DNA of 64,000 bases, taken from NCBI GenBank assembly GCA_000002435.2, contig CM018791.1; one strand, written 5' to 3'. The notes below the pieces were generated by a model, which saw only the letters and a list, made by a program, of their open reading frames with translations, was not told where the DNA came from and did not search any database. Numbering within the stretch: the first letter of the stretch is position 1; the number at the start of each line of letters is the position of its first letter. Below, one piece after another: positions 1 through 64,000 of this stretch. Source of the stretch: Giardia intestinalis (taxonomy: Eukaryota). The translations under genes were made by a program, and so were the position numbers.

Positions 1-3000
1 ATCGCTTAGCCTCTGGCGCAGTATCCCGCTTATGTAGAAGTCCACCAGGCCGCTTAGATGGAAAGTCTCCATTTTAGTGTATCCAAACTGACCCAGCGAG
101 TCGTTGTGATCACACAGGAACCCCAGTGCAATGTCGTGCTCGAGTAGGGAGACATCTGCCGTCCCTCGATGAGCATCAAGCACGAAGAGATAGAAGCATG
201 TCTCCGAGGTTGTCTCTGTGATCAGAATGAAGGAGGACTCAGAGAGAATCAAATAGGGTACCATCATTGCTCGCAGCAACGGCTCTCGCCTGCGGGCGCT
301 GTCCGCAAATCTCGTGAGTAAATTCCCGCTCAATTTTTGGCGATATCCGGAGACGAGGGTTGGTCGTTGATGATATAATGACCACAGTAGTGGAAGGGAG
401 GAGCTAACTGCGTTCCTCGGCTGTTCTATGGGCGTGTGCTCGGTCTAGGTGTGCACATAGGTCCTTTTGGAGATCAGGCCGTCCTGCAGGCTCGCTGGTC
501 TACTAGGGCGTCTCTCCTTGTTCTCCCTTTACGGTGAGTGAAACTCTGGTCTTTGTTGTCATTCTCAATACTGTCCATACAGATCGGCAGCAGCTAACGG
601 GGCTTTCTCTTCTGGTTGGGATTCAACTCGGTTGTGTGTCCAGTCTTGCGCCCCCTCTCGATCGTTGTCGTCGGGTCCCAGGGATGGATTCATTCGGTTG
701 TCAGAAGTAGGATGACAGGAGACGGTCGCTCTGGGTGGCCAGGCTTTCGGCCCGGTCGCGTCTGATCAGCCCCGTCAGGTGCTCGTTCGCCTCTGCAGCC
801 ATGTGGGCGATGGCGAAGGCAGCCCGGACGGAGATCCACGTGGAGCTCCTCGAGGTGCCTCTTGGACTTGGGGTGGAGGGATCCGTCCGTCCCGTAGATG
901 ATCGGGAGCGTCCCGTCCCTGTACTTCTTGACCTTCTCGTTGTAGTAGGCATCCATCTGGCGGGGCTGGATGACGCCCACGTCCACTGCCTTGCACTTGT
1001 CGACGAGCCAGATGTCGGGCTTCTGGTTCTGGTCGCTGAGGTGGCTGTGGGTCTTGATCTCCAGCTCCGGTTGAGCTTCCCTGAGACGCGGAGGTACAGG
1101 CACGCGACGATCATGTCGTGCCTCGTGGTCCTGGTCCACGCCGTGTGGCAGCCCGGGCAAGTGCCTCTTGTCTGCGCCATGATCGAATCGCCCTTCTCCT
1201 TCAGGGCCCTTTCCTCCTCGGTCAGCACGTCGCCGCTCTGTCCGGAAGCTGGTGTGTGCGCGTGAGGAGGCGGTTGAAGTAGGCCCCTTCCCCTGCAGTG
1301 CCTGGCCGTTCACCGGCAGCTCCACCGGGTCTCTGGTCCCCTTGTTGACGTCCGGGGAGGCCCATACCCTTCGCAGCTCGTTGTGGCAGAGCCCCGGCAT
1401 GAGCAGGCCCAGGCCGCCCTTCTCCTTCGGGTACGCTAGGAAGTCGACCAGGCGATCGCAGCTTCTGTTGGTTAGTGCTGATGCCTTGTGCGACGTCTGT
1501 CGAACTCCTCGTAGTCCGCCTTGTCCGATGTTACTTCGACCAGGGGGGCGTAGTTCACCATCGGGACCACGCAGTGACAGCAGAATGAGTCTCTGGTGGA
1601 TGGTTATGGGGGCATTCTCGATCTTCTTCAGGGCAGTCTCGGCACCTGCGATGGCCTTTGGTGCGGGACTGGCTGGAGTGGGGGACACCGGGTGGTTGAG
1701 GAAGGTCACCTCCTCGCCCGCCATGGTGGACTTGCATCTGTCGCTCCTGATCGTCAGGCCCATGGCGGCAGCCTCTGCTGTGGCTTGCTGTACTATTGCG
1801 CCTGCTGGGTACCCTTCGTCGTGGAACGCCACGATGTCGTCTGCATAGGCAAGGAAGGTGATGCCCCTCTCCTTGAGGCGTCTCAGGAGGCGCTCGGTGG
1901 CCATGCAGAAGAGGAGCATGCTGAGCGGGTCGCCCTGGGGACGCCGCAGACCTCGCACTTCACGTCCCGGCTGTGCCTCAGGTCGAGGAAGTTCCTGACG
2001 TAGTCGATCAGGACCTTCGGGACGCCTGCCTCGTTCAGGGCTCTGACGACCTCTGCCCTCGGGAGCGAGTTGAGGGCGTTCTTTGTGTCGAGGGAGACGG
2101 CGTGCACCTGTCCTGCTGATGAGCTCGTGGGCCCTCCTCACGCCTACCGCGTATGCGTTCTGCTTGAAGGCGATCTGCTCGCATGAGGGGTAGTTGGCAT
2201 GCCTGACCAGCCGCTTCAGCAGGACGCGGTGGAAGATGTTCGTGACCGTCTCGCCTATCGCGATCGGGGTATTCGTCGGACTCCTTCGGGATGAGCGGTC
2301 AGCTCGTTGTACGCCTGCGTGAGGTATTTCACGAAGCTGTCGTTCTGCTTCATCGCCTTGAGCTGGACCGGCCCGAGGCCAGACACGCCTGAGGCCTTCT
2401 TGTTGAGAGTCCCAAACAGGGCCTTCCTCATTTCCTCCTCGGTTGCCACTCCAGCCCCGTCGAGTTCATCGATGGAGGGTAGTCAAGGCCAACGTAGTCT
2501 TCGGGGGGACGCACGGGTGTAGCGCGCTGAGGGGGCCTTGGCCTTCTCTGGCTTGTCTATCGTGGGTGTGTCAAGGAACAGAGGACCTGGCAGCCATTAA
2601 AGCTCAGCGCGTTGTTCACCCTGTTTGCTATCCGGCGCCTCGCCTTCTCGGGGTCTGGGTCTGCCTTGCTCTGGGACTGCTCCGTGGTGTTGTCTGGCAG
2701 AGGGGCCCTCTGGCAGCTTCCCACCAGGGCGTCTAGGCCCCTGATTGCGGGGAGCGCGACCCCAGTCCCGGCCTGCTCGATGCTCGCGATCATGCGCGCA
2801 CCCTGGTGGATGAGCATGGCAGCTGTCTGGTTCGGTATGTGGGCCGGAAGGATCAGCTTGTCGTCGCCCAGCACTCTGTGTCTGTCATCGTTTGCTTCTC
2901 TCAGGTGCTCGGTTGGTTGCTTGGCGCTCTCGCACGGTAGGCCACAGAGCCAGCGTGTGTGTCCTGCCAGAGGGCAAGCGTCTTCGGAGTGGTCTCCCAA

Positions 3001-3300
3001 GTAGAGACTCACGGCTTGCTCTCTGGGACCCAAAGGTACCATCTTGCGTTCATAATGTGGATCGGGTCCTCGCGGCTCTCCTTCGCCTCAGGTCCAGCTG
3101 TGTGCACGCCCGCGGAACAGCCGAGGAACGCAGGACCCCAGATCCACAAACGGAGGGAGCTCTTCCCTATCACCGCTGTGGCTATCGTTGCGACCCGTGG
3201 CCAACCGTCGTCTCCAGACTGGCCGGGAATTGAGTGAGGCTTGCCCGTGAGATCTCTGGACCACACCGCAGACATGCCCCAGCGGCACACCACTGGAAGC
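1..3300 (-). mobile_element. Degenerate, 5'-truncated non-LTR retrotransposon of the R2/GENIE type (GilM/GilT/GilD-like); the window starts inside or near its 3' UTR
   Basis: Minus-strand ORF fragments carry the reverse-transcriptase motifs in the right order but in three different frames. Motifs 0-2 (KKASGVSGLGP...RRIPRS) sit at about 2255-2449. Motif A (SLDTKNALNSL) sits at about 1883-2107. Motif B (RRPQGDPLSMLLF) and motif C (FLAYADDIVAF) are in the 690-2141 frame. A CCHC finger (CPGCHTAW...H...C) lies in the 701-1228 frame. A REL-endonuclease signature (KPDIWLVDK...VDVGVIQP...KKY) follows near the 3' end of the 690-2141 frame. Positions 1-690 have no ORF, consistent with a 3' UTR. Confidence 0.6.
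690..2449 (-). pseudogene. Frameshifted RT-endonuclease polyprotein remnant of the retroelement above
   Basis: The YADD, PQGDPLS, CCHC and PD-(D/E)xK-like motifs are split across at least three reading frames, so no single ORF spans the RT. Confidence 0.6.
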
Positions 3301-3450
3301 AACCGGTGGGTGGAGTAAATGACTAGTTGCTTTTTACGCGCTGCTTCTGGATGCGCGAGTCTTCAATGTATGGCACAGGCACTCTATAACTGGCTAGTGT
3401 GCCCGACTACAGGCAAGCACCGAAAAACGTCAGTAATTAAAAATCTACTA

Positions 3451-5814
3451 ATGCTGGTATTATTGTTCTTCGCCGTGCTCTCTGGCAGCCCAGACAGACG
3501 ACAGGTCTACTCCAGACAGGAGTACCTACTACGTTGCCTGTGAGGAGGATCAGCCTGATTGTGCGGAAAATAAGTGCGTTATATTCGCTCACGAGAGGCC
3601 TCTATGTACCGAATGCAAGTCTGGAAAAGTGCCTATCGACGGAGAGCGTGTGGAGCTAGCGCACCAGGCATAGCTGTGTGTGAACAAGAAGGTGTTAACG
3701 GCGGTGGAACACGCTGTAAGTCATGTGCTGGTGGAAGTGGAAGTAGGAATACTGGTGACGGTGTAGGTTATTTTCTATTTTACGGGGGCTGCTACAATAA
3801 TGATGAGTGGCCTGGTACAGACATAAGACTGTTTCAAACGGGGTGTGCACTGTTTGTGATACTGAGTATGGGGCCGTTTTTACGAATCCAGATACTACCA
3901 CCGATGAAAGGTGTATCCTATGTAGTGATACGCTATCCGGAATGGAAGGCTGTGCGACTTGTGTGTCCCTTCCTCAGAATCCTGCGCCAGACAATGCAGA
4001 AGGCGCCGCCAGTCTTCAACGTACTTCCTGCTTAGATGAGACCAAAGCCCCAATCGATGGAGTATGCGCAACCTTTGGCTCTAACAGGTACAGAAAAGAT
4101 ATTGTACTCATTGCATAGTTAGCCATACTGCGGGGCGGGTGCTCAGTAGCAGTAAGAAGGGAGCTAAAGTATGTGCTAAGGTCAACCAAATAGAGATGGG
4201 TGGCTATTCTGCTTGTAAGCAGTGCACCAACACCAGTGAGGCCCACACAATGGAAACTGTAGGCAGGTAAGTATTTTACATAGCTGCCAAAAGGATAGCT
4301 CAGCAGGAATGTGCGCAGCTTGCAACCAGCATTTCTATGGCCGCCCTGTCTTCCTGTACAAGGGCGGCTGCTACGTCATCACTGACCCCCTTGGAGACAC
4401 CATATGTAAAAAGACGTTCAACGGTAAATGTACTATTTGCAATGAGGACCAAGGGTACTTCATGAAGGATTCGGCATGTACCAGATGCGATGGATTTGTC
4501 CCCGGTTGCGCTGTATGCACCCCTAGCCCTGATGCCTCCGGTGCTCCTGTGTGTGCCAGCTGCAAGGCCGGCAAATATGCAACTGTAGACGTGCTTCCTG
4601 CGTCGACTCATGTCCATCGGGTGGCTCAGGTAGCTGTGATAAAAATAATGTCTGTAGCTGTAAGTGCAGTACAGGAACCTACTTGGATGCCGCCACAAGT
4701 ACACATAGCACATGCAATTAAGCCTGTACGGGTCCTGAGGTTGAGAAATGCACGTCCTGTGTCTCAAGAAAATATCTCAAGCGTGATGCATCTGGTGCCA
4801 TTAAACGTGTAGATTCTGTTGACTGTGGTGAGGGGTATTATGCAGATAGTGCCACTAACATTTGTCCTTTGTGTGGTATTGACAAGTGCCAGACGTGTGC
4901 TTCTGATAGTGGTGTGGTCAAGTGTATGAAGTGCCTTTCTGGGTATCTTTTCATCGATGGCCTTTCATGTCGGTCCCAGTGCGATAAGCCGAATCAACAG
5001 GCAGATGCCAGTGACGAACCTGTTTGCGAATGCATTACAGGGGCTTATCTGGAAGGCAGTGTCCAGTGCGACTCAGCATGTTTGGAGCGGGTCCAGGGTC
5101 TGATCACTGCACAAAGTGTTCTTCGGGAAAGTACACCAAAGTGGACGACTCTGGAACGGTTACATGTGTCGACGCGTCTGACTGTGGCGATGGATACTAT
5201 GCGGATCCAGAAGAGCTCCAGTGTGCCACGTGTGGAATTGAGAGCTGTCAAGCATGCACTTCTAAGGATAACAACCTCGTGTGCACACGGTGCTCCCCCG
5301 GACTTGTCTCCGTCGATGGCTTCTCTGCCTGCTCACATGCACGGAGCTGAATCAGAGAGAGGAGGATGGAAGGTGCGTCTGTGCAGAGGGCTTCGAGCCC
5401 AGCAGTGACGGCGCATGCATAGCTAGGAACACCTGCCCGTCAGACGCCACGGGGTGCTCGAGTTGTAACATAGATGGCGAGTGCCTCTCATGTGCAGACA
5501 GCAGCCACAATGTCCAGCCGAGCAAGAGATCCTGCGCCTCAGGCTGTCCAAGCGGATCAGAATCAGTCGGCTCTCTCTGCATATGCATGGAGGGGTACAC
5601 CCTCAGGGGTGACACATGCGTCTCTCAGACCAGGAAGGCCAGCTCCAGCTCCACGACGGTCACCGTGGCAGTCGTTGTCTCCCTTCTCATCATAGCGGCC
5701 GTCGCCCTCACGTGCTGGTTCGTCCTGCGGAGGCGGAGAGAATCGAGGGCAGCTTTGAAGAAAAGGGTGACAGCTGAGAACATGAAGCTCGTGGGGACGG
5801 TGGACGAGTTCTAG
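3451..5814 (+). pseudogene. High-cysteine membrane protein (HCMP/VSP-like) pseudogene with multiple frameshifts
   Basis: ATG at 3451 follows an AT-rich stretch (cagtaattaaaaatctacta) and opens a signal peptide (MLVLLFFAVLSGS). The gene then runs as CXXC- and GGCY-rich fragments in frames 1, 0, 1, 0, 2, 1 (ORFs 3574-4035, 3807-4118, 4309-4812, 4869-5408, 5024-5350, 5281-5814). It ends with a transmembrane helix (VAVVVSLLIIAAVALTCWFVL) plus a long basic tail (RRRRESRAALKK...VDEF), which is HCMP-type and not CRGKA. Confidence 0.55.
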
Positions 5815-7465
5815 CTCTGCGGCTGGCGGGCCATAGCTCATAACGAGTGAATGCTCAGTGATCCATAACGATCCCAAGCAACCGCCTGGACTAGCAGATG
5901 CTTGGCTCCTGTGTGTATGCCTTCTGAGCCATCGGGTTGGGGCAGACTCAGTCCCAGAAGCAGAGGGCGCCGGTCAGTGGAGAAGACCCCACAGGCCTGT
6001 TCAGCCCAGACGGTGTGTGCGAAGCGCCGCCTCAGGTCAGGTCATCCCGATGCTCCGCCACACTCCAGGGAATCGTGTTCACCCCCACGGCGACAAGACT
6101 GGGGTGTAGCAGAGCTGTGGTGTCATCCTAGCTGCCCCGAGAATAGTACGCGCCCCTGCTCTCATGCCCTCCTCCCCATTATGCGTGCCATAGGGATGCC
6201 TGCCTCGCTAGGTTCTGGGGCCCCAGCACGCCTCATCCCCCATCGTGACACCTTACCTGGCAACACGCACTGTGCTGTAGACTCTACGGTGGACCGTCGA
6301 GCTGCCACCTGCGATTGATTGCGGTGTCTTAGGAGGTCGATAGCCAGGCTCCCCGCACGGTGGCCTATCTCAGTGAGCGCTCGCAGAAGCCACAGAGCCG
6401 CTGGGGACGGCCTAGCTGGCCCAGAGCATCGACTCCCGTCAGAATCAATAAATAATGCGCAGGACGAGGAGCTCAGCTTTCGGCGTCTCGACCCCATCGG
6501 ATGGCCCTGCAGTCTTTGTGGGAGTGGGCTGCCCTGCTGCGTAGCAATGCCACGCCTTCGCGTAGAGTTGACCCAGACTGAACCTCACGTGCTGGGGTCC
6601 ACACAGGATGCTTGACCTTGCCTGATGCTGGGCTGTGTTTCTTCAATCGGGGAGGAACAGACGAGCCTTGCAGGCAGTGATGGGGTGTGCCAACGACCCT
6701 GATCTCGGTGAGCGACGTGCGGTGCATGCAAGTGTGGGCTCAGACCATGGGTGGTGCTGTCCTGGCCTTGTTCAGTCGCCCCACACAGGCCCAGAGGTCT
6801 CACTTGGACGCAGCAGAGCGAGGATGCGGCCCCCGCTCTGTTGCCGCGCTGTTGATCGGGAAAGCCGTTATCTATTCCTAAGAGGCTCTCCATCGGTGTC
6901 AGTGTCGACGTCTCCCACTCCAGTTGATATGCACACTGGCTAGGGAGATGCGATAAAGGACCTCTGACCCTTGTAGCGCTGCGATTGTGGCTCGCAGGTC
7001 GGGGGTAGCGGAGCTTGTGGAACTGTTCCTCGGTATCGGGTTCACACTGAGTAAGCGTGAGGCACGCAACGAATGCCCCGATAGCACCAAGGGATGAATG
7101 CCGCCACCATGGACAACACGTCGAAGTACCTGGCTTTTTCACCCATTGGAACACATTTAGCATGGTGCCCATAGCCAGTAGCTCAAGGGCCACAAGCGAC
7201 TGGCACGCTATGATAATGACACTGTGCACATGAGCAGGCACGGAGCCAGTAACAGCCCGTCGCTAGCTAAGACCAAACGAGAACGGGGCTTCTGCACTTT
7301 TAACTTATGTTATTGAGATGTGACACACCAAGCTTGCTCTCGGACCAACAAGGCTGGTATCAGCGCCTCATGACAGTGAAACAGAGCACGCGCTAGTAGT
7401 ATCCAGCATGCGGACCCAAAGGTCTTTTGGCGTATGTGCTGTTAATAGGATAATAATTTCTCTGC

Positions 7466-8977
7466 ATGAGGGTGTTATTACTTGTCTCTGCCATTTTATC
7501 ATGCGAACTGAATACGCCCTTCGCCGAGGAGCCCAGTCGCGGAATGGGGGTCCGCTTCACCCGACGCGGACTGGAGAAGTTCTGCCAGAAGGGCTACTCT
7601 ATCATTCCTGACGTTATCTCTGCTCTTCCAGCGTTTCCAGAGATACCCATAACTGTCGGGTCTTTGAAGCTTACCCTCTCCAATATCAGGCCCCGTGCAG
7701 TGCGCGTCTCGACCATGAAGGTTCATTTGCAGGACAACAACTTTGTCAAGATGGAGGCCCGGGACGGCATCATGCAGATCTCGATGCGGCTTAAAACTAC
7801 CATCACTGGGATCACCGGGACCGTCGACTGCATCTTCACCCTCAAGGGCTTCGGGGCAGACATCTCTCTGAGGCTCGGAGACGACCCCACCTGCCCCTAC
7901 CACTTCGGGCTCTCCGAGATATCGAACGTCGTGTACTCGTCTGGGCTCGACATCGATGCGATCGGACTCGACACAGGCGGGTCTGTCCTTGCAACTGCCA
8001 TCCAGGGCATGGCGCCCACGTTGGAGGATTTGATGAAGAACACCGTGTTGCAACTCCTCTTTAACACAATCTTCAATTCAATAAAGCAGTCAATGCTCAA
8101 CCTGCCCTTAGTTGTCCAGATCGGTGATGACTATCTGACTGACCAGCGCTACATCAACGGCATCAATGTCGTCGATAACAAGATAGTGGCAGACCAGGGT
8201 GGGTTTTCAATGATCGCTACTATCCCAGATTGGTCGGTCAGAGCTCTCTATCCAAACAAGATCACCTCTCCCCCTCCGAAGACAGTCTACACCGACAGGG
8301 ACTATGAGTTCTATGTAGACAGGGAATCAGTTAACTCCTACCTGTATGCCTGGCACGTGGCGTATGACAAGTTCAAGGCAGACGGTCTCACTGTCCCGTA
8401 CAGCACCATCAGGGCGCAGAACATACCCGGCCTTGCAGAGGCTCTTGTGAAGGCCGGACTACTAAGCACTGTTAACGACCTTGGACTCGGGGTCACCCTG
8501 ACCCTGTCTGTCAGTCCCTCCAAGGATGCCGCACCCCACATACCGTGGATCGGGGCGGCTGCACTACCGGTCAACCTCACGGGGGCACTCGTTGTGACAG
8601 CTAGCAAGGTATCAGACCAAACCCCTGTAACTCTGGCCAACCTTGAGGGCGACGTGCTCTTCTCTTCTGCGCTCAAGCTTAAGAAGTTTACCTATGGATT
8701 TAACAACGACCAAGTTCGTGCATATGTAGAGCTTCTTGGAGTGCACGATATCGCCACCAAGAAGCACAGCGAAGGGATGAACGACCCTGTTCCCCTACTG
8801 AAGCGTCTTCTTCTAGATAAGTACCTCCCCCTTGTTAACCCGATTCTGGCCGAGACAGGAGTGGCCCTCATGAACGGGAACTTCATCGACTATGCCACTG
8901 TCGACGTCATTTATCTGTGCAGCGAGGATCGCGTACTTTTCGTTGCCGACATTGAGAAGAACCAGTACTTTGCTTGA
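7466..8977 (+). CDS. Secreted BPI/LBP/CETP-family (lipid-binding) protein-like
   Basis: ATG start and an N-terminal signal peptide (MRVLLLVSAILSC). The start of the mature protein (GVRFTRRGLEKFCQKG...) resembles the beginning of the BPI N-terminal barrel (GVVVRISQKGLDYASQQG). Later segments (LEDLMKNTVLQLLFNTIFNSIKQSMLNLPLVVQI) resemble the BPI central region. The family call rests on these motifs only. Confidence 0.5.
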   Translation: MRVLLLVSAILSCELNTPFAEEPSRGMGVRFTRRGLEKFCQKGYSIIPDVISALPAFPEIPITVGSLKLTLSNIRPRAVRVSTMKVHLQDNNFVKMEARDGIMQISMRLKTTITGITGTVDCIFTLKGFGADISLRLGDDPTCPYHFGLSEISNVVYSSGLDIDAIGLDTGGSVLATAIQGMAPTLEDLMKNTVLQLLFNTIFNSIKQSMLNLPLVVQIGDDYLTDQRYINGINVVDNKIVADQGGFSMIATIPDWSVRALYPNKITSPPPKTVYTDRDYEFYVDRESVNSYLYAWHVAYDKFKADGLTVPYSTIRAQNIPGLAEALVKAGLLSTVNDLGLGVTLTLSVSPSKDAAPHIPWIGAAALPVNLTGALVVTASKVSDQTPVTLANLEGDVLFSSALKLKKFTYGFNNDQVRAYVELLGVHDIATKKHSEGMNDPVPLLKRLLLDKYLPLVNPILAETGVALMNGNFIDYATVDVIYLCSEDRVLFVADIEKNQYFA

Positions 8978-11900
8978 ATGCTGTACCACAGACTATCTAC
9001 TCGTGCGGACCGGGGCTATGCCGTACTAGTAGTCCTACTCGGACGAGGGGCGTCACTCTCAATCCAATATTCAGATATAAGCACTTGTGTACACTCCTAA
9101 CCAGTATGCTAGTCATAATAGTAGCTGTCTGATTATCAATATGATGCGCTAATTGACTGCATAAGCGAGGGCTACAATTGCTGCTCTGATAGCGGTTATA
9201 GATAGGATGCTCCGACAGATACACATCTAGCGGGCTTGACTATCCAGCATTACTGAGACTCCAGGATACGGAGCAGATCCATACAGAGACACGCCCACTA
9301 CGTGCTATGTGCTGTGTTGCCGGATATCCTGCCTGTGGATATGACCCACGACTTCACGAGTAAACTCACGGAACTTTGGCTATGTCTGAAAATAGAGGCA
9401 TGCCTTTATGAAAAAGTTGGTTGCTATTACATTGTGGGCCTGTTCTCCTGTCCCCGTCACTGTTGTAGGGCTCCTTATTAACGACTCCCGCCGGCTAGAA
9501 GCAGATCGCACCGGGTGACGGGTCCAGTCCATCCCACAGGTCAGCTCGTCGGTACTCATTTCGTGGTACGTGTACGCGTTGACTGCTCGGCTACCTAGCT
9601 TGTAATGACGATACTGAAGGGGAGCTCAACTCTAACAGAAGCTTTCTCTGTCTCCGGGCCAGATGAGCAGCACAAGGACTGCCAGCCGGCTCAACCTCAA
9701 GGCGGCGTAACATCTCCTAAGCACACCCCTTGTAGTTGTAGCAGAATACACGAGAAGCGAGAAAACCCGGGAGACTATATCCTCACAAGGGGATGCACTA
9801 GCCAATGGCTTGCACAAGGCTAATTTGTTTTGCAAACTAGCAGACCACTACTCAGGGGCACACAGGGTTGTGAAGTCACTAATATCCCTTTGACTAACTG
9901 CAAAAACTACTGGAGCCTCTCTACGCCACGGTAGGGGTTAGCAGGTCTGTGGAAGGCGCGAGACTTAGCTATCTGCGTTTAGACGAGATCCGATCCTTGC
10001 CTTGTGTCGCCTAAGAAGTCAGGGCTCTACCCGACGGCGGACATAGTTTAGAGACTAACCGACACACTAGAAACGACGGATATAAAAAGTTTGCAATATG
10101 ACAAGTGGTACGGATCGCGACACAGCCTTTCTCTGCCTTGGACAGGCGCGTCTGGGAGTAGGACAGGCGCGGACATCTTGCCATGGCCTAGCTGGCGGGT
10201 GCCTGGGCATGTTCAGTGATATAGACCACTCTCGCAGTGTGTGTAGATGCGTCGGTACTGCGTAAGAGTGGCGCACAAAGACGGTAATCTGCTATGAAAA
10301 TCCGCCAATCCATCCACCGTAATAAGCACGGGCTAGTTGAAGATCTGCTGGACCATCTTTACAGGCACCGCCTTCAGCAAGTGGCCTTTTCTGGACCAAG
10401 AGCGTGACAGGCCCTTTGTCCTTGGCCCCTTCTGTCCGCCTGCAGCGCTTTCGTGACCCGGCTAAGGGGAGCAAGCTGTGCACCCTTTACCAGGGAGCGA
10501 TGAGCTGAGCATCAGACAGTCAACTGTAGATGTTTCTGTAGCCCTTGTTCTCATTACTCTGTAGAGGGTTACCACACACCTTTTCTACTCTGTGCAGGAT
10601 GGCGCTCCGGCGCACATGAGGTAGCATGGAGATGCACCAGAACAACTGGCAGTCTTCGAAGCGTAGTGCTAACCAGTCAACGCTGCTGTCTATTCTGGCC
10701 TTCCACAATGGAGAAGGGGCCAGAGCAGAGCCAAGGGAAGCTAACCTTTGACCCTTTGCCCTGGCGTCGGCAACCAGAAGGACCAACAAGGGAGCGCCCT
10801 ACTGAGCTCTTAGGCATATTAATGTGAAGGAATATCTGGACCGCTGATTTGGGTGGACGGCTAGATGAGCCCTCGGAACCAAGTTGCATCATGCATCAGG
10901 GTGTGCGGCGGCAGGCTGATAAGACTCGGGGCAAGCATGCGCAACAAAAACCTCGAAGGCTTAAACGGCATAGACCCTGACACACGATAATGCCCTACTT
11001 TATCTTTTGGCTTTTCGGGCCTCGGAGAGATAGCGACAGGATAGCAGTCAGCCACATGCCTTTCATAGATACATACTGCAGTACTTACAAGTGTCTGATC
11101 CTAACATTTAGTGGCCTATCACGCGAGCGGACGCCAGCCCCTGTCTCCACGGTACCTACACTAATGAGCTCTTCTCCGAGCATAGTAGCAGTGATGATTT
11201 CATCGATGCCTTGCTACTGTGTGCACTTCTACAGCTCTTAAGGAGATGACAGCCGCTGAATGTACGCATCCATATTACCTCTACACACTGTTCTTCAAGG
11301 CTCATCTGCACTCTTTGGGCTCCTACTCATCCCTTGGCCCTTTGGTCTGCAATTGCTTGTCTCGTGGTTATTCGAATCTTTATTGTCTGCTACGGCGATC
11401 TTGGATTGCCGCATACATTGCACGCCTGACAGATTCCTTTAGGATTGACAACGCAAGGCTCTGGCTCCTAGATCGTAAGTAGGCACGATCATTGATTACC
11501 TGTGTGGATGCTAGCTCGTACCATCGCAGCTGCTTCTGTAATGAATTACCTCGGGCGGTGGATCGACAGCATTGACGCACAGCTCACTGTGCCACTGTGC
11601 ACTTTGTAATCTCATGGTGGCTAATATTTAATGTTAGAGGATCTCCAAGTCAGATACAAGACGATGATTTTGTAGTGCCGTAGTGTCGTTCGGATGCAAC
11701 AGAGCGCAAAGGCCAGCCCATATCGAGGTCGAGACCGAGAGCAATCAAATAGCAGCCAGGAGATTCACTGCGCATTCCTGTCGCCTTTTGCCAAGATGGA
11801 GTGCCAAGTGGGCCCACGAACAGGGGCTGTCGGACTGTTCTTTGCTCGCTGCCCTCTAGTTAGCCCTAGGCTTCAAGGTTCGGGGTATTCTTCTGCCATA

Positions 11901-12702
11901 TGAGATTCAGCATGTAACTTAGAGCACTCTGTTACTGGCCGAGTGTTCAGGGTCTTGTTGTACCGCGATATCCAGGATCTCAGGACATACGTCCAGGAGT
12001 GAGGACCCGAGTAATAATGGCAGGCTGAGTAAGAACAGACTTCACCCGCACATTGGGCGCCGACAGCTTGCCGGTTCCTCAAAGGAAATTTATCAGCTAT
12101 CCAGTACACAATCGTCCATTCGCACTCTGGGGAACGCAGCATTCTGTTTGGTTGTTCACCATAGGGTCGGTTGTATGGAGCCCATGATCAGCAGGCGGAT
12201 GAGCCTCCTCATCATCCTGGCTAGCTAGGGACGATTCTTTGGCGCTAAAGGTCACAAAGGGACGAACGAGTGCCAGCGAGCAAGAACATCAGAATGTGCT
12301 ACAGCTGCTTTTATGGGACTCGTACCCTCAAGGAGGCATGCTTGTCTCTGCTCTGGCCTACCAAGCTAGATCATGGCCACTGTGCCTCTTAGGATACGAC
12401 ACGTTACAGCACTTGCTTACCCAGATGATGCTGCACAAAAAGTTGTATTATCGACTGATGCCTCGCGTTGGTCATTCATCAAGCCCGGGGGCCATGGAGA
12501 GGGCCACATAACCAGCAAGGTCTAGTCCCATCAAACCTTCTTGTTACATGATACAGAGTGCAGTGAACAGGGGAGTAGGAACCTCTCAGGATTGTGGCAC
12601 TTAGGGTTCTACCACCCAGCCGTGCCACATGGATGTCAAGGGTCAGCCAAAATCACCCTGCTTAAGGATTTATTTTTGTACTTCTCATTGACTACAGACA
12701 CA

Positions 12703-13950
12703 ATGCCATGCAACATAGACCTCAGATACCGTATCTTACTCCTCGTTGCAGCGATGATGACGGCAGGCGCCCTTGGTATTGTCTTCAGAAAGGTCTCATA
12801 CTATATGAAGGGCAAGAATGTCGAAGGCCAGCTGGAGCTGTACGACAAGGTGTGGATTCCAGCCTTTTTCATGTTCCTTGGTGAGAGTATCGGCCTGGGA
12901 GTTTTCTGCATAAAGCGGTGCGTCATTAAAAGGAGCATCTCCAAATCGTCTCCTGATATGGCTGCCAGTAGTGCAACGAGCTTCGAGCAAGAGAATAGCA
13001 CAGCCCTCAAGACATCATGCACACATCCGTCTATGCAGAGGCAGCTCCCTCCGCAGATCGCTCGAAGGAAAGCAAGGAAGCTTATGGTGGGTCCACTGCC
13101 TTGTTGGAAGTTTGTGCTTGCGACGGCCTGCTTCTCCGCCCTGGATCTTGTGCAAGCAACGGCCTTCAACACTGCTATGCTATACATCTCGGTGTCTGCG
13201 GCCCAAAGCCTTCGGGGGTTCACCATCGTCTTTTGCCAGATCCTTGCAATCCCCCTGTTAAAAAGGAGACCGGAGAGGTGGGAGATCATGGGTGTTTGCT
13301 TTGCGTTTCTAGGACTTCTCCTAGTAGACGTCGCCATTGCGATCCAGAAGCGGGAGCACGGAGACACCCTCGAGACTACCATAGGGGTCCTGCTCGTCGT
13401 CGGCGGACAGATCTTCTCTGCCACGCAATACCTTCTAGAAGAGAAGACCTTCAAGAGCCGGGCCATAGACTCTCTGCTAGGTGTTGGCTGGGAGGGTGTC
13501 TGTGGCGTGATCCTGTCGCTGTGCGTTGCGTGCCCGCTGGCACACGTGATACCTGGCAGCGACCATGGGAGCCTGGAGAACTATGCCAACTCGCTGTACA
13601 TGTCCTTTGTCAACGGAAACATACTAGCCATGAATCTCCTATATGCGCTATCCATTCTACTCTTTAAATGGTCCGGGCTGGTTGTCGGGAAGATTCTTAC
13701 TTCAACCCATCTGTCTCTATTTGATAACTTGAGATCACTGCTGATATGGGCCATCATGGTCATAGTATACTACTCGACGAGGCACTACAGTCGCCCGTAC
13801 GGAGAGCCCCTCACTCCGTATTCGCTTCTGGAGCTGCTGGGGTTCGGGGTGCTGATTCTGGGCATCGTGGTCCACAACAATGTTCGTGGACTCGGCGTAA
13901 GGGCCACTTGCAGGGGTGAGCGGAGGATAACGCCGGGCTCCCCCAAATAA
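12703..13950 (+). CDS. Multi-pass membrane transporter, drug/metabolite-transporter (EamA/SLC35F/CRT-like) superfamily candidate
   Basis: The ORF track begins at a TTG (12541). The first ATG is at 12703 (MPCNIDL...). There are about 10 hydrophobic helices in two halves separated by a roughly 70-aa hydrophilic loop, and an EamA-like repeat end (LKRRPERWEIMGVCFAFLGLLLV). Confidence 0.45.
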   Translation: MPCNIDLRYRILLLVAAMMTAGALGIVFRKVSYYMKGKNVEGQLELYDKVWIPAFFMFLGESIGLGVFCIKRCVIKRSISKSSPDMAASSATSFEQENSTALKTSCTHPSMQRQLPPQIARRKARKLMVGPLPCWKFVLATACFSALDLVQATAFNTAMLYISVSAAQSLRGFTIVFCQILAIPLLKRRPERWEIMGVCFAFLGLLLVDVAIAIQKREHGDTLETTIGVLLVVGGQIFSATQYLLEEKTFKSRAIDSLLGVGWEGVCGVILSLCVACPLAHVIPGSDHGSLENYANSLYMSFVNGNILAMNLLYALSILLFKWSGLVVGKILTSTHLSLFDNLRSLLIWAIMVIVYYSTRHYSRPYGEPLTPYSLLELLGFGVLILGIVVHNNVRGLGVRATCRGERRITPGSPK

Positions 13951-16633
13951 CAGCCTGGCTGGAGTGACCGGGCCACTGACTATTGTAATCCTGTCTTCGC
14001 ACAGCGATGTGCCCCGTACTGTGCATATGGTCATAAAGCGGGGAGGGCCATCCTCCTGACCCAGTAAATTATGGGAAGCCCAATTGAAATCTGAAGCGTC
14101 GAGTGGTCTGATCGAGACAGTGACCATTCCTAGAGCTGTATTTGTGTTTCTTATCTTTTACTAGATTGGTATGCATCAGTCTGGAGCATTAACATCTGTA
14201 GGGAATATAGTTGTCGTGCCATGGTCATTGAAGGTAGCGGCTACACGGTCCGTCAGGCAATATGCAGTACATCATATGCCCCTATGTGACCTGCAGCGAT
14301 GCGTGAGCCTGCGTATGGTGAGTCACTCTCCCATAGACTGCCTCCAGGCCGTGCTTCATCTTCTATCTGGCTGGACACCTAATTAGTCACCCTACATTCG
14401 CTGACTGACATGTATGGCCTCTAGTATGACTGCTGGAGCTACTTGTCTTGGTCTTGAGCTCTGCATTGAACTTCTCTGACAGGTAAGGCACAGACAGACG
14501 ACCATGCCATGCCCGTAGCCTTCTCTCATGCAGCCAAGGCTCTGCATCCGATGGCCAGACCTTAACGGCCATCTACCGAGCTCGGGCACATCCTAGGTCC
14601 AGCACAGCACTAGGCGTTACTGGCAGGAGTACCTTGTATCTCACAACTTTACTGATGTCCGTTATAGATTATACTAATGGGCCCTCATACTCCCAGTTTA
14701 CAACTAGAGCATATAGAGTCCTGCAGTTACCGTCTCAACTGAGTACTACGTCCTTCGTAGATAGTAATGGCATTAAGGCTGGACGCTAGAGCTGGCCCCA
14801 GACAGCTGAGTTAGCAAGGACACGTTACCATGGAACGGTGCGTTAGAGGTTGCCTATGTGGTGCCTGTTCAGTCTGAGCGTAGGCGTCAGGGGATTTCGC
14901 ATCTGGTCTGTTGAGGTCCAGCCCTCTGCAATCTCGGGTAGGCTCTAGGTGGTACCTCCCCTATGACATGTCTGGTGGGCGAGGGATAAGGGCACTGCTG
15001 GCCTTTCCAGGTGTTTCCATCTGTCTCGGTTGCAGCCATTGGTGGCCCTGGTCATACGGGCCCGTCCATGATCAAAAGCACACTGACAGGAGGCAGTCGC
15101 TCTGAGTGGCCTCGTCGGGTGCTCACTCCCTATAGGTGGCGTAAGGCAATGGACAGAGGATTCCTCGAGGTGCCTTTGGACTAAGGTGGAGGGAGTAGTT
15201 CGTTTCGCAGATGACTGAAAGGGTGCTGTGCTTCTCGAACACTGCAGCCGGTCGTCTGGAGACTCGATGAGGCTTCACTGATTTCTCGGCAGCTAAGCAT
15301 GATATGTGGCTATCTTGATGGGTCTCCTGTTACCTCCTGTGCAACTGATGGCCTTATGCTGCCCCGAGCAACTTTCCCCACAGTCAAAGATTGAGGGCCC
15401 ATCGGAGGTCATGGCTAGATCCTAGTAGCTGCACTGAAGGCAGCCGTTGGTAAGGAGACCATCGTTGCTGTCTTTCCAAATACAATGGCATCAACTAGGC
15501 TTAGTCATGCGACCTCTGAGCCGTACTTACAGTAAGACCCGGCAGCACAGTGCAGCGCCACCTCCACGGCCCTCTGCGCCTGTTTGCCACGTGCCTCTCC
15601 TAGACTTAGACTAGGCAGGACGTGTATATTGGAGTCACTGCCGACTCCCTTGGTTGCTCAACGTGGCCGAACACCGCTTAAGAGATTATACGGAGACCAG
15701 CTACAGTGTGGGAATACACCTCGGTTTACTGGTGAAATGCCATCGGCTATTAATGCAAGTTTATCTTCATGCAGCAGTGCTCTAAGCATTTAGCAGCATG
15801 CAATCATTTGGTACGCCGGCATCACTATCGCATGATGGGGAGCCAGTCGAGGCCTACCCCTTATTCTTTGCCGGAGATCCGGAAGCATGGGCTGTCTGAG
15901 CATAGTACGGGGCTCTGTCGGTAGATTCTCTTTACTGCACTCATCGAAACACACAGAGTCCTCGAGCGTGGCGCCCCATTGAGCGATGGCTTGAGTGCCT
16001 CTGGGTGTCTTGTGAAGAGTGGCACACTGGCAAGGAGCACCACTTTGATATTCTGATCAATGATGAGTGGGTCGTAGCAAGCCAATGCTTCTCTACTGAT
16101 TTTTGTGTCTGTGTTACGTGTACTGTGGTAATGTGAGTACGATACTGCGGTTCTGATGTCCGACCGCGGCGAGTGCCATCTGCGGACAAAAGGTCCTATG
16201 TACTGGTACAAGGTATCCATTGATAGTTGGATCACGACTCCACCGATGCATAGCTAAGGTCCACTCAGTCTATTAAAACGTGCTGCAGAGCCTAGACGCA
16301 AGCATCTGATACACCGGTCAGAAGCAAAGCCAAGCGTAGAGGAGCAAGGACAGAACGGACTGAAGGGCCCGCTGCATCGATTGCACACTACCTGACCCTC
16401 CACGTACCTGGCCTTAATGAGTAAAACGTCGTGTGATGTGGGCCATCTCGAGCCCCTCCTGTGCATGGGCGGTATGAACCGCGGCTGCCTCTACACCTGC
16501 ATCCTACACAGGGGTGGACGAAGAGCTGCAGTATAGGGGCATCGACTAGGCAGCTCAAGACCAGCACGAGCGACCCGCATTTCTGGGGAGACGCCGTGAT
16601 TAACCGTAGAGTTATAGAGACAAAGCTAAAGAC

Positions 16634-16640
16634 GTTCACT
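16634..16640 (-). terminator. Giardia poly(A) signal AGTGAAC just after the alpha-1 giardin stop
   Basis: The reverse complement of gttcact at 16634-16640 is AGTGAAC, 6 nt downstream of the TAG at 16647-16649. It matches the AGTRAAY consensus. Confidence 0.4.
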
Positions 16641-16646
16641 AAACCC

Positions 16647-17534
16647 CTACTTCACGCGCCAGAGGGTGCGAAGGATTGGGGCCATGCGCTTGTCGAAGCA
16701 TCTCTCGATGTCTGTGCCCATGTCACCGTAGATCTTGTAGGCGTGCTTCGCCCCGAGGCACTTGTCGACCATCATGCCCGTGATCCTCCTCATGCGCTTC
16801 TCGTCGCCCTTGTCATTGCAGGCGCAGTTGATCAGGTATGCCGCAAGCCTGTGCATGCCGAGGAGGGCGAAGTGGGCGCAGTAGAAAGTATAGTAGTCCG
16901 TCTTCGTGTAGATGGTGGCGATAGCCTGCTCGATGCTCTTGCCGTTCTGGGCCTTGAAAGCCTCGGCGATGGGCCTGTACTCCGCACTCGGGACGGTGCC
17001 GAAGAAGTCGATGAGATAAGCAGTATTCTTCTGGTCGAAGGCCTGATCCAGACGCTGGGCCTCGTCCTCCGGAGAGCCGGGGCGGGAGACGCGCTCGTGA
17101 GCCATCCACTTCTCCATAAGCAGGCACCAGTCCTCCTTGCGGCCGACATCCTTCATGAAGTCCTCGACGAGGGGCTTCTTGAACATCCTCGTGTAGGCGG
17201 CGACGGTCTCGTGCCAGTCTTCGGGGGTGCACAGAATGACTGTGTCGAAGAAGGCCATGTGGTCGTTCCTGCCGGAAAGCGCGTCGCGGATGTGCTGGGC
17301 GCGGACCTCGTGACGATCGCTGAAGAGATCCATCAGGAGGCTCTCCTCGGAGCCGCCCTTGAGCGCCTTCTTGATGTCGTCGGGGAGCTCCTTGCCGTAG
17401 GAGGCAACGTAGGCCTTCGCAATCTTTTCACGCGACTCTGCGGAGTATTCCGACGCTATGAACGCGATCTGGACCTCGTCCTTGGCATCGATGGCCTGCT
17501 TGAGCTCGTTCGCAATGTCGGTGACCTTCGGCAT
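16647..17534 (-). CDS. Alpha-1 giardin (annexin homolog), 295 aa
   Basis: MPKVTDIANELKQAIDAKDEVQIAFIASEYSAESREKIAKAYVASYGKELPDDIKKALKGG... matches alpha-1 giardin as recalled. Four annexin-type repeats are present. The 25-aa N-terminal extension in the track (MGLQFKVG...) is read as upstream sequence, and the start was placed at the internal Met. Confidence 0.75.
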   Translation of the reverse strand: MPKVTDIANELKQAIDAKDEVQIAFIASEYSAESREKIAKAYVASYGKELPDDIKKALKGGSEESLLMDLFSDRHEVRAQHIRDALSGRNDHMAFFDTVILCTPEDWHETVAAYTRMFKKPLVEDFMKDVGRKEDWCLLMEKWMAHERVSRPGSPEDEAQRLDQAFDQKNTAYLIDFFGTVPSAEYRPIAEAFKAQNGKSIEQAIATIYTKTDYYTFYCAHFALLGMHRLAAYLINCACNDKGDEKRMRRITGMMVDKCLGAKHAYKIYGDMGTDIERCFDKRMAPILRTLWRVK

Positions 17535-17804
17535 TTTTAAAACCGAATTGCCATTTTTTGGCGGTATTTTTTGAAGCTCAAATTGACCAACTTTGAATTG
17601 TAACCCCAAAGTCCAGTAGTAGCCGAGAAACCCAACAACTGTCTTTGCTGTCTAAACAACCGCATCGCATCAATGGTCAATAAATCCTTGTACACTGTTT
17701 TATTGCCATATGGCGTAGTATCATTCAGCTCCGGGGAACCGGCAAAATCTGGCACCTGCCTTAGAGCCGCACCACAAGGCTTACGCTTCTGAGCAAGGGT
17801 GGCG

Positions 17805-19430
17805 ATGTTGTGTGGGGGAGCACGTGGACGAAGAGAAAAGGCCCGTGAAGAGTGGTTTCGGGCTGCATGCACCGGAGATATTCGCGTTGTTACAAAACTT
17901 CTCTCCAAGCACAATACCGCCCCATCAGATGCACGTCCCACTCTGGCACACGGATCTATTTTCAGCGGTTTTGCAGCCATTCATTACGCGGCCTACAACG
18001 GACATGACGCAATTGTCAAGCTTCTGCTTCGGACAGAAGCGACGGCTTGCACTGAAAAGCCTCTGCGGATTTCTGCCCTGGGCATCATTAATAGTAGGCT
18101 TCATATCCACCTTTCCCCAGGCGCAACACCTCTCATGGTCGCTGTGATAAGAGGGCATATCGATGTCGCTCTTACACTTTTAGAACACGCATACAAGCAC
18201 GAGGCCTCACATGCACAAATGGCCGGTGCTCCTCTTAGCGCGCGCTCCAAAGTCAAAGCAGGATCTAACCGTGCACTGCCGCCAAAGAACGAGGTGAGAA
18301 AGCACACTCTCAGGGCTCAGACGGCCACAGGCATTTCTGCACTGATGCTTCTGGTTACTCTGAACACTAGCGACGCCATAACACTCCTTAAGGCAAAGGA
18401 CTATCTGCTTTTGCGAGAGGAAGTGGAGCTCACTAGCAGCAATGGCGGAAATGCCGCTCTGATGATAGCTCTCCTCGGCCGTGACAAGATTCTCGAAGAG
18501 ATAATATCCCTGATCCTAGGCCCAGAAGAATACTACACTGACGCAAACTCCTGTGCGCCCAACACAACCATGCAACTCTTTATCGGGGGTCTCCAAATTG
18601 TCGGCCCACTGCCCCCTTTCCAACAGGATCGAAACCTCTTTTACTTCGCTATAAGCTTCATGAAGTCGCTCATGCAGCGGGATGAGCGCGGCTTCACCGT
18701 CCTAGACTCTGCCAGGTATCAGCTGAATGAAAAGAAGTGGGGCACCTCTCGAGCAGCTAAGGAGCGCACTTACCTACTCTATCGTAACTTGCTATGGCGC
18801 ATCCACATCTTCGTAAATGACTGTCCGCCTGTGAACATTCAGAACCCCTGTGAGCACTGGAATAACTATGAGGCCTGCTGCAATCGGCTCGGGGCTATCA
18901 GTGACGGTGAGTTTAAGATCCTCGCTAAGGACCTGGCTAAGAATCCAGAAATAAATCACAGTATAGAAGATATGTTGACGATCCCCAGGTTCCAGAAGCT
19001 TATGAGACCTTTCTCATCTGCCATTGCATCGTCGCGGCCAAAGGTCAAGGCCGTAGTCGAACCAGAAGTTGTGGCTGAGCACGAACCCAACCACGAGCCC
19101 GAGCATGACCCTTATCCAGAGTCTATCAAGATATGTCCTGGAGCAAGCATTTTCGACTCAAGCATAGAGCCCTCATCGACGCTCAACAGCACTCTAGTCT
19201 TGACCAAAACTGTTGTGGGTGACTGCCTGGACGACCAAACAGGATCACCCCTACAGACATCTATTCCCGTGAGAGTGCAGGATGGAATCGAACTTGCACA
19301 GGTCACTCCGACAACTAAAAGCCACAGATCTGACAAATTTTCCGCTAGGTCTTCAAATTCACTGCAGCTAAGCCTGAATTTGAACTTTGATGCCAGTCCA
19401 ACATCTTCTTCACAAATTCTAAATAACTAA
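17805..19430 (+). CDS. Ankyrin-repeat protein ('protein 21.1' family)
   Basis: The ORF track starts on GTG (17799). The first ATG is at 17805. There are multiple ANK repeats (AAIHYAAYNGHDAIVKLLL, ATPLMVAVIRGHIDVALTLL) and a long non-repeat C-terminus. Confidence 0.7.
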   Translation: MLCGGARGRREKAREEWFRAACTGDIRVVTKLLSKHNTAPSDARPTLAHGSIFSGFAAIHYAAYNGHDAIVKLLLRTEATACTEKPLRISALGIINSRLHIHLSPGATPLMVAVIRGHIDVALTLLEHAYKHEASHAQMAGAPLSARSKVKAGSNRALPPKNEVRKHTLRAQTATGISALMLLVTLNTSDAITLLKAKDYLLLREEVELTSSNGGNAALMIALLGRDKILEEIISLILGPEEYYTDANSCAPNTTMQLFIGGLQIVGPLPPFQQDRNLFYFAISFMKSLMQRDERGFTVLDSARYQLNEKKWGTSRAAKERTYLLYRNLLWRIHIFVNDCPPVNIQNPCEHWNNYEACCNRLGAISDGEFKILAKDLAKNPEINHSIEDMLTIPRFQKLMRPFSSAIASSRPKVKAVVEPEVVAEHEPNHEPEHDPYPESIKICPGASIFDSSIEPSSTLNSTLVLTKTVVGDCLDDQTGSPLQTSIPVRVQDGIELAQVTPTTKSHRSDKFSARSSNSLQLSLNLNFDASPTSSSQILNN

Positions 19431-19438
19431 ATGCGAGA

Positions 19439-21736
19439 CTACAAATCGCTGAGGATAATTGTGTCACTAACCTTCTTCCTACAATATGGACACTTCTTGC
19501 TAGCTAAAGGAGCGCACGCCTTGCAGAGAATCATGTGTCTGCATGGCACCAACACCGCGTTTGGAATGGCATCCATGCAGATCACGCAGTCCAGTCCCAT
19601 ATCTACAAAGAACGTCACTGTCAGATAATGATTCAGTTCGTCTATCCGCTCTTGTGCGATCTTTTGTCCGTGGAACCCCGCCTCCTCAACGTCATATATA
19701 TCCAAGTCATCAAAGAGTAACGCTAATATTGAATTATATAGCGTTGCAAAAAACGGTTTGTATTCTTCTAGATTGTTCTTACTGATGTACGCGGCAATAA
19801 CTTGCCACAGCGCGGTGCAATAATTCTGGACACTGTTCTGTGTCACCTTTAGATATACCGTCTTCCAGGAAATTATAGCGTTGATCAGATCGTAGTTTCC
19901 TATGTTGTATGCATAGTCGTAGGCGCAATGCCCATGGCTGTCCACCTTGTTAATCTCTGGCCCGAGAATAACCACTATATCGGCTGCCCCGGACTCGCAC
20001 GCATACATCAGCGCCGTTCGTCCTTGGTGGTCCACACAATTCATCTCCTCACGCAGTGCGTTGACAACGCATGAATGTCCGTGCTTGGCGGCAAGCATTA
20101 GCGCTGTTGCACCATCCTTGTTTCTTAACTTCAATTGGCGCGCGCGTAGCAGCTGGACCACCTCCAGGCTTCCAGCTTCTGCAGCATACATTAGTGACGA
20201 GTATCCGTCCCTATCTACATGAAAGTCTTCCTTTCCCTTAGTCTTTAAGAGCTTTGCACACTCTAAGTGGCCGTTCCTTGCTGCATACATAAGGGCCACC
20301 CGACCAGCGGCGTCCTCCATCCCCTTTTCATGGGGCAGTAGATACGATACCACATCTGAATACCCTCGCTCCGCAGCAAACATGAGGGCAGTAGTTCCAT
20401 CCTTCAAGGTTTGCCTTTTGAGATGCTCGTGGAACAGCTTCACTGCATCAAGATGGCCGTTGTGTGCAGAGACCATCAGCGGTGTCAGCCCGTCACCATT
20501 TATTAGACCCTTTTCTGCCTTCAATAGAGCTTTACATGTCTTAGCCCAGACGCTCCTGGCCAGCTGCAATTGAAAAGATTGAGTTCGCAAAAGATATAGT
20601 AAAGCGCTTTCCCCTGTAGTAGTTTGTATCCCTGCCTCTGTAGGTAACAGTGCTTGAACCACATTCAGGTGCCCCTTTTGGGCAGCATACATTAACCCGG
20701 TCAGCCCCTTATTGTCGACTGCCTTTTGTTCCACCTCAGCCAGTACCACACAGCAATCACTATGGCCATTGATTGCAGCGTGCATCAAGGCTGTTCTTCC
20801 CTCGTGGTCTCTCAGTGCAGCCTCACTTAGCCACAGCTCAACCAGCTCTTTGTGTCCGCCGCCTGCTGCGAACATGAGCGGCGTACAACCGATTTTCTGG
20901 TAGAGGAGATCCTTCTCAGACTCGAATAAGTGCACTGCAACCTCCACGTGACCTCCCGTGAGCGCATAGTAAAGAGCGGGATTGGATCCAGGACCATGGC
21001 ACCCCGCCTCCAGTGGCGCGAGCAGCTCTGCCGCTTCTTTATGGCCCTTCATTAGGGCATGTATTAGTGCAGTTCGACCCAGCTTATCTACAAACCCGAC
21101 ATCCCTTGAGTTTAAAAGGGCCTTGACCGAGGACACGCTGTTAGCAATCGCTGCTATCATAAGAGCTGTTTGGCGATTCCTATCATACATTCCACCTTCC
21201 GATGCAGCCAAAAGCTCGACACCTGCCACGTGGCCCAGCTCTGCACACAACATGAGAGACGTACGTCCGGCCTCATTGGCGTAGCCAGCCTCTTGTGTAC
21301 AGAGAAGCTTAATTATCTCCTGGTTATTATTATTGCAAGCCCACATCAGTGCCGTCATCTTTGACATGGTGACGTTTCCGGACTCGTAAGCCATGAGCAG
21401 CTCAACAGCCCTAGGCTTGTTGTGAAACGCCGCCCAGATAAGCGCAGTCCAGCCCTTAGAGTCTCTATGTCCACTCTCGAGGGGTGCAAGAATCCGGATG
21501 CAATCGTAAGCATCGTTTTGAACAGCAACGAGGAGAGCGCCGCCCCTTTCGTCTGGAAATATGCGCGCCTCGCGCGGGGCAAGGACAGTGACTGCATCCG
21601 CGTGGTTGGCGGACGCAGCATACATGAGCGCTGTCCATCCACGGCTGCTTATTTGGCCCGCTTGTTCGTCGAGGAGCTGGGTTATCACGCTAAGCTGGCC
21701 CTGCTTTGCCGCCTTCATCAATGGGGTCAGACTCAT
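19439..21736 (-). CDS. Ankyrin-repeat protein with a C-terminal C3HC4 RING finger (putative E3 ubiquitin ligase)
   Basis: About 20 tandem ANK repeats (TALMYAA.NGH...VVxLL). The C-terminus reads CVICMDAIPNAVLVPCRHMILCKACAPLASKKCPYCRK, a RING finger. The start is an ATG at 21734-21736. Confidence 0.8.
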   Translation of the reverse strand: MSLTPLMKAAKQGQLSVITQLLDEQAGQISSRGWTALMYAASANHADAVTVLAPREARIFPDERGGALLVAVQNDAYDCIRILAPLESGHRDSKGWTALIWAAFHNKPRAVELLMAYESGNVTMSKMTALMWACNNNNQEIIKLLCTQEAGYANEAGRTSLMLCAELGHVAGVELLAASEGGMYDRNRQTALMIAAIANSVSSVKALLNSRDVGFVDKLGRTALIHALMKGHKEAAELLAPLEAGCHGPGSNPALYYALTGGHVEVAVHLFESEKDLLYQKIGCTPLMFAAGGGHKELVELWLSEAALRDHEGRTALMHAAINGHSDCCVVLAEVEQKAVDNKGLTGLMYAAQKGHLNVVQALLPTEAGIQTTTGESALLYLLRTQSFQLQLARSVWAKTCKALLKAEKGLINGDGLTPLMVSAHNGHLDAVKLFHEHLKRQTLKDGTTALMFAAERGYSDVVSYLLPHEKGMEDAAGRVALMYAARNGHLECAKLLKTKGKEDFHVDRDGYSSLMYAAEAGSLEVVQLLRARQLKLRNKDGATALMLAAKHGHSCVVNALREEMNCVDHQGRTALMYACESGAADIVVILGPEINKVDSHGHCAYDYAYNIGNYDLINAIISWKTVYLKVTQNSVQNYCTALWQVIAAYISKNNLEEYKPFFATLYNSILALLFDDLDIYDVEEAGFHGQKIAQERIDELNHYLTVTFFVDMGLDCVICMDAIPNAVLVPCRHMILCKACAPLASKKCPYCRKKVSDTIILSDL

Positions 21737-21785
21737 TTTATACGCTGGCGCAACCCGATGACCTTTTCTGCGGCCTGTAAAATAA

Positions 21786-22721
21786 ATGGACGATTCACGG
21801 AAGGCCTACGTCGTTGCACAGGATCTTCACAACGCGATAATGCAGCGTGACGCAATAACTATCAGCGAAATAACTGGGCGATATGTTTCTGGCTACAGGG
21901 AAAAGATTGCGCTTGCTTTCATGGAACAGTACAATGTACTCCCTGCGGACCTTTTCAAGGAGTGGGGGACCGGATATTTTGAATCCCTTATGATCCGCTG
22001 CTGGACCAATAGACACGAAGCCAGGGCAAAGATGCTAAAGGAAGCTATCCGCGGCGCTTTGGACAGAGACGCATTGGTGGACCTTGTGATTCTGTGCAGC
22101 ACAGATGACTGGGCTAGTACGCTTGTGCACTATCAGAAGCACTTCAGAATCGCGCTGAAGGCAGATATTCGCTTGAATATGCCGGCGGATCGACCATGGA
22201 AAGCACTAATTGATCGCTGGATGGAACACGACCGGCACTACAGAAACAATGTAAAGACGGACGCGCATATGCTGCTTCAAGCTTTAGAGGGAGGCAATGG
22301 AGCGGCCATCGTAGATATTCTGGTAACCACGAAGCCACAGGAATGGGAGAAGATTGTTGCTGCTTACGAGGAGCACACAAACAAGTCCTTGGAGACAGCT
22401 ATCTGCATGGCCTTCCCCGGCTTCGAGCAAACGGCGTTCTGTGCAGCGCACTACTGGCTCTGTGAGCCAAGCAAGGCAGCAGCATTCTTGATTCACCGTG
22501 CCTGCGAAGGCAAGCGAGGAGACTTTCGCCGTGTTTGCCGCATTACAAGCCTGGTGCTCGATCAGTGCCTTAAGTGCAAGTATGTGTATAGCGTCTATGG
22601 GCACCTGGCAGCAGACTTTCGCAAAACCTTCAGCGATAACACCGCCATCCCACTCATTTCCCTGTGGCGTGCATATGACATTGGTAAAATATTGGCAGAA
22701 AAACACGAGAACATCACTTAA
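21786..22721 (+). CDS. Alpha-giardin family paralog (annexin-like), 311 aa
   Basis: Four-repeat annexin-like architecture with the conserved C-terminal motif (...CKYVYSVYGHLAADFRKTFSDNTAIPLISLWRAY), matching the other alpha-giardins in the window. ATG start. Confidence 0.8.
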   Translation: MDDSRKAYVVAQDLHNAIMQRDAITISEITGRYVSGYREKIALAFMEQYNVLPADLFKEWGTGYFESLMIRCWTNRHEARAKMLKEAIRGALDRDALVDLVILCSTDDWASTLVHYQKHFRIALKADIRLNMPADRPWKALIDRWMEHDRHYRNNVKTDAHMLLQALEGGNGAAIVDILVTTKPQEWEKIVAAYEEHTNKSLETAICMAFPGFEQTAFCAAHYWLCEPSKAAAFLIHRACEGKRGDFRRVCRITSLVLDQCLKCKYVYSVYGHLAADFRKTFSDNTAIPLISLWRAYDIGKILAEKHENIT

Positions 22722-22733
22722 TTCAGATCCTAT

Positions 22734-23255
22734 CTACTTTGTTCTATGGGGCTTCATTTGGCCCAGCTTATCTACTAGCTGAGCACACTTTCTTTCTAGT
22801 TCTCTATTGAGTCCACGAAGTCGTTCTAGTTCTGCGTTATATATAGCTTCCTTAGTGCTAAAGAGATCTTGCATGCTTGCGACTAAAGCGTCGGCCATGG
22901 CTTCGTAGGATTTTGCTTGAGTGGCAAGCATTGTATTCTTATAGTTCGTTGCTTCTATTATAAACTCACGCGTAAATTTCTGGTATGCTTCAGCCTTAGC
23001 GGCTTCCGATGCAGCATCTCCATCATTGCTGGTTGTCGTTGTGCCATCAGCGATCTTGTTGAGCCTCTGCCGCTGCTCACGCACTGCAACCTCCAGGGCT
23101 CGCTTGCGCCGTGTGACTCGAAGAAGCTCTGCACGGGTCTGCACAAGCTCTGAGCGCAAATACTCGTTTTCCTGCTCGAGAGCGCGCAGTCGCTGCTCGA
23201 GGGGCGACTCGTGGCAAACTCTCCTGGCCCCAGAGGGAGGTGGGGTCGCGTCCAT
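22734..23255 (-). CDS. Coiled-coil hypothetical protein (173 aa)
   Basis: ATG start. Leucine-heptad stretches (LRALEQENEYLRSELVQTRAELLRV...). The ORF fills the gap between neighbouring genes. Confidence 0.5.
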   Translation of the reverse strand: MDATPPPSGARRVCHESPLEQRLRALEQENEYLRSELVQTRAELLRVTRRKRALEVAVREQRQRLNKIADGTTTTSNDGDAASEAAKAEAYQKFTREFIIEATNYKNTMLATQAKSYEAMADALVASMQDLFSTKEAIYNAELERLRGLNRELERKCAQLVDKLGQMKPHRTK

Positions 23256-23280
23256 CGAAGATAATTTACTACTTAAAGAG

Positions 23281-24234
23281 CTAGGGGCTAGATGTTCTAC
23301 GTTCTGTAGAAAGATTCCTACGAAGCATCTTGGCGCCTATGAATGCGTTGACTTCGTCAACCAGGTCTAGGGGGACCTCCATAGAGACTGTCGGGACCCC
23401 GTAGTGCCTCTTGCATGTCACGCCCCCAACTCGATTTTGGAGGTTACAATTTCCGGCCATAACTCTCAGGATGCTCGAGATGGGGAGTGCACCGGCCTTG
23501 TAGAGGGCGGTTGCACGCTCAATAACAGGGAATGAGTACGGTCTAAAGTACTGTGTCCCACAAACCCGCTTCAGGTCCACTAATGCATCGTCGAAGGCCT
23601 GGGGCCTTTCTGCCGTGGCGTCGATGACCGTGGCAGCACAGCCCAGGAGCTGGGCTCGCTGGTCCGGCATGAGGCGATCGTAGGACTCGACCAAGCTTGA
23701 AGCTCCTGGTCCAATGGAGTGCTTCGACTCACCAAACATGGGAGAGACGGTCTTCAGCTGTTGGGACCCTGTGGGCGTCGAGGTACAGACGGGTCCAATG
23801 CTTGAAGCCGTGATTATAGAGGCTCGGGTATACTTACGCTTGAGTCTAATGATGTTGTCTAAAAAGAAGAGCTCCTCAAAAGTAACTTTGGTGCGGAGCT
23901 GGCTGCACTGGGCCTTGGTATATCGGACCACGACAAGATTATGCAATTCCACGGGAATCACGTCCCCGTTGCCCATGTACTGCTGCAAGGTCTTCGTGTC
24001 AGAGATGAACTCATCTGGGAAAAGGGTCTGGAGGCTTATTCGAAAAAACTGAGATCGTAGAAAGCCAACGCGGGTATGCTCCGAGATAGCCATCTGCAGA
24101 TTTGATATGGTGGTAAAGTGCTCTGGCCGTAGTTCGATATCTGCTTGGGCGCTCACCTTGTAGATCGGCTGGTCGATTGTGGTCTTGTTGTTGAGCGAAT
24201 ATATGGAGATATGAATGGTTGCTTTGTCGCTCAT
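23281..24234 (-). CDS. Hypothetical protein (317 aa)
   Basis: A clean ATG-initiated ORF that fits between its neighbours. No family was recognised. Confidence 0.55.
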   Translation of the reverse strand: MSDKATIHISIYSLNNKTTIDQPIYKVSAQADIELRPEHFTTISNLQMAISEHTRVGFLRSQFFRISLQTLFPDEFISDTKTLQQYMGNGDVIPVELHNLVVVRYTKAQCSQLRTKVTFEELFFLDNIIRLKRKYTRASIITASSIGPVCTSTPTGSQQLKTVSPMFGESKHSIGPGASSLVESYDRLMPDQRAQLLGCAATVIDATAERPQAFDDALVDLKRVCGTQYFRPYSFPVIERATALYKAGALPISSILRVMAGNCNLQNRVGGVTCKRHYGVPTVSMEVPLDLVDEVNAFIGAKMLRRNLSTERRTSSP

Positions 24235-24358
24235 TCTATTTCAAATTAGATTTGCGGCTTCATCTGCAGACCATTTTGTGTGAATTATGCAATTTTAAGA
24301 TAACTTTTCACAACGGCCCCAGTTTCTCAATTTTGGCACTTGTAGAAGTCACCAGACC

Positions 24359-25765
24359 ATGCCGCCTAAGACAGGAACCAAGGGGAAGAAAGGTTCGAAG
24401 GCGAAGAAGGCCAGGCCTACCGATGACATGACCGTCGATCTAACCGGAAAGATTGAGGAGCTGGAGAAACAGGTCACCGCCTTGACAGCAGAGCTCCAGC
24501 AGGAACGCGAAAGCAGAAACTACTTCCAGCTTGAAAAGGACAAAATCTTCACTCTGTACGAAGTTTCCGCTGCACAGCTCGAGGAGGCACGCGCTAATCT
24601 CCGCACCAAGGACCGAGAGCTCGAGGAGCTGGTTGAGAATCATCAGGTCACAGTCAAAACATACCAACAGAAGATCAAGTCAATCCTCTACACAAACACT
24701 AACGAAGCAACTCAGCTTAAGGTCTCGTCAGAACAGGCGCTGCGAGCAGAGGAGGACTTTCACCGCGCTCGCGAGGCAGAGCTCCTTCGTGAGGTCGATG
24801 CCCTGAAGCTGCGCATAAAAGAGGCGTCCCTCAACTCGCAGGATATGCTGCGCCAGTCCAAGGATCAACACAGCCGCTCCAGCTCGTTGCTTCGAGAGCA
24901 GTACGAGCAGCAGCTTTGGTCCATGCAGAAGGACTTTGAACAGAAGCTGCGCAACGCCCTTCAAGAATCGGAAGTGCGCCGCAAAGCAGAGGTCTTGGAG
25001 GTGGAGACAAACAAGAATTCCCAGATTGACGAGCTTATCCTTCAGCATGAGCGGAACTTCCAGAAGATGAAGACCTACTACACGGGTATAATTACCTCCA
25101 ACCTTGATCTAATCAAGTCCCTCAAAGACGAGCTCGAAGACATGAAGAAGCGCCAGGTTGCCAACGAGCAGCTGATGTTTGAAATTGCCCAGGAGAACAG
25201 ACGGTTAACGCAGCCTCTTCAGAATGCGCTCGCCGAAGTTGAGGTTCTCCGTAAGAAACTGGAGGGCGCCGAGAAGGAGAACGCGGCCCTACAGCGATCA
25301 CATAGTCGCGCAGAGGCGTTACAGAAGGAGCTCAAAGCACTCATGTGGGAGGCTGACCAGCTGAAGCAAGCTCTCAAGGACACGAGCTTTGAGAGGGACG
25401 ACCTTAGAATGCGGTTCGAGGCTGCGGTCCAGGATGTGGCGCAGCGGGGAGTCTTCCGCGAGACACTACTCGAGAGGCGAGTAGCTGCCCTGAACAACGA
25501 ATTAGAATCGAGACAGGCCCAGCTCACCGAAGTCCTTGCAGCGGCTAATCTAGATGGTGCGGTGGCAGCCGCCGTTAGCAACCAGCTTGACTCTGTCCTT
25601 GAGAATAAGAACCGCAATATCCGCGAGCTTTCATTCGAGCTTGCACGCGTTATGCGGCTCTACAACGAAGCAATCCGAGTATTCCGGACAAAGCTGAACG
25701 AAGCCGGTCTTCCAGTTGGCGATCTGGACGGCTTTCGGCCCTTCGAAGTCCGGGAAGACCTGTAG
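24359..25765 (+). CDS. GAS8: GAS8/GAS11 = dynein regulatory complex subunit 4 (DRC4), axonemal
   Basis: The N-terminus (MPPKTGTKGKKGSKAKK) and the blocks RNYFQLEKDKI, HQV..K.YQQKIK, NRRLTQPLQ and VFRETLLERRV.AL resemble human GAS8 (MAPKKKGKKGK..., RNYFQLERDKI, HQVEIKVYKQKVK, NKRLADPLQ, GFKNLVLERKLQAL). Confidence 0.8.
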   Translation: MPPKTGTKGKKGSKAKKARPTDDMTVDLTGKIEELEKQVTALTAELQQERESRNYFQLEKDKIFTLYEVSAAQLEEARANLRTKDRELEELVENHQVTVKTYQQKIKSILYTNTNEATQLKVSSEQALRAEEDFHRAREAELLREVDALKLRIKEASLNSQDMLRQSKDQHSRSSSLLREQYEQQLWSMQKDFEQKLRNALQESEVRRKAEVLEVETNKNSQIDELILQHERNFQKMKTYYTGIITSNLDLIKSLKDELEDMKKRQVANEQLMFEIAQENRRLTQPLQNALAEVEVLRKKLEGAEKENAALQRSHSRAEALQKELKALMWEADQLKQALKDTSFERDDLRMRFEAAVQDVAQRGVFRETLLERRVAALNNELESRQAQLTEVLAAANLDGAVAAAVSNQLDSVLENKNRNIRELSFELARVMRLYNEAIRVFRTKLNEAGLPVGDLDGFRPFEVREDL

Positions 25766-25802
25766 AGCAATCCGTAGACAAATCTTGTTTTACATACAAG
25801 AT

Positions 25803-26474
25803 TTACTCGTCTGCAGTGCTACTCTTCTCTTTCTGTTTCTGAAGATAGGCATTATAGGCGGCTAGGTGCTCTGCATATATTTTTGGACGATTGACGTTGC
25901 GGTAGTACAACAGGCAGTGGACGAAGTAAAGCAGCGGGAAGAGAGAATAATACATCAGGGAGAACTGGGTCCAGAAGCCCCTTTCCATAGTGTAAGGAGG
26001 CAGGCTATGGATGTGGTGTATAAGTACAGGAAGCTCGCCGCAGAGAGACGTTACAGGGTAGAACCACATGGGGGTACAATAGCGTACCCATGCTATAATC
26101 CTTGAAGATGTACCGACGTCGATCTTATCAGCTGCATGCGTTGACTTCAGCACGTCTCCCAGCCCATATAAAATGCCGAGCACTAGCGTGAATACTGAGT
26201 ACTCCGGTCTGACGACGGAAAGCAGAATAGGGACTCTGCCGCACATTGAAGCCACGACGACAAGTGTAGGGTCAATTCTCTGAGATGTAAACGACAGAAT
26301 CAGTTCAAAAATCGGCAGGGCCAACTGCATTTTGAGGAAGATGTAGTAAGGAAGAAATAGCTTGTCCTTGTCGGGTTGGGGGGAATTCATCGTAAACAAG
26401 AGCACCGTAGAAAGGAAGATGTTTACGCAGCCTGTGATGAAGCCAGAGTAGTAGTAGGCGAGGCGCAGGCCCAT
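25803..26474 (-). CDS. Small multi-pass membrane protein (223 aa), function unknown
   Basis: About 6-7 hydrophobic helices. Its ATG overlaps the TGA of the upstream glucosyltransferase gene by 1 nt (TGATG at 26472-26476). Confidence 0.5.
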   Translation of the reverse strand: MGLRLAYYYSGFITGCVNIFLSTVLLFTMNSPQPDKDKLFLPYYIFLKMQLALPIFELILSFTSQRIDPTLVVVASMCGRVPILLSVVRPEYSVFTLVLGILYGLGDVLKSTHAADKIDVGTSSRIIAWVRYCTPMWFYPVTSLCGELPVLIHHIHSLPPYTMERGFWTQFSLMYYSLFPLLYFVHCLLYYRNVNRPKIYAEHLAAYNAYLQKQKEKSSTADE

Positions 26475-28087
26475 CAGTCGAGGGATTTTTTATTGGCCTG
26501 TATGCGCTCCTTTACCACAGGCACTTTGTCGGTGGCAAGGACCTCTTCTGCATTTGCCTTTTCTTTGGCAGACCTCAGGGCTGAACTCGTCAGTTCTACA
26601 GAAGCCACCCTCCCTTCACTACACACGTATGTCCGTGACCCCCAACGGATCTGTCTCTTAAACATAACGCTAATTATCAGGATGGGCATTGCAAAGCAAT
26701 GGACTAGAATTGCAATGGCAGTTGTTCCGATCCTGATGCTAGGCTTGGTCTGCAGCTTTTCGGGAGATTGCACGTTACATAGTCGCACAAGAAGAGAAAA
26801 ACACGTATTGTGCGCAGCTGCTAATAGCGCCAGAGTGACTACTAGAGCGTTGACTTGGAAGAGTTGGCCTTTGAGGATGATTGCTCCGAGCTCTGTGGAA
26901 AGACCTAGACTGTCCTTGACATGGAAAAGGAAGGAGTAGACCCTGTCCACAACCTCTATGCTTCGAAAGAAGATCAAGGAACGCAGTAGACCCAACAGGC
27001 TTAGTTTGGAAATACAGCAAATGCCCCGTACTACTGCCAAGATAACCATCGAATCAACGCTAAGAAAGGCTCCTAGTGCTGCTATCAAAAGTAGCCTGTT
27101 TGCGATCTTCTCATAGTGGGTGTGGTAGGTTTTCAAGACAAACAGCTGTCTGCGCAGATACGGAATATAGGACTTTGCAATGCTGTTAGATGCATGCAGC
27201 TCATTTACGAGAACAGCATCTCTTGGACATATGATTGACCTTCCCTGCTGATGCGCTATGTGGGAAAGTATTGTGTCCTCTGAATAGCCGCCATCCACCC
27301 AAGCAGAGTACGGAGAGGGGCTCCCCTCGTAGATGGCTTGTCGCGGCATACAGAAGCATCCACCCCAGCAAAAAGGGACGCGCGTGAACGAAAAGGAGAT
27401 CATGTTGATCATCCGGTAGACCATTATGAGCTGGTTGGCGAAGGGTGGTAGCTCCTTTTGGGCTCTTGTGGCTTGGGCTACTGGGACCTCAACGCTATAT
27501 CCTGTAGAAACCAACGCGTGCGGATTGGCGCGGAGGGCAAACACAAGGCTGTCCAATGTTCCCCGGTGCACTTTGATATCGTCGTCTAGAAACGCAACAA
27601 AGTCCGCTGTGCAGTCGCGTAGCGCAAAGAGCATATTATGAATCTTCTGTGAGCTTCGAGAAGTCACTCCTGCCACCGCCAAGCGAACGCTACGATGAGG
27701 AGACGTCTCTAGCATGACGTCCTTCTCTAAATAGCTAGGATCTTGAGATAGCGCCGCCTTTCCCGCCTCTTCCAGCCCGTGGACCTGACTCAGGTATCTA
27801 CATATTGTCATGAACGCAGGATCATCTAAAGACTCAACAACGTACACAAAGCTTACCGGTCCAGAGTAGGTCGTATTGAGCTGTGAGTTCCATCGTTCAC
27901 AAATTCTTGCAAAGCTATAGCTGCCGTGGCAGGGCAGAACGACAGCAAGGGAAGGCATGGGCGCATCAGTTTTCTCGGTAACCCTTGGACGATTCTTGAG
28001 TTCACTTATGCGGTTGACAGCTAGCATCCCCCAACATCCGGCAAGTGTCGACGCAGCTGTCACTAAGGAGAGAGTCAACCCGTCCAT
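26474..28087 (-). CDS. Ceramide glucosyltransferase (glucosylceramide synthase, GT21; Giardia gGlcT1-like)
   Basis: Several blocks align with human UGCG. VVLPCHG...[19 protein letters not shown] aligns with LKPLKGV...[41 protein letters not shown] aligns with [33 protein letters not shown] aligns with [20 protein letters not shown] aligns with IAEDYFMAK. There is an R/Q-x-x-R-W-type motif and C-terminal membrane helices. Confidence 0.7.
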   Translation of the reverse strand: [537 protein letters not shown]

Positions 28088-28218
28088 TTAATTTCTCGAT
28101 AACATCTTAGAGCCTTCACTGCAGACGTTTACACTTCAGTACCTAGTTACAGTTGACATGAAGGTCCGCAGAAAGCTGATGTCGTGACACACCACATGGT
28201 GAGGAGCTTATTGTTATG

Positions 28219-30948
28219 TCACATTTCCGGCGGCTTGGCCTTAGAAGTACTCAGAGTGAGGTCTGGGCGGGGAATGGTCACGGTAGACCCTTGAAAAGAC
28301 AATTGGGGCGTGACGGGTGCCGATGTAGCGTGACTAGAAGGCCATAATGATAATGACGTGTGCGCTGGCTCTGAAGGGGGAGAAAGCCGGAAAGGCGCTG
28401 TAGCTTTCGAGATTGTTAGGCGTTGCACCGGTGGAGGCTCTGGCATGACGGTCTGTGGAACAGGGTTATGGGGCTTTGGTTGCTCTGGGGGCTTATGCAG
28501 CTTGCTAGAGATCTGACGAATCTGCTGCTCACAAGCCGTGATGCGCCCAATCAACTCTTGCAATGTACGGTCGTCACTCGCAGCATTGTGCTGTTGAAAT
28601 GCACTAGACTGTTTCGGCTCAATTGATACCTTTGTCTGTTGACACTTTTTGATACAGCTAGCGATAGACTCCTTTATCATAGTGACAGTTCTGCTCTCAA
28701 CCAGTGCCATCATTTCCTTTATTCTTTCATTCATGCGGAAGGCGAACTCGCGTTCAAAGGTATGAAGCATTCTGGCAGTAACGAGCGTTGTCTCTCTAAA
28801 CACAACGCTGTGAATATACTGAATAAGAAGACTCTGCGTGCTGACACCATCTGGAAGCTCTGGGATGATGTTTTCCTGTGTCTCTCTCGGGACCATGGCG
28901 CAAATTTCATCCAATGTATGCAGCAGTGGAGGAACGGTGTCAGGCTCTTGGGCGGCGGGAGGTGTGTCTTCCGTGAGCGATAGATTTTCATATCGACAGT
29001 GAAAGTCTTTAGAAAGTAAGGCTTCCATAGTTCGCATCGCCGCCTCCACCCTCGACGACTTTTGCTCTTTCTTAAGAGTAGTGATTAATCTTGTCGCCAG
29101 TTCCTCCACTGTTTTCCCTATTTTATCCAGTTTTACACTAATATCGTGTAGCCTGGACGCTGTTTTAACCTCTAGAGGAACTTTTGGAGCAAGAAGGTCG
29201 GAAATACAACTTAATCCCGCCGCCATCTCCTTCTGGATGTTCTTCTCTATGCGCTCGGCCACGTTCAAGGGGAATGCTGGAGCCGCCGAGACCTGCTGGT
29301 GCTGCTGCCCTGGGGTGCCTTGTTTGCTATGTGGGTGAATGGAAACAGTATTCGAGGACCCCGGAGGGCGCAACTTTAGAGATACTACTTCGCACAAAGC
29401 GGGGTCGCTCTTGCACGAAGGTAGCAGCGCCTCCTTGGCCTGACTTAGCGTGGGTGAGGATGTGTCACCATGAGCTGGCAATTGGCCAGCTTCGTCCAAA
29501 GCAACAGAGAGTACATCAATGACATCAATAGGATCGGGCTTAGGTGATGGGACGCTCTGCTTCATGAGGAGTGAAGTGTTCAGATTAACTGATAGCGTAG
29601 AGACCTTGGGTGGCCCAATGGTGGTGGAAAATAAATTTTCCACAGGAATCGCGGCATTTCCTGTTGCTAGCCTATCGAATGTCATTATGCTTTGGTTTGG
29701 TCTGGTAGGAATGCTTGTCTCCATGAGAAGCTGCACAGTTGATACACTCTGCGGGCTGACCATTGCAAGCGTACACTTGTTCATATTATAGTTAGGATGA
29801 AAAAGCACTAGTGCAGCTGAGTCTTGAAGGCCAGAGGGGTAGGGCTTCTCCTGGAAAGAGTATCTCTTGTTGCGTGAGAAATCGATCAACGAATTGTCAT
29901 ACTCGTTGAAGAATAGCTTGTTTTCTATTCCATTCTTCAAGATTCGGAAGTTCCCAGCAGAAAGCTTCATGGTCGAGGTGTCTATGGCATGCTTGGACTG
30001 AGTTTTGAGTGGCTCAACAGTTGATACGTTGAGCGCAAAGCTGAGGACGTGACGCTGCTTGATGTCATGAATAAAGATGCGTACGCTGTGCTCCTCCAGG
30101 GGACCCAAATCGTTCCCTAGGCTGGAAGAAGAGACCGAAACAGCATCAGACGGCGCTGTAGGTCCTTCTACCGCCACACCCACTATGTCGAATGCTAGCA
30201 TATTAAAAGGAAGCTCAAAGGAACACAATAGGCCACTGTGCAGTTCGTCAACAAAGGGCTCAATCTTGCACTTCATCTTCGAATTAGTGGGAAGAGCGGG
30301 AGACCTGAAGGGCTTGCTCTTAGCACGCGTGCGATAATACACCGTGTTGTGTTGAATAGTGACAACATGCAAGACAATCAGCACATCTGTCAGTGAAATG
30401 CAGATGTCTGTCACCCCCTTTTGTACGGTAGAATAGGAACTAACTATCTTGCACTTTGGTGTCGTGGCAGAGTCAGCGCTAAAGCTATAGGGGGAGCCTG
30501 TGGTGGGACTGTGTCTTTGGTAGAGGAGCATGCCGGTAGTGTCGTACACCTTGAGAAGAAAGCCGTCTGACTCGCTTTCCAAGGCAGCAAAGAGGTGAGG
30601 GGATAGCGCCTCAATGTGTGTGCATGCACCATCTAGGTTCAGGAGGTGTACGCCGGCATCGGAATAAATAGCAAGGCTGTCCATGGTACGGAGAACGTAG
30701 ACGTTTCCAACTATAATGACTTGCTTTATGTTGGGAGTGTAGAGACAAAGGGTGGAGGCCTGTTCCATCTTCAGGCCCTTTCCATAAACGACGTTGTTGT
30801 TAATCATGCCTGTGAATAACAGACTAAAGGACGAGGTTATCTCGTAGTACACATTAACGAGCGACCTAGCAGAGAGCTGCTGAGGCTTCTGCAAGCGAAC
30901 AATTCTGGAGGGTGTTTCTATCTCTGAATCGGAAGAGGACTGATACAT
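28219..30948 (-). CDS. Large hypothetical protein (909 aa)
   Basis: ATG at 30946-30948 with an AT-rich upstream stretch. Long uninterrupted ORF. The N-terminal region may be beta-propeller-like and the C-terminal region helical, but no family was recognised. Confidence 0.6.
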   Translation of the reverse strand: MYQSSSDSEIETPSRIVRLQKPQQLSARSLVNVYYEITSSFSLLFTGMINNNVVYGKGLKMEQASTLCLYTPNIKQVIIVGNVYVLRTMDSLAIYSDAGVHLLNLDGACTHIEALSPHLFAALESESDGFLLKVYDTTGMLLYQRHSPTTGSPYSFSADSATTPKCKIVSSYSTVQKGVTDICISLTDVLIVLHVVTIQHNTVYYRTRAKSKPFRSPALPTNSKMKCKIEPFVDELHSGLLCSFELPFNMLAFDIVGVAVEGPTAPSDAVSVSSSSLGNDLGPLEEHSVRIFIHDIKQRHVLSFALNVSTVEPLKTQSKHAIDTSTMKLSAGNFRILKNGIENKLFFNEYDNSLIDFSRNKRYSFQEKPYPSGLQDSAALVLFHPNYNMNKCTLAMVSPQSVSTVQLLMETSIPTRPNQSIMTFDRLATGNAAIPVENLFSTTIGPPKVSTLSVNLNTSLLMKQSVPSPKPDPIDVIDVLSVALDEAGQLPAHGDTSSPTLSQAKEALLPSCKSDPALCEVVSLKLRPPGSSNTVSIHPHSKQGTPGQQHQQVSAAPAFPLNVAERIEKNIQKEMAAGLSCISDLLAPKVPLEVKTASRLHDISVKLDKIGKTVEELATRLITTLKKEQKSSRVEAAMRTMEALLSKDFHCRYENLSLTEDTPPAAQEPDTVPPLLHTLDEICAMVPRETQENIIPELPDGVSTQSLLIQYIHSVVFRETTLVTARMLHTFEREFAFRMNERIKEMMALVESRTVTMIKESIASCIKKCQQTKVSIEPKQSSAFQQHNAASDDRTLQELIGRITACEQQIRQISSKLHKPPEQPKPHNPVPQTVMPEPPPVQRLTISKATAPFRLSPPSEPAHTSLSLWPSSHATSAPVTPQLSFQGSTVTIPRPDLTLSTSKAKPPEM

Positions 30949-31094
30949 TTTTTAGATTGGTATGTTTGCATATTCACCGCAGTGGTTGCAGAAATACGAG
31001 CTTGCAGGTGCAGGAGCTAGACCTCTGGTATCCTGGTTATAGGCTTGTGACAAGTTCGTGAACACGTCGGTAAAAACCAAAAGGGGAATCTTCC

Positions 31095-32633
31095 ATGACC
31101 AGTCAAGCCGGCGATTCCTCTGTAGTGGATGCTGACCTCGTCGATAGATGCTTTGCGCAGCCAGGCACTATATCATACCAAGTACTAGATGCAATCAACG
31201 CACGCTTGAATGTCTTGTATCATATTTTAGTTCCAACCGAGGACAGCATCACCTGCAGGTATCAAATCATCAAGTATATCCGAGACAAATTGCATAGTCT
31301 ATTCCCAGAACTCCAGCTCATTCCCTATGGGTCCTTTGTTACGCGGATCTTCCTGCCTGATGGAGACATAGATCTTGCCATCATTGTCGGAGAGGACGAC
31401 GCGGCTGACGTGCTTGCACAGTTCTATATCTATCTCAAAGAAGTAGCTGCGTCTCACGAAGATACACCTTTCAAGCTGACCAACCTATCTAAGATTCAAG
31501 CAGAAGTACCGATCATACGCCTTGTAATCAACGGCGTTTTCATCGACATTTCATCTGCACGGCCCGTTGGTCTCGTTACGTCTCTTTATCTCCAGCTTTT
31601 GAACGACGCCATTGGCCGCAACAACCTACTGAAACGGTCTGTCATCCTTATTCAGGCCTGGTGTCTCTATGAAGCGCACATCCTGGGCAGCCACTCGCAA
31701 ATGCTTAACTCGTATGCCCTCCGTGTAATGACAACGTTTATTCTCACCAACTCACCAGAGCTGGTACATCCTCTTCAAGTTCTGTTCAAGTTCTTTGCAT
31801 TCTACAGTGCCTTTGACTTCACAAACAACACCATCACAGCCTTCGGGGTCGTACCAAACTCAGAGGTTGATGGCAGTGACCACCGGGCGCTTTACGACTA
31901 TCTGCTCAAAAGTGATGGCATGTCGCAACACTACATCAGCAAAGAGTCGTTACTTTTTCTTGTTCTTGCCAGGAACATGCTGGGGAACGTGTATCCAGAG
32001 CTGTCTGGGTGCCTTCGTCGGTTCAAAACTGCCACAAATCCACCTGAGAACATTTCAGAGGACACCTTTTCACACGCTGAGAACGCACGATTGGAGATTC
32101 TTTTTCGCTATATAGAGCACGCCATGCAGCATCGTAGAGAGGCCAAAAAAGCCGCCGACAAGACCAGCGATAAGGCACCGCCCGACGCACTTTCAGACGC
32201 TGTACGAGCGGTCGTCCAATCCCCTATTGCTCTATCTAGAATCATGCCCTTCCCTTCAGCTATCTCCGTGTACCATCCCACAACCATTTCGATACTGGAT
32301 CCAGTCCAACCCTCCAACAATCTTGCCAAGGCCACCAGTGCAGCGTCGTTTGCTCGTCTGAAAGCAGCACTTAGAACAGGCTATTTTCAGTTGGGATCTC
32401 TTATGATGATGCTCTGCGACAAGACTGCGCCCCTGAGCGTGATCCAGACTGAGTTCGACCTTCTCTTTTCCAACACTCTTGCTCACTTTGACGTGGAGCT
32501 AGAGACGGTTCAGAGTCTTTCCACACCCCATAGTTTTGATTTCGCAAGCCCAAATGAGTATCTTCTTAATGTCAGTTCCGGGGCCATCTATCACGAGCTT
32601 CTCAATGTCATGACTCTCTACCTCCTTGGTTAA
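31095..32633 (+). CDS. Cid1/GLD2/Trf4-family nucleotidyltransferase (non-canonical poly(A) polymerase or terminal uridylyltransferase)
   Basis: The Pol-beta NTase signature LIPYGSFVTRIFLPDGDIDLAII (hG[GS]...D.D) is followed by KIQAEVPIIRLVINGVFIDIS, which is PAP/TUTase central-domain-like. Confidence 0.7.
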   Translation: MTSQAGDSSVVDADLVDRCFAQPGTISYQVLDAINARLNVLYHILVPTEDSITCRYQIIKYIRDKLHSLFPELQLIPYGSFVTRIFLPDGDIDLAIIVGEDDAADVLAQFYIYLKEVAASHEDTPFKLTNLSKIQAEVPIIRLVINGVFIDISSARPVGLVTSLYLQLLNDAIGRNNLLKRSVILIQAWCLYEAHILGSHSQMLNSYALRVMTTFILTNSPELVHPLQVLFKFFAFYSAFDFTNNTITAFGVVPNSEVDGSDHRALYDYLLKSDGMSQHYISKESLLFLVLARNMLGNVYPELSGCLRRFKTATNPPENISEDTFSHAENARLEILFRYIEHAMQHRREAKKAADKTSDKAPPDALSDAVRAVVQSPIALSRIMPFPSAISVYHPTTISILDPVQPSNNLAKATSAASFARLKAALRTGYFQLGSLMMMLCDKTAPLSVIQTEFDLLFSNTLAHFDVELETVQSLSTPHSFDFASPNEYLLNVSSGAIYHELLNVMTLYLLG

Positions 32634-32785
32634 GATCACCCCTTGATAGAGACGAATGGAAGCATAACCGTGTGCTGCGTCTCCATTTTATCTTGTATTA
32701 TCTATAAATGTAAATTATAGTGCGTTTCAATCCACAGAGCCCTGTCCCCCAAAATTCCGTTAATCTCAAAAAAAGCTGAACATTG

Positions 32786-34189
32786 ATGCAGAAGCAAAAG
32801 AAGTTTCAAGTGGATGTGGAGGACCCATATACGCTCCAATCTGAGCTGCAGTTTCCAGGCTTGGTTGTCCTAGAAATATTTGCCCACTGGTGCGACGTCT
32901 GTAAGTCTATCGACCCTATTTTTCGGAATCACTTCGTCGACCTTGCTACGCGGAAGCTGAAGTTTGTCCGGGTGCAGCACGCGTTTGTCCCCTGGCTGCG
33001 TAGGTACCACGGCCGCTGTCGACCAACCTTTTTATTCTTCGTCGGCGGCTCTTTAAAGGAGATTGTTGAGGGCATTGATACTCCTAGACTGGATACACTG
33101 ATCCCTCAGCTTGCGCCTGAAAACGAGGTTCCTTTGGAAAAGTTTGTTCCTGAAGAGCGTTTCCCAGAGCTCAACACCGATGAGGTGTACCTGCAGTACC
33201 TTACCCGTGTCGAGGAGCTGGAGCGTGAACGCACGATCGCTATTGAGGCAGGCACAGACACAGACATAGATCCCCGTGGGGAGTACAACTCTCTAGTTAA
33301 GGAGTTTGAGAGTAAGTTCCAATTGCCGATGTCAGCATACTCTCCTGGGTCATTTAGCGGCGAAAGGCCTCCACCAGTAGTAGCGAAGAAGAGTACAGAG
33401 AGCACGACTTTACAAGCAACCGAATTCGTTATGCAGCAATCTACAGAAGAACAGAAAGAGGTCATTCCTCCTGAAGCAGAGCCCGATACTAGCACTGTTC
33501 AACCAACGCAAGTAGAACTGGACGACAAGCCCGCTGAACAAGCTAAGGACGCTGAGGATGTCGCAGATAGTGCCGACGCTAATGCTGAGGCAGAGGAAGA
33601 GGGACAAAAGCCATTGTCCGATGTCGATGAAGAGCGTCTACGCACACCCGAGTCCAGAAACAGCACAGAAGACGACCAGCACAGATCTGCAGAGAAGAAC
33701 GAAGATGGGTCTGCGCTGGATCATCCAGATGTTGAGGGCCACGGAGATGCTGTGCGTCTAGATCGAGAGCCGCTTAAAGAGGGGCAGGAAGACTCAGAAG
33801 GCGCCTTTCACTATGAAACAGGCGCCAGTACAGAAGATGACCAGGATCATCAGCAAGGCTTGGATAGTCAGCGCTCCTATGAGCATCCCGCAGAGGAGAC
33901 ACCCGTAGACCAACCTGGGACAGAACAGGGGCAACCCGATGCTGAACAACACCAAGAAGAGGGGACATATGAGACAGAGGGAAATACTGGATTGCCAGAG
34001 GTTGATAACCCCCCTGAGGATGCTCCTGAGAACGAGGGCCTAGAAGAAAAGGAGGAACCAGCACGAAATATAGAGTCTGCTGGGACGAACGGGACAACCG
34101 ATGTGCTCGATTTTGCCTACACGCCCGAGAATGTGGACGGAGACATAGTGGACCTGCTGGAAACAGAGGAGGCCAACCAGGGGCAATGA
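32786..34189 (+). CDS. Thioredoxin-fold domain protein with a ~300-aa acidic low-complexity C-terminal tail
   Basis: The track starts on TTG (32783). The ATG is at 32786. A W-C-x-x-C motif (FAHWCDVCKS) sits in a thioredoxin-like N-terminal domain. The C-terminus is E/D/T/Q-rich. Confidence 0.6.
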   Translation: MQKQKKFQVDVEDPYTLQSELQFPGLVVLEIFAHWCDVCKSIDPIFRNHFVDLATRKLKFVRVQHAFVPWLRRYHGRCRPTFLFFVGGSLKEIVEGIDTPRLDTLIPQLAPENEVPLEKFVPEERFPELNTDEVYLQYLTRVEELERERTIAIEAGTDTDIDPRGEYNSLVKEFESKFQLPMSAYSPGSFSGERPPPVVAKKSTESTTLQATEFVMQQSTEEQKEVIPPEAEPDTSTVQPTQVELDDKPAEQAKDAEDVADSADANAEAEEEGQKPLSDVDEERLRTPESRNSTEDDQHRSAEKNEDGSALDHPDVEGHGDAVRLDREPLKEGQEDSEGAFHYETGASTEDDQDHQQGLDSQRSYEHPAEETPVDQPGTEQGQPDAEQHQEEGTYETEGNTGLPEVDNPPEDAPENEGLEEKEEPARNIESAGTNGTTDVLDFAYTPENVDGDIVDLLETEEANQGQ

Positions 34190-34211
34190 ACTCTGTGTAA
34201 AGGAGCATTTA

Positions 34212-34499
34212 CTAAGAACCCACAAACCTTGGATAGTGGGGAGACAATTTTGGAGACAACGATCGCGTGCTTTCCTTCCGCAACCCTGCCTCTTCTAGGT
34301 TGCTGACTATTGCCTCCAGACGATCCAGTTTTTGTGTGACCATCAAGAGGTCTTCTGTAAATCGATTCAGGCTTTTGCTTTGCATATCAATTACAGAGGA
34401 AACGGAGTCAGCAATGAGGCGTAAGTGGGCGACAGTCTCTTTGGCAAAGACCTCCTGTTGTCGTGTCATCTTGGTCAGTTGATCCTGCAGACCAGCCAT
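34212..34499 (-). CDS. Possible short coiled-coil protein (95 aa). The long version of this ORF (to 35072) overlaps the ATPase 3' end and starts on GTG
   Basis: The only in-frame ATG is at 34497-34499 (MAGLQDQLTKMTRQQEVFAKETVAHLRLIADSVSSVIDMQSKSLNRFTEDLLMVTQKLDRLEAIV). It has a heptad pattern. Coding status is uncertain. Confidence 0.25.
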   Translation of the reverse strand: MAGLQDQLTKMTRQQEVFAKETVAHLRLIADSVSSVIDMQSKSLNRFTEDLLMVTQKLDRLEAIVSNLEEAGLRKESTRSLSPKLSPHYPRFVGS

Positions 34500-34888
34500 C
34501 CCTGCGCTAAGTCTTTGAATAAGCTGTGCAGACACCACCGAGGAGGAGCTTAGAGACCCGCTCGGGACAGGGTCGTGACCATAATGCTCATCTCGCTTCA
34601 AATAACTTGCAGTCTTACGATTGTATGAGCTACGATTGCGTGATATCGGGTCAGCGCAGGGCGTAGCTGTGTAGCTTTGGAGCACAGAGAAGGGGTCGTC
34701 TTTTTGAAGTGAGTTCACAGACAGGTGAGCGTCAACGGGTCTAGCGAAACGCTGAGAGCTACACGGTACGCTCGCAGTACGCCTTGTCCCTGCGACGGTG
34801 ACTCCGCCTGTCAGACGAGTAGGGCGAATACTCGAGGGCCTTGTATCGAGCGATATCTTGTTCACTTTATCAAAGAGACGATTCTCTC

Positions 34889-37800
34889 CTAAGAATTTAT
34901 TCTGACGCAACGACGACACATCCTGAGCGTGAGGATGTTGAAAACACTCTCCGGCATATTGAAGAAGTGTCTCCCAGTGGAGCTTAGAATGTAAATGCCT
35001 CGAAGACGGACATAGCTCGATGAAGAGGGTCGCCTGTGGGATTTGCTCGTCACTACCATACCAGAGGGCCACCCCGAGCCAGATTCGGATTCCGTTTTTA
35101 TCCCAGAGCCTGCTCTATACATGGGCTTACTTCGATCTCGTAAGACGCTGCGAGATAGGCCAGGATGGTCTTGGTTGAAAGAAGGCTTGCCTATGACAGC
35201 CACATTCTGTTGCGACTCACGCGTGCAACACCGTGGAACTTTGCATGTAGCACAATAAACTGGCTTTCTCATTGATCTGAGAATACGGACCACGTTTGGT
35301 TTAGAGAACCGGCGAACGATGCGTTCACCGACAAAAAGCAGTACAGTCGATATTGCGTTTGTTACGCATAAGCGCCAAAACATATCTAGAGAAAACACTT
35401 CGCTACGAGTCAAGGAGCCCGGATAAATGGCAACAACCAAGAATAGCATCAAGTAGCTGAGAAGCAAGGCAACGAGGAGCATAAGGGAAAAGCGATGGGT
35501 AGTCACAAGGATCAGGCAGAGCTCGCTCCACAGCAGTATGGCGAAGCTGAAAAACGTAAATCTGCTGACAGAAATGGGAAACGACGAGAAGATGTATGCA
35601 AGAAGAAACACTACCACTGCTATAATAAAGCCACTAAATGTCCAGAGAAAAAATGTCTTAAGGTTCAGAATAGATCCACGCGACGTAATCCGATAGATTT
35701 CTGGGTATTTTAGTACTAGTTGGTAGTCCACATCTTCGTTAATATAATAGTTGAACGGTGGAAACATTGTGAATAGCGTCACGTATCCCAAGAGGAGTAC
35801 CCCGGTGTGAAGAACGAGAGACGTGAAAAAGTAAAGGCAGGTGAAACAAATCTGGAGCAAGCATAGCGCAACCCCGCGCTGGACGATAAACTGGCATATC
35901 TGTGCACTACCCACGTAGCTACACTTGCCATACCATAACAGAAGCTTCTTCAGTCCTCGGAATTCTGTCATCACATAGTCTGCTGCGTTGGCCGCCTGGT
36001 TGCCCTCCTTGCCCCGCAGTCCTATGCCGACAGAGCAAGTTTCGATCAGGGGAACATCATTTGCCCCATCGCCTATCCCTAGGGATTTGCTGCCTGTGTA
36101 TACCGAAATGAGGCCTGCAACAAGGGCCTTCTGCGTTGGTGTGCAGCGGCAGCAGAGGACCGTTTCTGCCTTGCTAGCAATATTTGCAAAAAGCTCGCGC
36201 GTCTCTGCATCTGGTCCAAGACTCCCCTTACCGCGTCTGGGGTGTCCTGTAAGGTAGATAAGTAACCAGCGGGTGAATCTCCTCCAGATCCTTACACACG
36301 AGTGCAAAGGAAGAAGGTTCCCAGTGATGGGATGGATTGCATGTGTGTAGAAGTAGTCCACGGGGTAGTTACCGAGGAGTTTCTCCAGCGCTGATCCGTC
36401 TATGACGATGGTAACCTCATGTGTGAAGCTAACCATTTGAGAGAGCTCTTTCAGAACGGAGACTATTTCAACAGGGGTGAGCTCCTCCGTCAAGAAGTAG
36501 ATATGCTCACTCAAGCGCCCATAGCACGTGCTTGCTAAAACAAGAGACCCTGGGCGTTTCTTTCTATTGAGCCGCTTTTCTCTTCTGGAGGTGACACTCA
36601 TAAAGGAATTGGGATCATCTCGAATGGCTCTGCGGAGGATTGCCATGGGTGTCTTATCCTCTTGGCCCACTTCTATCTCAGATCTTGTAGGAATAGATAC
36701 AGCATCTAGAGATGGAGTAGTTGGATACTTACATGCCTCAGGATGCAGCGACTGAGTAGTCAAAGGCGCGGTATTCTCGGATGCACGAAGCTTGCTGGTA
36801 TGCTTCTTGACTGCTGTATTTGGGAGCAACCCGCACGACTGGGCTATGCTCAAGCATGTCACAACCTTGTCTCCGGTCAACATCCAGAACTTAATTCCTG
36901 CTCTTTTCAGATCCTGGATCGTTGCCTTCACATTGAGCTGGAGCTGATCTTCGATTCCTGTTACACACAAGACCTCCACCCCTGTCAGCAGAGTCTCTTC
37001 GCATTTCACGAGTATGGAATCTCGGTTTGCCAGATCTGCAGACGCAGCAGTAATGGATGAATGAAAATTACTAAGGTCGTCATCATCGAGCATGCGGTAC
37101 GCATACACGAGGGTCCTCCGCCCCAGCCCTGCCAAAGCATCGACGGTGTTTCGAAGCCATGGACAGTACTTGGCAAACACCTCAATAGTTGTGTCTGCTC
37201 CCTTAACGAAAATAAACGTGGTTCCGGTAGCAATGTGGTGAGTGACGACAGACATGCGCTTGGTCTCTGATGTAAATGGAAAGGTATGAAGAAGCTCAAA
37301 CTCTTGAGATCCTGTACTAGCAGTGTAGCGTACAAGATTATGTGACTTTTCTTCCAGTATATAGCCCCGCGCATGCATGCTTCTTATTATTGCAACCTCG
37401 TCGGGAGATGAGCCAATATATCGATTAAGGATCAGATTTTCGTCAATCTCGCGGCGCGTAAAGAGCAATTCTGTTGGTGAATCGGAAAGTGAGAGCGTCT
37501 GCACAGGCTGAGATCGATCTTCGAGCCCGATGGCCTCAGAGATGCTCGCGTCGAGAAAGCTAGTTGGCTCCTGAGACGTTCTCTGTTCAGATGATTGACT
37601 AGTGCTTGCTGAGCAAGTTCTTGGCTGCCTCCTCCTTCTTGGCCTAAGGGCGGTATCTTGCTCTGGTGAATCCTGATCCTCGCGGAACAACTCGACGTTG
37701 TGACATGTCATGATTGCAAAGAGGACGATGCGCTGCAATTCGCTAGCGTAATTATCAAATACGTGGACAGACAAGCTGGGCTTTTTTTCTCCAACAACCT

Positions 37801-38914
37801 CATGGAGCCACATCTCGTTCCGTGTCAGAGTCCCTGTTTTGTCGCTGAAGACATGGCTAATGCGGCCCAGCTCTTCAGCTAGATCGGTTGATCTGACCTC
37901 AATCCCACTTATGGTGTCGTCCCGCTTAATACTTCCGGCCATGACGAGCTTGCCGAAGTCATAGGAAACCTGCATGGCCAATGGAATAATCGAGCTGAGG
38001 ATTATGATCCAGCGAACGAAGACGATAATACTTCTGGTTGTGGTGGCAAATGTAACCAGCGCTGACAGGAGCAGACAGAAAATGAACATGCCCTTGACAA
38101 ACATGTTCAGCTCAACATCGAGAGACCCTTGTTTAACCCGTCGCCGTCCAAGGTTCTGCATAATGCGTGTGCTCTTCCCTGTGTAGACAACCAATCCCGT
38201 TGCGTATCCGCGCGCAAGACTGCAATTCATCCAGATTGCATTAGAAACTGTAATGGGTCCAATTACAGCGTCAGTTTGTGCGTTTTGAAGAACCCCGGAA
38301 AAGTGATAGAGATTATCCGATGGCTTGGCATAGGTAACGTGGATGGAATCAAGGACTGCAGAGAGCAGGTCCGGTGCTGCCAGTGTTTCTGGGCTATCGA
38401 CAGTACCAAGCAAAGGCATCTTGACCTTTAGATCTGTTTCCCCATCCAGATTGACTGTCTTGACATACAAATGATCCACGGCTTGGAGGATAACGATGTC
38501 CGCGGGAACCCTCTGATTTGGCTCTAGAAGCACGATGCTTCCAACCTTAATGTCTTCGGACTTGGTAGGAACGAGTCCATAGGGGCCAATGATATTGTAC
38601 TTGCCACTATTGACTAACTTGTCACGTCTTGCTCGATTCAGCTCATCATACAATTCGCGCCCAACACTGACTAGGACAATGAAACATAGAGGAAGGTAGT
38701 ATGTAAAGGCGAGGCCAACTTGAAGAGGGCGATAGAGCTGGAGAAAGGCTAGAACCAAGAAAAACTGGTTGAAGAAAAGCCGGAACTGTTTGAGGACAGC
38801 AACAAAGGGAAAAACAATCCAATTGTACTTCCGGGTCTTAATCTTGTTGGTGGGCATGGGTGCTTCCGTGGTGTCTGCGCAGACACCACGGAACCTGATG
38901 GATAGATGTTCCAT
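34889..38914 (-). CDS. P4-type phospholipid-transporting ATPase (flippase)
   Basis: DKTGTLT phosphorylation motif, TGDKVVT and GDGANDV hinge motifs, an N-terminal N.I.T.KY...F.P..L..QF motif (NKIKTRKYNWIVFPFVAVLKQFRLFFNQFF) and 10 transmembrane helices. The track start (38968) is TTG. Candidate ATGs are 38914 (MEHLS) and 38857 (MPTNK). Confidence 0.85.
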   Translation of the reverse strand: MEHLSIRFRGVCADTTEAPMPTNKIKTRKYNWIVFPFVAVLKQFRLFFNQFFLVLAFLQLYRPLQVGLAFTYYLPLCFIVLVSVGRELYDELNRARRDKLVNSGKYNIIGPYGLVPTKSEDIKVGSIVLLEPNQRVPADIVILQAVDHLYVKTVNLDGETDLKVKMPLLGTVDSPETLAAPDLLSAVLDSIHVTYAKPSDNLYHFSGVLQNAQTDAVIGPITVSNAIWMNCSLARGYATGLVVYTGKSTRIMQNLGRRRVKQGSLDVELNMFVKGMFIFCLLLSALVTFATTTRSIIVFVRWIIILSSIIPLAMQVSYDFGKLVMAGSIKRDDTISGIEVRSTDLAEELGRISHVFSDKTGTLTRNEMWLHEVVGEKKPSLSVHVFDNYASELQRIVLFAIMTCHNVELFREDQDSPEQDTALRPRRRRQPRTCSASTSQSSEQRTSQEPTSFLDASISEAIGLEDRSQPVQTLSLSDSPTELLFTRREIDENLILNRYIGSSPDEVAIIRSMHARGYILEEKSHNLVRYTASTGSQEFELLHTFPFTSETKRMSVVTHHIATGTTFIFVKGADTTIEVFAKYCPWLRNTVDALAGLGRRTLVYAYRMLDDDDLSNFHSSITAASADLANRDSILVKCEETLLTGVEVLCVTGIEDQLQLNVKATIQDLKRAGIKFWMLTGDKVVTCLSIAQSCGLLPNTAVKKHTSKLRASENTAPLTTQSLHPEACKYPTTPSLDAVSIPTRSEIEVGQEDKTPMAILRRAIRDDPNSFMSVTSRREKRLNRKKRPGSLVLASTCYGRLSEHIYFLTEELTPVEIVSVLKELSQMVSFTHEVTIVIDGSALEKLLGNYPVDYFYTHAIHPITGNLLPLHSCVRIWRRFTRWLLIYLTGHPRRGKGSLGPDAETRELFANIASKAETVLCCRCTPTQKALVAGLISVYTGSKSLGIGDGANDVPLIETCSVGIGLRGKEGNQAANAADYVMTEFRGLKKLLLWYGKCSYVGSAQICQFIVQRGVALCLLQICFTCLYFFTSLVLHTGVLLLGYVTLFTMFPPFNYYINEDVDYQLVLKYPEIYRITSRGSILNLKTFFLWTFSGFIIAVVVFLLAYIFSSFPISVSRFTFFSFAILLWSELCLILVTTHRFSLMLLVALLLSYLMLFLVVAIYPGSLTRSEVFSLDMFWRLCVTNAISTVLLFVGERIVRRFSKPNVVRILRSMRKPVYCATCKVPRCCTRESQQNVAVIGKPSFNQDHPGLSRSVLRDRSKPMYRAGSGIKTESESGSGWPSGMVVTSKSHRRPSSSSYVRLRGIYILSSTGRHFFNMPESVFNILTLRMCRRCVRINS

Positions 38915-38968
38915 TCCACACCTTTGTCCAATTTTACTGACGAACTTATTAAAAAACAGGGTTGTCAA
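38915..38968. promoter_or_regulatory. Short AT-rich divergent promoter region shared by the P4-ATPase (-) and NSF (+)
   Basis: ttgtccaattttactgacgaacttattaaaaaacagggttgtcaa lies directly between the two divergent start codons. An A/T-rich initiator-like element (attaaaaaac) sits at -18..-9 of the NSF ATG. This is Giardia-style promoter compactness. Confidence 0.4.
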
Positions 38969-41380
38969 ATGTCTGGAGAGGGGTTCAGCTATAAAGCCGG
39001 TAAGTACCCTAGCACCTCTTTGCTCGAGACCAACTGTGCATACTTATGTCCTAGTGACTATGCTGCAGTTCTTGGCAACGAGAAGTCTGATAACGTCTAC
39101 CTCGAGAGGAACGGCCACGTCGTCCTACTGAGACCGGGAAGGGGCAGCGGGTCAGTTGCAGCCCACCACGACCCCATGCCCGAGGTTCCTCAGGGCGTGA
39201 TCCTCCTGTCAACGTTTCATAGAACAAAGTGGGCAGCGCCTTTGGACAATACTCCCATCACTGTGTCACGGTCCAAGTTTGACGCCACTGCCAGAGCCAC
39301 CACTGTGGTATTCATGATCAAGCCAATGGCTAAGCAACAAAAGCCAGTGACCATAGACACGGCAAAGCTCAAGGTCCGTATTACAGAGAAATTTGTCCAC
39401 CTCCCTCTTGCTATCGGTCAGGACCTTGCCATTAGTGACGGTTCTGACTTCTTCATCTTGGGGGTTGTTGGCATGTCTGGCAAGAACAAGGAGATAGTGA
39501 GCGACGAGACCACACTTGCTTTCTATAGGGATACTGAAGCAATCTTCCAGACTCAAACAAAGGAAATAAAGCTCACCGGGGAGTACGCAGTCGCAGAAGT
39601 CTCTGCGGTGGCTAAGGCGCTGATGAATCTCATCAACGACACGCCTGAGAAGAACGAGCAGGGGGGCATAACTAACGCAGAAAGCTTAGGAATAGGGGGC
39701 CTCAATAAGCAGTTTAAGGACATATTTAGGCGCGCATTCATGTCACGAATATTTCCACCGGACAAGTTGGCAGAGCTTGGCCAGACACACGTTAAGGGTC
39801 TCCTTTTGTACGGACCACCTGGCACGGGAAAAACGTTGACAGCCAGGAAGATTGGCGAGTTGCTGAACGCGCGGCCTCCAAAGATGGTTTCCGGTCCAGA
39901 GCTTCTGGATAAGTACGTTGGCGGGTCGGAGCAGAAGGTGCGCGATCTGTTCAGTGACGCGTTTGAGGAGTGGAAAGAGCGCGAGAATGCATCTGAGCTT
40001 CACATAATCATTATCGACGAGCTTGATGCGGTATGCAAACAACGAGGCAGCAAGTCGGACAACACTGGAACAATGGACAGCCTGGTTAATCAGCTACTTG
40101 CGATGATGGACGGGCCCGACGCGCTTGGTAACGTGCTTGTGGTTGGTATGACCAACAGGAAAGAGCTTCTGGACGAGGCTCTGATGCGTCCCGGCCGCTT
40201 TGAAGTGCACCTGGAGATTGGTCTTCCCGACTGCAGAGGAAGAGAGCAGATTCTGAGGATCCACACTAAAAACCTGGTTGCTGCCAAGTCTCTTGCAAGC
40301 GATGTCGATATCGCACATCTCGCTGAGCGCACTCCTAATTTCTCTGGCGCTGAACTAGCAGGTCTTGTTAGGTCTGCTACATCCTTTGCCATGGAGCGTG
40401 CTATTGAGAAAACAAAGTCGGTGGGTCCTAACAAGTTACCCAATTTGAACAAGGTTGACGTCCTGGTGGTGGCAGAGGACTTTGAAAGGGCCCTGGGGGA
40501 GGTTACAGCAGGATACGGCCAGGCAGACCGCACGCTACTAGATGCTGCAGCGCCTTTAAGTATCCTCAAGGCTACCGGCTACGAGTCTGTCGTCCAGCAG
40601 GCTGTGTCTTTTGGAGAGGCAGTCCTAAACAGCAGTATTACTACCGGCGCTATGCTGCTTGCAGCGCCTGCAGCTGGAACTGGTTGCACAGCTCTATGCT
40701 CTGTCATTGCGAAGAGGCTTGGATGTGAGTTTGTTCGAATTATCTCTGCAGAGCAGCTTGTTATGAGGACCTCGACAGAGTATGGGCGTGCAGACCTTAT
40801 ATGTCAAATCTTTGAGGCAGCCTACAGGGTCCCGCGCGCTCTAATAATTCTGGATGGCATAGAGTCCATCATACAGTATACGCCCATTGGCTTCCGATTC
40901 TCCAGTAATGTCCTCCAGACCCTCAACGCTCTCATTTGTAGACCAGCTCCGCCTGATCATAAACTTATTGTTCTCGGCACCACTACGTGCTTGACAGCAA
41001 TGAGCGACGTTGGGCTTGCAAGTGTCTTCGGTCAGGTTTGCAACATTCCATCCCTCACCCCCGACCAAGCCCTCTGCGCGCTCTGCGAATATGCCGCTGT
41101 TGCCCCCAATCTAGAGGAAAAACGCAACGCTACCCACCAAGTTAGCGTGAAATACTATCTCCAACCAAATCCCGTCAAGTATGAGGCGTATGCTGAATAC
41201 AAGCTCTTTTTGGAGAGGCAAAAGCAGGGTATTCCCATCACGATCCGCAATGTGCTACTTGCTTATGAAATGGCAAAGGTCACTGTCCGAAAGGATGCGC
41301 TCTCTCGTAACCCCAATGCGCAACAGGCCGTGATCACCGACTCCGTAATGGCCAGGACATTGAATGCAACGCTATCCTGA
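38969..41380 (+). CDS. NSF: N-ethylmaleimide-sensitive factor (NSF), AAA+ ATPase with D1 and D2 domains
   Basis: The D1 Walker A segment GLLLYGPPGTGKTLTARKIGELLNARPPKMVSGPELLDKYVGGSEQKVRDLF resembles NSF ([52 protein letters not shown]). A second, degenerate AAA domain (APAAGTGCTALCS) follows. The N-domain begins MSGEGF...TNCAYL. The first 21 codons of the track are read as upstream sequence. Confidence 0.9.
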   Translation: MSGEGFSYKAGKYPSTSLLETNCAYLCPSDYAAVLGNEKSDNVYLERNGHVVLLRPGRGSGSVAAHHDPMPEVPQGVILLSTFHRTKWAAPLDNTPITVSRSKFDATARATTVVFMIKPMAKQQKPVTIDTAKLKVRITEKFVHLPLAIGQDLAISDGSDFFILGVVGMSGKNKEIVSDETTLAFYRDTEAIFQTQTKEIKLTGEYAVAEVSAVAKALMNLINDTPEKNEQGGITNAESLGIGGLNKQFKDIFRRAFMSRIFPPDKLAELGQTHVKGLLLYGPPGTGKTLTARKIGELLNARPPKMVSGPELLDKYVGGSEQKVRDLFSDAFEEWKERENASELHIIIIDELDAVCKQRGSKSDNTGTMDSLVNQLLAMMDGPDALGNVLVVGMTNRKELLDEALMRPGRFEVHLEIGLPDCRGREQILRIHTKNLVAAKSLASDVDIAHLAERTPNFSGAELAGLVRSATSFAMERAIEKTKSVGPNKLPNLNKVDVLVVAEDFERALGEVTAGYGQADRTLLDAAAPLSILKATGYESVVQQAVSFGEAVLNSSITTGAMLLAAPAAGTGCTALCSVIAKRLGCEFVRIISAEQLVMRTSTEYGRADLICQIFEAAYRVPRALIILDGIESIIQYTPIGFRFSSNVLQTLNALICRPAPPDHKLIVLGTTTCLTAMSDVGLASVFGQVCNIPSLTPDQALCALCEYAAVAPNLEEKRNATHQVSVKYYLQPNPVKYEAYAEYKLFLERQKQGIPITIRNVLLAYEMAKVTVRKDALSRNPNAQQAVITDSVMARTLNATLS

Positions 41381-42312
41381 AGGGCTAGCGCTGTTTTAAT
41401 AGTTGAACACAAACCCTGAGCATCCATATTGCTGTTAGACTCTGTAAATTTTGAAGCTAAGCAGCCACAAGAGTCTGCTGAACTGGTAACTGCCAACGAT
41501 GGGGTTGGATAGGCTCGGCACTGCCTGGCTACAACTATTCATGTGTGGCATTGTGGTGCAGGGAATCTCTTTATGAATTCAAGAATATAAATCCACGGAT
41601 TGAAGCAATAAGGCACGCCCTGCTTGAGTCACAATTAGGCCAGTTGTCAAGCAAGAACATAGTACAATCTGATCTGGTGCACAAATTGGCATTGTCAACC
41701 TTTAAGCCCAGCAATTAACTTGCAGCCCAAAAGTATGTCTAGCGTATGAAAAAGCACGCTATAGTCTAGTATGCAATTGGTCCAAGACTACTGATGCTGT
41801 AATAAGCTGCTGCTTTATGCAAAAGTAAAAAGTAATGGCATAAAAACTAATGTGGACGGAAAACTACAAGCCAATCACGGCTGGCACAACATATCAGCCG
41901 CACATTTTGCTCCCAAGCAGCGCCTCTCCGGCCGGAGAGGACCTGTTTGTGCACGAAGATTACTTATGGTGCCTAGAAGACCACATCTGCTTCGACAGCG
42001 TCATAGAGACAGCCTTGACCCCGGGACAGGAGCTACGAGGCACAGCCCCCACTGAGAAAGAAAGCCAACGCAATCTAGACCTTCTCCTGGCAGTAATTTG
42101 ATTCTATGCACACCGTAAGATATGGGCGGTGGAGCAGCGAAGCAACGGAGCGACGCTTTCTGATCGTAACCTGTGTTCACCTTTTCGACCTATGCACAGA
42201 TAATTACGACTTTCGCGCTCATAACGCCCGCTTTAAAATCCTTTTGTGAACCCTTTTCATTAAATCAAAGTGAAACAGTCAAAAATTCACTCTAGGCTCG
42301 ATTCTAGACCTG

Positions 42313-43218
42313 ATGTCCCTCACTGTATCCGACCTCACCACGGAGCTGAAGAAGATTATAGATAGCAAAAACGAGTCCGCTCTTGTCCAGTTGACTTCGC
42401 AGTATGCGTCGAAGCACCGAGATAAGGTTGTAATTAACTACAAGTCCATCTATGGGATGTACCCTGCCGATGCAATCAAGAAAGCTCTAAAGTCAGGGCC
42501 TGCTGAAACGCTTCTGATGTATGCGTGGACAGATGCACAGGAGGTGCGTGCACGCCTACTCAACCAGGCCCTCAGTGGCAAGAACAACAAGTCTGCACTG
42601 ATAGACGTCGTCCTCTTTTGCGGCCCAGAAGACTGGTACGAGATGGGAGCACACTACACGCGCATATTTCAGAAAGTGGCCAACGACACCCTGCTCAGTG
42701 ATATCGGCAGCTCTGAGCCGTGGTCGCAACTCATCAAGGGGTGGATCAAACACGACAGATACGAGCGCAAGGCTATTAGTGAGGATGCCGCGGCGCTCAT
42801 GGGCTACTTGGAATCTGGCAACCCCGATGGCCTGATCGATCTCCTGTGCAACACCACAGAGGGAGAGTGGAAAAAGATAAATAAGGTGTTCACAGAGAAG
42901 TACGGCGTCGAGGTGGAGACCCTTATTGCGTCCAACTACGTGAAGACAGACATGGAGGCCCTGCTTACCGCCCACTTCTACCTGCTACAGCCCGGCTATG
43001 CCGCTGCCTACCTATGCTCCCTCGCCAACTCTGGCAAAAAGGGCGATAGTGACCGGATGGTTCGCATCACCTCTCTTATGTTCGACAAGGCATTAAAGTG
43101 TAAGTTTGCGTATGAAAAGTACGGCAAGCTCGGCTCAGACTTTAAGCGCCTCTACGACGCCCGTCTCGGGCGAGCTCTTTGTGCACTTTGGCGTGTTGAC
43201 ACCGAAGGCGCAAACTAA
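42313..43218 (+). CDS. Alpha-giardin family paralog (301 aa)
   Basis: Annexin-like four-repeat protein with the family C-terminus (...[36 protein letters not shown]). ATG start preceded by AT-rich DNA. Confidence 0.8.
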
Positions 43219-43269
43219 AGCGTGCATTTAACAGGTGTGAATTAATAATCGGCTTTTCACTGTCCGTCA

Positions 43270-44307
43270 ATGCCTGTTCTGACCCCCATAGGCGAGCTGG
43301 CAGAGAGTCTCTACAATGCGCTTAACCTCGTAGATTTTCAGGGAGCCGTAGCACTGGGATCAAGGTATCCGGCAGACCAAAGGGACAAGGTCCTTCCGCT
43401 GTTCATCACGAGGTATGGCGAGCTGCCCTCTGATATGATAGATAGGCTTTTTAAGCCACCGCAGAGAACAATCCTTGCTTATCTGTGGTCTCAGAAGCAC
43501 GAGGTGCGGGCGGCAATCCTTCTAAATGCAATCCGCACTTCGGATTATTCTACCATGATAGATCTGATTTTTCTTTCGTCGCACTCTGACTGGGAGTCTA
43601 TCCGCACACACTACACCAAAATGTGCGGTAGACAACTTGATGCCGATATCATCGGCAGCGTCAAGCCGAGTAAAAAGGAGGCTGCCCCAATATGGCCAGC
43701 TCTTGCCGAGGCCTGGCTACGTGGGACGCGTTCTGAGCGATACAATCCAGCAAACGAATCAGTACAGCTGGTGAATGCCATCAAACGGAAGGATTTCTCT
43801 GCCATAATATGGCTGATTGCCAATACGGTGTCCAGCGAGTGGGAAAAGATCGTTGCCATTACAGAGGAGGCCCTTGGGAGTACCCTTGAGGAGTTCTTTC
43901 TATGCAATCTTTCGTACGCAGATTGTGCGGCTTTCAGCATGGGTACAGGCGCTTTGATTAATCCCGGCCTTGGGGCAGCATTCGCCATATCCCGGGCCTG
44001 CTTTACGAATTACGAAGGAAAAGGGAAAGACACCCCCAAGGTGGAAAGGTCGGCCTCCAGACAGATGAAGGGATCAAAAAAGTTGAAAACTGGTACAATA
44101 AAGTTCGAGGAGACCCGCTCTTCCAAGAAGGGTGCAGAGTACAAGGGAGATGTGTCCCGACTAATCCGTGTATCGTCTCTCTTCTTCGACTCTTGTAATA
44201 AATGTAAGTTCTTCTATCGCAAGTACGGATCACTAGCAGCAGATCTGCGCTCTGGATTCGCGCCACCTTTATGCGAGGCCTTCATGCGGCTCTGGGATGT
44301 GGATTAG
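43270..44307 (+). CDS. Alpha-giardin family paralog (345 aa) with a lysine-rich insertion of ~42 aa in the last repeat
   Basis: Same fold as the gene 51 bp upstream. The extra segment DTPKVERSASRQMKGSKKLKTGTIKFEETRSSKKGAEYKGDV lies between ...NYEGKGK and SRLIRVSSLFFDSCNKCKFFYRKYG. Confidence 0.75.
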   Translation: MPVLTPIGELAESLYNALNLVDFQGAVALGSRYPADQRDKVLPLFITRYGELPSDMIDRLFKPPQRTILAYLWSQKHEVRAAILLNAIRTSDYSTMIDLIFLSSHSDWESIRTHYTKMCGRQLDADIIGSVKPSKKEAAPIWPALAEAWLRGTRSERYNPANESVQLVNAIKRKDFSAIIWLIANTVSSEWEKIVAITEEALGSTLEEFFLCNLSYADCAAFSMGTGALINPGLGAAFAISRACFTNYEGKGKDTPKVERSASRQMKGSKKLKTGTIKFEETRSSKKGAEYKGDVSRLIRVSSLFFDSCNKCKFFYRKYGSLAADLRSGFAPPLCEAFMRLWDVD

Positions 44308-44353
44308 TGCTTCGCTGTTAAACAGGGTAAACTGACGGACTTTAAAATTTTGG

Positions 44354-47300
44354 ATGCCCGCTCCGGTCTACTCTCACCAGCTAGACCGTGCACAGCCAGC
44401 GCAAAATGGAACACACTATCATCCATATGCAAAAGATGATAACATTCGCATTGAAGATCTCCAACAGCCGTCTGTTCAACTTCAGGGCAGAGATAACTAT
44501 GCAAATTTGCAGTCCATGAATGATGATCTAATGGCTTGCATATCAAACTCAGAATACACTCTAAGCAGTATTAGGCGTGACATGCAGAATCAAGCAAGGG
44601 CTTTGGGTACTAAGGCCAGCGTAAATCCAGAACTCAACGGTACTTCAAGTCCACAACAGCTAGGCCTTTCTAGGGGAGCGTCTCGCGGCGTCTCAGCAAC
44701 AACACCATCTAGACGCTACCATGACCAGGCCGACCCTCGTCCCATAGTTAGAGAGCGGCCCATGTCAGCTGACTCTGTGCGGTCTAACCTGGGCATCGCA
44801 ACCACAGAGAGCAGTGATCTCGAGGATCTGTTCATGCTTACCCCTCGATCATATGGTGTACTGGCCTCACAGCAGCCGGATTTTGCGTCATCACAGCACA
44901 TTCAGCAACGCGGGCATCGAGTTGCCAACAACAAGGATCTGTCACAGTACTATGAGGAGATAGACGCCGTAACAGCATTCAACGAGGGAATCATGCGTGA
45001 GAAGGCAGTTACAATAGATGCGTTAGAAAGGAACCTCAAGACTCTGAAGGTGGAACTAAACATAAAGGACAGGGAGATGGCTGCTGCAAGAGAACGGATA
45101 GCAGAGCTTGTTAAGGAGGTTACAGAGCGTGACAGCGAGATAAAAGGCCTCAAACATAAATTAGAAAATGTTAAACACAACGCAGAGCGGTTTATTCTGG
45201 CACGCGATGAGGAGATCGCACGTTTGGCTGAGGAGCTGGAGCAGATGGATGAGCACTATCAGCAGAAGATGAAATTGAAAGACTCTAAGCTCCACGCACA
45301 GCACGAAGAGCTAGTTCTTTTAACTGCTAAGGATGATGAAATAGCAGGACTTAGAAGCAAGCTATCGGTCCTTACAGAGCAGCTAGAGCACACAGAAAAC
45401 ACGTTTAAGGCAATAGTCAAGAGCAAAGATGAGCAGATAGAGACGCTGAAGGCCGATGTTCATGCTAAGCGTGACTATAGCCTTGAGCTCCAGCGCATCC
45501 ACGAAAGTCTATCTCAAGTTCGCAAGGACTGTGAGGAGCAGTTGCATCAGAAAGATGCCGAACTTTCCAAGCAGCGGGAGCAAGTGGAGACTGCTGAGAA
45601 GGAAAGGAGTTTGCTAGAAAATGAAGTTACTTCACTAAAGGCCATTGTAGAAAAGCAGGAGGATCTGGTTATCAAGCTCAAGGGGCAATTGGAGCGCAGT
45701 AATCCAGACGTTGAGCGACTGCAGCAGGAGCTCGATACTCTTCGAATAGAGTCACAGAAGGCTATTTCGGCCAAGGTCATAGAAGCTGAAGAGTTGAAGA
45801 GCAAGATTCACACATTAACGACTGAAATGCTCATGCTACCGACGCAGGAAGATATCCTTGAGGCACGAAACGAGGTTTCCAAGGTCACTGCATCTATGGC
45901 TGCCATGATTAAGACAAAAGATGCAGAGATCCTCAGTCTGAGGAGAAAGCTTGAAGACTATGTTGAACTATCGGAAGTTCAGCGACTGAAGGGAGAGCTT
46001 ACTCTTTCTAAGGCAGCGCTGGCAGATACCATTGTACAGAAGACGGCAGAAATCAGAGACTTGAAAGAGGAGATGGCAATTCTTCAAATCGATGAACATG
46101 CATCTGGAGCTCCTTCTGATGGTGGCAGCTTTGATGACAAGTTAAAGGACTTGGAGTCTAGTCAGAATGCGCTCGAAGTATCACTAGGCACGCAAGTTGA
46201 ACTAGGAGCGCTAAAGCGAATTTATAAGGAGGCGATGCTCGCCAGGGACCACCAGATTAAAACTCTTTCCCAGAGGATCAATGACGCAGACGCAGAGCTT
46301 GCCACTTATCGTGAGCGCATTGCTCATCTTGAAAGCACCTCGAAGGAAGCGCCCCATATGCAAGAACGTCCTGCTACAGATTCTGCTTCACCAGCCATCC
46401 ACGACCTGAGAAGCGAACTACAAAGCGTTAAGGACGCCATGGCTGCTGCAATGGTCCGTAATATGCGAGAAGTGGCTACCCTAGAACACCAAATAAACCA
46501 ACTGAAAGGTGAGAATGAGTCACTAAGGATAAAGAGGGACGATACCGTGGAGACTGTATCAATAGGCATCTGTTGTGAGCCTGAGGAGCAGAACGGTCGC
46601 GTGTCCTTTGAAGCGAGATATGCAAAATGTAGTCAGGAAAATGAGCGCCTCTCCAATGAGCTTCAGCTTATTGCACAGGAGCTGGCTAAGACACGGACGG
46701 CGTATTCAGACGTCATGAAGCAACTCAGCGGTCTGAACACAGAGCTGCTAATCACAAGAAACCAGGCTAGCGACGCGCTCAACACTCAGGCCCTTCTGGA
46801 GTCTACTCTGCAGGAGTATGAAAGGGAGGTAAGGACGCTGCGCGGTAGTCTTGAGAGCTCACTCCAGCAAAACAGAGAAGCCGATAGTGTCAACACTAAG
46901 TTGCAGGAGAGCCTCTCAGAGTCCCAGCTCTACGATCTTCAGCAAAAACTAGAGAAGTCACAGGCAGATTTAGAGCGACTGCGGGACGACTATAGCACCA
47001 TGCAAGCAACTAAGGATATGGTCATTCACAAGATCTCATCAGAGGTTATCCATCAACGCGAAATGGTTGACTTAGCCGGAGAAGACATGAACAGAAGGCT
47101 AAAGGAGGCCGAGGAAACAGTAGAAAGGCTCAATAACGAGCTTCTGACACAAAAAGAGGAGTTTGTGACGGTCGTGACAGATCTAGAACAGCAAGTGGAG
47201 AAGCTAAGCGCAGAATTACAAGGATCTCGTGAGTCTAATGAAGCCCTGATTGCACGGATGATGCGTGACATTACAGGCCTAGAAAAGGAGCGTAGCGATT

Positions 47301-49567
47301 TGGAGTCACAGCTGGAGACGGCGAAAGCCACATCCACGACTATTATAAAGGGCCTAGAAGATCAGGTGGCACAGTATGAGCAGAGGATTACAGACTCTCA
47401 ACAGGCTACCATGACCTCACAGAGCTCTGATAGACAACTTATCGAGGCCCTCACTGCTGAGCTATTCACAAACAAAGAGAAGGCCAATAAGACCATAAGT
47501 GATCTTACGGACAAGCTGAATGAGTTGCAAGAGAGGCTGAACGAGGAGAAAGAGGCAAGTGTGATCACTGTAACGCGCCTAACCAGCCAAAATAGCAATC
47601 TCATGTCTGCGACATCTAATCTTACCAAAGAATTGGAAATAACAAAAGAGTCTCTCCGCACAGTTACAGAAGAGTTGACCGGACAGATGTCAAAGATACA
47701 GCTTGATGCCAAGGAGCGAGAGCAGCTGCTTCAAAGCAAGCTTGACGAGGTTACAGCTGAAGCCGAAGCAGCTGCTATGCGCCTTCACGAGCAAGTGACT
47801 CAAAAGGACAGCGAGATAAGACAGCTTACCGATGCGCTAGCTGAGTCTGCTCTACATTTGGAGAAATTAGACACAGAGAGCAAGCAAACGATATCACAAC
47901 TAGTCAGCGAGCTGGCGGAGGCACGGGAAACCATCCAGTTCATTGAGCAAAAAAACCAGCGGGATATGTCCGAAATCAGAAACAGCATTGCTACCTTCAA
48001 GGAGACAACTATAGAGTCTCAAAGGCAACACGCTTTAGATCTAGAGCATAAGGACGCAACGATCGCGCAGTTATCCAATGAACTAGAAAGCATCAAGCAA
48101 GCCATGGAATCTGCTAATTCAGCGCATCAAGCAGTGCTTGAAAAGGTAATGAAAGAGTCTGGCGAGTTAGCTCTTCAAAACAGCAAGTTGAAGACTGAAA
48201 TCCGAGAGCTACATGAACAGTTTGCCAAGACTAATGAAGAGGCTCAGCTGGCCTTTCGTGATCAAATGGAAGGAGCTGATGTGAGAATAGGAGAGCTTCG
48301 GGCACAGGTGGAAGCACTTCAAAAGGATCTGGAGAAGATGACGGTTTCGCGAGACGTCCTCTTAGATAAGCTTTCAGCAACGCATACGAAGAACGAGACG
48401 GATTCGGTAAAGCAAGGAGTTCCTGACTACGATGCCCTATTGAGCATGAGCCAAAGTATTCTCAGCAAAGACGAAGAGATCACGACCCTACGCTCACAAG
48501 TAGAGCTCATGAATAGTAAGCTTATAGCCGAAGAGGAAAATAACAAAAGGGTTGTTGACCACCTGCAAGGAGCAATAGAAGTCATGAACACTCAATACGA
48601 GGAGCTCAGAAGCATGAAGGACTCTGTTATAGAACGGTTGACCCGCCAGGTGAGGAGCACCAGCTCACGAATGCCATCCAGACCAGATTCTGCTGCATCC
48701 TCGAGGCGGGGGTCCTCTGTTGTCAACGAAGCAGATCACAATAAGAAAATTCACGCTTTAACAAAGGAATTGAAGGAGGCCAAGGAGATCTTTATGTACA
48801 CTGTTAGTATGAAAAATGATGAGATAGAACGCCTGAAGGAACAGCTAAAAGAAAAGGAGGAATTCATAATGAGCTTGTCTGTGGGCAGTGTGCTTGCAGA
48901 AAGCTCAAGAAGGCCAACCGAGGAGCTTCTAGAGATCAAGCGTGGGATAAAAGAAAGCGCTTTTCACGCAGAGGATATTTCATGGGAACTTGAGGATTTG
49001 CAGCGGCAAAACTTAGAATTACGCGCCGAGATAGCAGCGCTTACAGAGAAGCAGGCCCTTGTTCCCGAAGCGTCAACACCACGAGGAATCACCGATATAA
49101 CTGGGTCCGCTCAGTCTGCTATGTGTAGCGCCTCCATGGTTGACTCGCTTGCAGCGCTTCACGCGGACCTGAAAGCAAAGGATGAAACAATCCTCAGTCT
49201 ACAAGGTAAGCTCGCGATGGCGCAAGAGGAGCGAGAGGCGAAGCTTACCCAATTGTCGAGAGAACTGGAGCAAACAAAAAGAGCTTTGAGGGACAAGGTT
49301 GATGAGATTGTTAACCTATTAGCTATCATAGACCGTGTGAAAACAGAGTATGAGAATTACCGGGCAAGTACCGCCGTTGAGCTTTCCGGGCTCCGAACTG
49401 CGTTAGAAAAGTATCGAGGAAGTAAAGAAATAGATGCTTCTGATGTACGGATAGCTGAGCTGGAGGCAGCACTGGAAGCAGCTAAAGAGCAACTTAGCGA
49501 GGTTCTAAAGACTAAAAATGAAGAAATCGAACAACTAAGCATTCGGCTCGCAGCTAGAAGTATTTAG
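44354..49567 (+). CDS. Very large coiled-coil protein (1737 aa), probably cytoskeletal/axoneme-associated
   Basis: ATG after the AT-rich ttaaaattttgg. About 1,500 residues of uninterrupted E/K/L/Q-rich heptad sequence. The minus-strand serine-rich ORFs inside it are antisense artefacts. Confidence 0.7.
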   Translation: MPAPVYSHQLDRAQPAQNGTHYHPYAKDDNIRIEDLQQPSVQLQGRDNYANLQSMNDDLMACISNSEYTLSSIRRDMQNQARALGTKASVNPELNGTSSPQQLGLSRGASRGVSATTPSRRYHDQADPRPIVRERPMSADSVRSNLGIATTESSDLEDLFMLTPRSYGVLASQQPDFASSQHIQQRGHRVANNKDLSQYYEEIDAVTAFNEGIMREKAVTIDALERNLKTLKVELNIKDREMAAARERIAELVKEVTERDSEIKGLKHKLENVKHNAERFILARDEEIARLAEELEQMDEHYQQKMKLKDSKLHAQHEELVLLTAKDDEIAGLRSKLSVLTEQLEHTENTFKAIVKSKDEQIETLKADVHAKRDYSLELQRIHESLSQVRKDCEEQLHQKDAELSKQREQVETAEKERSLLENEVTSLKAIVEKQEDLVIKLKGQLERSNPDVERLQQELDTLRIESQKAISAKVIEAEELKSKIHTLTTEMLMLPTQEDILEARNEVSKVTASMAAMIKTKDAEILSLRRKLEDYVELSEVQRLKGELTLSKAALADTIVQKTAEIRDLKEEMAILQIDEHASGAPSDGGSFDDKLKDLESSQNALEVSLGTQVELGALKRIYKEAMLARDHQIKTLSQRINDADAELATYRERIAHLESTSKEAPHMQERPATDSASPAIHDLRSELQSVKDAMAAAMVRNMREVATLEHQINQLKGENESLRIKRDDTVETVSIGICCEPEEQNGRVSFEARYAKCSQENERLSNELQLIAQELAKTRTAYSDVMKQLSGLNTELLITRNQASDALNTQALLESTLQEYEREVRTLRGSLESSLQQNREADSVNTKLQESLSESQLYDLQQKLEKSQADLERLRDDYSTMQATKDMVIHKISSEVIHQREMVDLAGEDMNRRLKEAEETVERLNNELLTQKEEFVTVVTDLEQQVEKLSAELQGSRESNEALIARMMRDITGLEKERSDLESQLETAKATSTTIIKGLEDQVAQYEQRITDSQQATMTSQSSDRQLIEALTAELFTNKEKANKTISDLTDKLNELQERLNEEKEASVITVTRLTSQNSNLMSATSNLTKELEITKESLRTVTEELTGQMSKIQLDAKEREQLLQSKLDEVTAEAEAAAMRLHEQVTQKDSEIRQLTDALAESALHLEKLDTESKQTISQLVSELAEARETIQFIEQKNQRDMSEIRNSIATFKETTIESQRQHALDLEHKDATIAQLSNELESIKQAMESANSAHQAVLEKVMKESGELALQNSKLKTEIRELHEQFAKTNEEAQLAFRDQMEGADVRIGELRAQVEALQKDLEKMTVSRDVLLDKLSATHTKNETDSVKQGVPDYDALLSMSQSILSKDEEITTLRSQVELMNSKLIAEEENNKRVVDHLQGAIEVMNTQYEELRSMKDSVIERLTRQVRSTSSRMPSRPDSAASSRRGSSVVNEADHNKKIHALTKELKEAKEIFMYTVSMKNDEIERLKEQLKEKEEFIMSLSVGSVLAESSRRPTEELLEIKRGIKESAFHAEDISWELEDLQRQNLELRAEIAALTEKQALVPEASTPRGITDITGSAQSAMCSASMVDSLAALHADLKAKDETILSLQGKLAMAQEEREAKLTQLSRELEQTKRALRDKVDEIVNLLAIIDRVKTEYENYRASTAVELSGLRTALEKYRGSKEIDASDVRIAELEAALEAAKEQLSEVLKTKNEEIEQLSIRLAARSI

Positions 49568-49572
49568 ACCAC

Positions 49573-50535
49573 TTAAGATATTCCTTCAACCTTATGAGAG
49601 ATGAATCCAGACTTGCAGCATGGACAGACTGCACGATCGGTAACTGATTCATAGACATCTAAGCAGTTACTATGGAATAAGGCACTACAACAAGAAACAG
49701 TTGAGACTGTGCAAGAGTCTTTCTCGGAGTCTGATGCTAGACTGATGAACGGTCCCTTGTATTCAAAGCTTTCAAAGCAGATGGGACATGCCATACTTTG
49801 ACGTTGACGTGTCTTCTCAATAACAGAGATCCAGTTGACTGCACGTGTGGCCATGAATGCTTCGAAGAGATCGTTAGTCTCATCTATTTCCTTTTGCAAG
49901 CGCCCTAACTCGCTGTCTAGCTTAACTCTTTGAGTAAGCAAGTAAGAATTCATATTATCTGCAGCGTGCTCTAGCTCTGCAACCAGAGCCCCTGTACTGC
50001 GCTTGCGAAGGGCTCTGTAACAGCGGCGTCCAAAATATCCCCGTATTGCTGCCTGGATGTCTCTGGCTGCTGAGATGCACATGTATGATTTCAAAAAGGA
50101 AGATTCGCGCATATTAGCAGGTGTCATACAAACTGGGCAACACCACCGAGCCTTCGACTGGGTCATCCAATTTACGAAGCACTCCTTATGAACTGCATGG
50201 CTGCAAGAAGAACATAGCATTTCAGAAGAGCCGAAGCGCTGAAGACATATAGGACAATGCCGTTCTTCCCGGACGATCCACTTTAATTCAGCTCTCCTCC
50301 ACTCTTCATCGGTCAATGGGGGAGGAAGAGTAGACGGCACAAGCTTCATGCGCTCTGCCCGCGTGCTTGGAGCTTGGCTATCGGTTGTAAACCTTGCTTT
50401 TTGGACAACACTGAAGCCTGGCTTCAGACCCATCTTGTGGAGATTATGAGACATCAGCGCTGATGATGCAGTGGCGACAGACCCTGACAAGCTTTTCAGG
50501 AGTTTCTGGGTAGAGAAGGATAAAGTAGGCCGCAT
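49573..50535 (-). CDS. RNF32-like protein: two RING-H2 fingers plus an IQ motif
   Basis: First finger: CPICLQRF...CSHAVHKECFVNWMT...CPVC. Second finger: CPICFESF...CCSALFHSNCLDVYE...CPCC. IQ motif: IQAAIRGYFGRRCYRALRK. ATG at 50533-50535 with AT-rich upstream DNA. Confidence 0.6.
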   Translation of the reverse strand: MRPTLSFSTQKLLKSLSGSVATASSALMSHNLHKMGLKPGFSVVQKARFTTDSQAPSTRAERMKLVPSTLPPPLTDEEWRRAELKWIVREERHCPICLQRFGSSEMLCSSCSHAVHKECFVNWMTQSKARWCCPVCMTPANMRESSFLKSYMCISAARDIQAAIRGYFGRRCYRALRKRSTGALVAELEHAADNMNSYLLTQRVKLDSELGRLQKEIDETNDLFEAFMATRAVNWISVIEKTRQRQSMACPICFESFEYKGPFISLASDSEKDSCTVSTVSCCSALFHSNCLDVYESVTDRAVCPCCKSGFISHKVEGIS

Positions 50536-51540
50536 GAAATGCCCGATTTGTTAATATTTACTATTACGCAAAATATACAGGAACAAAGATGGTCCCCTTG
50601 AAGAGGCCAGTGAAGAAGATAGTTCCCTCCCTGCCCACAGAGTCTACGTGACGCTACGGGCTCTTATTGCTGAAGTACTTGCTGACTAATTAAACTAAGC
50701 TCTTTGATAGAAAATAGATCATCGCACTACATAGGAGAATTGCATGCACAATAGCCTTACCGGCAGATAGGTAAAAAGCGAATGAAAAATTGTATTGTAC
50801 TATGAGCCAAACTTTATCTTATAAAGATTGAGGAATCCCAGGTAATATATAACGGTTTGAATGCCAGCAAGATTCGCGACCGCAGAGCACACTGCAATCT
50901 GGCGACTGGTTTGGCCATGCCGCTTCTTTATCCGTTAGAAACTCGGCTGGGAGCGACAAAGAGCACGTCGGGAGAACCCGGTGGGAGGGGACAGGCGGGG
51001 CTTTCTGCGCCACGGGGGGAACCACCGCAGGAGGACGTGCAGGCACGCAAGCCAGGCCACAGTAGACACGCGGGCGCCCCTGTAGACCGGGCCGGCAGCA
51101 GGCGTCCGTAGAATCCGCGCCAGAGCCAGCTGCTCAAAAAACTGGGCAGCCCCTGGTCGTGTGCAAGCCTTGCAGAGCACTGCGGCCCCCGACACTCGGC
51201 GACCCCTCTCAGAGCGGAAGACCCCGCGGGCCGCAGGCAGCAGCTCGTCGTCGGCGATGCCCCGAACGAGGGGGACGGCCCCAGCCTGCCCGCCTCCGCA
51301 GAGCTCCGGGTATCTGTAGACAAACCGGGGCTGCGCAGGGTGCGGCTCTCCCTGGCGGCCGAGGGCAGGGGTCCCCGGCAATACCAAAAAACTCCGATCA
51401 ATACATCAGCCCCGGCGCCGCCGTGTGCAAAGCAGTCTGTTCTGTGTGGCGGCCCAAGCCAGCTCGTACTGCGGCGATGGCCCGGGTGAGGGCGCCCTGC
51501 TCGCCCGACGGACCGGGGCAGGCAGGCAACAAACACCCGC

Positions 51541-51623
51541 TAAAGCTTTTATGCAAGGCCTGTACATATTTAATTTCACATTATTCGTTGGTCTGTTTTT
51601 AGTTTTATCGCTGCTTCTATCGG
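51541..51623 (+). promoter_or_regulatory. AT-rich island (ttatgcaaggcctgtacatatttaatttcacattattcgttggtctgtttttagttttatcg) abutting an ATG inside the GC-rich arm, likely a Giardia promoter. Its mirror copy sits at 61462-61544 (-)
   Basis: This roughly 80-bp A/T-rich segment is the only one within more than 1.5 kb of GC-rich DNA. It ends right at the ATG at 51624. Confidence 0.4.
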
Positions 51624-52433
51624 ATGGGCTCTGGGGCAATGACGGCGGAGACGCGCGCCTCCGTTCTGCTCGAGCTCGCGAAGCAGGTCGTCGCTGCCCG
51701 GCGGCTGGGAGAGACGGCCGAGAGCCTCGCGCGGCGGCCGCTGCTCCTCCACCGGCACGTGCTCCGGACGGCCATCGACTGGAAGAAGATCGCCCGCGCC
51801 CTGTCCGAGGACCGGAGCAGGATCTACCACTGGTACCGCGAGACGCACTCGCGGAGCATCCTCAACGTGAAGATGACCGGCGAGGACCGCAGGGCCATCA
51901 AGGCGATGATCATCGCCGGGGTCAGGGACCGGAGCGTCCTGGGCCCGGACTTCTACCGCAGGGTCCACGAGCGCTTCGGGGCGAAGTATCCGCGCCAGGA
52001 GCTGCGGATGACGTACAACAACGCGCTCCGCACCCAGGACGTCCGCGCCGCCCTGGAGGAGCACGGGGTGGTGCTGCCGCGCCGCACATACGGCCCGAGG
52101 GCGGCCAGGCAGGAGGAGGAGGCATCTCCTGTGGCGGCCACTCCCCCGCCCCCCTGCGTTTTTGGTTGCGCCGCGCCTCCGCTGGTGCCGCCCGTCGGGG
52201 GGCCGGTCTTTGTGGTCCCGGGCGCGGTCTCTGCGCTTCTGCCCCCGCACGCGCCGGGGTGCCTCGTCCTCGCCCTCCCACCCGGGGTCGTTCCTGGGCC
52301 CGGCGTCCTCCCGCTCCAGACGGGCCAGGGCCTCCTTGGGCCGCCCGTTGCCTTCGCGTGCGTGCCATGCTTCCCCCCTGCGGGCTACGGGGGCGTCCCT
52401 GGGTGCGCTGATGCGAGCCCCAGTAAGGGTTGA
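51624..52433 (+). CDS. Arm-encoded putative DNA-binding protein (269 aa): an N-terminal ~170-aa HTH/Myb-like domain plus a Pro-rich tail
   Basis: ATG start directly downstream of the AT island. The N-terminal sequence is non-repetitive (LELAKQVVAARRLGETAESLARRPLLLHRHVLRTAIDWKKIARALSEDRSRIYHWYRETHSRSILNV...) with a W-x17-W spacing reminiscent of Myb/HTH domains. The C-terminus is P/G/V-rich. Coding status is uncertain because the surrounding GC-rich DNA is open in all six frames. Confidence 0.35.
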   Translation: MGSGAMTAETRASVLLELAKQVVAARRLGETAESLARRPLLLHRHVLRTAIDWKKIARALSEDRSRIYHWYRETHSRSILNVKMTGEDRRAIKAMIIAGVRDRSVLGPDFYRRVHERFGAKYPRQELRMTYNNALRTQDVRAALEEHGVVLPRRTYGPRAARQEEEASPVAATPPPPCVFGCAAPPLVPPVGGPVFVVPGAVSALLPPHAPGCLVLALPPGVVPGPGVLPLQTGQGLLGPPVAFACVPCFPPAGYGGVPGCADASPSKG

Positions 52434-55314
52434 GGACTGGAGAACCCGGCTTGCTTGACGATTGTCGAAGAGTGGCCGGCAGGAACAGCCGATGGTTGGA
52501 TCCCTGATCAGTGACGAGACAGTTATATCTAGAGCGTGTAGCATGCTCAACCACGGCACAGCGCAGGGCCCACCAGACACAGGCTACGACGGTCTGGATG
52601 TCGCGCAACCCGCATTCTGCGCATTGCTGAAGAGACCACACACAGCAGACGAAGGCAGGGCTCTCCCATGTGCCCAGACGACTCGAACACCGCGGTCTGG
52701 GCCAACGATCTACCAGACAGGCCCGTCCGGTAACAGGCGACTGAATGCTCTCTGGGCCGTGAGCTAAAGCTGATGTGCAGCTGGCCGGCCACGACATTCA
52801 CCCTGGCTGGCCCTCTGTCTTCACGCGCCGACACGCCAAGGAGCTGTAGGGAAGTCGTGTGCTGTCTTGGCAGGTATATTATTACCTCCATGTATGCACC
52901 CTGGATGCGGCCACCATAGCACAGCTGCATCTCTGATCGTCCTGTACACGCCTCCTGGCACGAGTAGGTGCGCAGGAGGGGGTGCACTGCCCACCGCCGA
53001 GAAATGGATGAGCTCCCCTGCTCAGGAGCCGACGACCGCCAGCCATGCCCAACGAGGTCCCCTGCAAGGAGGCCTGCTGAGCCAGCTCTTCCAGCGAGCC
53101 GTGTATCTGGAAGAGCTCCGCGTTGAATGGCTCCTTGATTAAGGAAGCCGGAGTCCAGCGCGATGTGACGCCTGTCCGTCTAAGGCTGAGACTTCGGTCT
53201 GGTGCTTGCTGCTGAGCGAGCATTAAATGAGGCTGGCCAAAGAAGCGGCTCAGGGCTTTCATAGCTCTGTGTCTTCTTGTTCTGTTCGACTGAAACACCT
53301 GATCTCAGTGCTGACTGTTGGGTCTCCTCCTGTGGACGTGGTCCGGAAGTCTCACAGAGGACCTGTTTTTTTGTAATTTCTTCTAAGACGAAGGTAAGTC
53401 GTTCTATAGGATTAGGACTACATCTGTAGAAGCACAGCCCCGGTTAAAGCAGTAACATACAATTCGCAGATGCGTAGAATGCTTGCAGGAGAAAGCAGTA
53501 AGGAAAGATATCTCGATCATGACATAGACGTGAGACAGCACCACAGGCTGCCCAAGCAACCGGTCTGGATACGAGGTGCGGCATGATTACCCTTATCTAT
53601 CCTTTGCCAGGTGAGGGAATTCGACATAGAGCCTAGTCACCCTAACGGTCAGAACCAAAGGCAAAAGCTAGACCTGTGGTGTGTTGGCAAGTGATGGACA
53701 CAAGGGCATCCCTGGATGGACTGTTGCATGAGAGGGCGAAGGCCCATAGAGATGGGTTGCTCTCAGCACCTGCAGTGGGCAGCTTGCTCCGCGGCCAACA
53801 AGTTGTTGGGTCAGAAACAAGCACGGACGATGCCTGTCAGATGGGTCCGAGCCAGTCACCCGATGCCCCCTACGGGCCTCGTCCAACCGACACTCTTGAT
53901 TCTTGTCGAATAGCTCAGACAGACTGGGGAGAGGAAGGACTACCAGTCACCAGAGCTTGCTGCAGTGGGAGAGCCGGGCTTGGCTCGTCCCCGTCTTCAC
54001 ACAAGAGCGGGGAAGTGGGTTTACTTGCGGGACCCTTGGGCCGCGGCTGCAGGGGGGCTCAGTACTAGAGCGCTAGAAATAGCTGGCTGTCGAAGTAAAT
54101 CGTCGCTTTCCGGGGATGACATCTTCCTCGACCAGGGCAGCAGAAGAGACCCTCAATGCATCTGCCGGTGCTGGGGTGCGTCCTACCCGTCAGCGGGGCT
54201 TCATGGCTCCACTGGAAAGCCCAATCGTCCGCTTCTTGCTGTGCTCAGAGGACAGAGAACTAGGCAGGCGTAGTCCCATCCGCCCACCGGAGGGCTATGA
54301 GCGCCCCCGTCGTCCCATTGAGCAGCACCAGGCGCAGAAGAGGTCTGCCGGAAATGCGCCAGATGCAGTCAACGCTTTTCTGGGTGTAGTGTTAACAGAA
54401 TCACACGCTACGACGCGTCCCAGACAGGCTCCACCTGGCAGCGGCGCCCCAGAGGCGGGCCCCGAGGGACAAAACATTTCTGGCCCTGCCCCTGCTCCAA
54501 TGCGAGCGGCCCGCGGACAGAGCCGAGGACGGGGGCCAGTGCTCGGCCTCCTGCTGGTGCGGTGGCGCCGGGAGACCACCGGACCATCGACTCGGCAGCG
54601 GCAACCGGTGGAACGCCCTGGGCTGCTGCTGTGCCCATGCGCCTGGAGCGCGCCGCAGCAGCCCGGGATGGGTCCGCAGACAGGCGTGCCGCCCCAGCCG
54701 TCCCGGGGGCCGGCTCCTCGTGGCGGGCGCTCCTGCTCCCTTTGACTTTTCAAATGGAGAACGCAGTTATGGATCCTAGTTCTGCTGCAGAAGGTGCCTT
54801 ATGAGACGCAGCACAGCCACACCAAGCGGTATCGGGGCTGAACACTCCTTGGGACGGGCTCCTGGCGCATCTGAGAGACGCTCGTTGCTGTGCACTGCCT
54901 CTCGGGCCTTGGATGCACGTTGTGCAGAGCTGCAGGAGTCGCCCTTGCAGTTGTCAGTGGGCCGTTGATGGAGCCATTGAAAGCTCTGGACCGCTACTGG
55001 GCAGTACTGTCCCAGTGCACGTGTGGCAGCTTTGGCTCGCACTGGATGGTCCGTACAGATTGCAACGGAGCCACGAGGTGCATTAGTATGACATACACAT
55101 TGAGACAGTTGCAGTTCTATTCGGTCCAATCCACCTCCTTCTGGCCCTGTGCCGAGATTGCAGATTGCAAGTAGTGTTCGCGATAGACCCGGTGAGTGTT
55201 GATTCCATCAGCGCCTGTGGTCAACGTGTGCCAGAAGGATCAATCAACTGCATCAATCGACGCGGATTGACTGATGTACCGCGAGTATGTTCCTACCAAT
55301 CTATCAATCGGGCA

Positions 55315-57534
55315 ATGTTTGGCAGTTTTGTTCTCGCGGGGGTACTCGTCCAGATTGCATGGGCAGGAAAAGCAACAGAGCGCGCGCAAGAAGCTCAATG
55401 CGCAGATAACACTAATTGCGCAGCAGAAGCATGCAACGTTCTGATCGGTGGTAAATTGTATTGCTCTCGATGTAACACAGGATTTGTTCCTATCAATGGA
55501 CAATGTGCAGACAAAGAAGGTGCAACAGATAAGTGCAAAGATGGCTCCGGAGGCGATACAGCTGATCAGACCTGTGGACAGTGCGCCGAGCAGACTTTCA
55601 TGTACAAGGGCGGCTGTTACGAAGCAGCCCAGCAGCCCGGACAGACCATGTGTCAGGCGGCAGATGCTGGAGTATGCACACAAGCCGCGCAAGGATACTT
55701 CGTGCCGCCGGGCGCAGACGCCTCTCACCAATCGGTTATACCATGTGGAGACGAAGAGGAAATAACGGTTAAAAACGATAAAAAGTACAAGGGCGTGCTG
55801 CACTGCACTCGGTGTAACGCTCCCACAGAAGCAGCAGATGCTAACGCCAAGGCCGCCACATGCACTGCGTGCCAGGCAGATAGGTATCTGAAGACAGCCA
55901 AGGACCAAGCCACCTCCTGCGTGACAGAGCAAGAGTGCACCGGCACCGAAGGGTTCTTCGCGAAAAATGGCGGCACCAAAACCTGTGAGGCGTGCGCTGA
56001 AACATGCAAGACCTGTAAGACCGAGGCTGCGAAGTGCACCTCTTGCAAGGACGACAAGCCGTACCTGAAGAAGGATAATGGCAGCGACACTGGCACGTGC
56101 GTCACCGAAGCTGAGTGCAAGACTGGAAACACCCACTACCCCGACGACACTGAGCCGAAGACGTGCAAGACGTGCGCCGAGGGGACCTCCGACGGGTGTG
56201 CGACGTGCGAGAAGGGCGCCGATGGAGCAGTCGCCTGCAAGACGTGCGGAAACCAGAAGAAGGTCCAGCCAAACAAGAAGGGGTGCGTTGAGAACTGCCC
56301 CTCGAACTCCAACGATAAGAAGACCCCTGGCACCTGTGAGTGCGTTGAGGGCTACGTTCCCGAGGAGGCCGGCACCGGGTGCACGAAGAAGCCCGACCCC
56401 CCTGCGGCGCCGTGCAACACCCCCGGCTGCAAGACGTGCAGTGAGCCGAAGACAAGCAAGGAGGTGTGCACAGAGTGCGAAGACCCCAAGGCCCTCACGC
56501 CCACGGGCCAGTGCATCTACGGTTGTGAGCACCTGGAAGGCTACTACGAGGGCACCAGCGAGGGGGGCAAGAAGGCCTGCAAGAAGTGCGAGGTCGAGAA
56601 CTGCCTCCTGTGCAACGAAAACGGACAGTGCGAGACCTGCAAGGACGGATACTACAAGAAAGAAACCGCCTGTGCCAAGTGCGATACCTCGTGCAAGACG
56701 TGCGCGAACGGGGAGCCCAACGGGTGCACGAGCTGCGAGGCTAAGAAGGCCCTCAGCTACGAAGGAGAGGGCAACACGGGGACGTGCAAATCAGAATGCA
56801 AACCGGGTACTAACAACTGCGAGAAGTGCGAGCTGACAGTCGATGGCACGGCCTACTGCTCCAAGTGCAAGGACGCCAACCAGTTCCCGCAGAACGGAGT
56901 CTGCTCGGCGGCGGCCGGAAAGGCTATTACGTGCACTACCAAAGGGACTGGTGTCTGTGACAAATGCGCCAACGGGCTTCTTCGGATGAACGGAGGCTGC
57001 TATGAGACGACCAAGTTCCCTGGAAAGAGCGTCTGTGAGGAAGCAGCATCGGCTGGGGATACCTGCCAAGTAGAGGCTCCAGGCTATCATCTTAATAACA
57101 ATGACCTTGTGACTTGCTCGGCCGGATGTAAGACGTGCACTAGTAACACCGTGTGTACTGAATGCATGGATGGGTATGCAAAGACTGATAATAAGTGCAC
57201 AAAGTGTGCCACTGGCTGTGCTACTTGTGCAGGATCCGCCTCAAATTGCGACACTTGCAGCACTGGGTACTACAAGTATAAGAACGCCTGTGTGTCTTGC
57301 ACGGAAAGCAACAGTGATAAGACTATCACCGGCGTCGCCAACTGCGCCAACTGCGCTCCTCCACTCAACAATAAAGGGTCTGTCCTCTGCTACCTCGTGC
57401 AGAGTGGCGAGAACACTAACAAAAGTGGTCTCAGCGCAGGCGCCATCGCGGGCATCGCTGTTGCTGTCATCATTGTTGTCGGCGGCCTCGTCGGTTTCCT
57501 TTGCTGGTGGTTTATGTGCAGAGGCAAGGCGTAG
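55315..57534 (+). CDS. Variant-specific surface protein (VSP), complete
   Basis: Signal peptide MFGSFVLAGVLVQIAWA. More than 40 CXXC motifs. GGCY motifs (YKGGCYEA, MNGGCYETT). A C-terminal transmembrane helix followed by the invariant CRGKA tail (...FLCWWFMCRGKA*). The track start 55165 is TTG, and the first ATG in frame before the signal peptide is 55315. Confidence 0.9.
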   Translation: MFGSFVLAGVLVQIAWAGKATERAQEAQCADNTNCAAEACNVLIGGKLYCSRCNTGFVPINGQCADKEGATDKCKDGSGGDTADQTCGQCAEQTFMYKGGCYEAAQQPGQTMCQAADAGVCTQAAQGYFVPPGADASHQSVIPCGDEEEITVKNDKKYKGVLHCTRCNAPTEAADANAKAATCTACQADRYLKTAKDQATSCVTEQECTGTEGFFAKNGGTKTCEACAETCKTCKTEAAKCTSCKDDKPYLKKDNGSDTGTCVTEAECKTGNTHYPDDTEPKTCKTCAEGTSDGCATCEKGADGAVACKTCGNQKKVQPNKKGCVENCPSNSNDKKTPGTCECVEGYVPEEAGTGCTKKPDPPAAPCNTPGCKTCSEPKTSKEVCTECEDPKALTPTGQCIYGCEHLEGYYEGTSEGGKKACKKCEVENCLLCNENGQCETCKDGYYKKETACAKCDTSCKTCANGEPNGCTSCEAKKALSYEGEGNTGTCKSECKPGTNNCEKCELTVDGTAYCSKCKDANQFPQNGVCSAAAGKAITCTTKGTGVCDKCANGLLRMNGGCYETTKFPGKSVCEEAASAGDTCQVEAPGYHLNNNDLVTCSAGCKTCTSNTVCTECMDGYAKTDNKCTKCATGCATCAGSASNCDTCSTGYYKYKNACVSCTESNSDKTITGVANCANCAPPLNNKGSVLCYLVQSGENTNKSGLSAGAIAGIAVAVIIVVGGLVGFLCWWFMCRGKA

Positions 57535-57542
57535 ACTTAGAT

Positions 57543-57549
57543 AGTAAAT
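57543..57549 (+). terminator. Giardia poly(A) signal AGTAAAT downstream of the VSP stop
   Basis: tag acttag at AGTAAAT g sits 9-15 nt after the TAG at 57532-57534 and matches AGTRAAY. Confidence 0.45.
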
Positions 57550-58324
57550 GCGTCGATTCGCCTTCTTAAGGCGTGGAACTCTCGTTACGTCCACACTGCA
57601 AATGTGCTTGACGATTTCTAACATCTGGATTTTGTATAGCAGTCTGGAGTCGTGTGTGTGACTTTACTTTTATTCCACACTTCCAATAGTTTGCCACTGG
57701 ACTTCGCCTGCAAATGCAGCCTAGGAGTGCATGAATAAATAAACTTACATGTCTTCTTGGTAGAGCAAAGCAGACCCCTACTTGAGGACTTGGACCCGCT
57801 ACTCTATGCTTGTATCTGACGTAGTCGCACTTAGCCAAGGTGCACACCCTACTATCACTCGATAGCTCACCCTCTCGTTGTCTTAAAGGAGCAGCTCTTA
57901 GACTGCTGCCCAGTTGACTTTACCAAGTACTTGCTTATTTAAGCGAACTGTGAACGAACTTTCTGAATACCAGGTGAACCCTTATATCTAAAGACTACGA
58001 CACGTTCCTCATGTTCCAGTTCTACTGTAGTGACCTGTGAGGATGGTTGTATCCAATCTCAGTCCTCCAGCATATAGAGTATACACTAGTAACCATTTGT
58101 ACTTCATAACCTGTCTTTGTCTTCGAACGTGACTGAGCGACCGGATTATTCGCATGGGTTTAGCCCATATCTAAATAAGATCGAGAAGAGGCCACAAGAA
58201 TACTTTCTATAGCAAAGCTGGAGCTGCTAGCTACATATGCAACAGTTAGCCCCGCACCAGCAATCGATGCAACGGGGATGTGTGCCCACCCGAGCAGTAC
58301 ACAGCTGGCTACCCGTAATTATGC

Positions 58325-61300
58325 TCTCCATTTGAAAAGTCAAAGGGAGCAGGAGCGCCCGCCACGAGGAGCCGGCCCCCGGGACGGCTGGGGCGGCACG
58401 CCTGTCTGCGGACCCATCCCGGGCTGCTGCGGCGCGCTCCAGGCGCATGGGCACAGCAGCAGCCCAGGGCGTTCCACCGGTTGCCGCTGCCGAGTCGATG
58501 GTCCGGTGGTCTCCCGGCGCCACCGCACCAGCAGGAGGCCGAGCACTGGCCCCCGTCCTCGGCTCTGTCCGCGGGCCGCTCGCATTGGAGCAGGGGCAGG
58601 GCCAGAAATGTTTTGTCCCTCGGGGCCCGCCTCTGGGGCGCCGCTGCCAGGTGGAGCCTGTCTGGGACGCGTCGTAGCGTGTGATTCTGTTAACACTACA
58701 CCCAGAAAAGCGTTGACTGCATCTGGCGCATTTCCGGCAGACCTCTTCTGCGCCTGGTGCTGCTCAATGGGACGACGGGGGCGCTCATAGCCCTCCGGTG
58801 GGCGGATGGGACTACGCCTGCCTAGTTCTCTGTCCTCTGAGCACAGCAAGAAGCGGACGATTGGGCTTTCCAGTGGAGCCATGAAGCCCCGCTGACGGGT
58901 AGGACGCACCCCAGCACCGGCAGATGCATTGAGGGTCTCTTCTGCTGCCCTGGTCGAGGAAGATGTCATCCCCGGAAAGCGACGATTTACTTCGACAGCC
59001 AGCTATTTCTAGCGCTCTAGTACTGAGCCCCCCTGCAGCCGCGGCCCAAGGGTCCCGCAAGTAAACCCACTTCCCCGCTCTTGTGTGAAGACGGGGACGA
59101 GCCAAGCCCGGCTCTCCCACTGCAGCAAGCTCTGGTGACTGGTAGTCCTTCCTCTCCCCAGTCTGTCTGAGCTATTCGACAAGAATCAAGAGTGTCGGTT
59201 GGACGAGGCCCGTAGGGGGCATCGGGTGACTGGCTCGGACCCATCTGACAGGCATCGTCCGTGCTTGTTTCTGACCCAACAACTTGTTGGCCGCGGAGCA
59301 AGCTGCCCACTGCAGGTGCTGAGAGCAACCCATCTCTATGGGCCTTCGCCCTCTCATGCAACAGTCCATCCAGGGATGCCCTTGTGTCCATCACTTGCCA
59401 ACACACCACAGATCTAGCTTTTGCCTTTGGTTCTGACCGTTAGGGTGACTAGGCTCTATGTCGAATTCCCTCACCTGGCAAAGGATAGATAAGGGTAATC
59501 ATGCCGCACCTCGTATCCAGACCGGTTGCTTGGGCAGCCTGTGGTGCTGTCTCACGTCTATGTCATGATCGAGATATCTTTCCTTACTGCTTTCTCCTGC
59601 AAGCATTCTACGCATCTGCGAATTGTATGTTACTGCTTTAACCGGGGCTGTGCTTCTACAGATGTAGTCCTAATCCTATAGAACGACTTACCTTCGTCTT
59701 AGAAGAAATTACAAAAAAACAGGTCCTCTGTGAGACTTCCGGACCACGTCCACAGGAGGAGACCCAACAGTCAGCACTGAGATCAGGTGTTTCAGTCGAA
59801 CAGAACAAGAAGACACAGAGCTATGAAAGCCCTGAGCCGCTTCTTTGGCCAGCCTCATTTAATGCTCGCTCAGCAGCAAGCACCAGACCGAAGTCTCAGC
59901 CTTAGACGGACAGGCGTCACATCGCGCTGGACTCCGGCTTCCTTAATCAAGGAGCCATTCAACGCGGAGCTCTTCCAGATACACGGCTCGCTGGAAGAGC
60001 TGGCTCAGCAGGCCTCCTTGCAGGGGACCTCGTTGGGCATGGCTGGCGGTCGTCGGCTCCTGAGCAGGGGAGCTCATCCATTTCTCGGCGGTGGGCAGTG
60101 CACCCCCTCCTGCGCACCTACTCGTGCCAGGAGGCGTGTACAGGACGATCAGAGATGCAGCTGTGCTATGGTGGCCGCATCCAGGGTGCATACATGGAGG
60201 TAATAATATACCTGCCAAGACAGCACACGACTTCCCTACAGCTCCTTGGCGTGTCGGCGCGTGAAGACAGAGGGCCAGCCAGGGTGAATGTCGTGGCCGG
60301 CCAGCTGCACATCAGCTTTAGCTCACGGCCCAGAGAGCATTCAGTCGCCTGTTACCGGACGGGCCTGTCTGGTAGATCGTTGGCCCAGACCGCGGTGTTC
60401 GAGTCGTCTGGGCACATGGGAGAGCCCTGCCTTCGTCTGCTGTGTGTGGTCTCTTCAGCAATGCGCAGAATGCGGGTTGCGCGACATCCAGACCGTCGTA
60501 GCCTGTGTCTGGTGGGCCCTGCGCTGTGCCGTGGTTGAGCATGCTACACGCTCTAGATATAACTGTCTCGTCACTGATCAGGGATCCAACCATCGGCTGT
60601 TCCTGCCGGCCACTCTTCGACAATCGTCAAGCAAGCCGGGTTCTCCAGTCCTCAACCCTTACTGGGGCTCGCATCAGCGCACCCAGGGACGCCCCCGTAG
60701 CCCGCAGGGGGGAAGCATGGCACGCACGCGAAGGCAACGGGCGGCCCAAGGAGGCCCTGGCCCGTCTGGAGCGGGAGGACGCCGGGCCCAGGAACGACCC
60801 CGGGTGGGAGGGCGAGGACGAGGCACCCCGGCGCGTGCGGGGGCAGAAGCGCAGAGACCGCGCCCGGGACCACAAAGACCGGCCCCCCGACGGGCGGCAC
60901 CAGCGGAGGCGCGGCGCAACCAAAAACGCAGGGGGGCGGGGGAGTGGCCGCCACAGGAGATGCCTCCTCCTCCTGCCTGGCCGCCCTCGGGCCGTATGTG
61001 CGGCGCGGCAGCACCACCCCGTGCTCCTCCAGGGCGGCGCGGACGTCCTGGGTGCGGAGCGCGTTGTTGTACGTCATCCGCAGCTCCTGGCGCGGATACT
61101 TCGCCCCGAAGCGCTCGTGGACCCTGCGGTAGAAGTCCGGGCCCAGGACGCTCCGGTCCCTGACCCCGGCGATGATCATCGCCTTGATGGCCCTGCGGTC
61201 CTCGCCGGTCATCTTCACGTTGAGGATGCTCCGCGAGTGCGTCTCGCGGTACCAGTGGTAGATCCTGCTCCGGTCCTCGGACAGGGCGCGGGCGATCTTC

Positions 61301-62224
61301 TTCCAGTCGATGGCCGTCCGGAGCACGTGCCGGTGGAGGAGCAGCGGCCGCCGCGCGAGGCTCTCGGCCGTCTCTCCCAGCCGCCGGGCAGCGACGACCT
61401 GCTTCGCGAGCTCGAGCAGAACGGAGGCGCGCGTCTCCGCCGTCATTGCCCCAGAGCCCATCCGATAGAAGCAGCGATAAAACTAAAAACAGACCAACGA
61501 ATAATGTGAAATTAAATATGTACAGGCCTTGCATAAAAGCTTTAGCGGGTGTTTGTTGCCTGCCTGCCCCGGTCCGTCGGGCGAGCAGGGCGCCCTCACC
61601 CGGGCCATCGCCGCAGTACGAGCTGGCTTGGGCCGCCACACAGAACAGACTGCTTTGCACACGGCGGCGCCGGGGCTGATGTATTGATCGGAGTTTTTTG
61701 GTATTGCCGGGGACCCCTGCCCTCGGCCGCCAGGGAGAGCCGCACCCTGCGCAGCCCCGGTTTGTCTACAGATACCCGGAGCTCTGCGGAGGCGGGCAGG
61801 CTGGGGCCGTCCCCCTCGTTCGGGGCATCGCCGACGACGAGCTGCTGCCTGCGGCCCGCGGGGTCTTCCGCTCTGAGAGGGGTCGCCGAGTGTCGGGGGC
61901 CGCAGTGCTCTGCAAGGCTTGCACACGACCAGGGGCTGCCCAGTTTTTTGAGCAGCTGGCTCTGGCGCGGATTCTACGGACGCCTGCTGCCGGCCCGGTC
62001 TACAGGGGCGCCCGCGTGTCTACTGTGGCCTGGCTTGCGTGCCTGCACGTCCTCCTGCGGTGGTTCCCCCCGTGGCGCAGAAAGCCCCGCCTGTCCCCTC
62101 CCACCGGGTTCTCCCGACGTGCTCTTTGTCGCTCCCAGCCGAGTTTCTAACGGATAAAGAAGCGGCATGGCCAAACCAGTCGCCAGATTGCAGTGTGCTC
62201 TGCAGCCGGGGATCTTGCTGGCAT
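58325..62224. repeat. Right arm (3,900 bp) of the inverted repeat, the mirror of 50861-54760
   Basis: The coordinate mapping is x maps to 113085 minus x. The only difference I found inside the arms is left 53673 C versus the complement of right 59412 A. A short mismatch patch lies at the outer ends (left 50874-50883). Confidence 0.9.
60652..61461 (-). CDS. Second, identical copy of the arm-encoded putative HTH/Myb-like protein
   Basis: Its translation is identical to that of 51624-52433. The mirrored AT-island lies upstream at 61462-61544. Confidence 0.35.
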   Translation of the reverse strand: MGSGAMTAETRASVLLELAKQVVAARRLGETAESLARRPLLLHRHVLRTAIDWKKIARALSEDRSRIYHWYRETHSRSILNVKMTGEDRRAIKAMIIAGVRDRSVLGPDFYRRVHERFGAKYPRQELRMTYNNALRTQDVRAALEEHGVVLPRRTYGPRAARQEEEASPVAATPPPPCVFGCAAPPLVPPVGGPVFVVPGAVSALLPPHAPGCLVLALPPGVVPGPGVLPLQTGQGLLGPPVAFACVPCFPPAGYGGVPGCADASPSKG

Positions 62225-62913
62225 CTCACGCGACCGGGCTCTGGGTGTGCCTGCTCAACAGTAGCTACCTCATCCACAGAGTGCTGATGCAGATATTATG
62301 CGCTACGTATCAGTGACCACAGGGGCACCGATAGACAGGGTCTCAGCCTCAGTGCACAACGAAGGTTATCAAGCATAGCGAGGCTTACATACTGAGCATG
62401 GGTCCGTGCCCCGCGTGGTCTTCTTAAGAACTAGTGCATGAGTGTTTGTGAGACGATGCTATCCGTATGAGGCGGGCTATCCGTCGTACGCGAAGTGCAG
62501 TACGGCAGAAGTGGGTGATGCAGGAACCAGAGGGGGTGCTTCAGCACATCAGTCGTCGGCCCCTCTGCCTTCTGTCACGCCTGATGGACTCTCCTCTACT
62601 ATCGCAACTCAGTCGTGGTTGTCTGAGGAGAGGACTAGGTATTCAGTAGACAATGGAATCGCGTGGCCTGGACGCGATTTCGTGATGGCCAACACGGGTT
62701 ATCAGGCTGGCTGTGGTCTGGATATGTGGTACAGCTTCCTTCACTCAAGCAGGGGTTAACACCTGCACTAATACAGATCTACAATAAGACATACACCATG
62801 CCCAGTACAGTTGAAAGATAAAACAGAAAGATATTATATTAAACGATAGTTATATTTGCCGTCAATTGTTATTAATAGAGCTAACACCCCTGGTCAAAAA
62901 AACGTTCGCTGTG

Positions 62914-63702
62914 ATGTCCCGGCATTGGGTCCACACCCCGTCAAACACGATAGTATGGGCTGCAAACAGCATGGTTCCTGGCGAAGAGCTGCCTGGAGTT
63001 CCGAATACCTCTCTTCCTGGCCAAGGAGTTGTTCGGGTGGACGAATCTTTCGTCGCGAGTGTCGTGGGAAACATGAAGCAGGTTGGCAAGATAGTGTCTG
63101 TTCAGCCATCGTGTTTACACATCTACGAACCTGTCACAGCAGATGTCGTCCTTGGGCGCGTCGTTCGTCTTCTGCCGAATAAGTGGGTCCTGGACATAGG
63201 TGCAATACAGCATGCTACTCTCCACATTGATAACTTGAACATACCGGGGATCCAGCGGGTAAGGGACACTGCAGATGAAAGCAATATGCGCCAGTGGCTT
63301 GACGTGGATCAGCTTATTTCGTGCGAGGTAAAGCAGGGCTATGCACTTCTTACTCGGAGTGCACAGTTCGGGGTGTTGAACCATGGCGTACTAGTGAAGG
63401 TGCCTCCTTGCGCAGTGGGCCCATCGACTACCGCGTTTGCAAACCTGGACTCTCTGAATGTGCATGTTATTCTCGGCAGGAATGGATGGATTTGGATTTC
63501 TGAGATGCGGAATCCCAGTGATACTAGAGAGACAGTTCGAGACAGTGCATCTCCGACTCCTTCCAAGGAGCAACTGCAAGCGATATCCCATGTAGCGCAA
63601 CTTTTACAGACCATGTGTGCCGCTGGAGAGCGTGTTACTCCTGCGTCCATCCTTTCAGCAAGCAAAAGGCATCTCGAACCCGGATGCTCTCCTAAGACTT
63701 AG
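62914..63702 (+). CDS. RRP4: Exosome complex component RRP4 (EXOSC2) homolog
   Basis: Alignment to human EXOSC2: YEPVTADVVLGRVVRLLPNKWVLDIGA...LPGIQRVRDTADESNMRQWLDVDQLISCEVKQGYALLTRSAQFGVLNHGVLVKVPPCAV...VHVILGRNGWIWIS matches YIGEVGDIVVGRITEVQQKRWKVETNS...[65 protein letters not shown]...ASVILGNNGFIWIY, covering the S1 and KH regions. The track start 62866 is TTG. The first ATG (MSRHW) is at 62914 after AT-rich DNA. Confidence 0.8.
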   Translation: MSRHWVHTPSNTIVWAANSMVPGEELPGVPNTSLPGQGVVRVDESFVASVVGNMKQVGKIVSVQPSCLHIYEPVTADVVLGRVVRLLPNKWVLDIGAIQHATLHIDNLNIPGIQRVRDTADESNMRQWLDVDQLISCEVKQGYALLTRSAQFGVLNHGVLVKVPPCAVGPSTTAFANLDSLNVHVILGRNGWIWISEMRNPSDTRETVRDSASPTPSKEQLQAISHVAQLLQTMCAAGERVTPASILSASKRHLEPGCSPKT

Positions 63703-64000
63703 CACTGTGAATAGCCTATAGATAGCCACTATTTACTAGCGTTGACCAAGCGGTCAATAGCCTGCAGCAGACGGACTGGCTCATGATGCACAGCTCACCT
63801 GCATCATTGTGCTCGCATCCTGTAAACAAAAAATGCCCAAAGCAGAGGCCGATATGATACGAAAGATTTATAAGCAGAACCTTGCAGACTACGTGCAGTT
63901 ACATGGACAGTTGGATGCATCACCATTAGGAATAACATCCGCGCAGGCATTGCTTCCAGGAAACTCTCGTACAAGGCAGGCGCCTGACCCATCATCTTCG

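Follow-up and report, generated by a model that had tools for sequence, protein, structure and literature searches.

An 11.4-kb palindrome of Giardia intestinalis WB with vsp9B10A in its loop and a dispersed non-VSP gene segment in its arms

Inverted pairs of identical VSP genes have been described in Giardia intestinalis WB, and up to now 14 (Adam 2010, PMC2996952) and 19 (Xu 2020, PMC7000408) such pairs, that of vsp1267 included, have been reported, with spacers of 2,190-3,847 bp in the former work and mostly of 2.5-3.8 kb in the latter. Here we describe an 11.4-kb palindrome with vsp9B10A in its loop, found in a window of 64,000 nucleotides (the whole stretch of DNA that was analysed) of contig CM018791.1. 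The locus resembles the known pairs in that kb-scale, near-identical inverted copies enclose a unique spacer, which at 3,540 bp lies in the published range, in that the copies diverge abruptly at the repeat ends, in that short-read assemblies show contig breaks there, and in the convergent (-> <-) order of the duplicated genes, which is the commonest arrangement among the pairs. It is absent from the 19 pairs of Xu 2020 (PMC7000408), and Adam 2010 (PMC2996952) does not mark vsp88, which is 9B10A, as belonging to a pair. What sets the locus apart is the duplicated unit, here a non-VSP gene together with 3 kb of non-coding DNA, whereas the VSP gene is single-copy and sits in the spacer; it is a newly recognised case among the known inverted duplications of Giardia.

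Large inverted repeats of other organisms offer further comparisons. The palindromes P1-P8 of the human Y chromosome have arms of 9 kb to 1.45 Mb which carry genes and are reportedly maintained by arm-to-arm gene conversion, and inversion polymorphism of their spacers is known. The Giardia locus shares with them arms of about 99.97% identity which would be older than their divergence, a unique spacer, genes in the arms, and a divergence gathered at the ends of the arms, beyond the conversion tracts; it differs in its 3.9-kb arms, in the gene of interest lying in the spacer, and in the host, a tetraploid binucleate protist. Flip-flop isomerisation takes place at the large inverted repeats of plastid genomes and of the yeast 2-micron plasmid. 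As in these, recombination would homogenise the repeats and the unique segment probably exists in both orientations, but unlike the 2-micron plasmid, which has the site-specific recombinase FLP, the locus is chromosomal and encodes no recombinase. In bacterial switches such as Hin/hix, fimS and the shufflons, repeats of tens of bp with an adjacent site-specific recombinase allow an inversion that parts the promoter from the gene. A surface-antigen locus, flanking inverted repeats and a probable invertibility are in common with our case; the short repeats, the adjacent recombinase and the separation of promoter and gene are all absent from it.

Geometry and contents of the palindrome

The strain of the window is WB, and the chromosome which carries the locus measures 1.97 Mb and has the number 3 in Adam 2010. 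A single inverted pair was reported by the repeat search, with 3,912 nt per arm (left arm 50861-54772, GC 63%; right arm 58313-62224) and 3,540 nt between the arms. The arms were also compared base by base on mirrored coordinates, left and right positions adding up to 113085, and the cores (50882-54760 against 62203-58325) were found to differ at one position in 3,879 bp, where C at 53673 faces A at 59412 (complement T), a C/T difference. It is impossible that a 3.9-kb repeat of this quality arose by chance. The edge zones, that is the outer terminal 21 nt and the inner 12 nt, hold 9 of the 10 arm mismatches: four fall within the 8 nt of an outer patch (50874-50881, mirror 62204-62211) and five within the 12 nt of an inner one (54761-54772, mirror 58313-58324), so that patches with 19-40% mismatches adjoin a perfect core. 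Local alignment found no homology between the two sides past the arm edges, where the similarity ends abruptly.

The sequence-only reading had proposed inverted repeats at 50861-54760 and 58325-62224, with a mirror partner for every arm ORF, one substitution (53673 C versus the complement of 59412 A) and a mismatch patch at the outer junctions. Both the repeat search and the base-by-base comparison bear this out: all arm ORFs are mirrored, the substitution is the sole core mismatch, and the outer patch has an inner counterpart; the 3,564-bp spacer of that reading results from assigning the degenerate inner 12 nt to the spacer and describes no other structure. Tandem repeats were not found across 50-63 kb, nor Rfam matches over the whole window. 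A bacterial promoter and terminator scan of the window was set aside as inapplicable to Giardia.

The structure recurs in an independent assembly of WB from ONT and Illumina reads (Pollo 2020), in which contig utg53_pilon carries the VSP gene at 77798-80014 between mirrored ORFs, 75375-75752 (minus) with 82309-82686 (plus) and 75960-76073 (plus) with 81988-82101 (minus). In short-read data of other samples, four independent contigs stop at 50911, just where the arms turn identical and 30 nt beyond 50881, the last base that distinguishes them, and the contigs of the right flank begin only at 62526-62724.

The spacer (54773-58312) is unique, without a second copy within the window, and is the segment that would be inverted between the proposed isomers. 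It holds vsp9B10A (GL50803_101074, "VSP with INR"; 55315-57534, plus strand; 739 aa; Pfam VSP, E = 5e-153), whose protein ends in CRGKA and is 100% identical to that deposited as KAE8302587.1, XP_001706983.1 and AAG16629.1 (P0038). The initiator CAATGTT stands at its ATG, at 55313-55319 and hence inside the spacer. Directly 3' of the stop codon, at 57535-57549 on the plus strand, lies the VSP-type extended motif ACTTAGATAGTAAAT, the poly(A) signal known from Giardia VSP 3' ends. The Pfam match, CRGKA and this motif agree with the earlier proposal of a single intact VSP gene with its own poly(A) signal. The vsp9B10A primers of the literature have exact matches at 55297-55326 and 57510-57531, and the supplement of Adam 2010 (PMC2996952) gives 9B10A as GL50803_101074, on chromosome 3, with 739 aa and CAATGTT.

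Each arm has one real gene with about 3 kb of non-coding, GC-rich sequence behind it. The gene encodes 269 aa (GL50803_0060974 / GL50803_00d60974; the "d" in a locus tag denotes a duplicated gene, Xu 2020, PMC7000408) and lies at 51624-52433 on the plus strand in the left arm and, with an identical protein, at 60652-61461 on the minus strand in the right arm, both copies reading towards the spacer in a convergent pair. The protein is identical to P0020, deposited as KAE8302586.1 and KAE8302588.1, which in accession order bracket the VSP, KAE8302587. Its residues 8-150 are predicted to form an all-helical domain (pLDDT about 90), and it is possibly a Myb/SANT-like helical protein. Pfam gave no match in the large arm ORFs or in the arm translated in six frames, neither a VSP remnant nor a reverse transcriptase or transposase, a profile search of PDB sequences gave none either, and a scan of JGI metagenomes for the family found no relatives. 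The arm gene, whose protein is uncharacterised, is a member of a dispersed non-VSP family of Giardia, and the arms are not related to VSP genes, each of them being a copy of a dispersed non-VSP gene segment with no Pfam domain in six frames.

Age and homogeneity of the arms

The left flank holds a single-copy RING-finger gene (49573-50535, minus strand; Pfam zf-RING_2) and the right flank a single-copy gene with an Rrp4-like S1 domain (62971-63702, plus strand; PF21266 S1_RRP4). With the RING-finger gene as an anchor, loci L001-L010 were retrieved. The comparison with other isolates that had been suggested for this locus found a left flank-arm junction, at which the flank is followed by ATGCCAGCAAGAT, identical in L001, L002 (DH) and L003, which like WB belong to assemblage A. 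Between WB and L001 the arm shows 212 substitutions (94.5% identity, that is 5.5% diverged) and the flank 98.3% identity, while the two arms of WB itself differ by the one core substitution. In a divergent assemblage (L017 and L018, at about 74% nucleotide identity), no arm was found by the RING-finger gene in contigs which are shorter than the whole locus. Upstream of the RING-finger gene these two carry ankyrin-repeat-like sequence.

On the other side, sequence past the right arm (62225-62753) continues to be homologous to other family loci, namely to L014 till 62249, to L016 till 62270 and to L015 till 62753. This shows the right copy to be a full, resident member of the family and the left arm a truncated copy, since a copy which runs past the repeat into family homology cannot be derived from the left arm. 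In the outer patch 50874-50881, the bases of the left arm are those of the family copy at the kinesin locus of DH. Taken together, a left junction common to strains with a 5.5% diverged arm and a right copy which runs into family sequence argue that both copies are old. The age of the arms would thus exceed their mutual divergence, with the right arm seen directly in WB only and its age read from its flank.

P15 paralogues at different loci are 98.7% identical whereas syntenic orthologues of assemblages A and E are 83% identical, from which it follows that the family evolves in concert; the kinesin-locus copy is syntenic between A and E and therefore positionally stable. Within the arm, the gene is the part best kept between strains (97.7% against 93.7% elsewhere in the arm). 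Gene conversion appears to be the mechanism which homogenises the arms of WB, and mismatches at the arm edges only are what is expected where conversion tracts seldom reach the ends. One large recent conversion event in WB, instead of continuous homogenisation, would look the same.

Regarding the origin of the locus, we consider it likely that it is an old inverted segmental duplication whose arms are kept identical by conversion, with flipping of the spacer as a by-product and without any programmed switch. A resident member of the dispersed, Giardia-specific family would have given rise, across vsp9B10A, to an inverted copy which is truncated at 50861, and this duplication would predate the split of the assemblage A sub-lineages. 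Since then arm-to-arm gene conversion would have kept the arms identical, by the same process that would homogenise the family genome-wide.

An improbable account, though one with evidence in its favour, is that the inverted duplication arose very recently in the WB lineage, so that the arms had no time to diverge and conversion is unneeded. The single difference in 3,879 bp fits it, as does the duplicated share of the WB genome, 6.9% (Xu 2020, PMC7000408). However, it has to face a left junction common to strains in which the arm differs from that of WB by 5.5%, a right copy which reaches past the repeat into family sequence and so is no copy of the left arm, and edge patches with 19-40% mismatches beside a perfect core. 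The sequence-only reading had left the near-identity to either a very recent duplication or ongoing homogenisation; the shared left junction, the diverged L001 arm and a family that evolves in concert speak for the latter and against the former.

Spacer orientation and other readings of the locus

L001 shows the left flank and arm followed by the spacer from its end at 58312, through junction sequence of the right type, an orientation opposite to that of the reference, L001 being a short-read metagenome contig across a 3.9-kb repeat whose path may be the choice of the assembler. Published Sniffles INV calls with 15 and 24 reads have window breakpoints at 51437/61663 and 52501/60597; their sums (113100 and 113098 against the mirror sum of 113085) put them at mirrored places inside the arms, in calls which are IMPRECISE, give no counts of reference reads (DR = 0 among the rows listed) and come from an unvalidated set of 162 inversion calls. 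The L001 join and the mirrored breakpoints together indicate that the spacer is probably present in both orientations. Under the duplication-and-conversion origin preferred above, crossovers accompanying arm recombination would invert the 3.5-kb spacer to give two isomers, and the inversion would be a by-product of homologous recombination and not a programmed switch. With a spacer of 3.5 kb, a DNA hairpin or cruciform is unlikely.

The arm genes point at the spacer from opposite sides, so that transcription running on from the right copy would yield antisense vsp9B10A RNA. It is nevertheless very unlikely that the locus by itself supplies dsRNA or siRNA to the Dicer/RdRP pathway of Giardia, tying vsp9B10A and/or the arm family to RNAi silencing. 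If it did, RNA transcribed across the two arms would form a hairpin of 3.9 kb that loops out the VSP, and the flip of the spacer would determine the strand of the VSP reached by read-through from each side. A literature search for the arm gene IDs, or for siRNA or inverted-repeat work at the vsp9B10A locus, found none.

A surface-antigen gene between inverted repeats, with evidence for both orientations from L001 and the Sniffles calls, also recalls the invertons of bacterial phase variation, yet a programmed invertible switch for vsp9B10A expression is scarcely credible here. Pfam showed no recombinase domain in a six-frame translation of the arm or in the scanned VSP and RING-finger ORFs, and the repeats are of 3.9 kb and not of tens of bp. 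Inversion is unlikely to switch expression, since a flip leaves about 4 kb per side unchanged, so that the VSP keeps its neighbourhood in cis (about 4.4 to 4.7 kb on either side), and the promoter and initiator lie inside the spacer: initiator and poly(A) motif travel together, the promoter stays coupled to the coding sequence, and with identical arms the cis context is equal in either orientation. Moreover, VSP switching is described as epigenetic in Adam 2010 (PMC2996952), and HDAC inhibitors induce vsp9B10A (PMC7066823). Of the invertible cassette which the sequence-only reading had imagined, the two orientations are thus probable, but neither a recombinase nor a short recombination site was found that would make it a programmed one.

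It is equally hard to believe in a composite mobile element, that is two inverted copies of a transposable element with the VSP as cargo: a six-frame Pfam scan of the arm brought up neither a transposase nor an integrase or reverse transcriptase domain, the flanks lack a target-site duplication (the left flank ends in ...CGGTTTGA and the right one begins with CTCACGCGACC, and these differ), the family homology of the right copy crosses the repeat boundary, and the kinesin-locus copy, syntenic in A and E, is positionally stable. Finally, although chimeric long reads can yield perfect palindromes, the worry that the reference holds a mis-joined or chimeric inverted duplication is almost certainly unfounded, as the same mirrored structure stands in two independent long-read assemblies, PacBio (Xu 2020) and ONT+Illumina (Pollo 2020), the 3.5-kb spacer is unique and so is each flank, the breaks of independent short-read contigs fall at the base where they are predicted, and the outer junctions sit in differing, biologically sensible contexts.

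Implications for Giardia

The place of vsp9B10A in the loop of a palindrome with apparently recombining arms has consequences for experimental work, since monoclonal antibodies exist for few VSPs, this one among them, and it is a standard reporter where antigenic variation is studied by tagging or with HDAC inhibitors. Two isomers may be encountered in PCR assays and with knock-in or tagging constructs at vsp9B10A, and short-read assemblies and SNP calls at the locus are unreliable. The convergent arm genes are a specific possible source of vsp9B10A antisense RNA, by antisense or read-through transcription. More generally, the inverted duplications of Giardia with spacers of roughly 3 kb extend beyond VSP genes, and gene conversion, both interlocus and arm-to-arm, would act on a non-VSP family as well, which bears on the homogeneity of repeats in a tetraploid organism with little evident sex.

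The inverted repeat and the gene that it encloses

Between 48 and 64 kb a repeat search returned one inverted pair only, with arms at 50861-54772 and 58313-62224 that are 3,912 nt long each and lie 3,540 nt apart. The arms were compared base by base through their mirrored coordinates, which sum to 113085. The core of 3,879 bp (50882-54760) holds 1 mismatch, C at 53673 on the left against A at 59412 on the right, and the remaining mismatches are confined to two short edge patches, an outer one at 50874-50881 (4 mismatches) and an inner one at 54761-54772 (5 mismatches), past both of which similarity between the arms is absent. The G+C content of the arms is 63%, against ~50% in the adjoining 40 kb. 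The structure had been described by a sequence-only reading as two near-identical inverted arms around a complete VSP gene, and all checkable details of this description proved correct in the repeat search, the mirrored comparison and the analysis of the spacer.

The only intact VSP gene in the spacer occupies 55315-57534 (Pfam VSP, E = 5e-153), with the initiator CAATGTT at its ATG and the motif ACTTAGATAGTAAAT directly 3' of its stop codon. Its protein is 100% identical to KAE8302587.1 / XP_001706983.1 / AAG16629.1, named 'VSP with INR', on the 1,973,847-bp chromosome of the reference strain WB. The published primers for vsp9B10A (GL50803_101074; PMC7066823) match exactly at both ends of the gene, and in the supplementary data of Adam et al. 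2010 (PMC2996952) 9B10A appears as GL50803_101074, on chromosome 3, with 739 aa and CAATGTT; therefore the spacer gene is vsp9B10A, a standard model VSP.

The worry that the repeat might be a mis-joined assembly is answered by two kinds of data. Four short-read contigs from several independent samples, anchored on the single-copy RING gene of the left flank (49573-50535(-)), stop at 50911, which is 30 nt beyond 50881, the last base distinguishing the arms. This would be the exact behaviour of a k = 31 graph at a two-copy repeat, k = 31 being the setting of the Logan assemblies. The same palindrome is also present, at an offset of +22,483, on utg53_pilon in the structural-variant supplementary table of Pollo et al. 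2020, which is based on their own nanopore+Illumina assembly of WB; there GL50803_101074 lies at 77798-80014, together with two mirrored pairs of old-annotation ORFs, 75375-75752(-) / 82309-82686(+) and 75960-76073(+) / 81988-82101(-), and a gene of the arm family at 83141-83947(-). The inverted repeat is not an assembly artefact.

The arm gene, its family and the identity of the arms

Most of the ORFs mirrored between the arms are low-complexity artefacts of GC-rich DNA, and one is real. This gene, at 51624-52433(+) with its mirror at 60652-61461(-), is identical to GL50803_0060974 and GL50803_00d60974, whose accessions KAE8302586.1 and KAE8302588.1 sit either side of the VSP's KAE8302587.1. 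Since the 'd' in the locus tag denotes a duplicated gene (Xu et al. 2020 annotation, PMC7000408), the duplication was already recorded at the gene level by the WB reference annotators. These identities make the window part of the PacBio reference of WB.

The family of the arm protein is small, and no Pfam domain was found for it; when 1.84 billion cluster representatives were searched, 67 of them matched. At least seven copies with >90% amino-acid identity are located on four chromosome-scale records of different lengths in WB, and copies also occur in DH, P15 and GS. Apart from the arm genes, the family copies of WB include GL50803_0061066, 00103981, 00137682, 00114778 and 00112150. The N-terminal 150 residues of the protein are conserved and are predicted to form nine helices in a confident fold, and the C-terminal half is disordered and proline-rich. 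An invariant motif block reads W..IA...R.RIYHWYRETH.R...KMT..DR and Y.R.ELRMTYNN, and the predicted nine-helix domain has weak similarity to Myb/SANT/HTH DNA-binding folds. In the remainder of each arm, ~3.1 kb, coding content was not detectable. Some ~2.3 kb of it, 52434-54772 with the mirror 58313-60651, is GC-rich, up to 72% GC near 54461-54760, and gave neither a coding signal nor an RNA family; within this non-coding part, 52903-53858 is 68% identical to a paralogous locus in DH.

The outer junctions were aligned with family copies from other loci. On the right the family homology continues past the repeat, to 62270 with the DH copy at the kinesin locus and to 62753 with a P15 copy, and on the left the arm has a sharp start at 50861, within an unrelated AT-rich flank. 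By these junctions the right copy is a complete resident member of the family, and the left arm a truncated copy derived from it. The right flank of the repeat, 62225-62753, is itself dispersed-family sequence (78% identical to the P15 copy) and the right-side short-read contigs start only at 62526-62724, so the repeated region on the right is longer than the inverted repeat.

The left junction of WB is common to three other assemblage A sources (L001, L002 from DH, and L003), whose sequences are clearly diverged from WB; the arm of L001 differs from that of WB by 212 substitutions (94.5% identity), and the 11.3-kb flank is 98.3% identical. In L018, a contig of a much more divergent assemblage (sample ERR3333378, ~74% nucleotide identity), positions 1-689 upstream of the RING orthologue are ankyrin-repeat-like sequence, and the arm was not found there in this short contig. 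The position at which the assemblages differ is precisely the start of the left arm in assemblage A. This one short contig suggests that the left arm was gained on the branch that gave rise to assemblage A.

Two explanations had been offered for the near-identity of the arms, a very recent duplication and ongoing homogenisation. Had the two arms been independent since the split of L001 and WB, they should differ at a few per cent of sites, ~100 or more, against the 1 difference in WB; together with the left junction shared by diverged strains, this favours homogenisation over recency. The position of the mismatches, grouped at the very ends of the arms, is consistent with conversion tracts that seldom extend that far. 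Two P15 copies from separate loci share 98.7% identity, and only 83% is shared by the copies that P15 and DH have at the syntenic kinesin/Cpn60/Rer1 locus (assemblages E vs A); within assemblage A, identity between separate loci (95.9%) is as high as that between strains at one locus (95.6%). These comparisons show concerted evolution of the arm family as a whole. The near-identity of the arms is best explained by gene conversion, which is clearly indicated, and not by recency. In L014 and L015 from P15 and L016 from DH, compared with 50861-52395, a 1.5-kb 'head' of upstream region and ORF is homogenised, and between loci the downstream part is only ~68% identical.

Orientation of the spacer

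The L001 locus, a 39-kb ENA metagenome contig, runs from the left flank through the arm to the 58312 end of the spacer and on to the VSP 3' end, and its inner-junction sequence is that at the right arm of WB; in this contig, then, the spacer has the inverse orientation with respect to the left flank, the contig itself being built from short reads across the 3.9-kb repeat. Pollo et al. 2020 also list two Sniffles inversion calls on utg53_pilon, 73920-84146 (15 reads; window 51437/61663, sum 113100) and 74984-83080 (24 reads; window 52501/60597, sum 113098), both flagged IMPRECISE, given without reference-read counts and, for this locus, neither discussed nor validated. Since the sums are near 113085, the breakpoints lie inside the arms at mirrored positions, which would be the exact pattern expected if reads that carry the flipped spacer were split in alignment. 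With these two independent hints, it is fairly probable that the two orientations of the spacer co-exist or are polymorphic.

Of the invertible VSP cassette proposed earlier, the two orientations thus gain ground, and the programmed switch is unsupported, as no feature points to one. A recombinase domain was not found by Pfam in the arm ORFs or the six arm frames, the repeats are kilobases long, and the VSP initiator and poly(A) signal are both within the spacer. With identical arms, an inversion would not alter the surroundings of the VSP: 542 bp + 3.9 kb of upstream sequence and 778 bp + 3.9 kb of downstream sequence are the same both ways. VSP switching is ascribed to an epigenetic mechanism in a passage of Adam 2010 (PMC2996952), and HDAC inhibitors can induce vsp9B10A (PMC7066823). 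A role of the locus in antigenic switching is likewise unsupported. The 3.5-kb spacer makes formation of a DNA hairpin or cruciform unlikely. Both arm genes point towards the VSP, in convergent orientation; transcription running on from the right copy would be predicted to yield RNA antisense to vsp9B10A, and a transcript over both arms would be predicted to form a long hairpin.

Relation to other inverted repeats

The mechanistically closest analogues of the locus are human Y-chromosome palindromes, with arm-to-arm gene conversion and ~99.97% arm identity, and the flip-flop inverted repeats of plastid genomes. By their defining tests, the locus is neither a bacterial inverton nor a composite transposon.

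Elsewhere in the window, a 483-aa ORF at 690-2141(-), in the GC-rich region 1-4000, has a reverse-transcriptase match (Pfam RVT_1, E = 2.5e-11) and is probably what remains of a Giardia non-LTR retrotransposon; reverse-transcriptase remnants have been noted in the intervals of several divergent VSP pairs (Xu 2020, PMC7000408). An isolated 36-bp match (94%) between 3281-3316 in this region and 13188-13223 of L016, downstream of the DH kinesin-locus family copy, may reflect a short repeat common to both or be due to chance. The window also has three annexin-type (alpha-giardin-like) genes, at 21786-22721, 42313-43218 and 43270-44307; a tandem of two of these lies immediately upstream of the 1737-aa gene before the RING gene.

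In Giardia WB, identical inverted VSP pairs 2-4 kb apart number 14 (Adam 2010, PMC2996952) or 19 (Xu 2020, PMC7000408). They share with this locus the geometry, copy identity, abrupt boundaries and convergent orientation, but here the duplication is of a non-VSP gene segment, and the spacer is where the VSP lies; the locus is in neither list of pairs, and vsp9B10A is not marked as paired in Adam 2010. The feature is real and belongs to Giardia's inverted segmental duplications, and it is of interest mainly because its loop holds a VSP in wide use as a model.

Follow-up and report, generated by a model that had tools for sequence, protein, structure and literature searches.

To our knowledge, very few transcription factors are recognisable in Giardia. 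The gMyb2/Myb1-like factor, which is induced upon encystation, is a canonical Myb protein and is picked up by standard models. Giardia promoters are short AT-rich elements that abut the ATG. How VSP choice is controlled is understood only in part. At the level of genome structure, Giardia WB has 14 identical inverted vsp pairs. They are 2.2-3.8 kb apart and diverge abruptly at their ends (Adam et al. 2010, PMC2996952).

The DNA analysed here (the window) is a stretch of 64,000 nucleotides of Giardia intestinalis (contig CM018791.1). It includes a structure that is similar to the inverted vsp pairs (e.g., vsp1267; PMC2996952) in having identical inverted ORFs, abrupt arm ends, and a spacer whose length, 3.5 kb, falls within the known range. 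It differs from them in three ways: what is duplicated is a gene for a predicted Myb-like protein rather than a vsp gene, a single vsp gene exists in the unique spacer, and the arms are somewhat longer (3.9 kb). The likely explanation of this locus is that a genuine gene, whose product has a basic Myb/SANT-like N-terminal domain and belongs to a diplomonad family, is present in two identical copies in an inverted duplication bracketing a VSP gene. The gene has an existing annotation, as hypothetical. New here are the assignment of a fold and the finding that the family extends across diplomonads. Since fold and repeat type are both familiar and the gene has been annotated before, the current understanding of Giardia remains unchanged.

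Inverted duplication around a VSP gene

The duplication consists of the following parts.

50861..54772, left arm, 3912 nt
58313..62224, right arm, 3912 nt
55315..57534, plus strand, VSP gene in the unique centre (Pfam VSP, E = 2.6e-153)
51624..52433, plus strand, gene, left copy (269 aa and stop codon; 97% identical to GL50803_0061066)
60652..61461, minus strand, gene, right copy (mirror of the left copy, with an identical protein)

The unique centre between the arms is 3540 nt long. Its VSP gene, taken to start with the first ATG that precedes the signal peptide (MFGSFVLAG...), encodes a protein ending in CRGKA and is followed by an AGTAAAT polyadenylation signal 12 nt past the stop codon. 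The arms differ at only 10 of 3912 positions, nine of which are within ~20 nt of the arm ends. The single internal difference is found at 53673 in the left arm and 59412 in the right arm. It is because the gene lies inside this 3.9-kb inverted segmental duplication that two identical copies of it exist. The original prediction had placed a mirror copy of the gene with its upstream region at 61544 down to 60652, and this copy is present as described.

The remaining ORFs of the arms have neither a Pfam match nor frame-specific conservation. Between isolates, their conservation is either independent of frame or shifts in frame, which indicates that they are non-coding. Two candidates were rejected. 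One is a divergent minus-strand gene at 50928-51536, which is called in L001, a contig of an assemblage A isolate (ENA ERZ28528424). It starts with GTG and has no Pfam match, and its conservation in assemblage E shifts in frame with indels. The other is a 209-aa ORF at 54116-54745. In comparison with L001 its sense and antisense frames are equally conserved, it is missing from the partial arm copy in L002 (isolate DH, described below), and it has no Pfam match. No RNA family was detected by Rfam in 50000-58500 at E <= 1, implying that the GC-rich arm is not rDNA-like.

The original prediction had also raised the possibility that the gene is what remains of a transposase, namely its DNA-binding part, in which case the two arms and the VSP gene would form a composite DNA-transposon-like element. 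Weak sub-threshold matches to HTH_23, HTH_28, HTH_Tnp_1, and the Tc3 HTH do exist. They make an ancient domestication formally possible and give no support for a mobile element of the present day. In contrast to the bipartite HTH transposases of the Tc1/mariner type (Tc3), the gene family described below has no DDE domain, and Pfam detects no catalytic domain in any of its members, including those of 522-926 aa. Nor do the other arm ORFs supply one, having no Pfam match at all. Terminal inverted repeats are absent within the arms. The outer flanks (GGTTTGA and CTCACGC) share no direct repeat, so there is no target-site duplication. In the 64-kb window only the two arm copies are found, and one partial, degraded copy with ~70% identity is located at DHA2_153000 (described below). 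Unlike Tc3, the two paralogue groups that were checked are single-copy and in conserved, stable synteny across isolates, and the family spans diplomonads with one fixed architecture. Furthermore, identical inverted pairs with ~3-kb spacers are a known feature of Giardia that does not involve transposons (PMC2996952). The transposon explanation was not borne out and is highly improbable.

We conclude that the structure is an inverted segmental duplication rather than a mobile element. Its resemblance to the known identical inverted vsp pairs suggests that the same process of inverted duplication produced both. The two arms would have been kept identical either by the recency of the duplication or by gene conversion. 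The locus shows that the inverted-pair architecture of vsp genes can also duplicate non-vsp genes around a vsp gene.

Protein-coding status and upstream region

The ATG at 51624 opens an ORF of 810 nt encoding 269 aa, with the stop codon at 52431-52433. Three further ORFs (291-334 aa) overlap this one in other reading frames of the GC-rich DNA. The length of an open frame therefore carries no weight here, and the argument for a gene is based on codon periodicity and conservation. In the N-terminal 155 codons GC1/2/3 is 0.67/0.47/0.95. The flanks, with 0.70/0.71/0.63 upstream and 0.58/0.62/0.62 downstream, are without the periodicity of the N-terminal domain (N-domain). A periodicity no different from that of the surrounding GC-rich DNA would have spoken against the original prediction, and the contrast between N-domain and flanks removes this objection. 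For the N-domain, the comparison with assemblage E gives a dN/dS ratio of 0.36, that with assemblage B 0.51, and that with a paralogue 0.36 (0.26-0.59 for the gene and its tail); these ratios are only moderately low, dS being compressed by the GC3 bias. The sole length difference between the gene and its counterpart in the assemblage A isolate L001 is an in-frame indel of 18 nt.

In the tail of the gene (52089..52430), GC1/2/3 is 0.82/0.64/0.80, and no GC3 periodicity is seen. Since codon periodicity is absent there, the coding status of the tail rests on its indels relative to L001, which are in frame, and on a motif shared with paralogues. No canonical AGTRAAY polyadenylation signal occurs within a distance of 120 nt from the gene's stop codon. 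This is uninformative because four homologous loci that were checked are equally without one.

Could the frame be open merely by chance, in GC-rich and stop-poor DNA that holds no gene? The three overlapping ORFs and the lack of periodicity in the tail would agree with this explanation. So would the literature, in that a search by locus tag through full texts and supplements of transcriptome papers returned no expression entry for gene 61066. However, a chance frame does not account for a GC3 of 0.95 beside a GC2 of 0.47 in the N-domain, or for a protein kept down to 20-35% identity over four diplomonad genera with its motifs invariant. The structure of the N-domain is confidently predicted, and both the start codon and the putative promoter island are conserved. 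The conservation data refute the chance frame, which is left with almost no probability. By the measures of periodicity, conservation, and dN/dS, the ORF is a genuine protein-coding gene of Giardia duodenalis, as had been predicted.

The gene is preceded by a short AT-rich island, which also exists in both arms.

51541..51623, plus strand, AT-rich island, left copy (directly 5' of the ATG; putative Giardia-type promoter/initiator)
61462..61544, minus strand, AT-rich island, mirror copy (within the identical part of the arms)

An AT-rich island in GC-rich DNA that ends exactly at the ATG was the starting point of the prediction, and the base composition agrees with it. The GC content of the island (83 bp) is 0.337 and that of its core (51566-51612) is 0.255, as opposed to 0.685 upstream (50900-51540) and 0.722 in the ORF downstream. 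The island is embedded in ~2 kb of DNA with 68-75% GC, and it alone provides 60-nt windows with less than 45% GC within 50881-53200. It is also more conserved than its surroundings. Alignment of the window with assemblage E gives an identity of 92.8% for the island and 67.6% for the 100 nt immediately 5' of it; with assemblage B, the corresponding values are 56% and 37%. Conservation of the island is about equal to that of the coding sequence. The first ATG is the conserved start of the family (consensus MV...M). Like the short AT-rich promoters of Giardia, the island lies less than ~70 nt from the ATG, abuts it, and is conserved between lineages. Island and conserved start thus fit the established picture of Giardia promoters, and the 83-bp island would act as the usual short promoter of the gene.

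Orthologues, paralogues, and extent of the family

A database search with the window protein, as the original prediction had proposed, yielded 19 homologues with E-values from 1e-38 to 1e-171. All close matches are from Giardia, the nearest being the hypothetical protein GL50803_0061066 (97%). Among the orthologues are GLP15_5233 from assemblage E (92%, partial) and GSB_153196 from assemblage B (63%). Several paralogues are 40-45% identical to the window protein. Across 20 Giardia homologues 39 columns are invariant, all of them within residues 15-133. The invariant motifs include RIYHWYRETH and YxRxELRMxYNN (the latter being KYPRQELRMTYNN in the window protein).

More distant relatives were collected by an exhaustive HMM search of 1.84 billion cluster representatives, in which 69 proteins were found at E <= 1e-3. 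Every named member among the 69 is from a diplomonad and is labelled hypothetical. Outside Giardia, the family is found in Hexamita inflata, Trepomonas sp. PC1, and Spironucleus salmonicida. Within Giardia, members include GL50803_38275 (639 aa), GL50581_3964, GLP15_3061, GL50581_3044, and several paralogue groups, and each G. duodenalis genome has at least five or six such groups. P0016 and P0026, for example, are only 34% identical and so represent separate groups. There is no Pfam model for the family, no published characterisation of it was found, and no member is named by locus tag in searchable full texts. Based on these comparisons, the gene belongs to an uncharacterised multigene family restricted to diplomonads.

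At least two members of the family are transcribed. GL50803_38275 is transcribed in four isolates with FPKM of 52-145, and its 3' UTR has been mapped. For the GL50803_4188 / GL50581_3964 group, FPKM is 84-287 in four isolates, again with mapped 3' UTRs (both Franzen 2013 Table S1, PMC3610916).

The assemblage B orthologue GSB_153196 (L006:3481-4497) has an unusual C-terminus. The annotated product is 338 aa long, departs from the related protein P0005 (287 aa) over the last ~45 aligned positions, and ends in an unrelated extension of ~40 aa. This ending looks as if the draft assembly had a frameshift or a sequencing error in the GC-rich tail.

Protein domains and predicted fold

The protein can be divided into the following parts.

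51624..52088, plus strand, conserved basic helical N-terminal domain, residues 1-155 (periodicity, alignment, AlphaFold2)
51729..51869, plus strand, predicted Myb/SANT-like three-helix unit, residues ~36-82 (helices 39-47, 53-60, and 64-81)
51870..52061, plus strand, second helical unit, residues 83-146 (motifs KMTxEDR and KYPRQELRMTYNN)
52089..52430, plus strand, low-complexity tail rich in Pro, Gly, Ala, and Val, residues 156-269 (C-terminal motif common to paralogues)

The AlphaFold2 model of residues 1-165, made with the Giardia alignment, has a pLDDT of 85.3 and nine helices. From residue 155 on pLDDT is below 50, and the chain is predicted to be disordered. The model contains a three-helix bundle with helix-turn-helix geometry, which is preceded in the N-domain by an extra N-terminal helix of ~35 residues. 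The three-helix unit includes the RIYHWYRETH motif and the conserved residues W53 and W70. A pair of Trp residues had been noted in the original prediction with a spacing of 17. The two Trp stand, W53 being invariant and W70 nearly invariant in the whole family, but only 16 residues lie between them. The tail was correctly described as Pro/Gly-rich, with 27 Pro and 17 Gly in residues 156-269.

A Myb-like or other helix-turn-helix domain at the N-terminus had been proposed as well. It is supported at the level of the fold, while matches at the level of sequence stay below thresholds. Every Pfam Myb/SANT model stays below its gathering score, and the window protein has no Pfam match of any kind. 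When 41 members were scanned singly, sub-threshold matches were obtained to HTH_23 (in 10 members), Myb_DNA-bind_8 (in 7), and Myb_DNA-bind_6 (in 4), with best E-values of ~0.009-0.017. Searches of the PDB with two family profiles gave non-significant matches only (ASCC3, E = 1; WER, E = 0.35). WER is an R2R3 Myb protein, was the only match of its family profile, and is aligned in register on helices 1-2. By hhalign, residues 39-97 are aligned to R1 and the beginning of R2 of c-Myb, at a probability of 2%. Foldseek returned no match with E <1 from the PDB for the whole 165-residue model, probably because the model comprises more than one unit. When modelled alone, the second unit gave non-specific helical-bundle matches. 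These results support an N-domain that is Myb/SANT/homeodomain-like at the fold level, with one such unit at residues ~36-82; the sequence evidence for it is weak and consistent. The second helical unit is possibly a degenerate second Myb-like repeat.

Compared with known Myb/SANT proteins (c-Myb R2R3, WER, Cdc5/CEF1, SNAPc4, TRF1, and Reb1), the Giardia protein shows several differences. It does not reach the Pfam Myb threshold. Instead of the canonical W-x18/19-W-x18/19-W pattern, its family has a spacing of 16 residues, and the position of the first Trp is not conserved. The N-terminal helix of ~35 residues is an addition, and the structure of the second unit does not identify it as Myb. 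The family is confined to diplomonads, unlike the Myb/SANT superfamily. A comparable protein in Giardia itself is the gMyb2/Myb1-like factor, which likewise has a Myb-type fold and a presumed promoter-binding function. In contrast to gMyb2, the family is missed by Pfam and nothing links it to encystation. Apart from the fold, no relationship between the two can be detected in sequence.

Possible functions

The N-domain is strongly basic. It has a pI of 11.1 and contains 31 Lys and Arg versus 17 Asp and Glu, the net charge being ~+14. Canonical histone-binding SANT domains, on the other hand, tend to be acidic. The basic character of the N-domain thus favours the binding of nucleic acid over an acidic SANT-type role. 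Together with conserved Arg and Asn residues on the putative recognition helices, it points, indirectly, to possible sequence-specific DNA binding. The basic helix-turn-helix domain would bind nucleic acid, most likely DNA, and the contacts would come from the invariant RIYHWYRETH helix and the two Asn residues of MTYNN.

A Myb/SANT-like fold does not by itself specify a sequence-specific DNA-binding transcription factor. The domain could alternatively be a SANT module for chromatin or protein interaction, or the protein could be an RNA-binding factor similar to Cdc5/CEF1. Given the very basic nature of the domain and the invariant Arg, His, and Asn on its putative recognition helices, this alternative is rather unlikely, while the preferred reading remains that of a DNA-binding protein.

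The disordered Pro/Gly-rich tail would recruit partners. Near the C-terminus (window 52350-52430, residues ~243-269) the window protein has AFACVPCF, where the consensus of the paralogues is AYVP followed by hydrophobic residues. In tails that are otherwise unalignable, this AYVP-type motif may be a short linear interaction motif.

The family, so far 'hypothetical' throughout the diplomonads, is now assigned a fold that likely binds nucleic acid, and it offers concrete candidate regulators to Giardia researchers. More broadly, it could supply some of the transcription and chromatin factors that are apparently missing in Giardia. It is also conceivable that the 11.4-kb unit as a whole (Myb-like gene, VSP gene, Myb-like gene) is a functional module, in which recombination between the arms flips the VSP centre and the proteins encoded in the arms influence recombination or VSP choice. 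The Myb-like proteins would then bind the arms or the VSP flanks and affect either recombination or the epigenetic choice of VSP. We regard both readings, the supply of missing factors and the module, as very unlikely.

Genomic surroundings and comparison among isolates

The repeat is flanked by the following genes.

42313-44307, 44354-49567, 49573-50535, and 62866-63702, flanking ordinary cellular genes (Pfam; synteny with L001)

A RING-H2 gene is found on the left and the gene for exosome RRP4 (S1/KH) on the right. The flanks also hold two annexin (alpha-giardin-type) genes, identified by synteny with L001. A flanking ORF of 1737 aa has no significant Pfam match. As far as the 64-kb window reaches, the repeat is surrounded by ordinary cellular genes. 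The neighbours of the window-type orthologue are a RING gene in assemblage A, a kinesin gene in E, and a VSP gene and a NEK kinase gene in B. These differences imply that the orthologue lineage lies in rearrangement-prone DNA.

The L001 contig contains the left flank, then the arm, and then the VSP 3' side of the centre. L001:11353-14062 matches window 60031-57322, whereas the window itself continues from the left arm with 54773 onward. Thus the centre is in the opposite orientation in L001. This could reflect a flip-flop inversion between the identical arms, or the path that the assembler chose through the repeat.

GC3 of the whole gene is 0.85-0.94 in the orthologues of assemblages A, E, and B and 0.57 in the paralogue DHA2_153000. 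The non-coding parts of the arms have 60-77% GC. The extreme GC3 of the orthologue lineage would fit GC-biased gene conversion acting over a long time in a repeat that recombines, and this lineage may serve as a case study of such conversion in Giardia.

A degraded partial copy of the arm is found in isolate DH (L002:11149-13353), directly downstream of DHA2_153000. In this copy the tail of a window-type gene is open for 82 codons (SPAPCALGCAAPPL...AFAYVPCLPPAGHGG*) without the N-domain, and it is followed by ~2 kb of co-linear downstream arm sequence with ~68-75% identity. The arrangement suggests either that paralogues stood in tandem here long ago or that the segment is a copy of ancient origin.

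Elsewhere in the window, 281-3102 is a copy of a retrotransposon with an RVT_1 reverse transcriptase (ORF 690-2141, minus strand). It is 85% identical to L002:16143-18952, which is near the paralogue locus in isolate DH.
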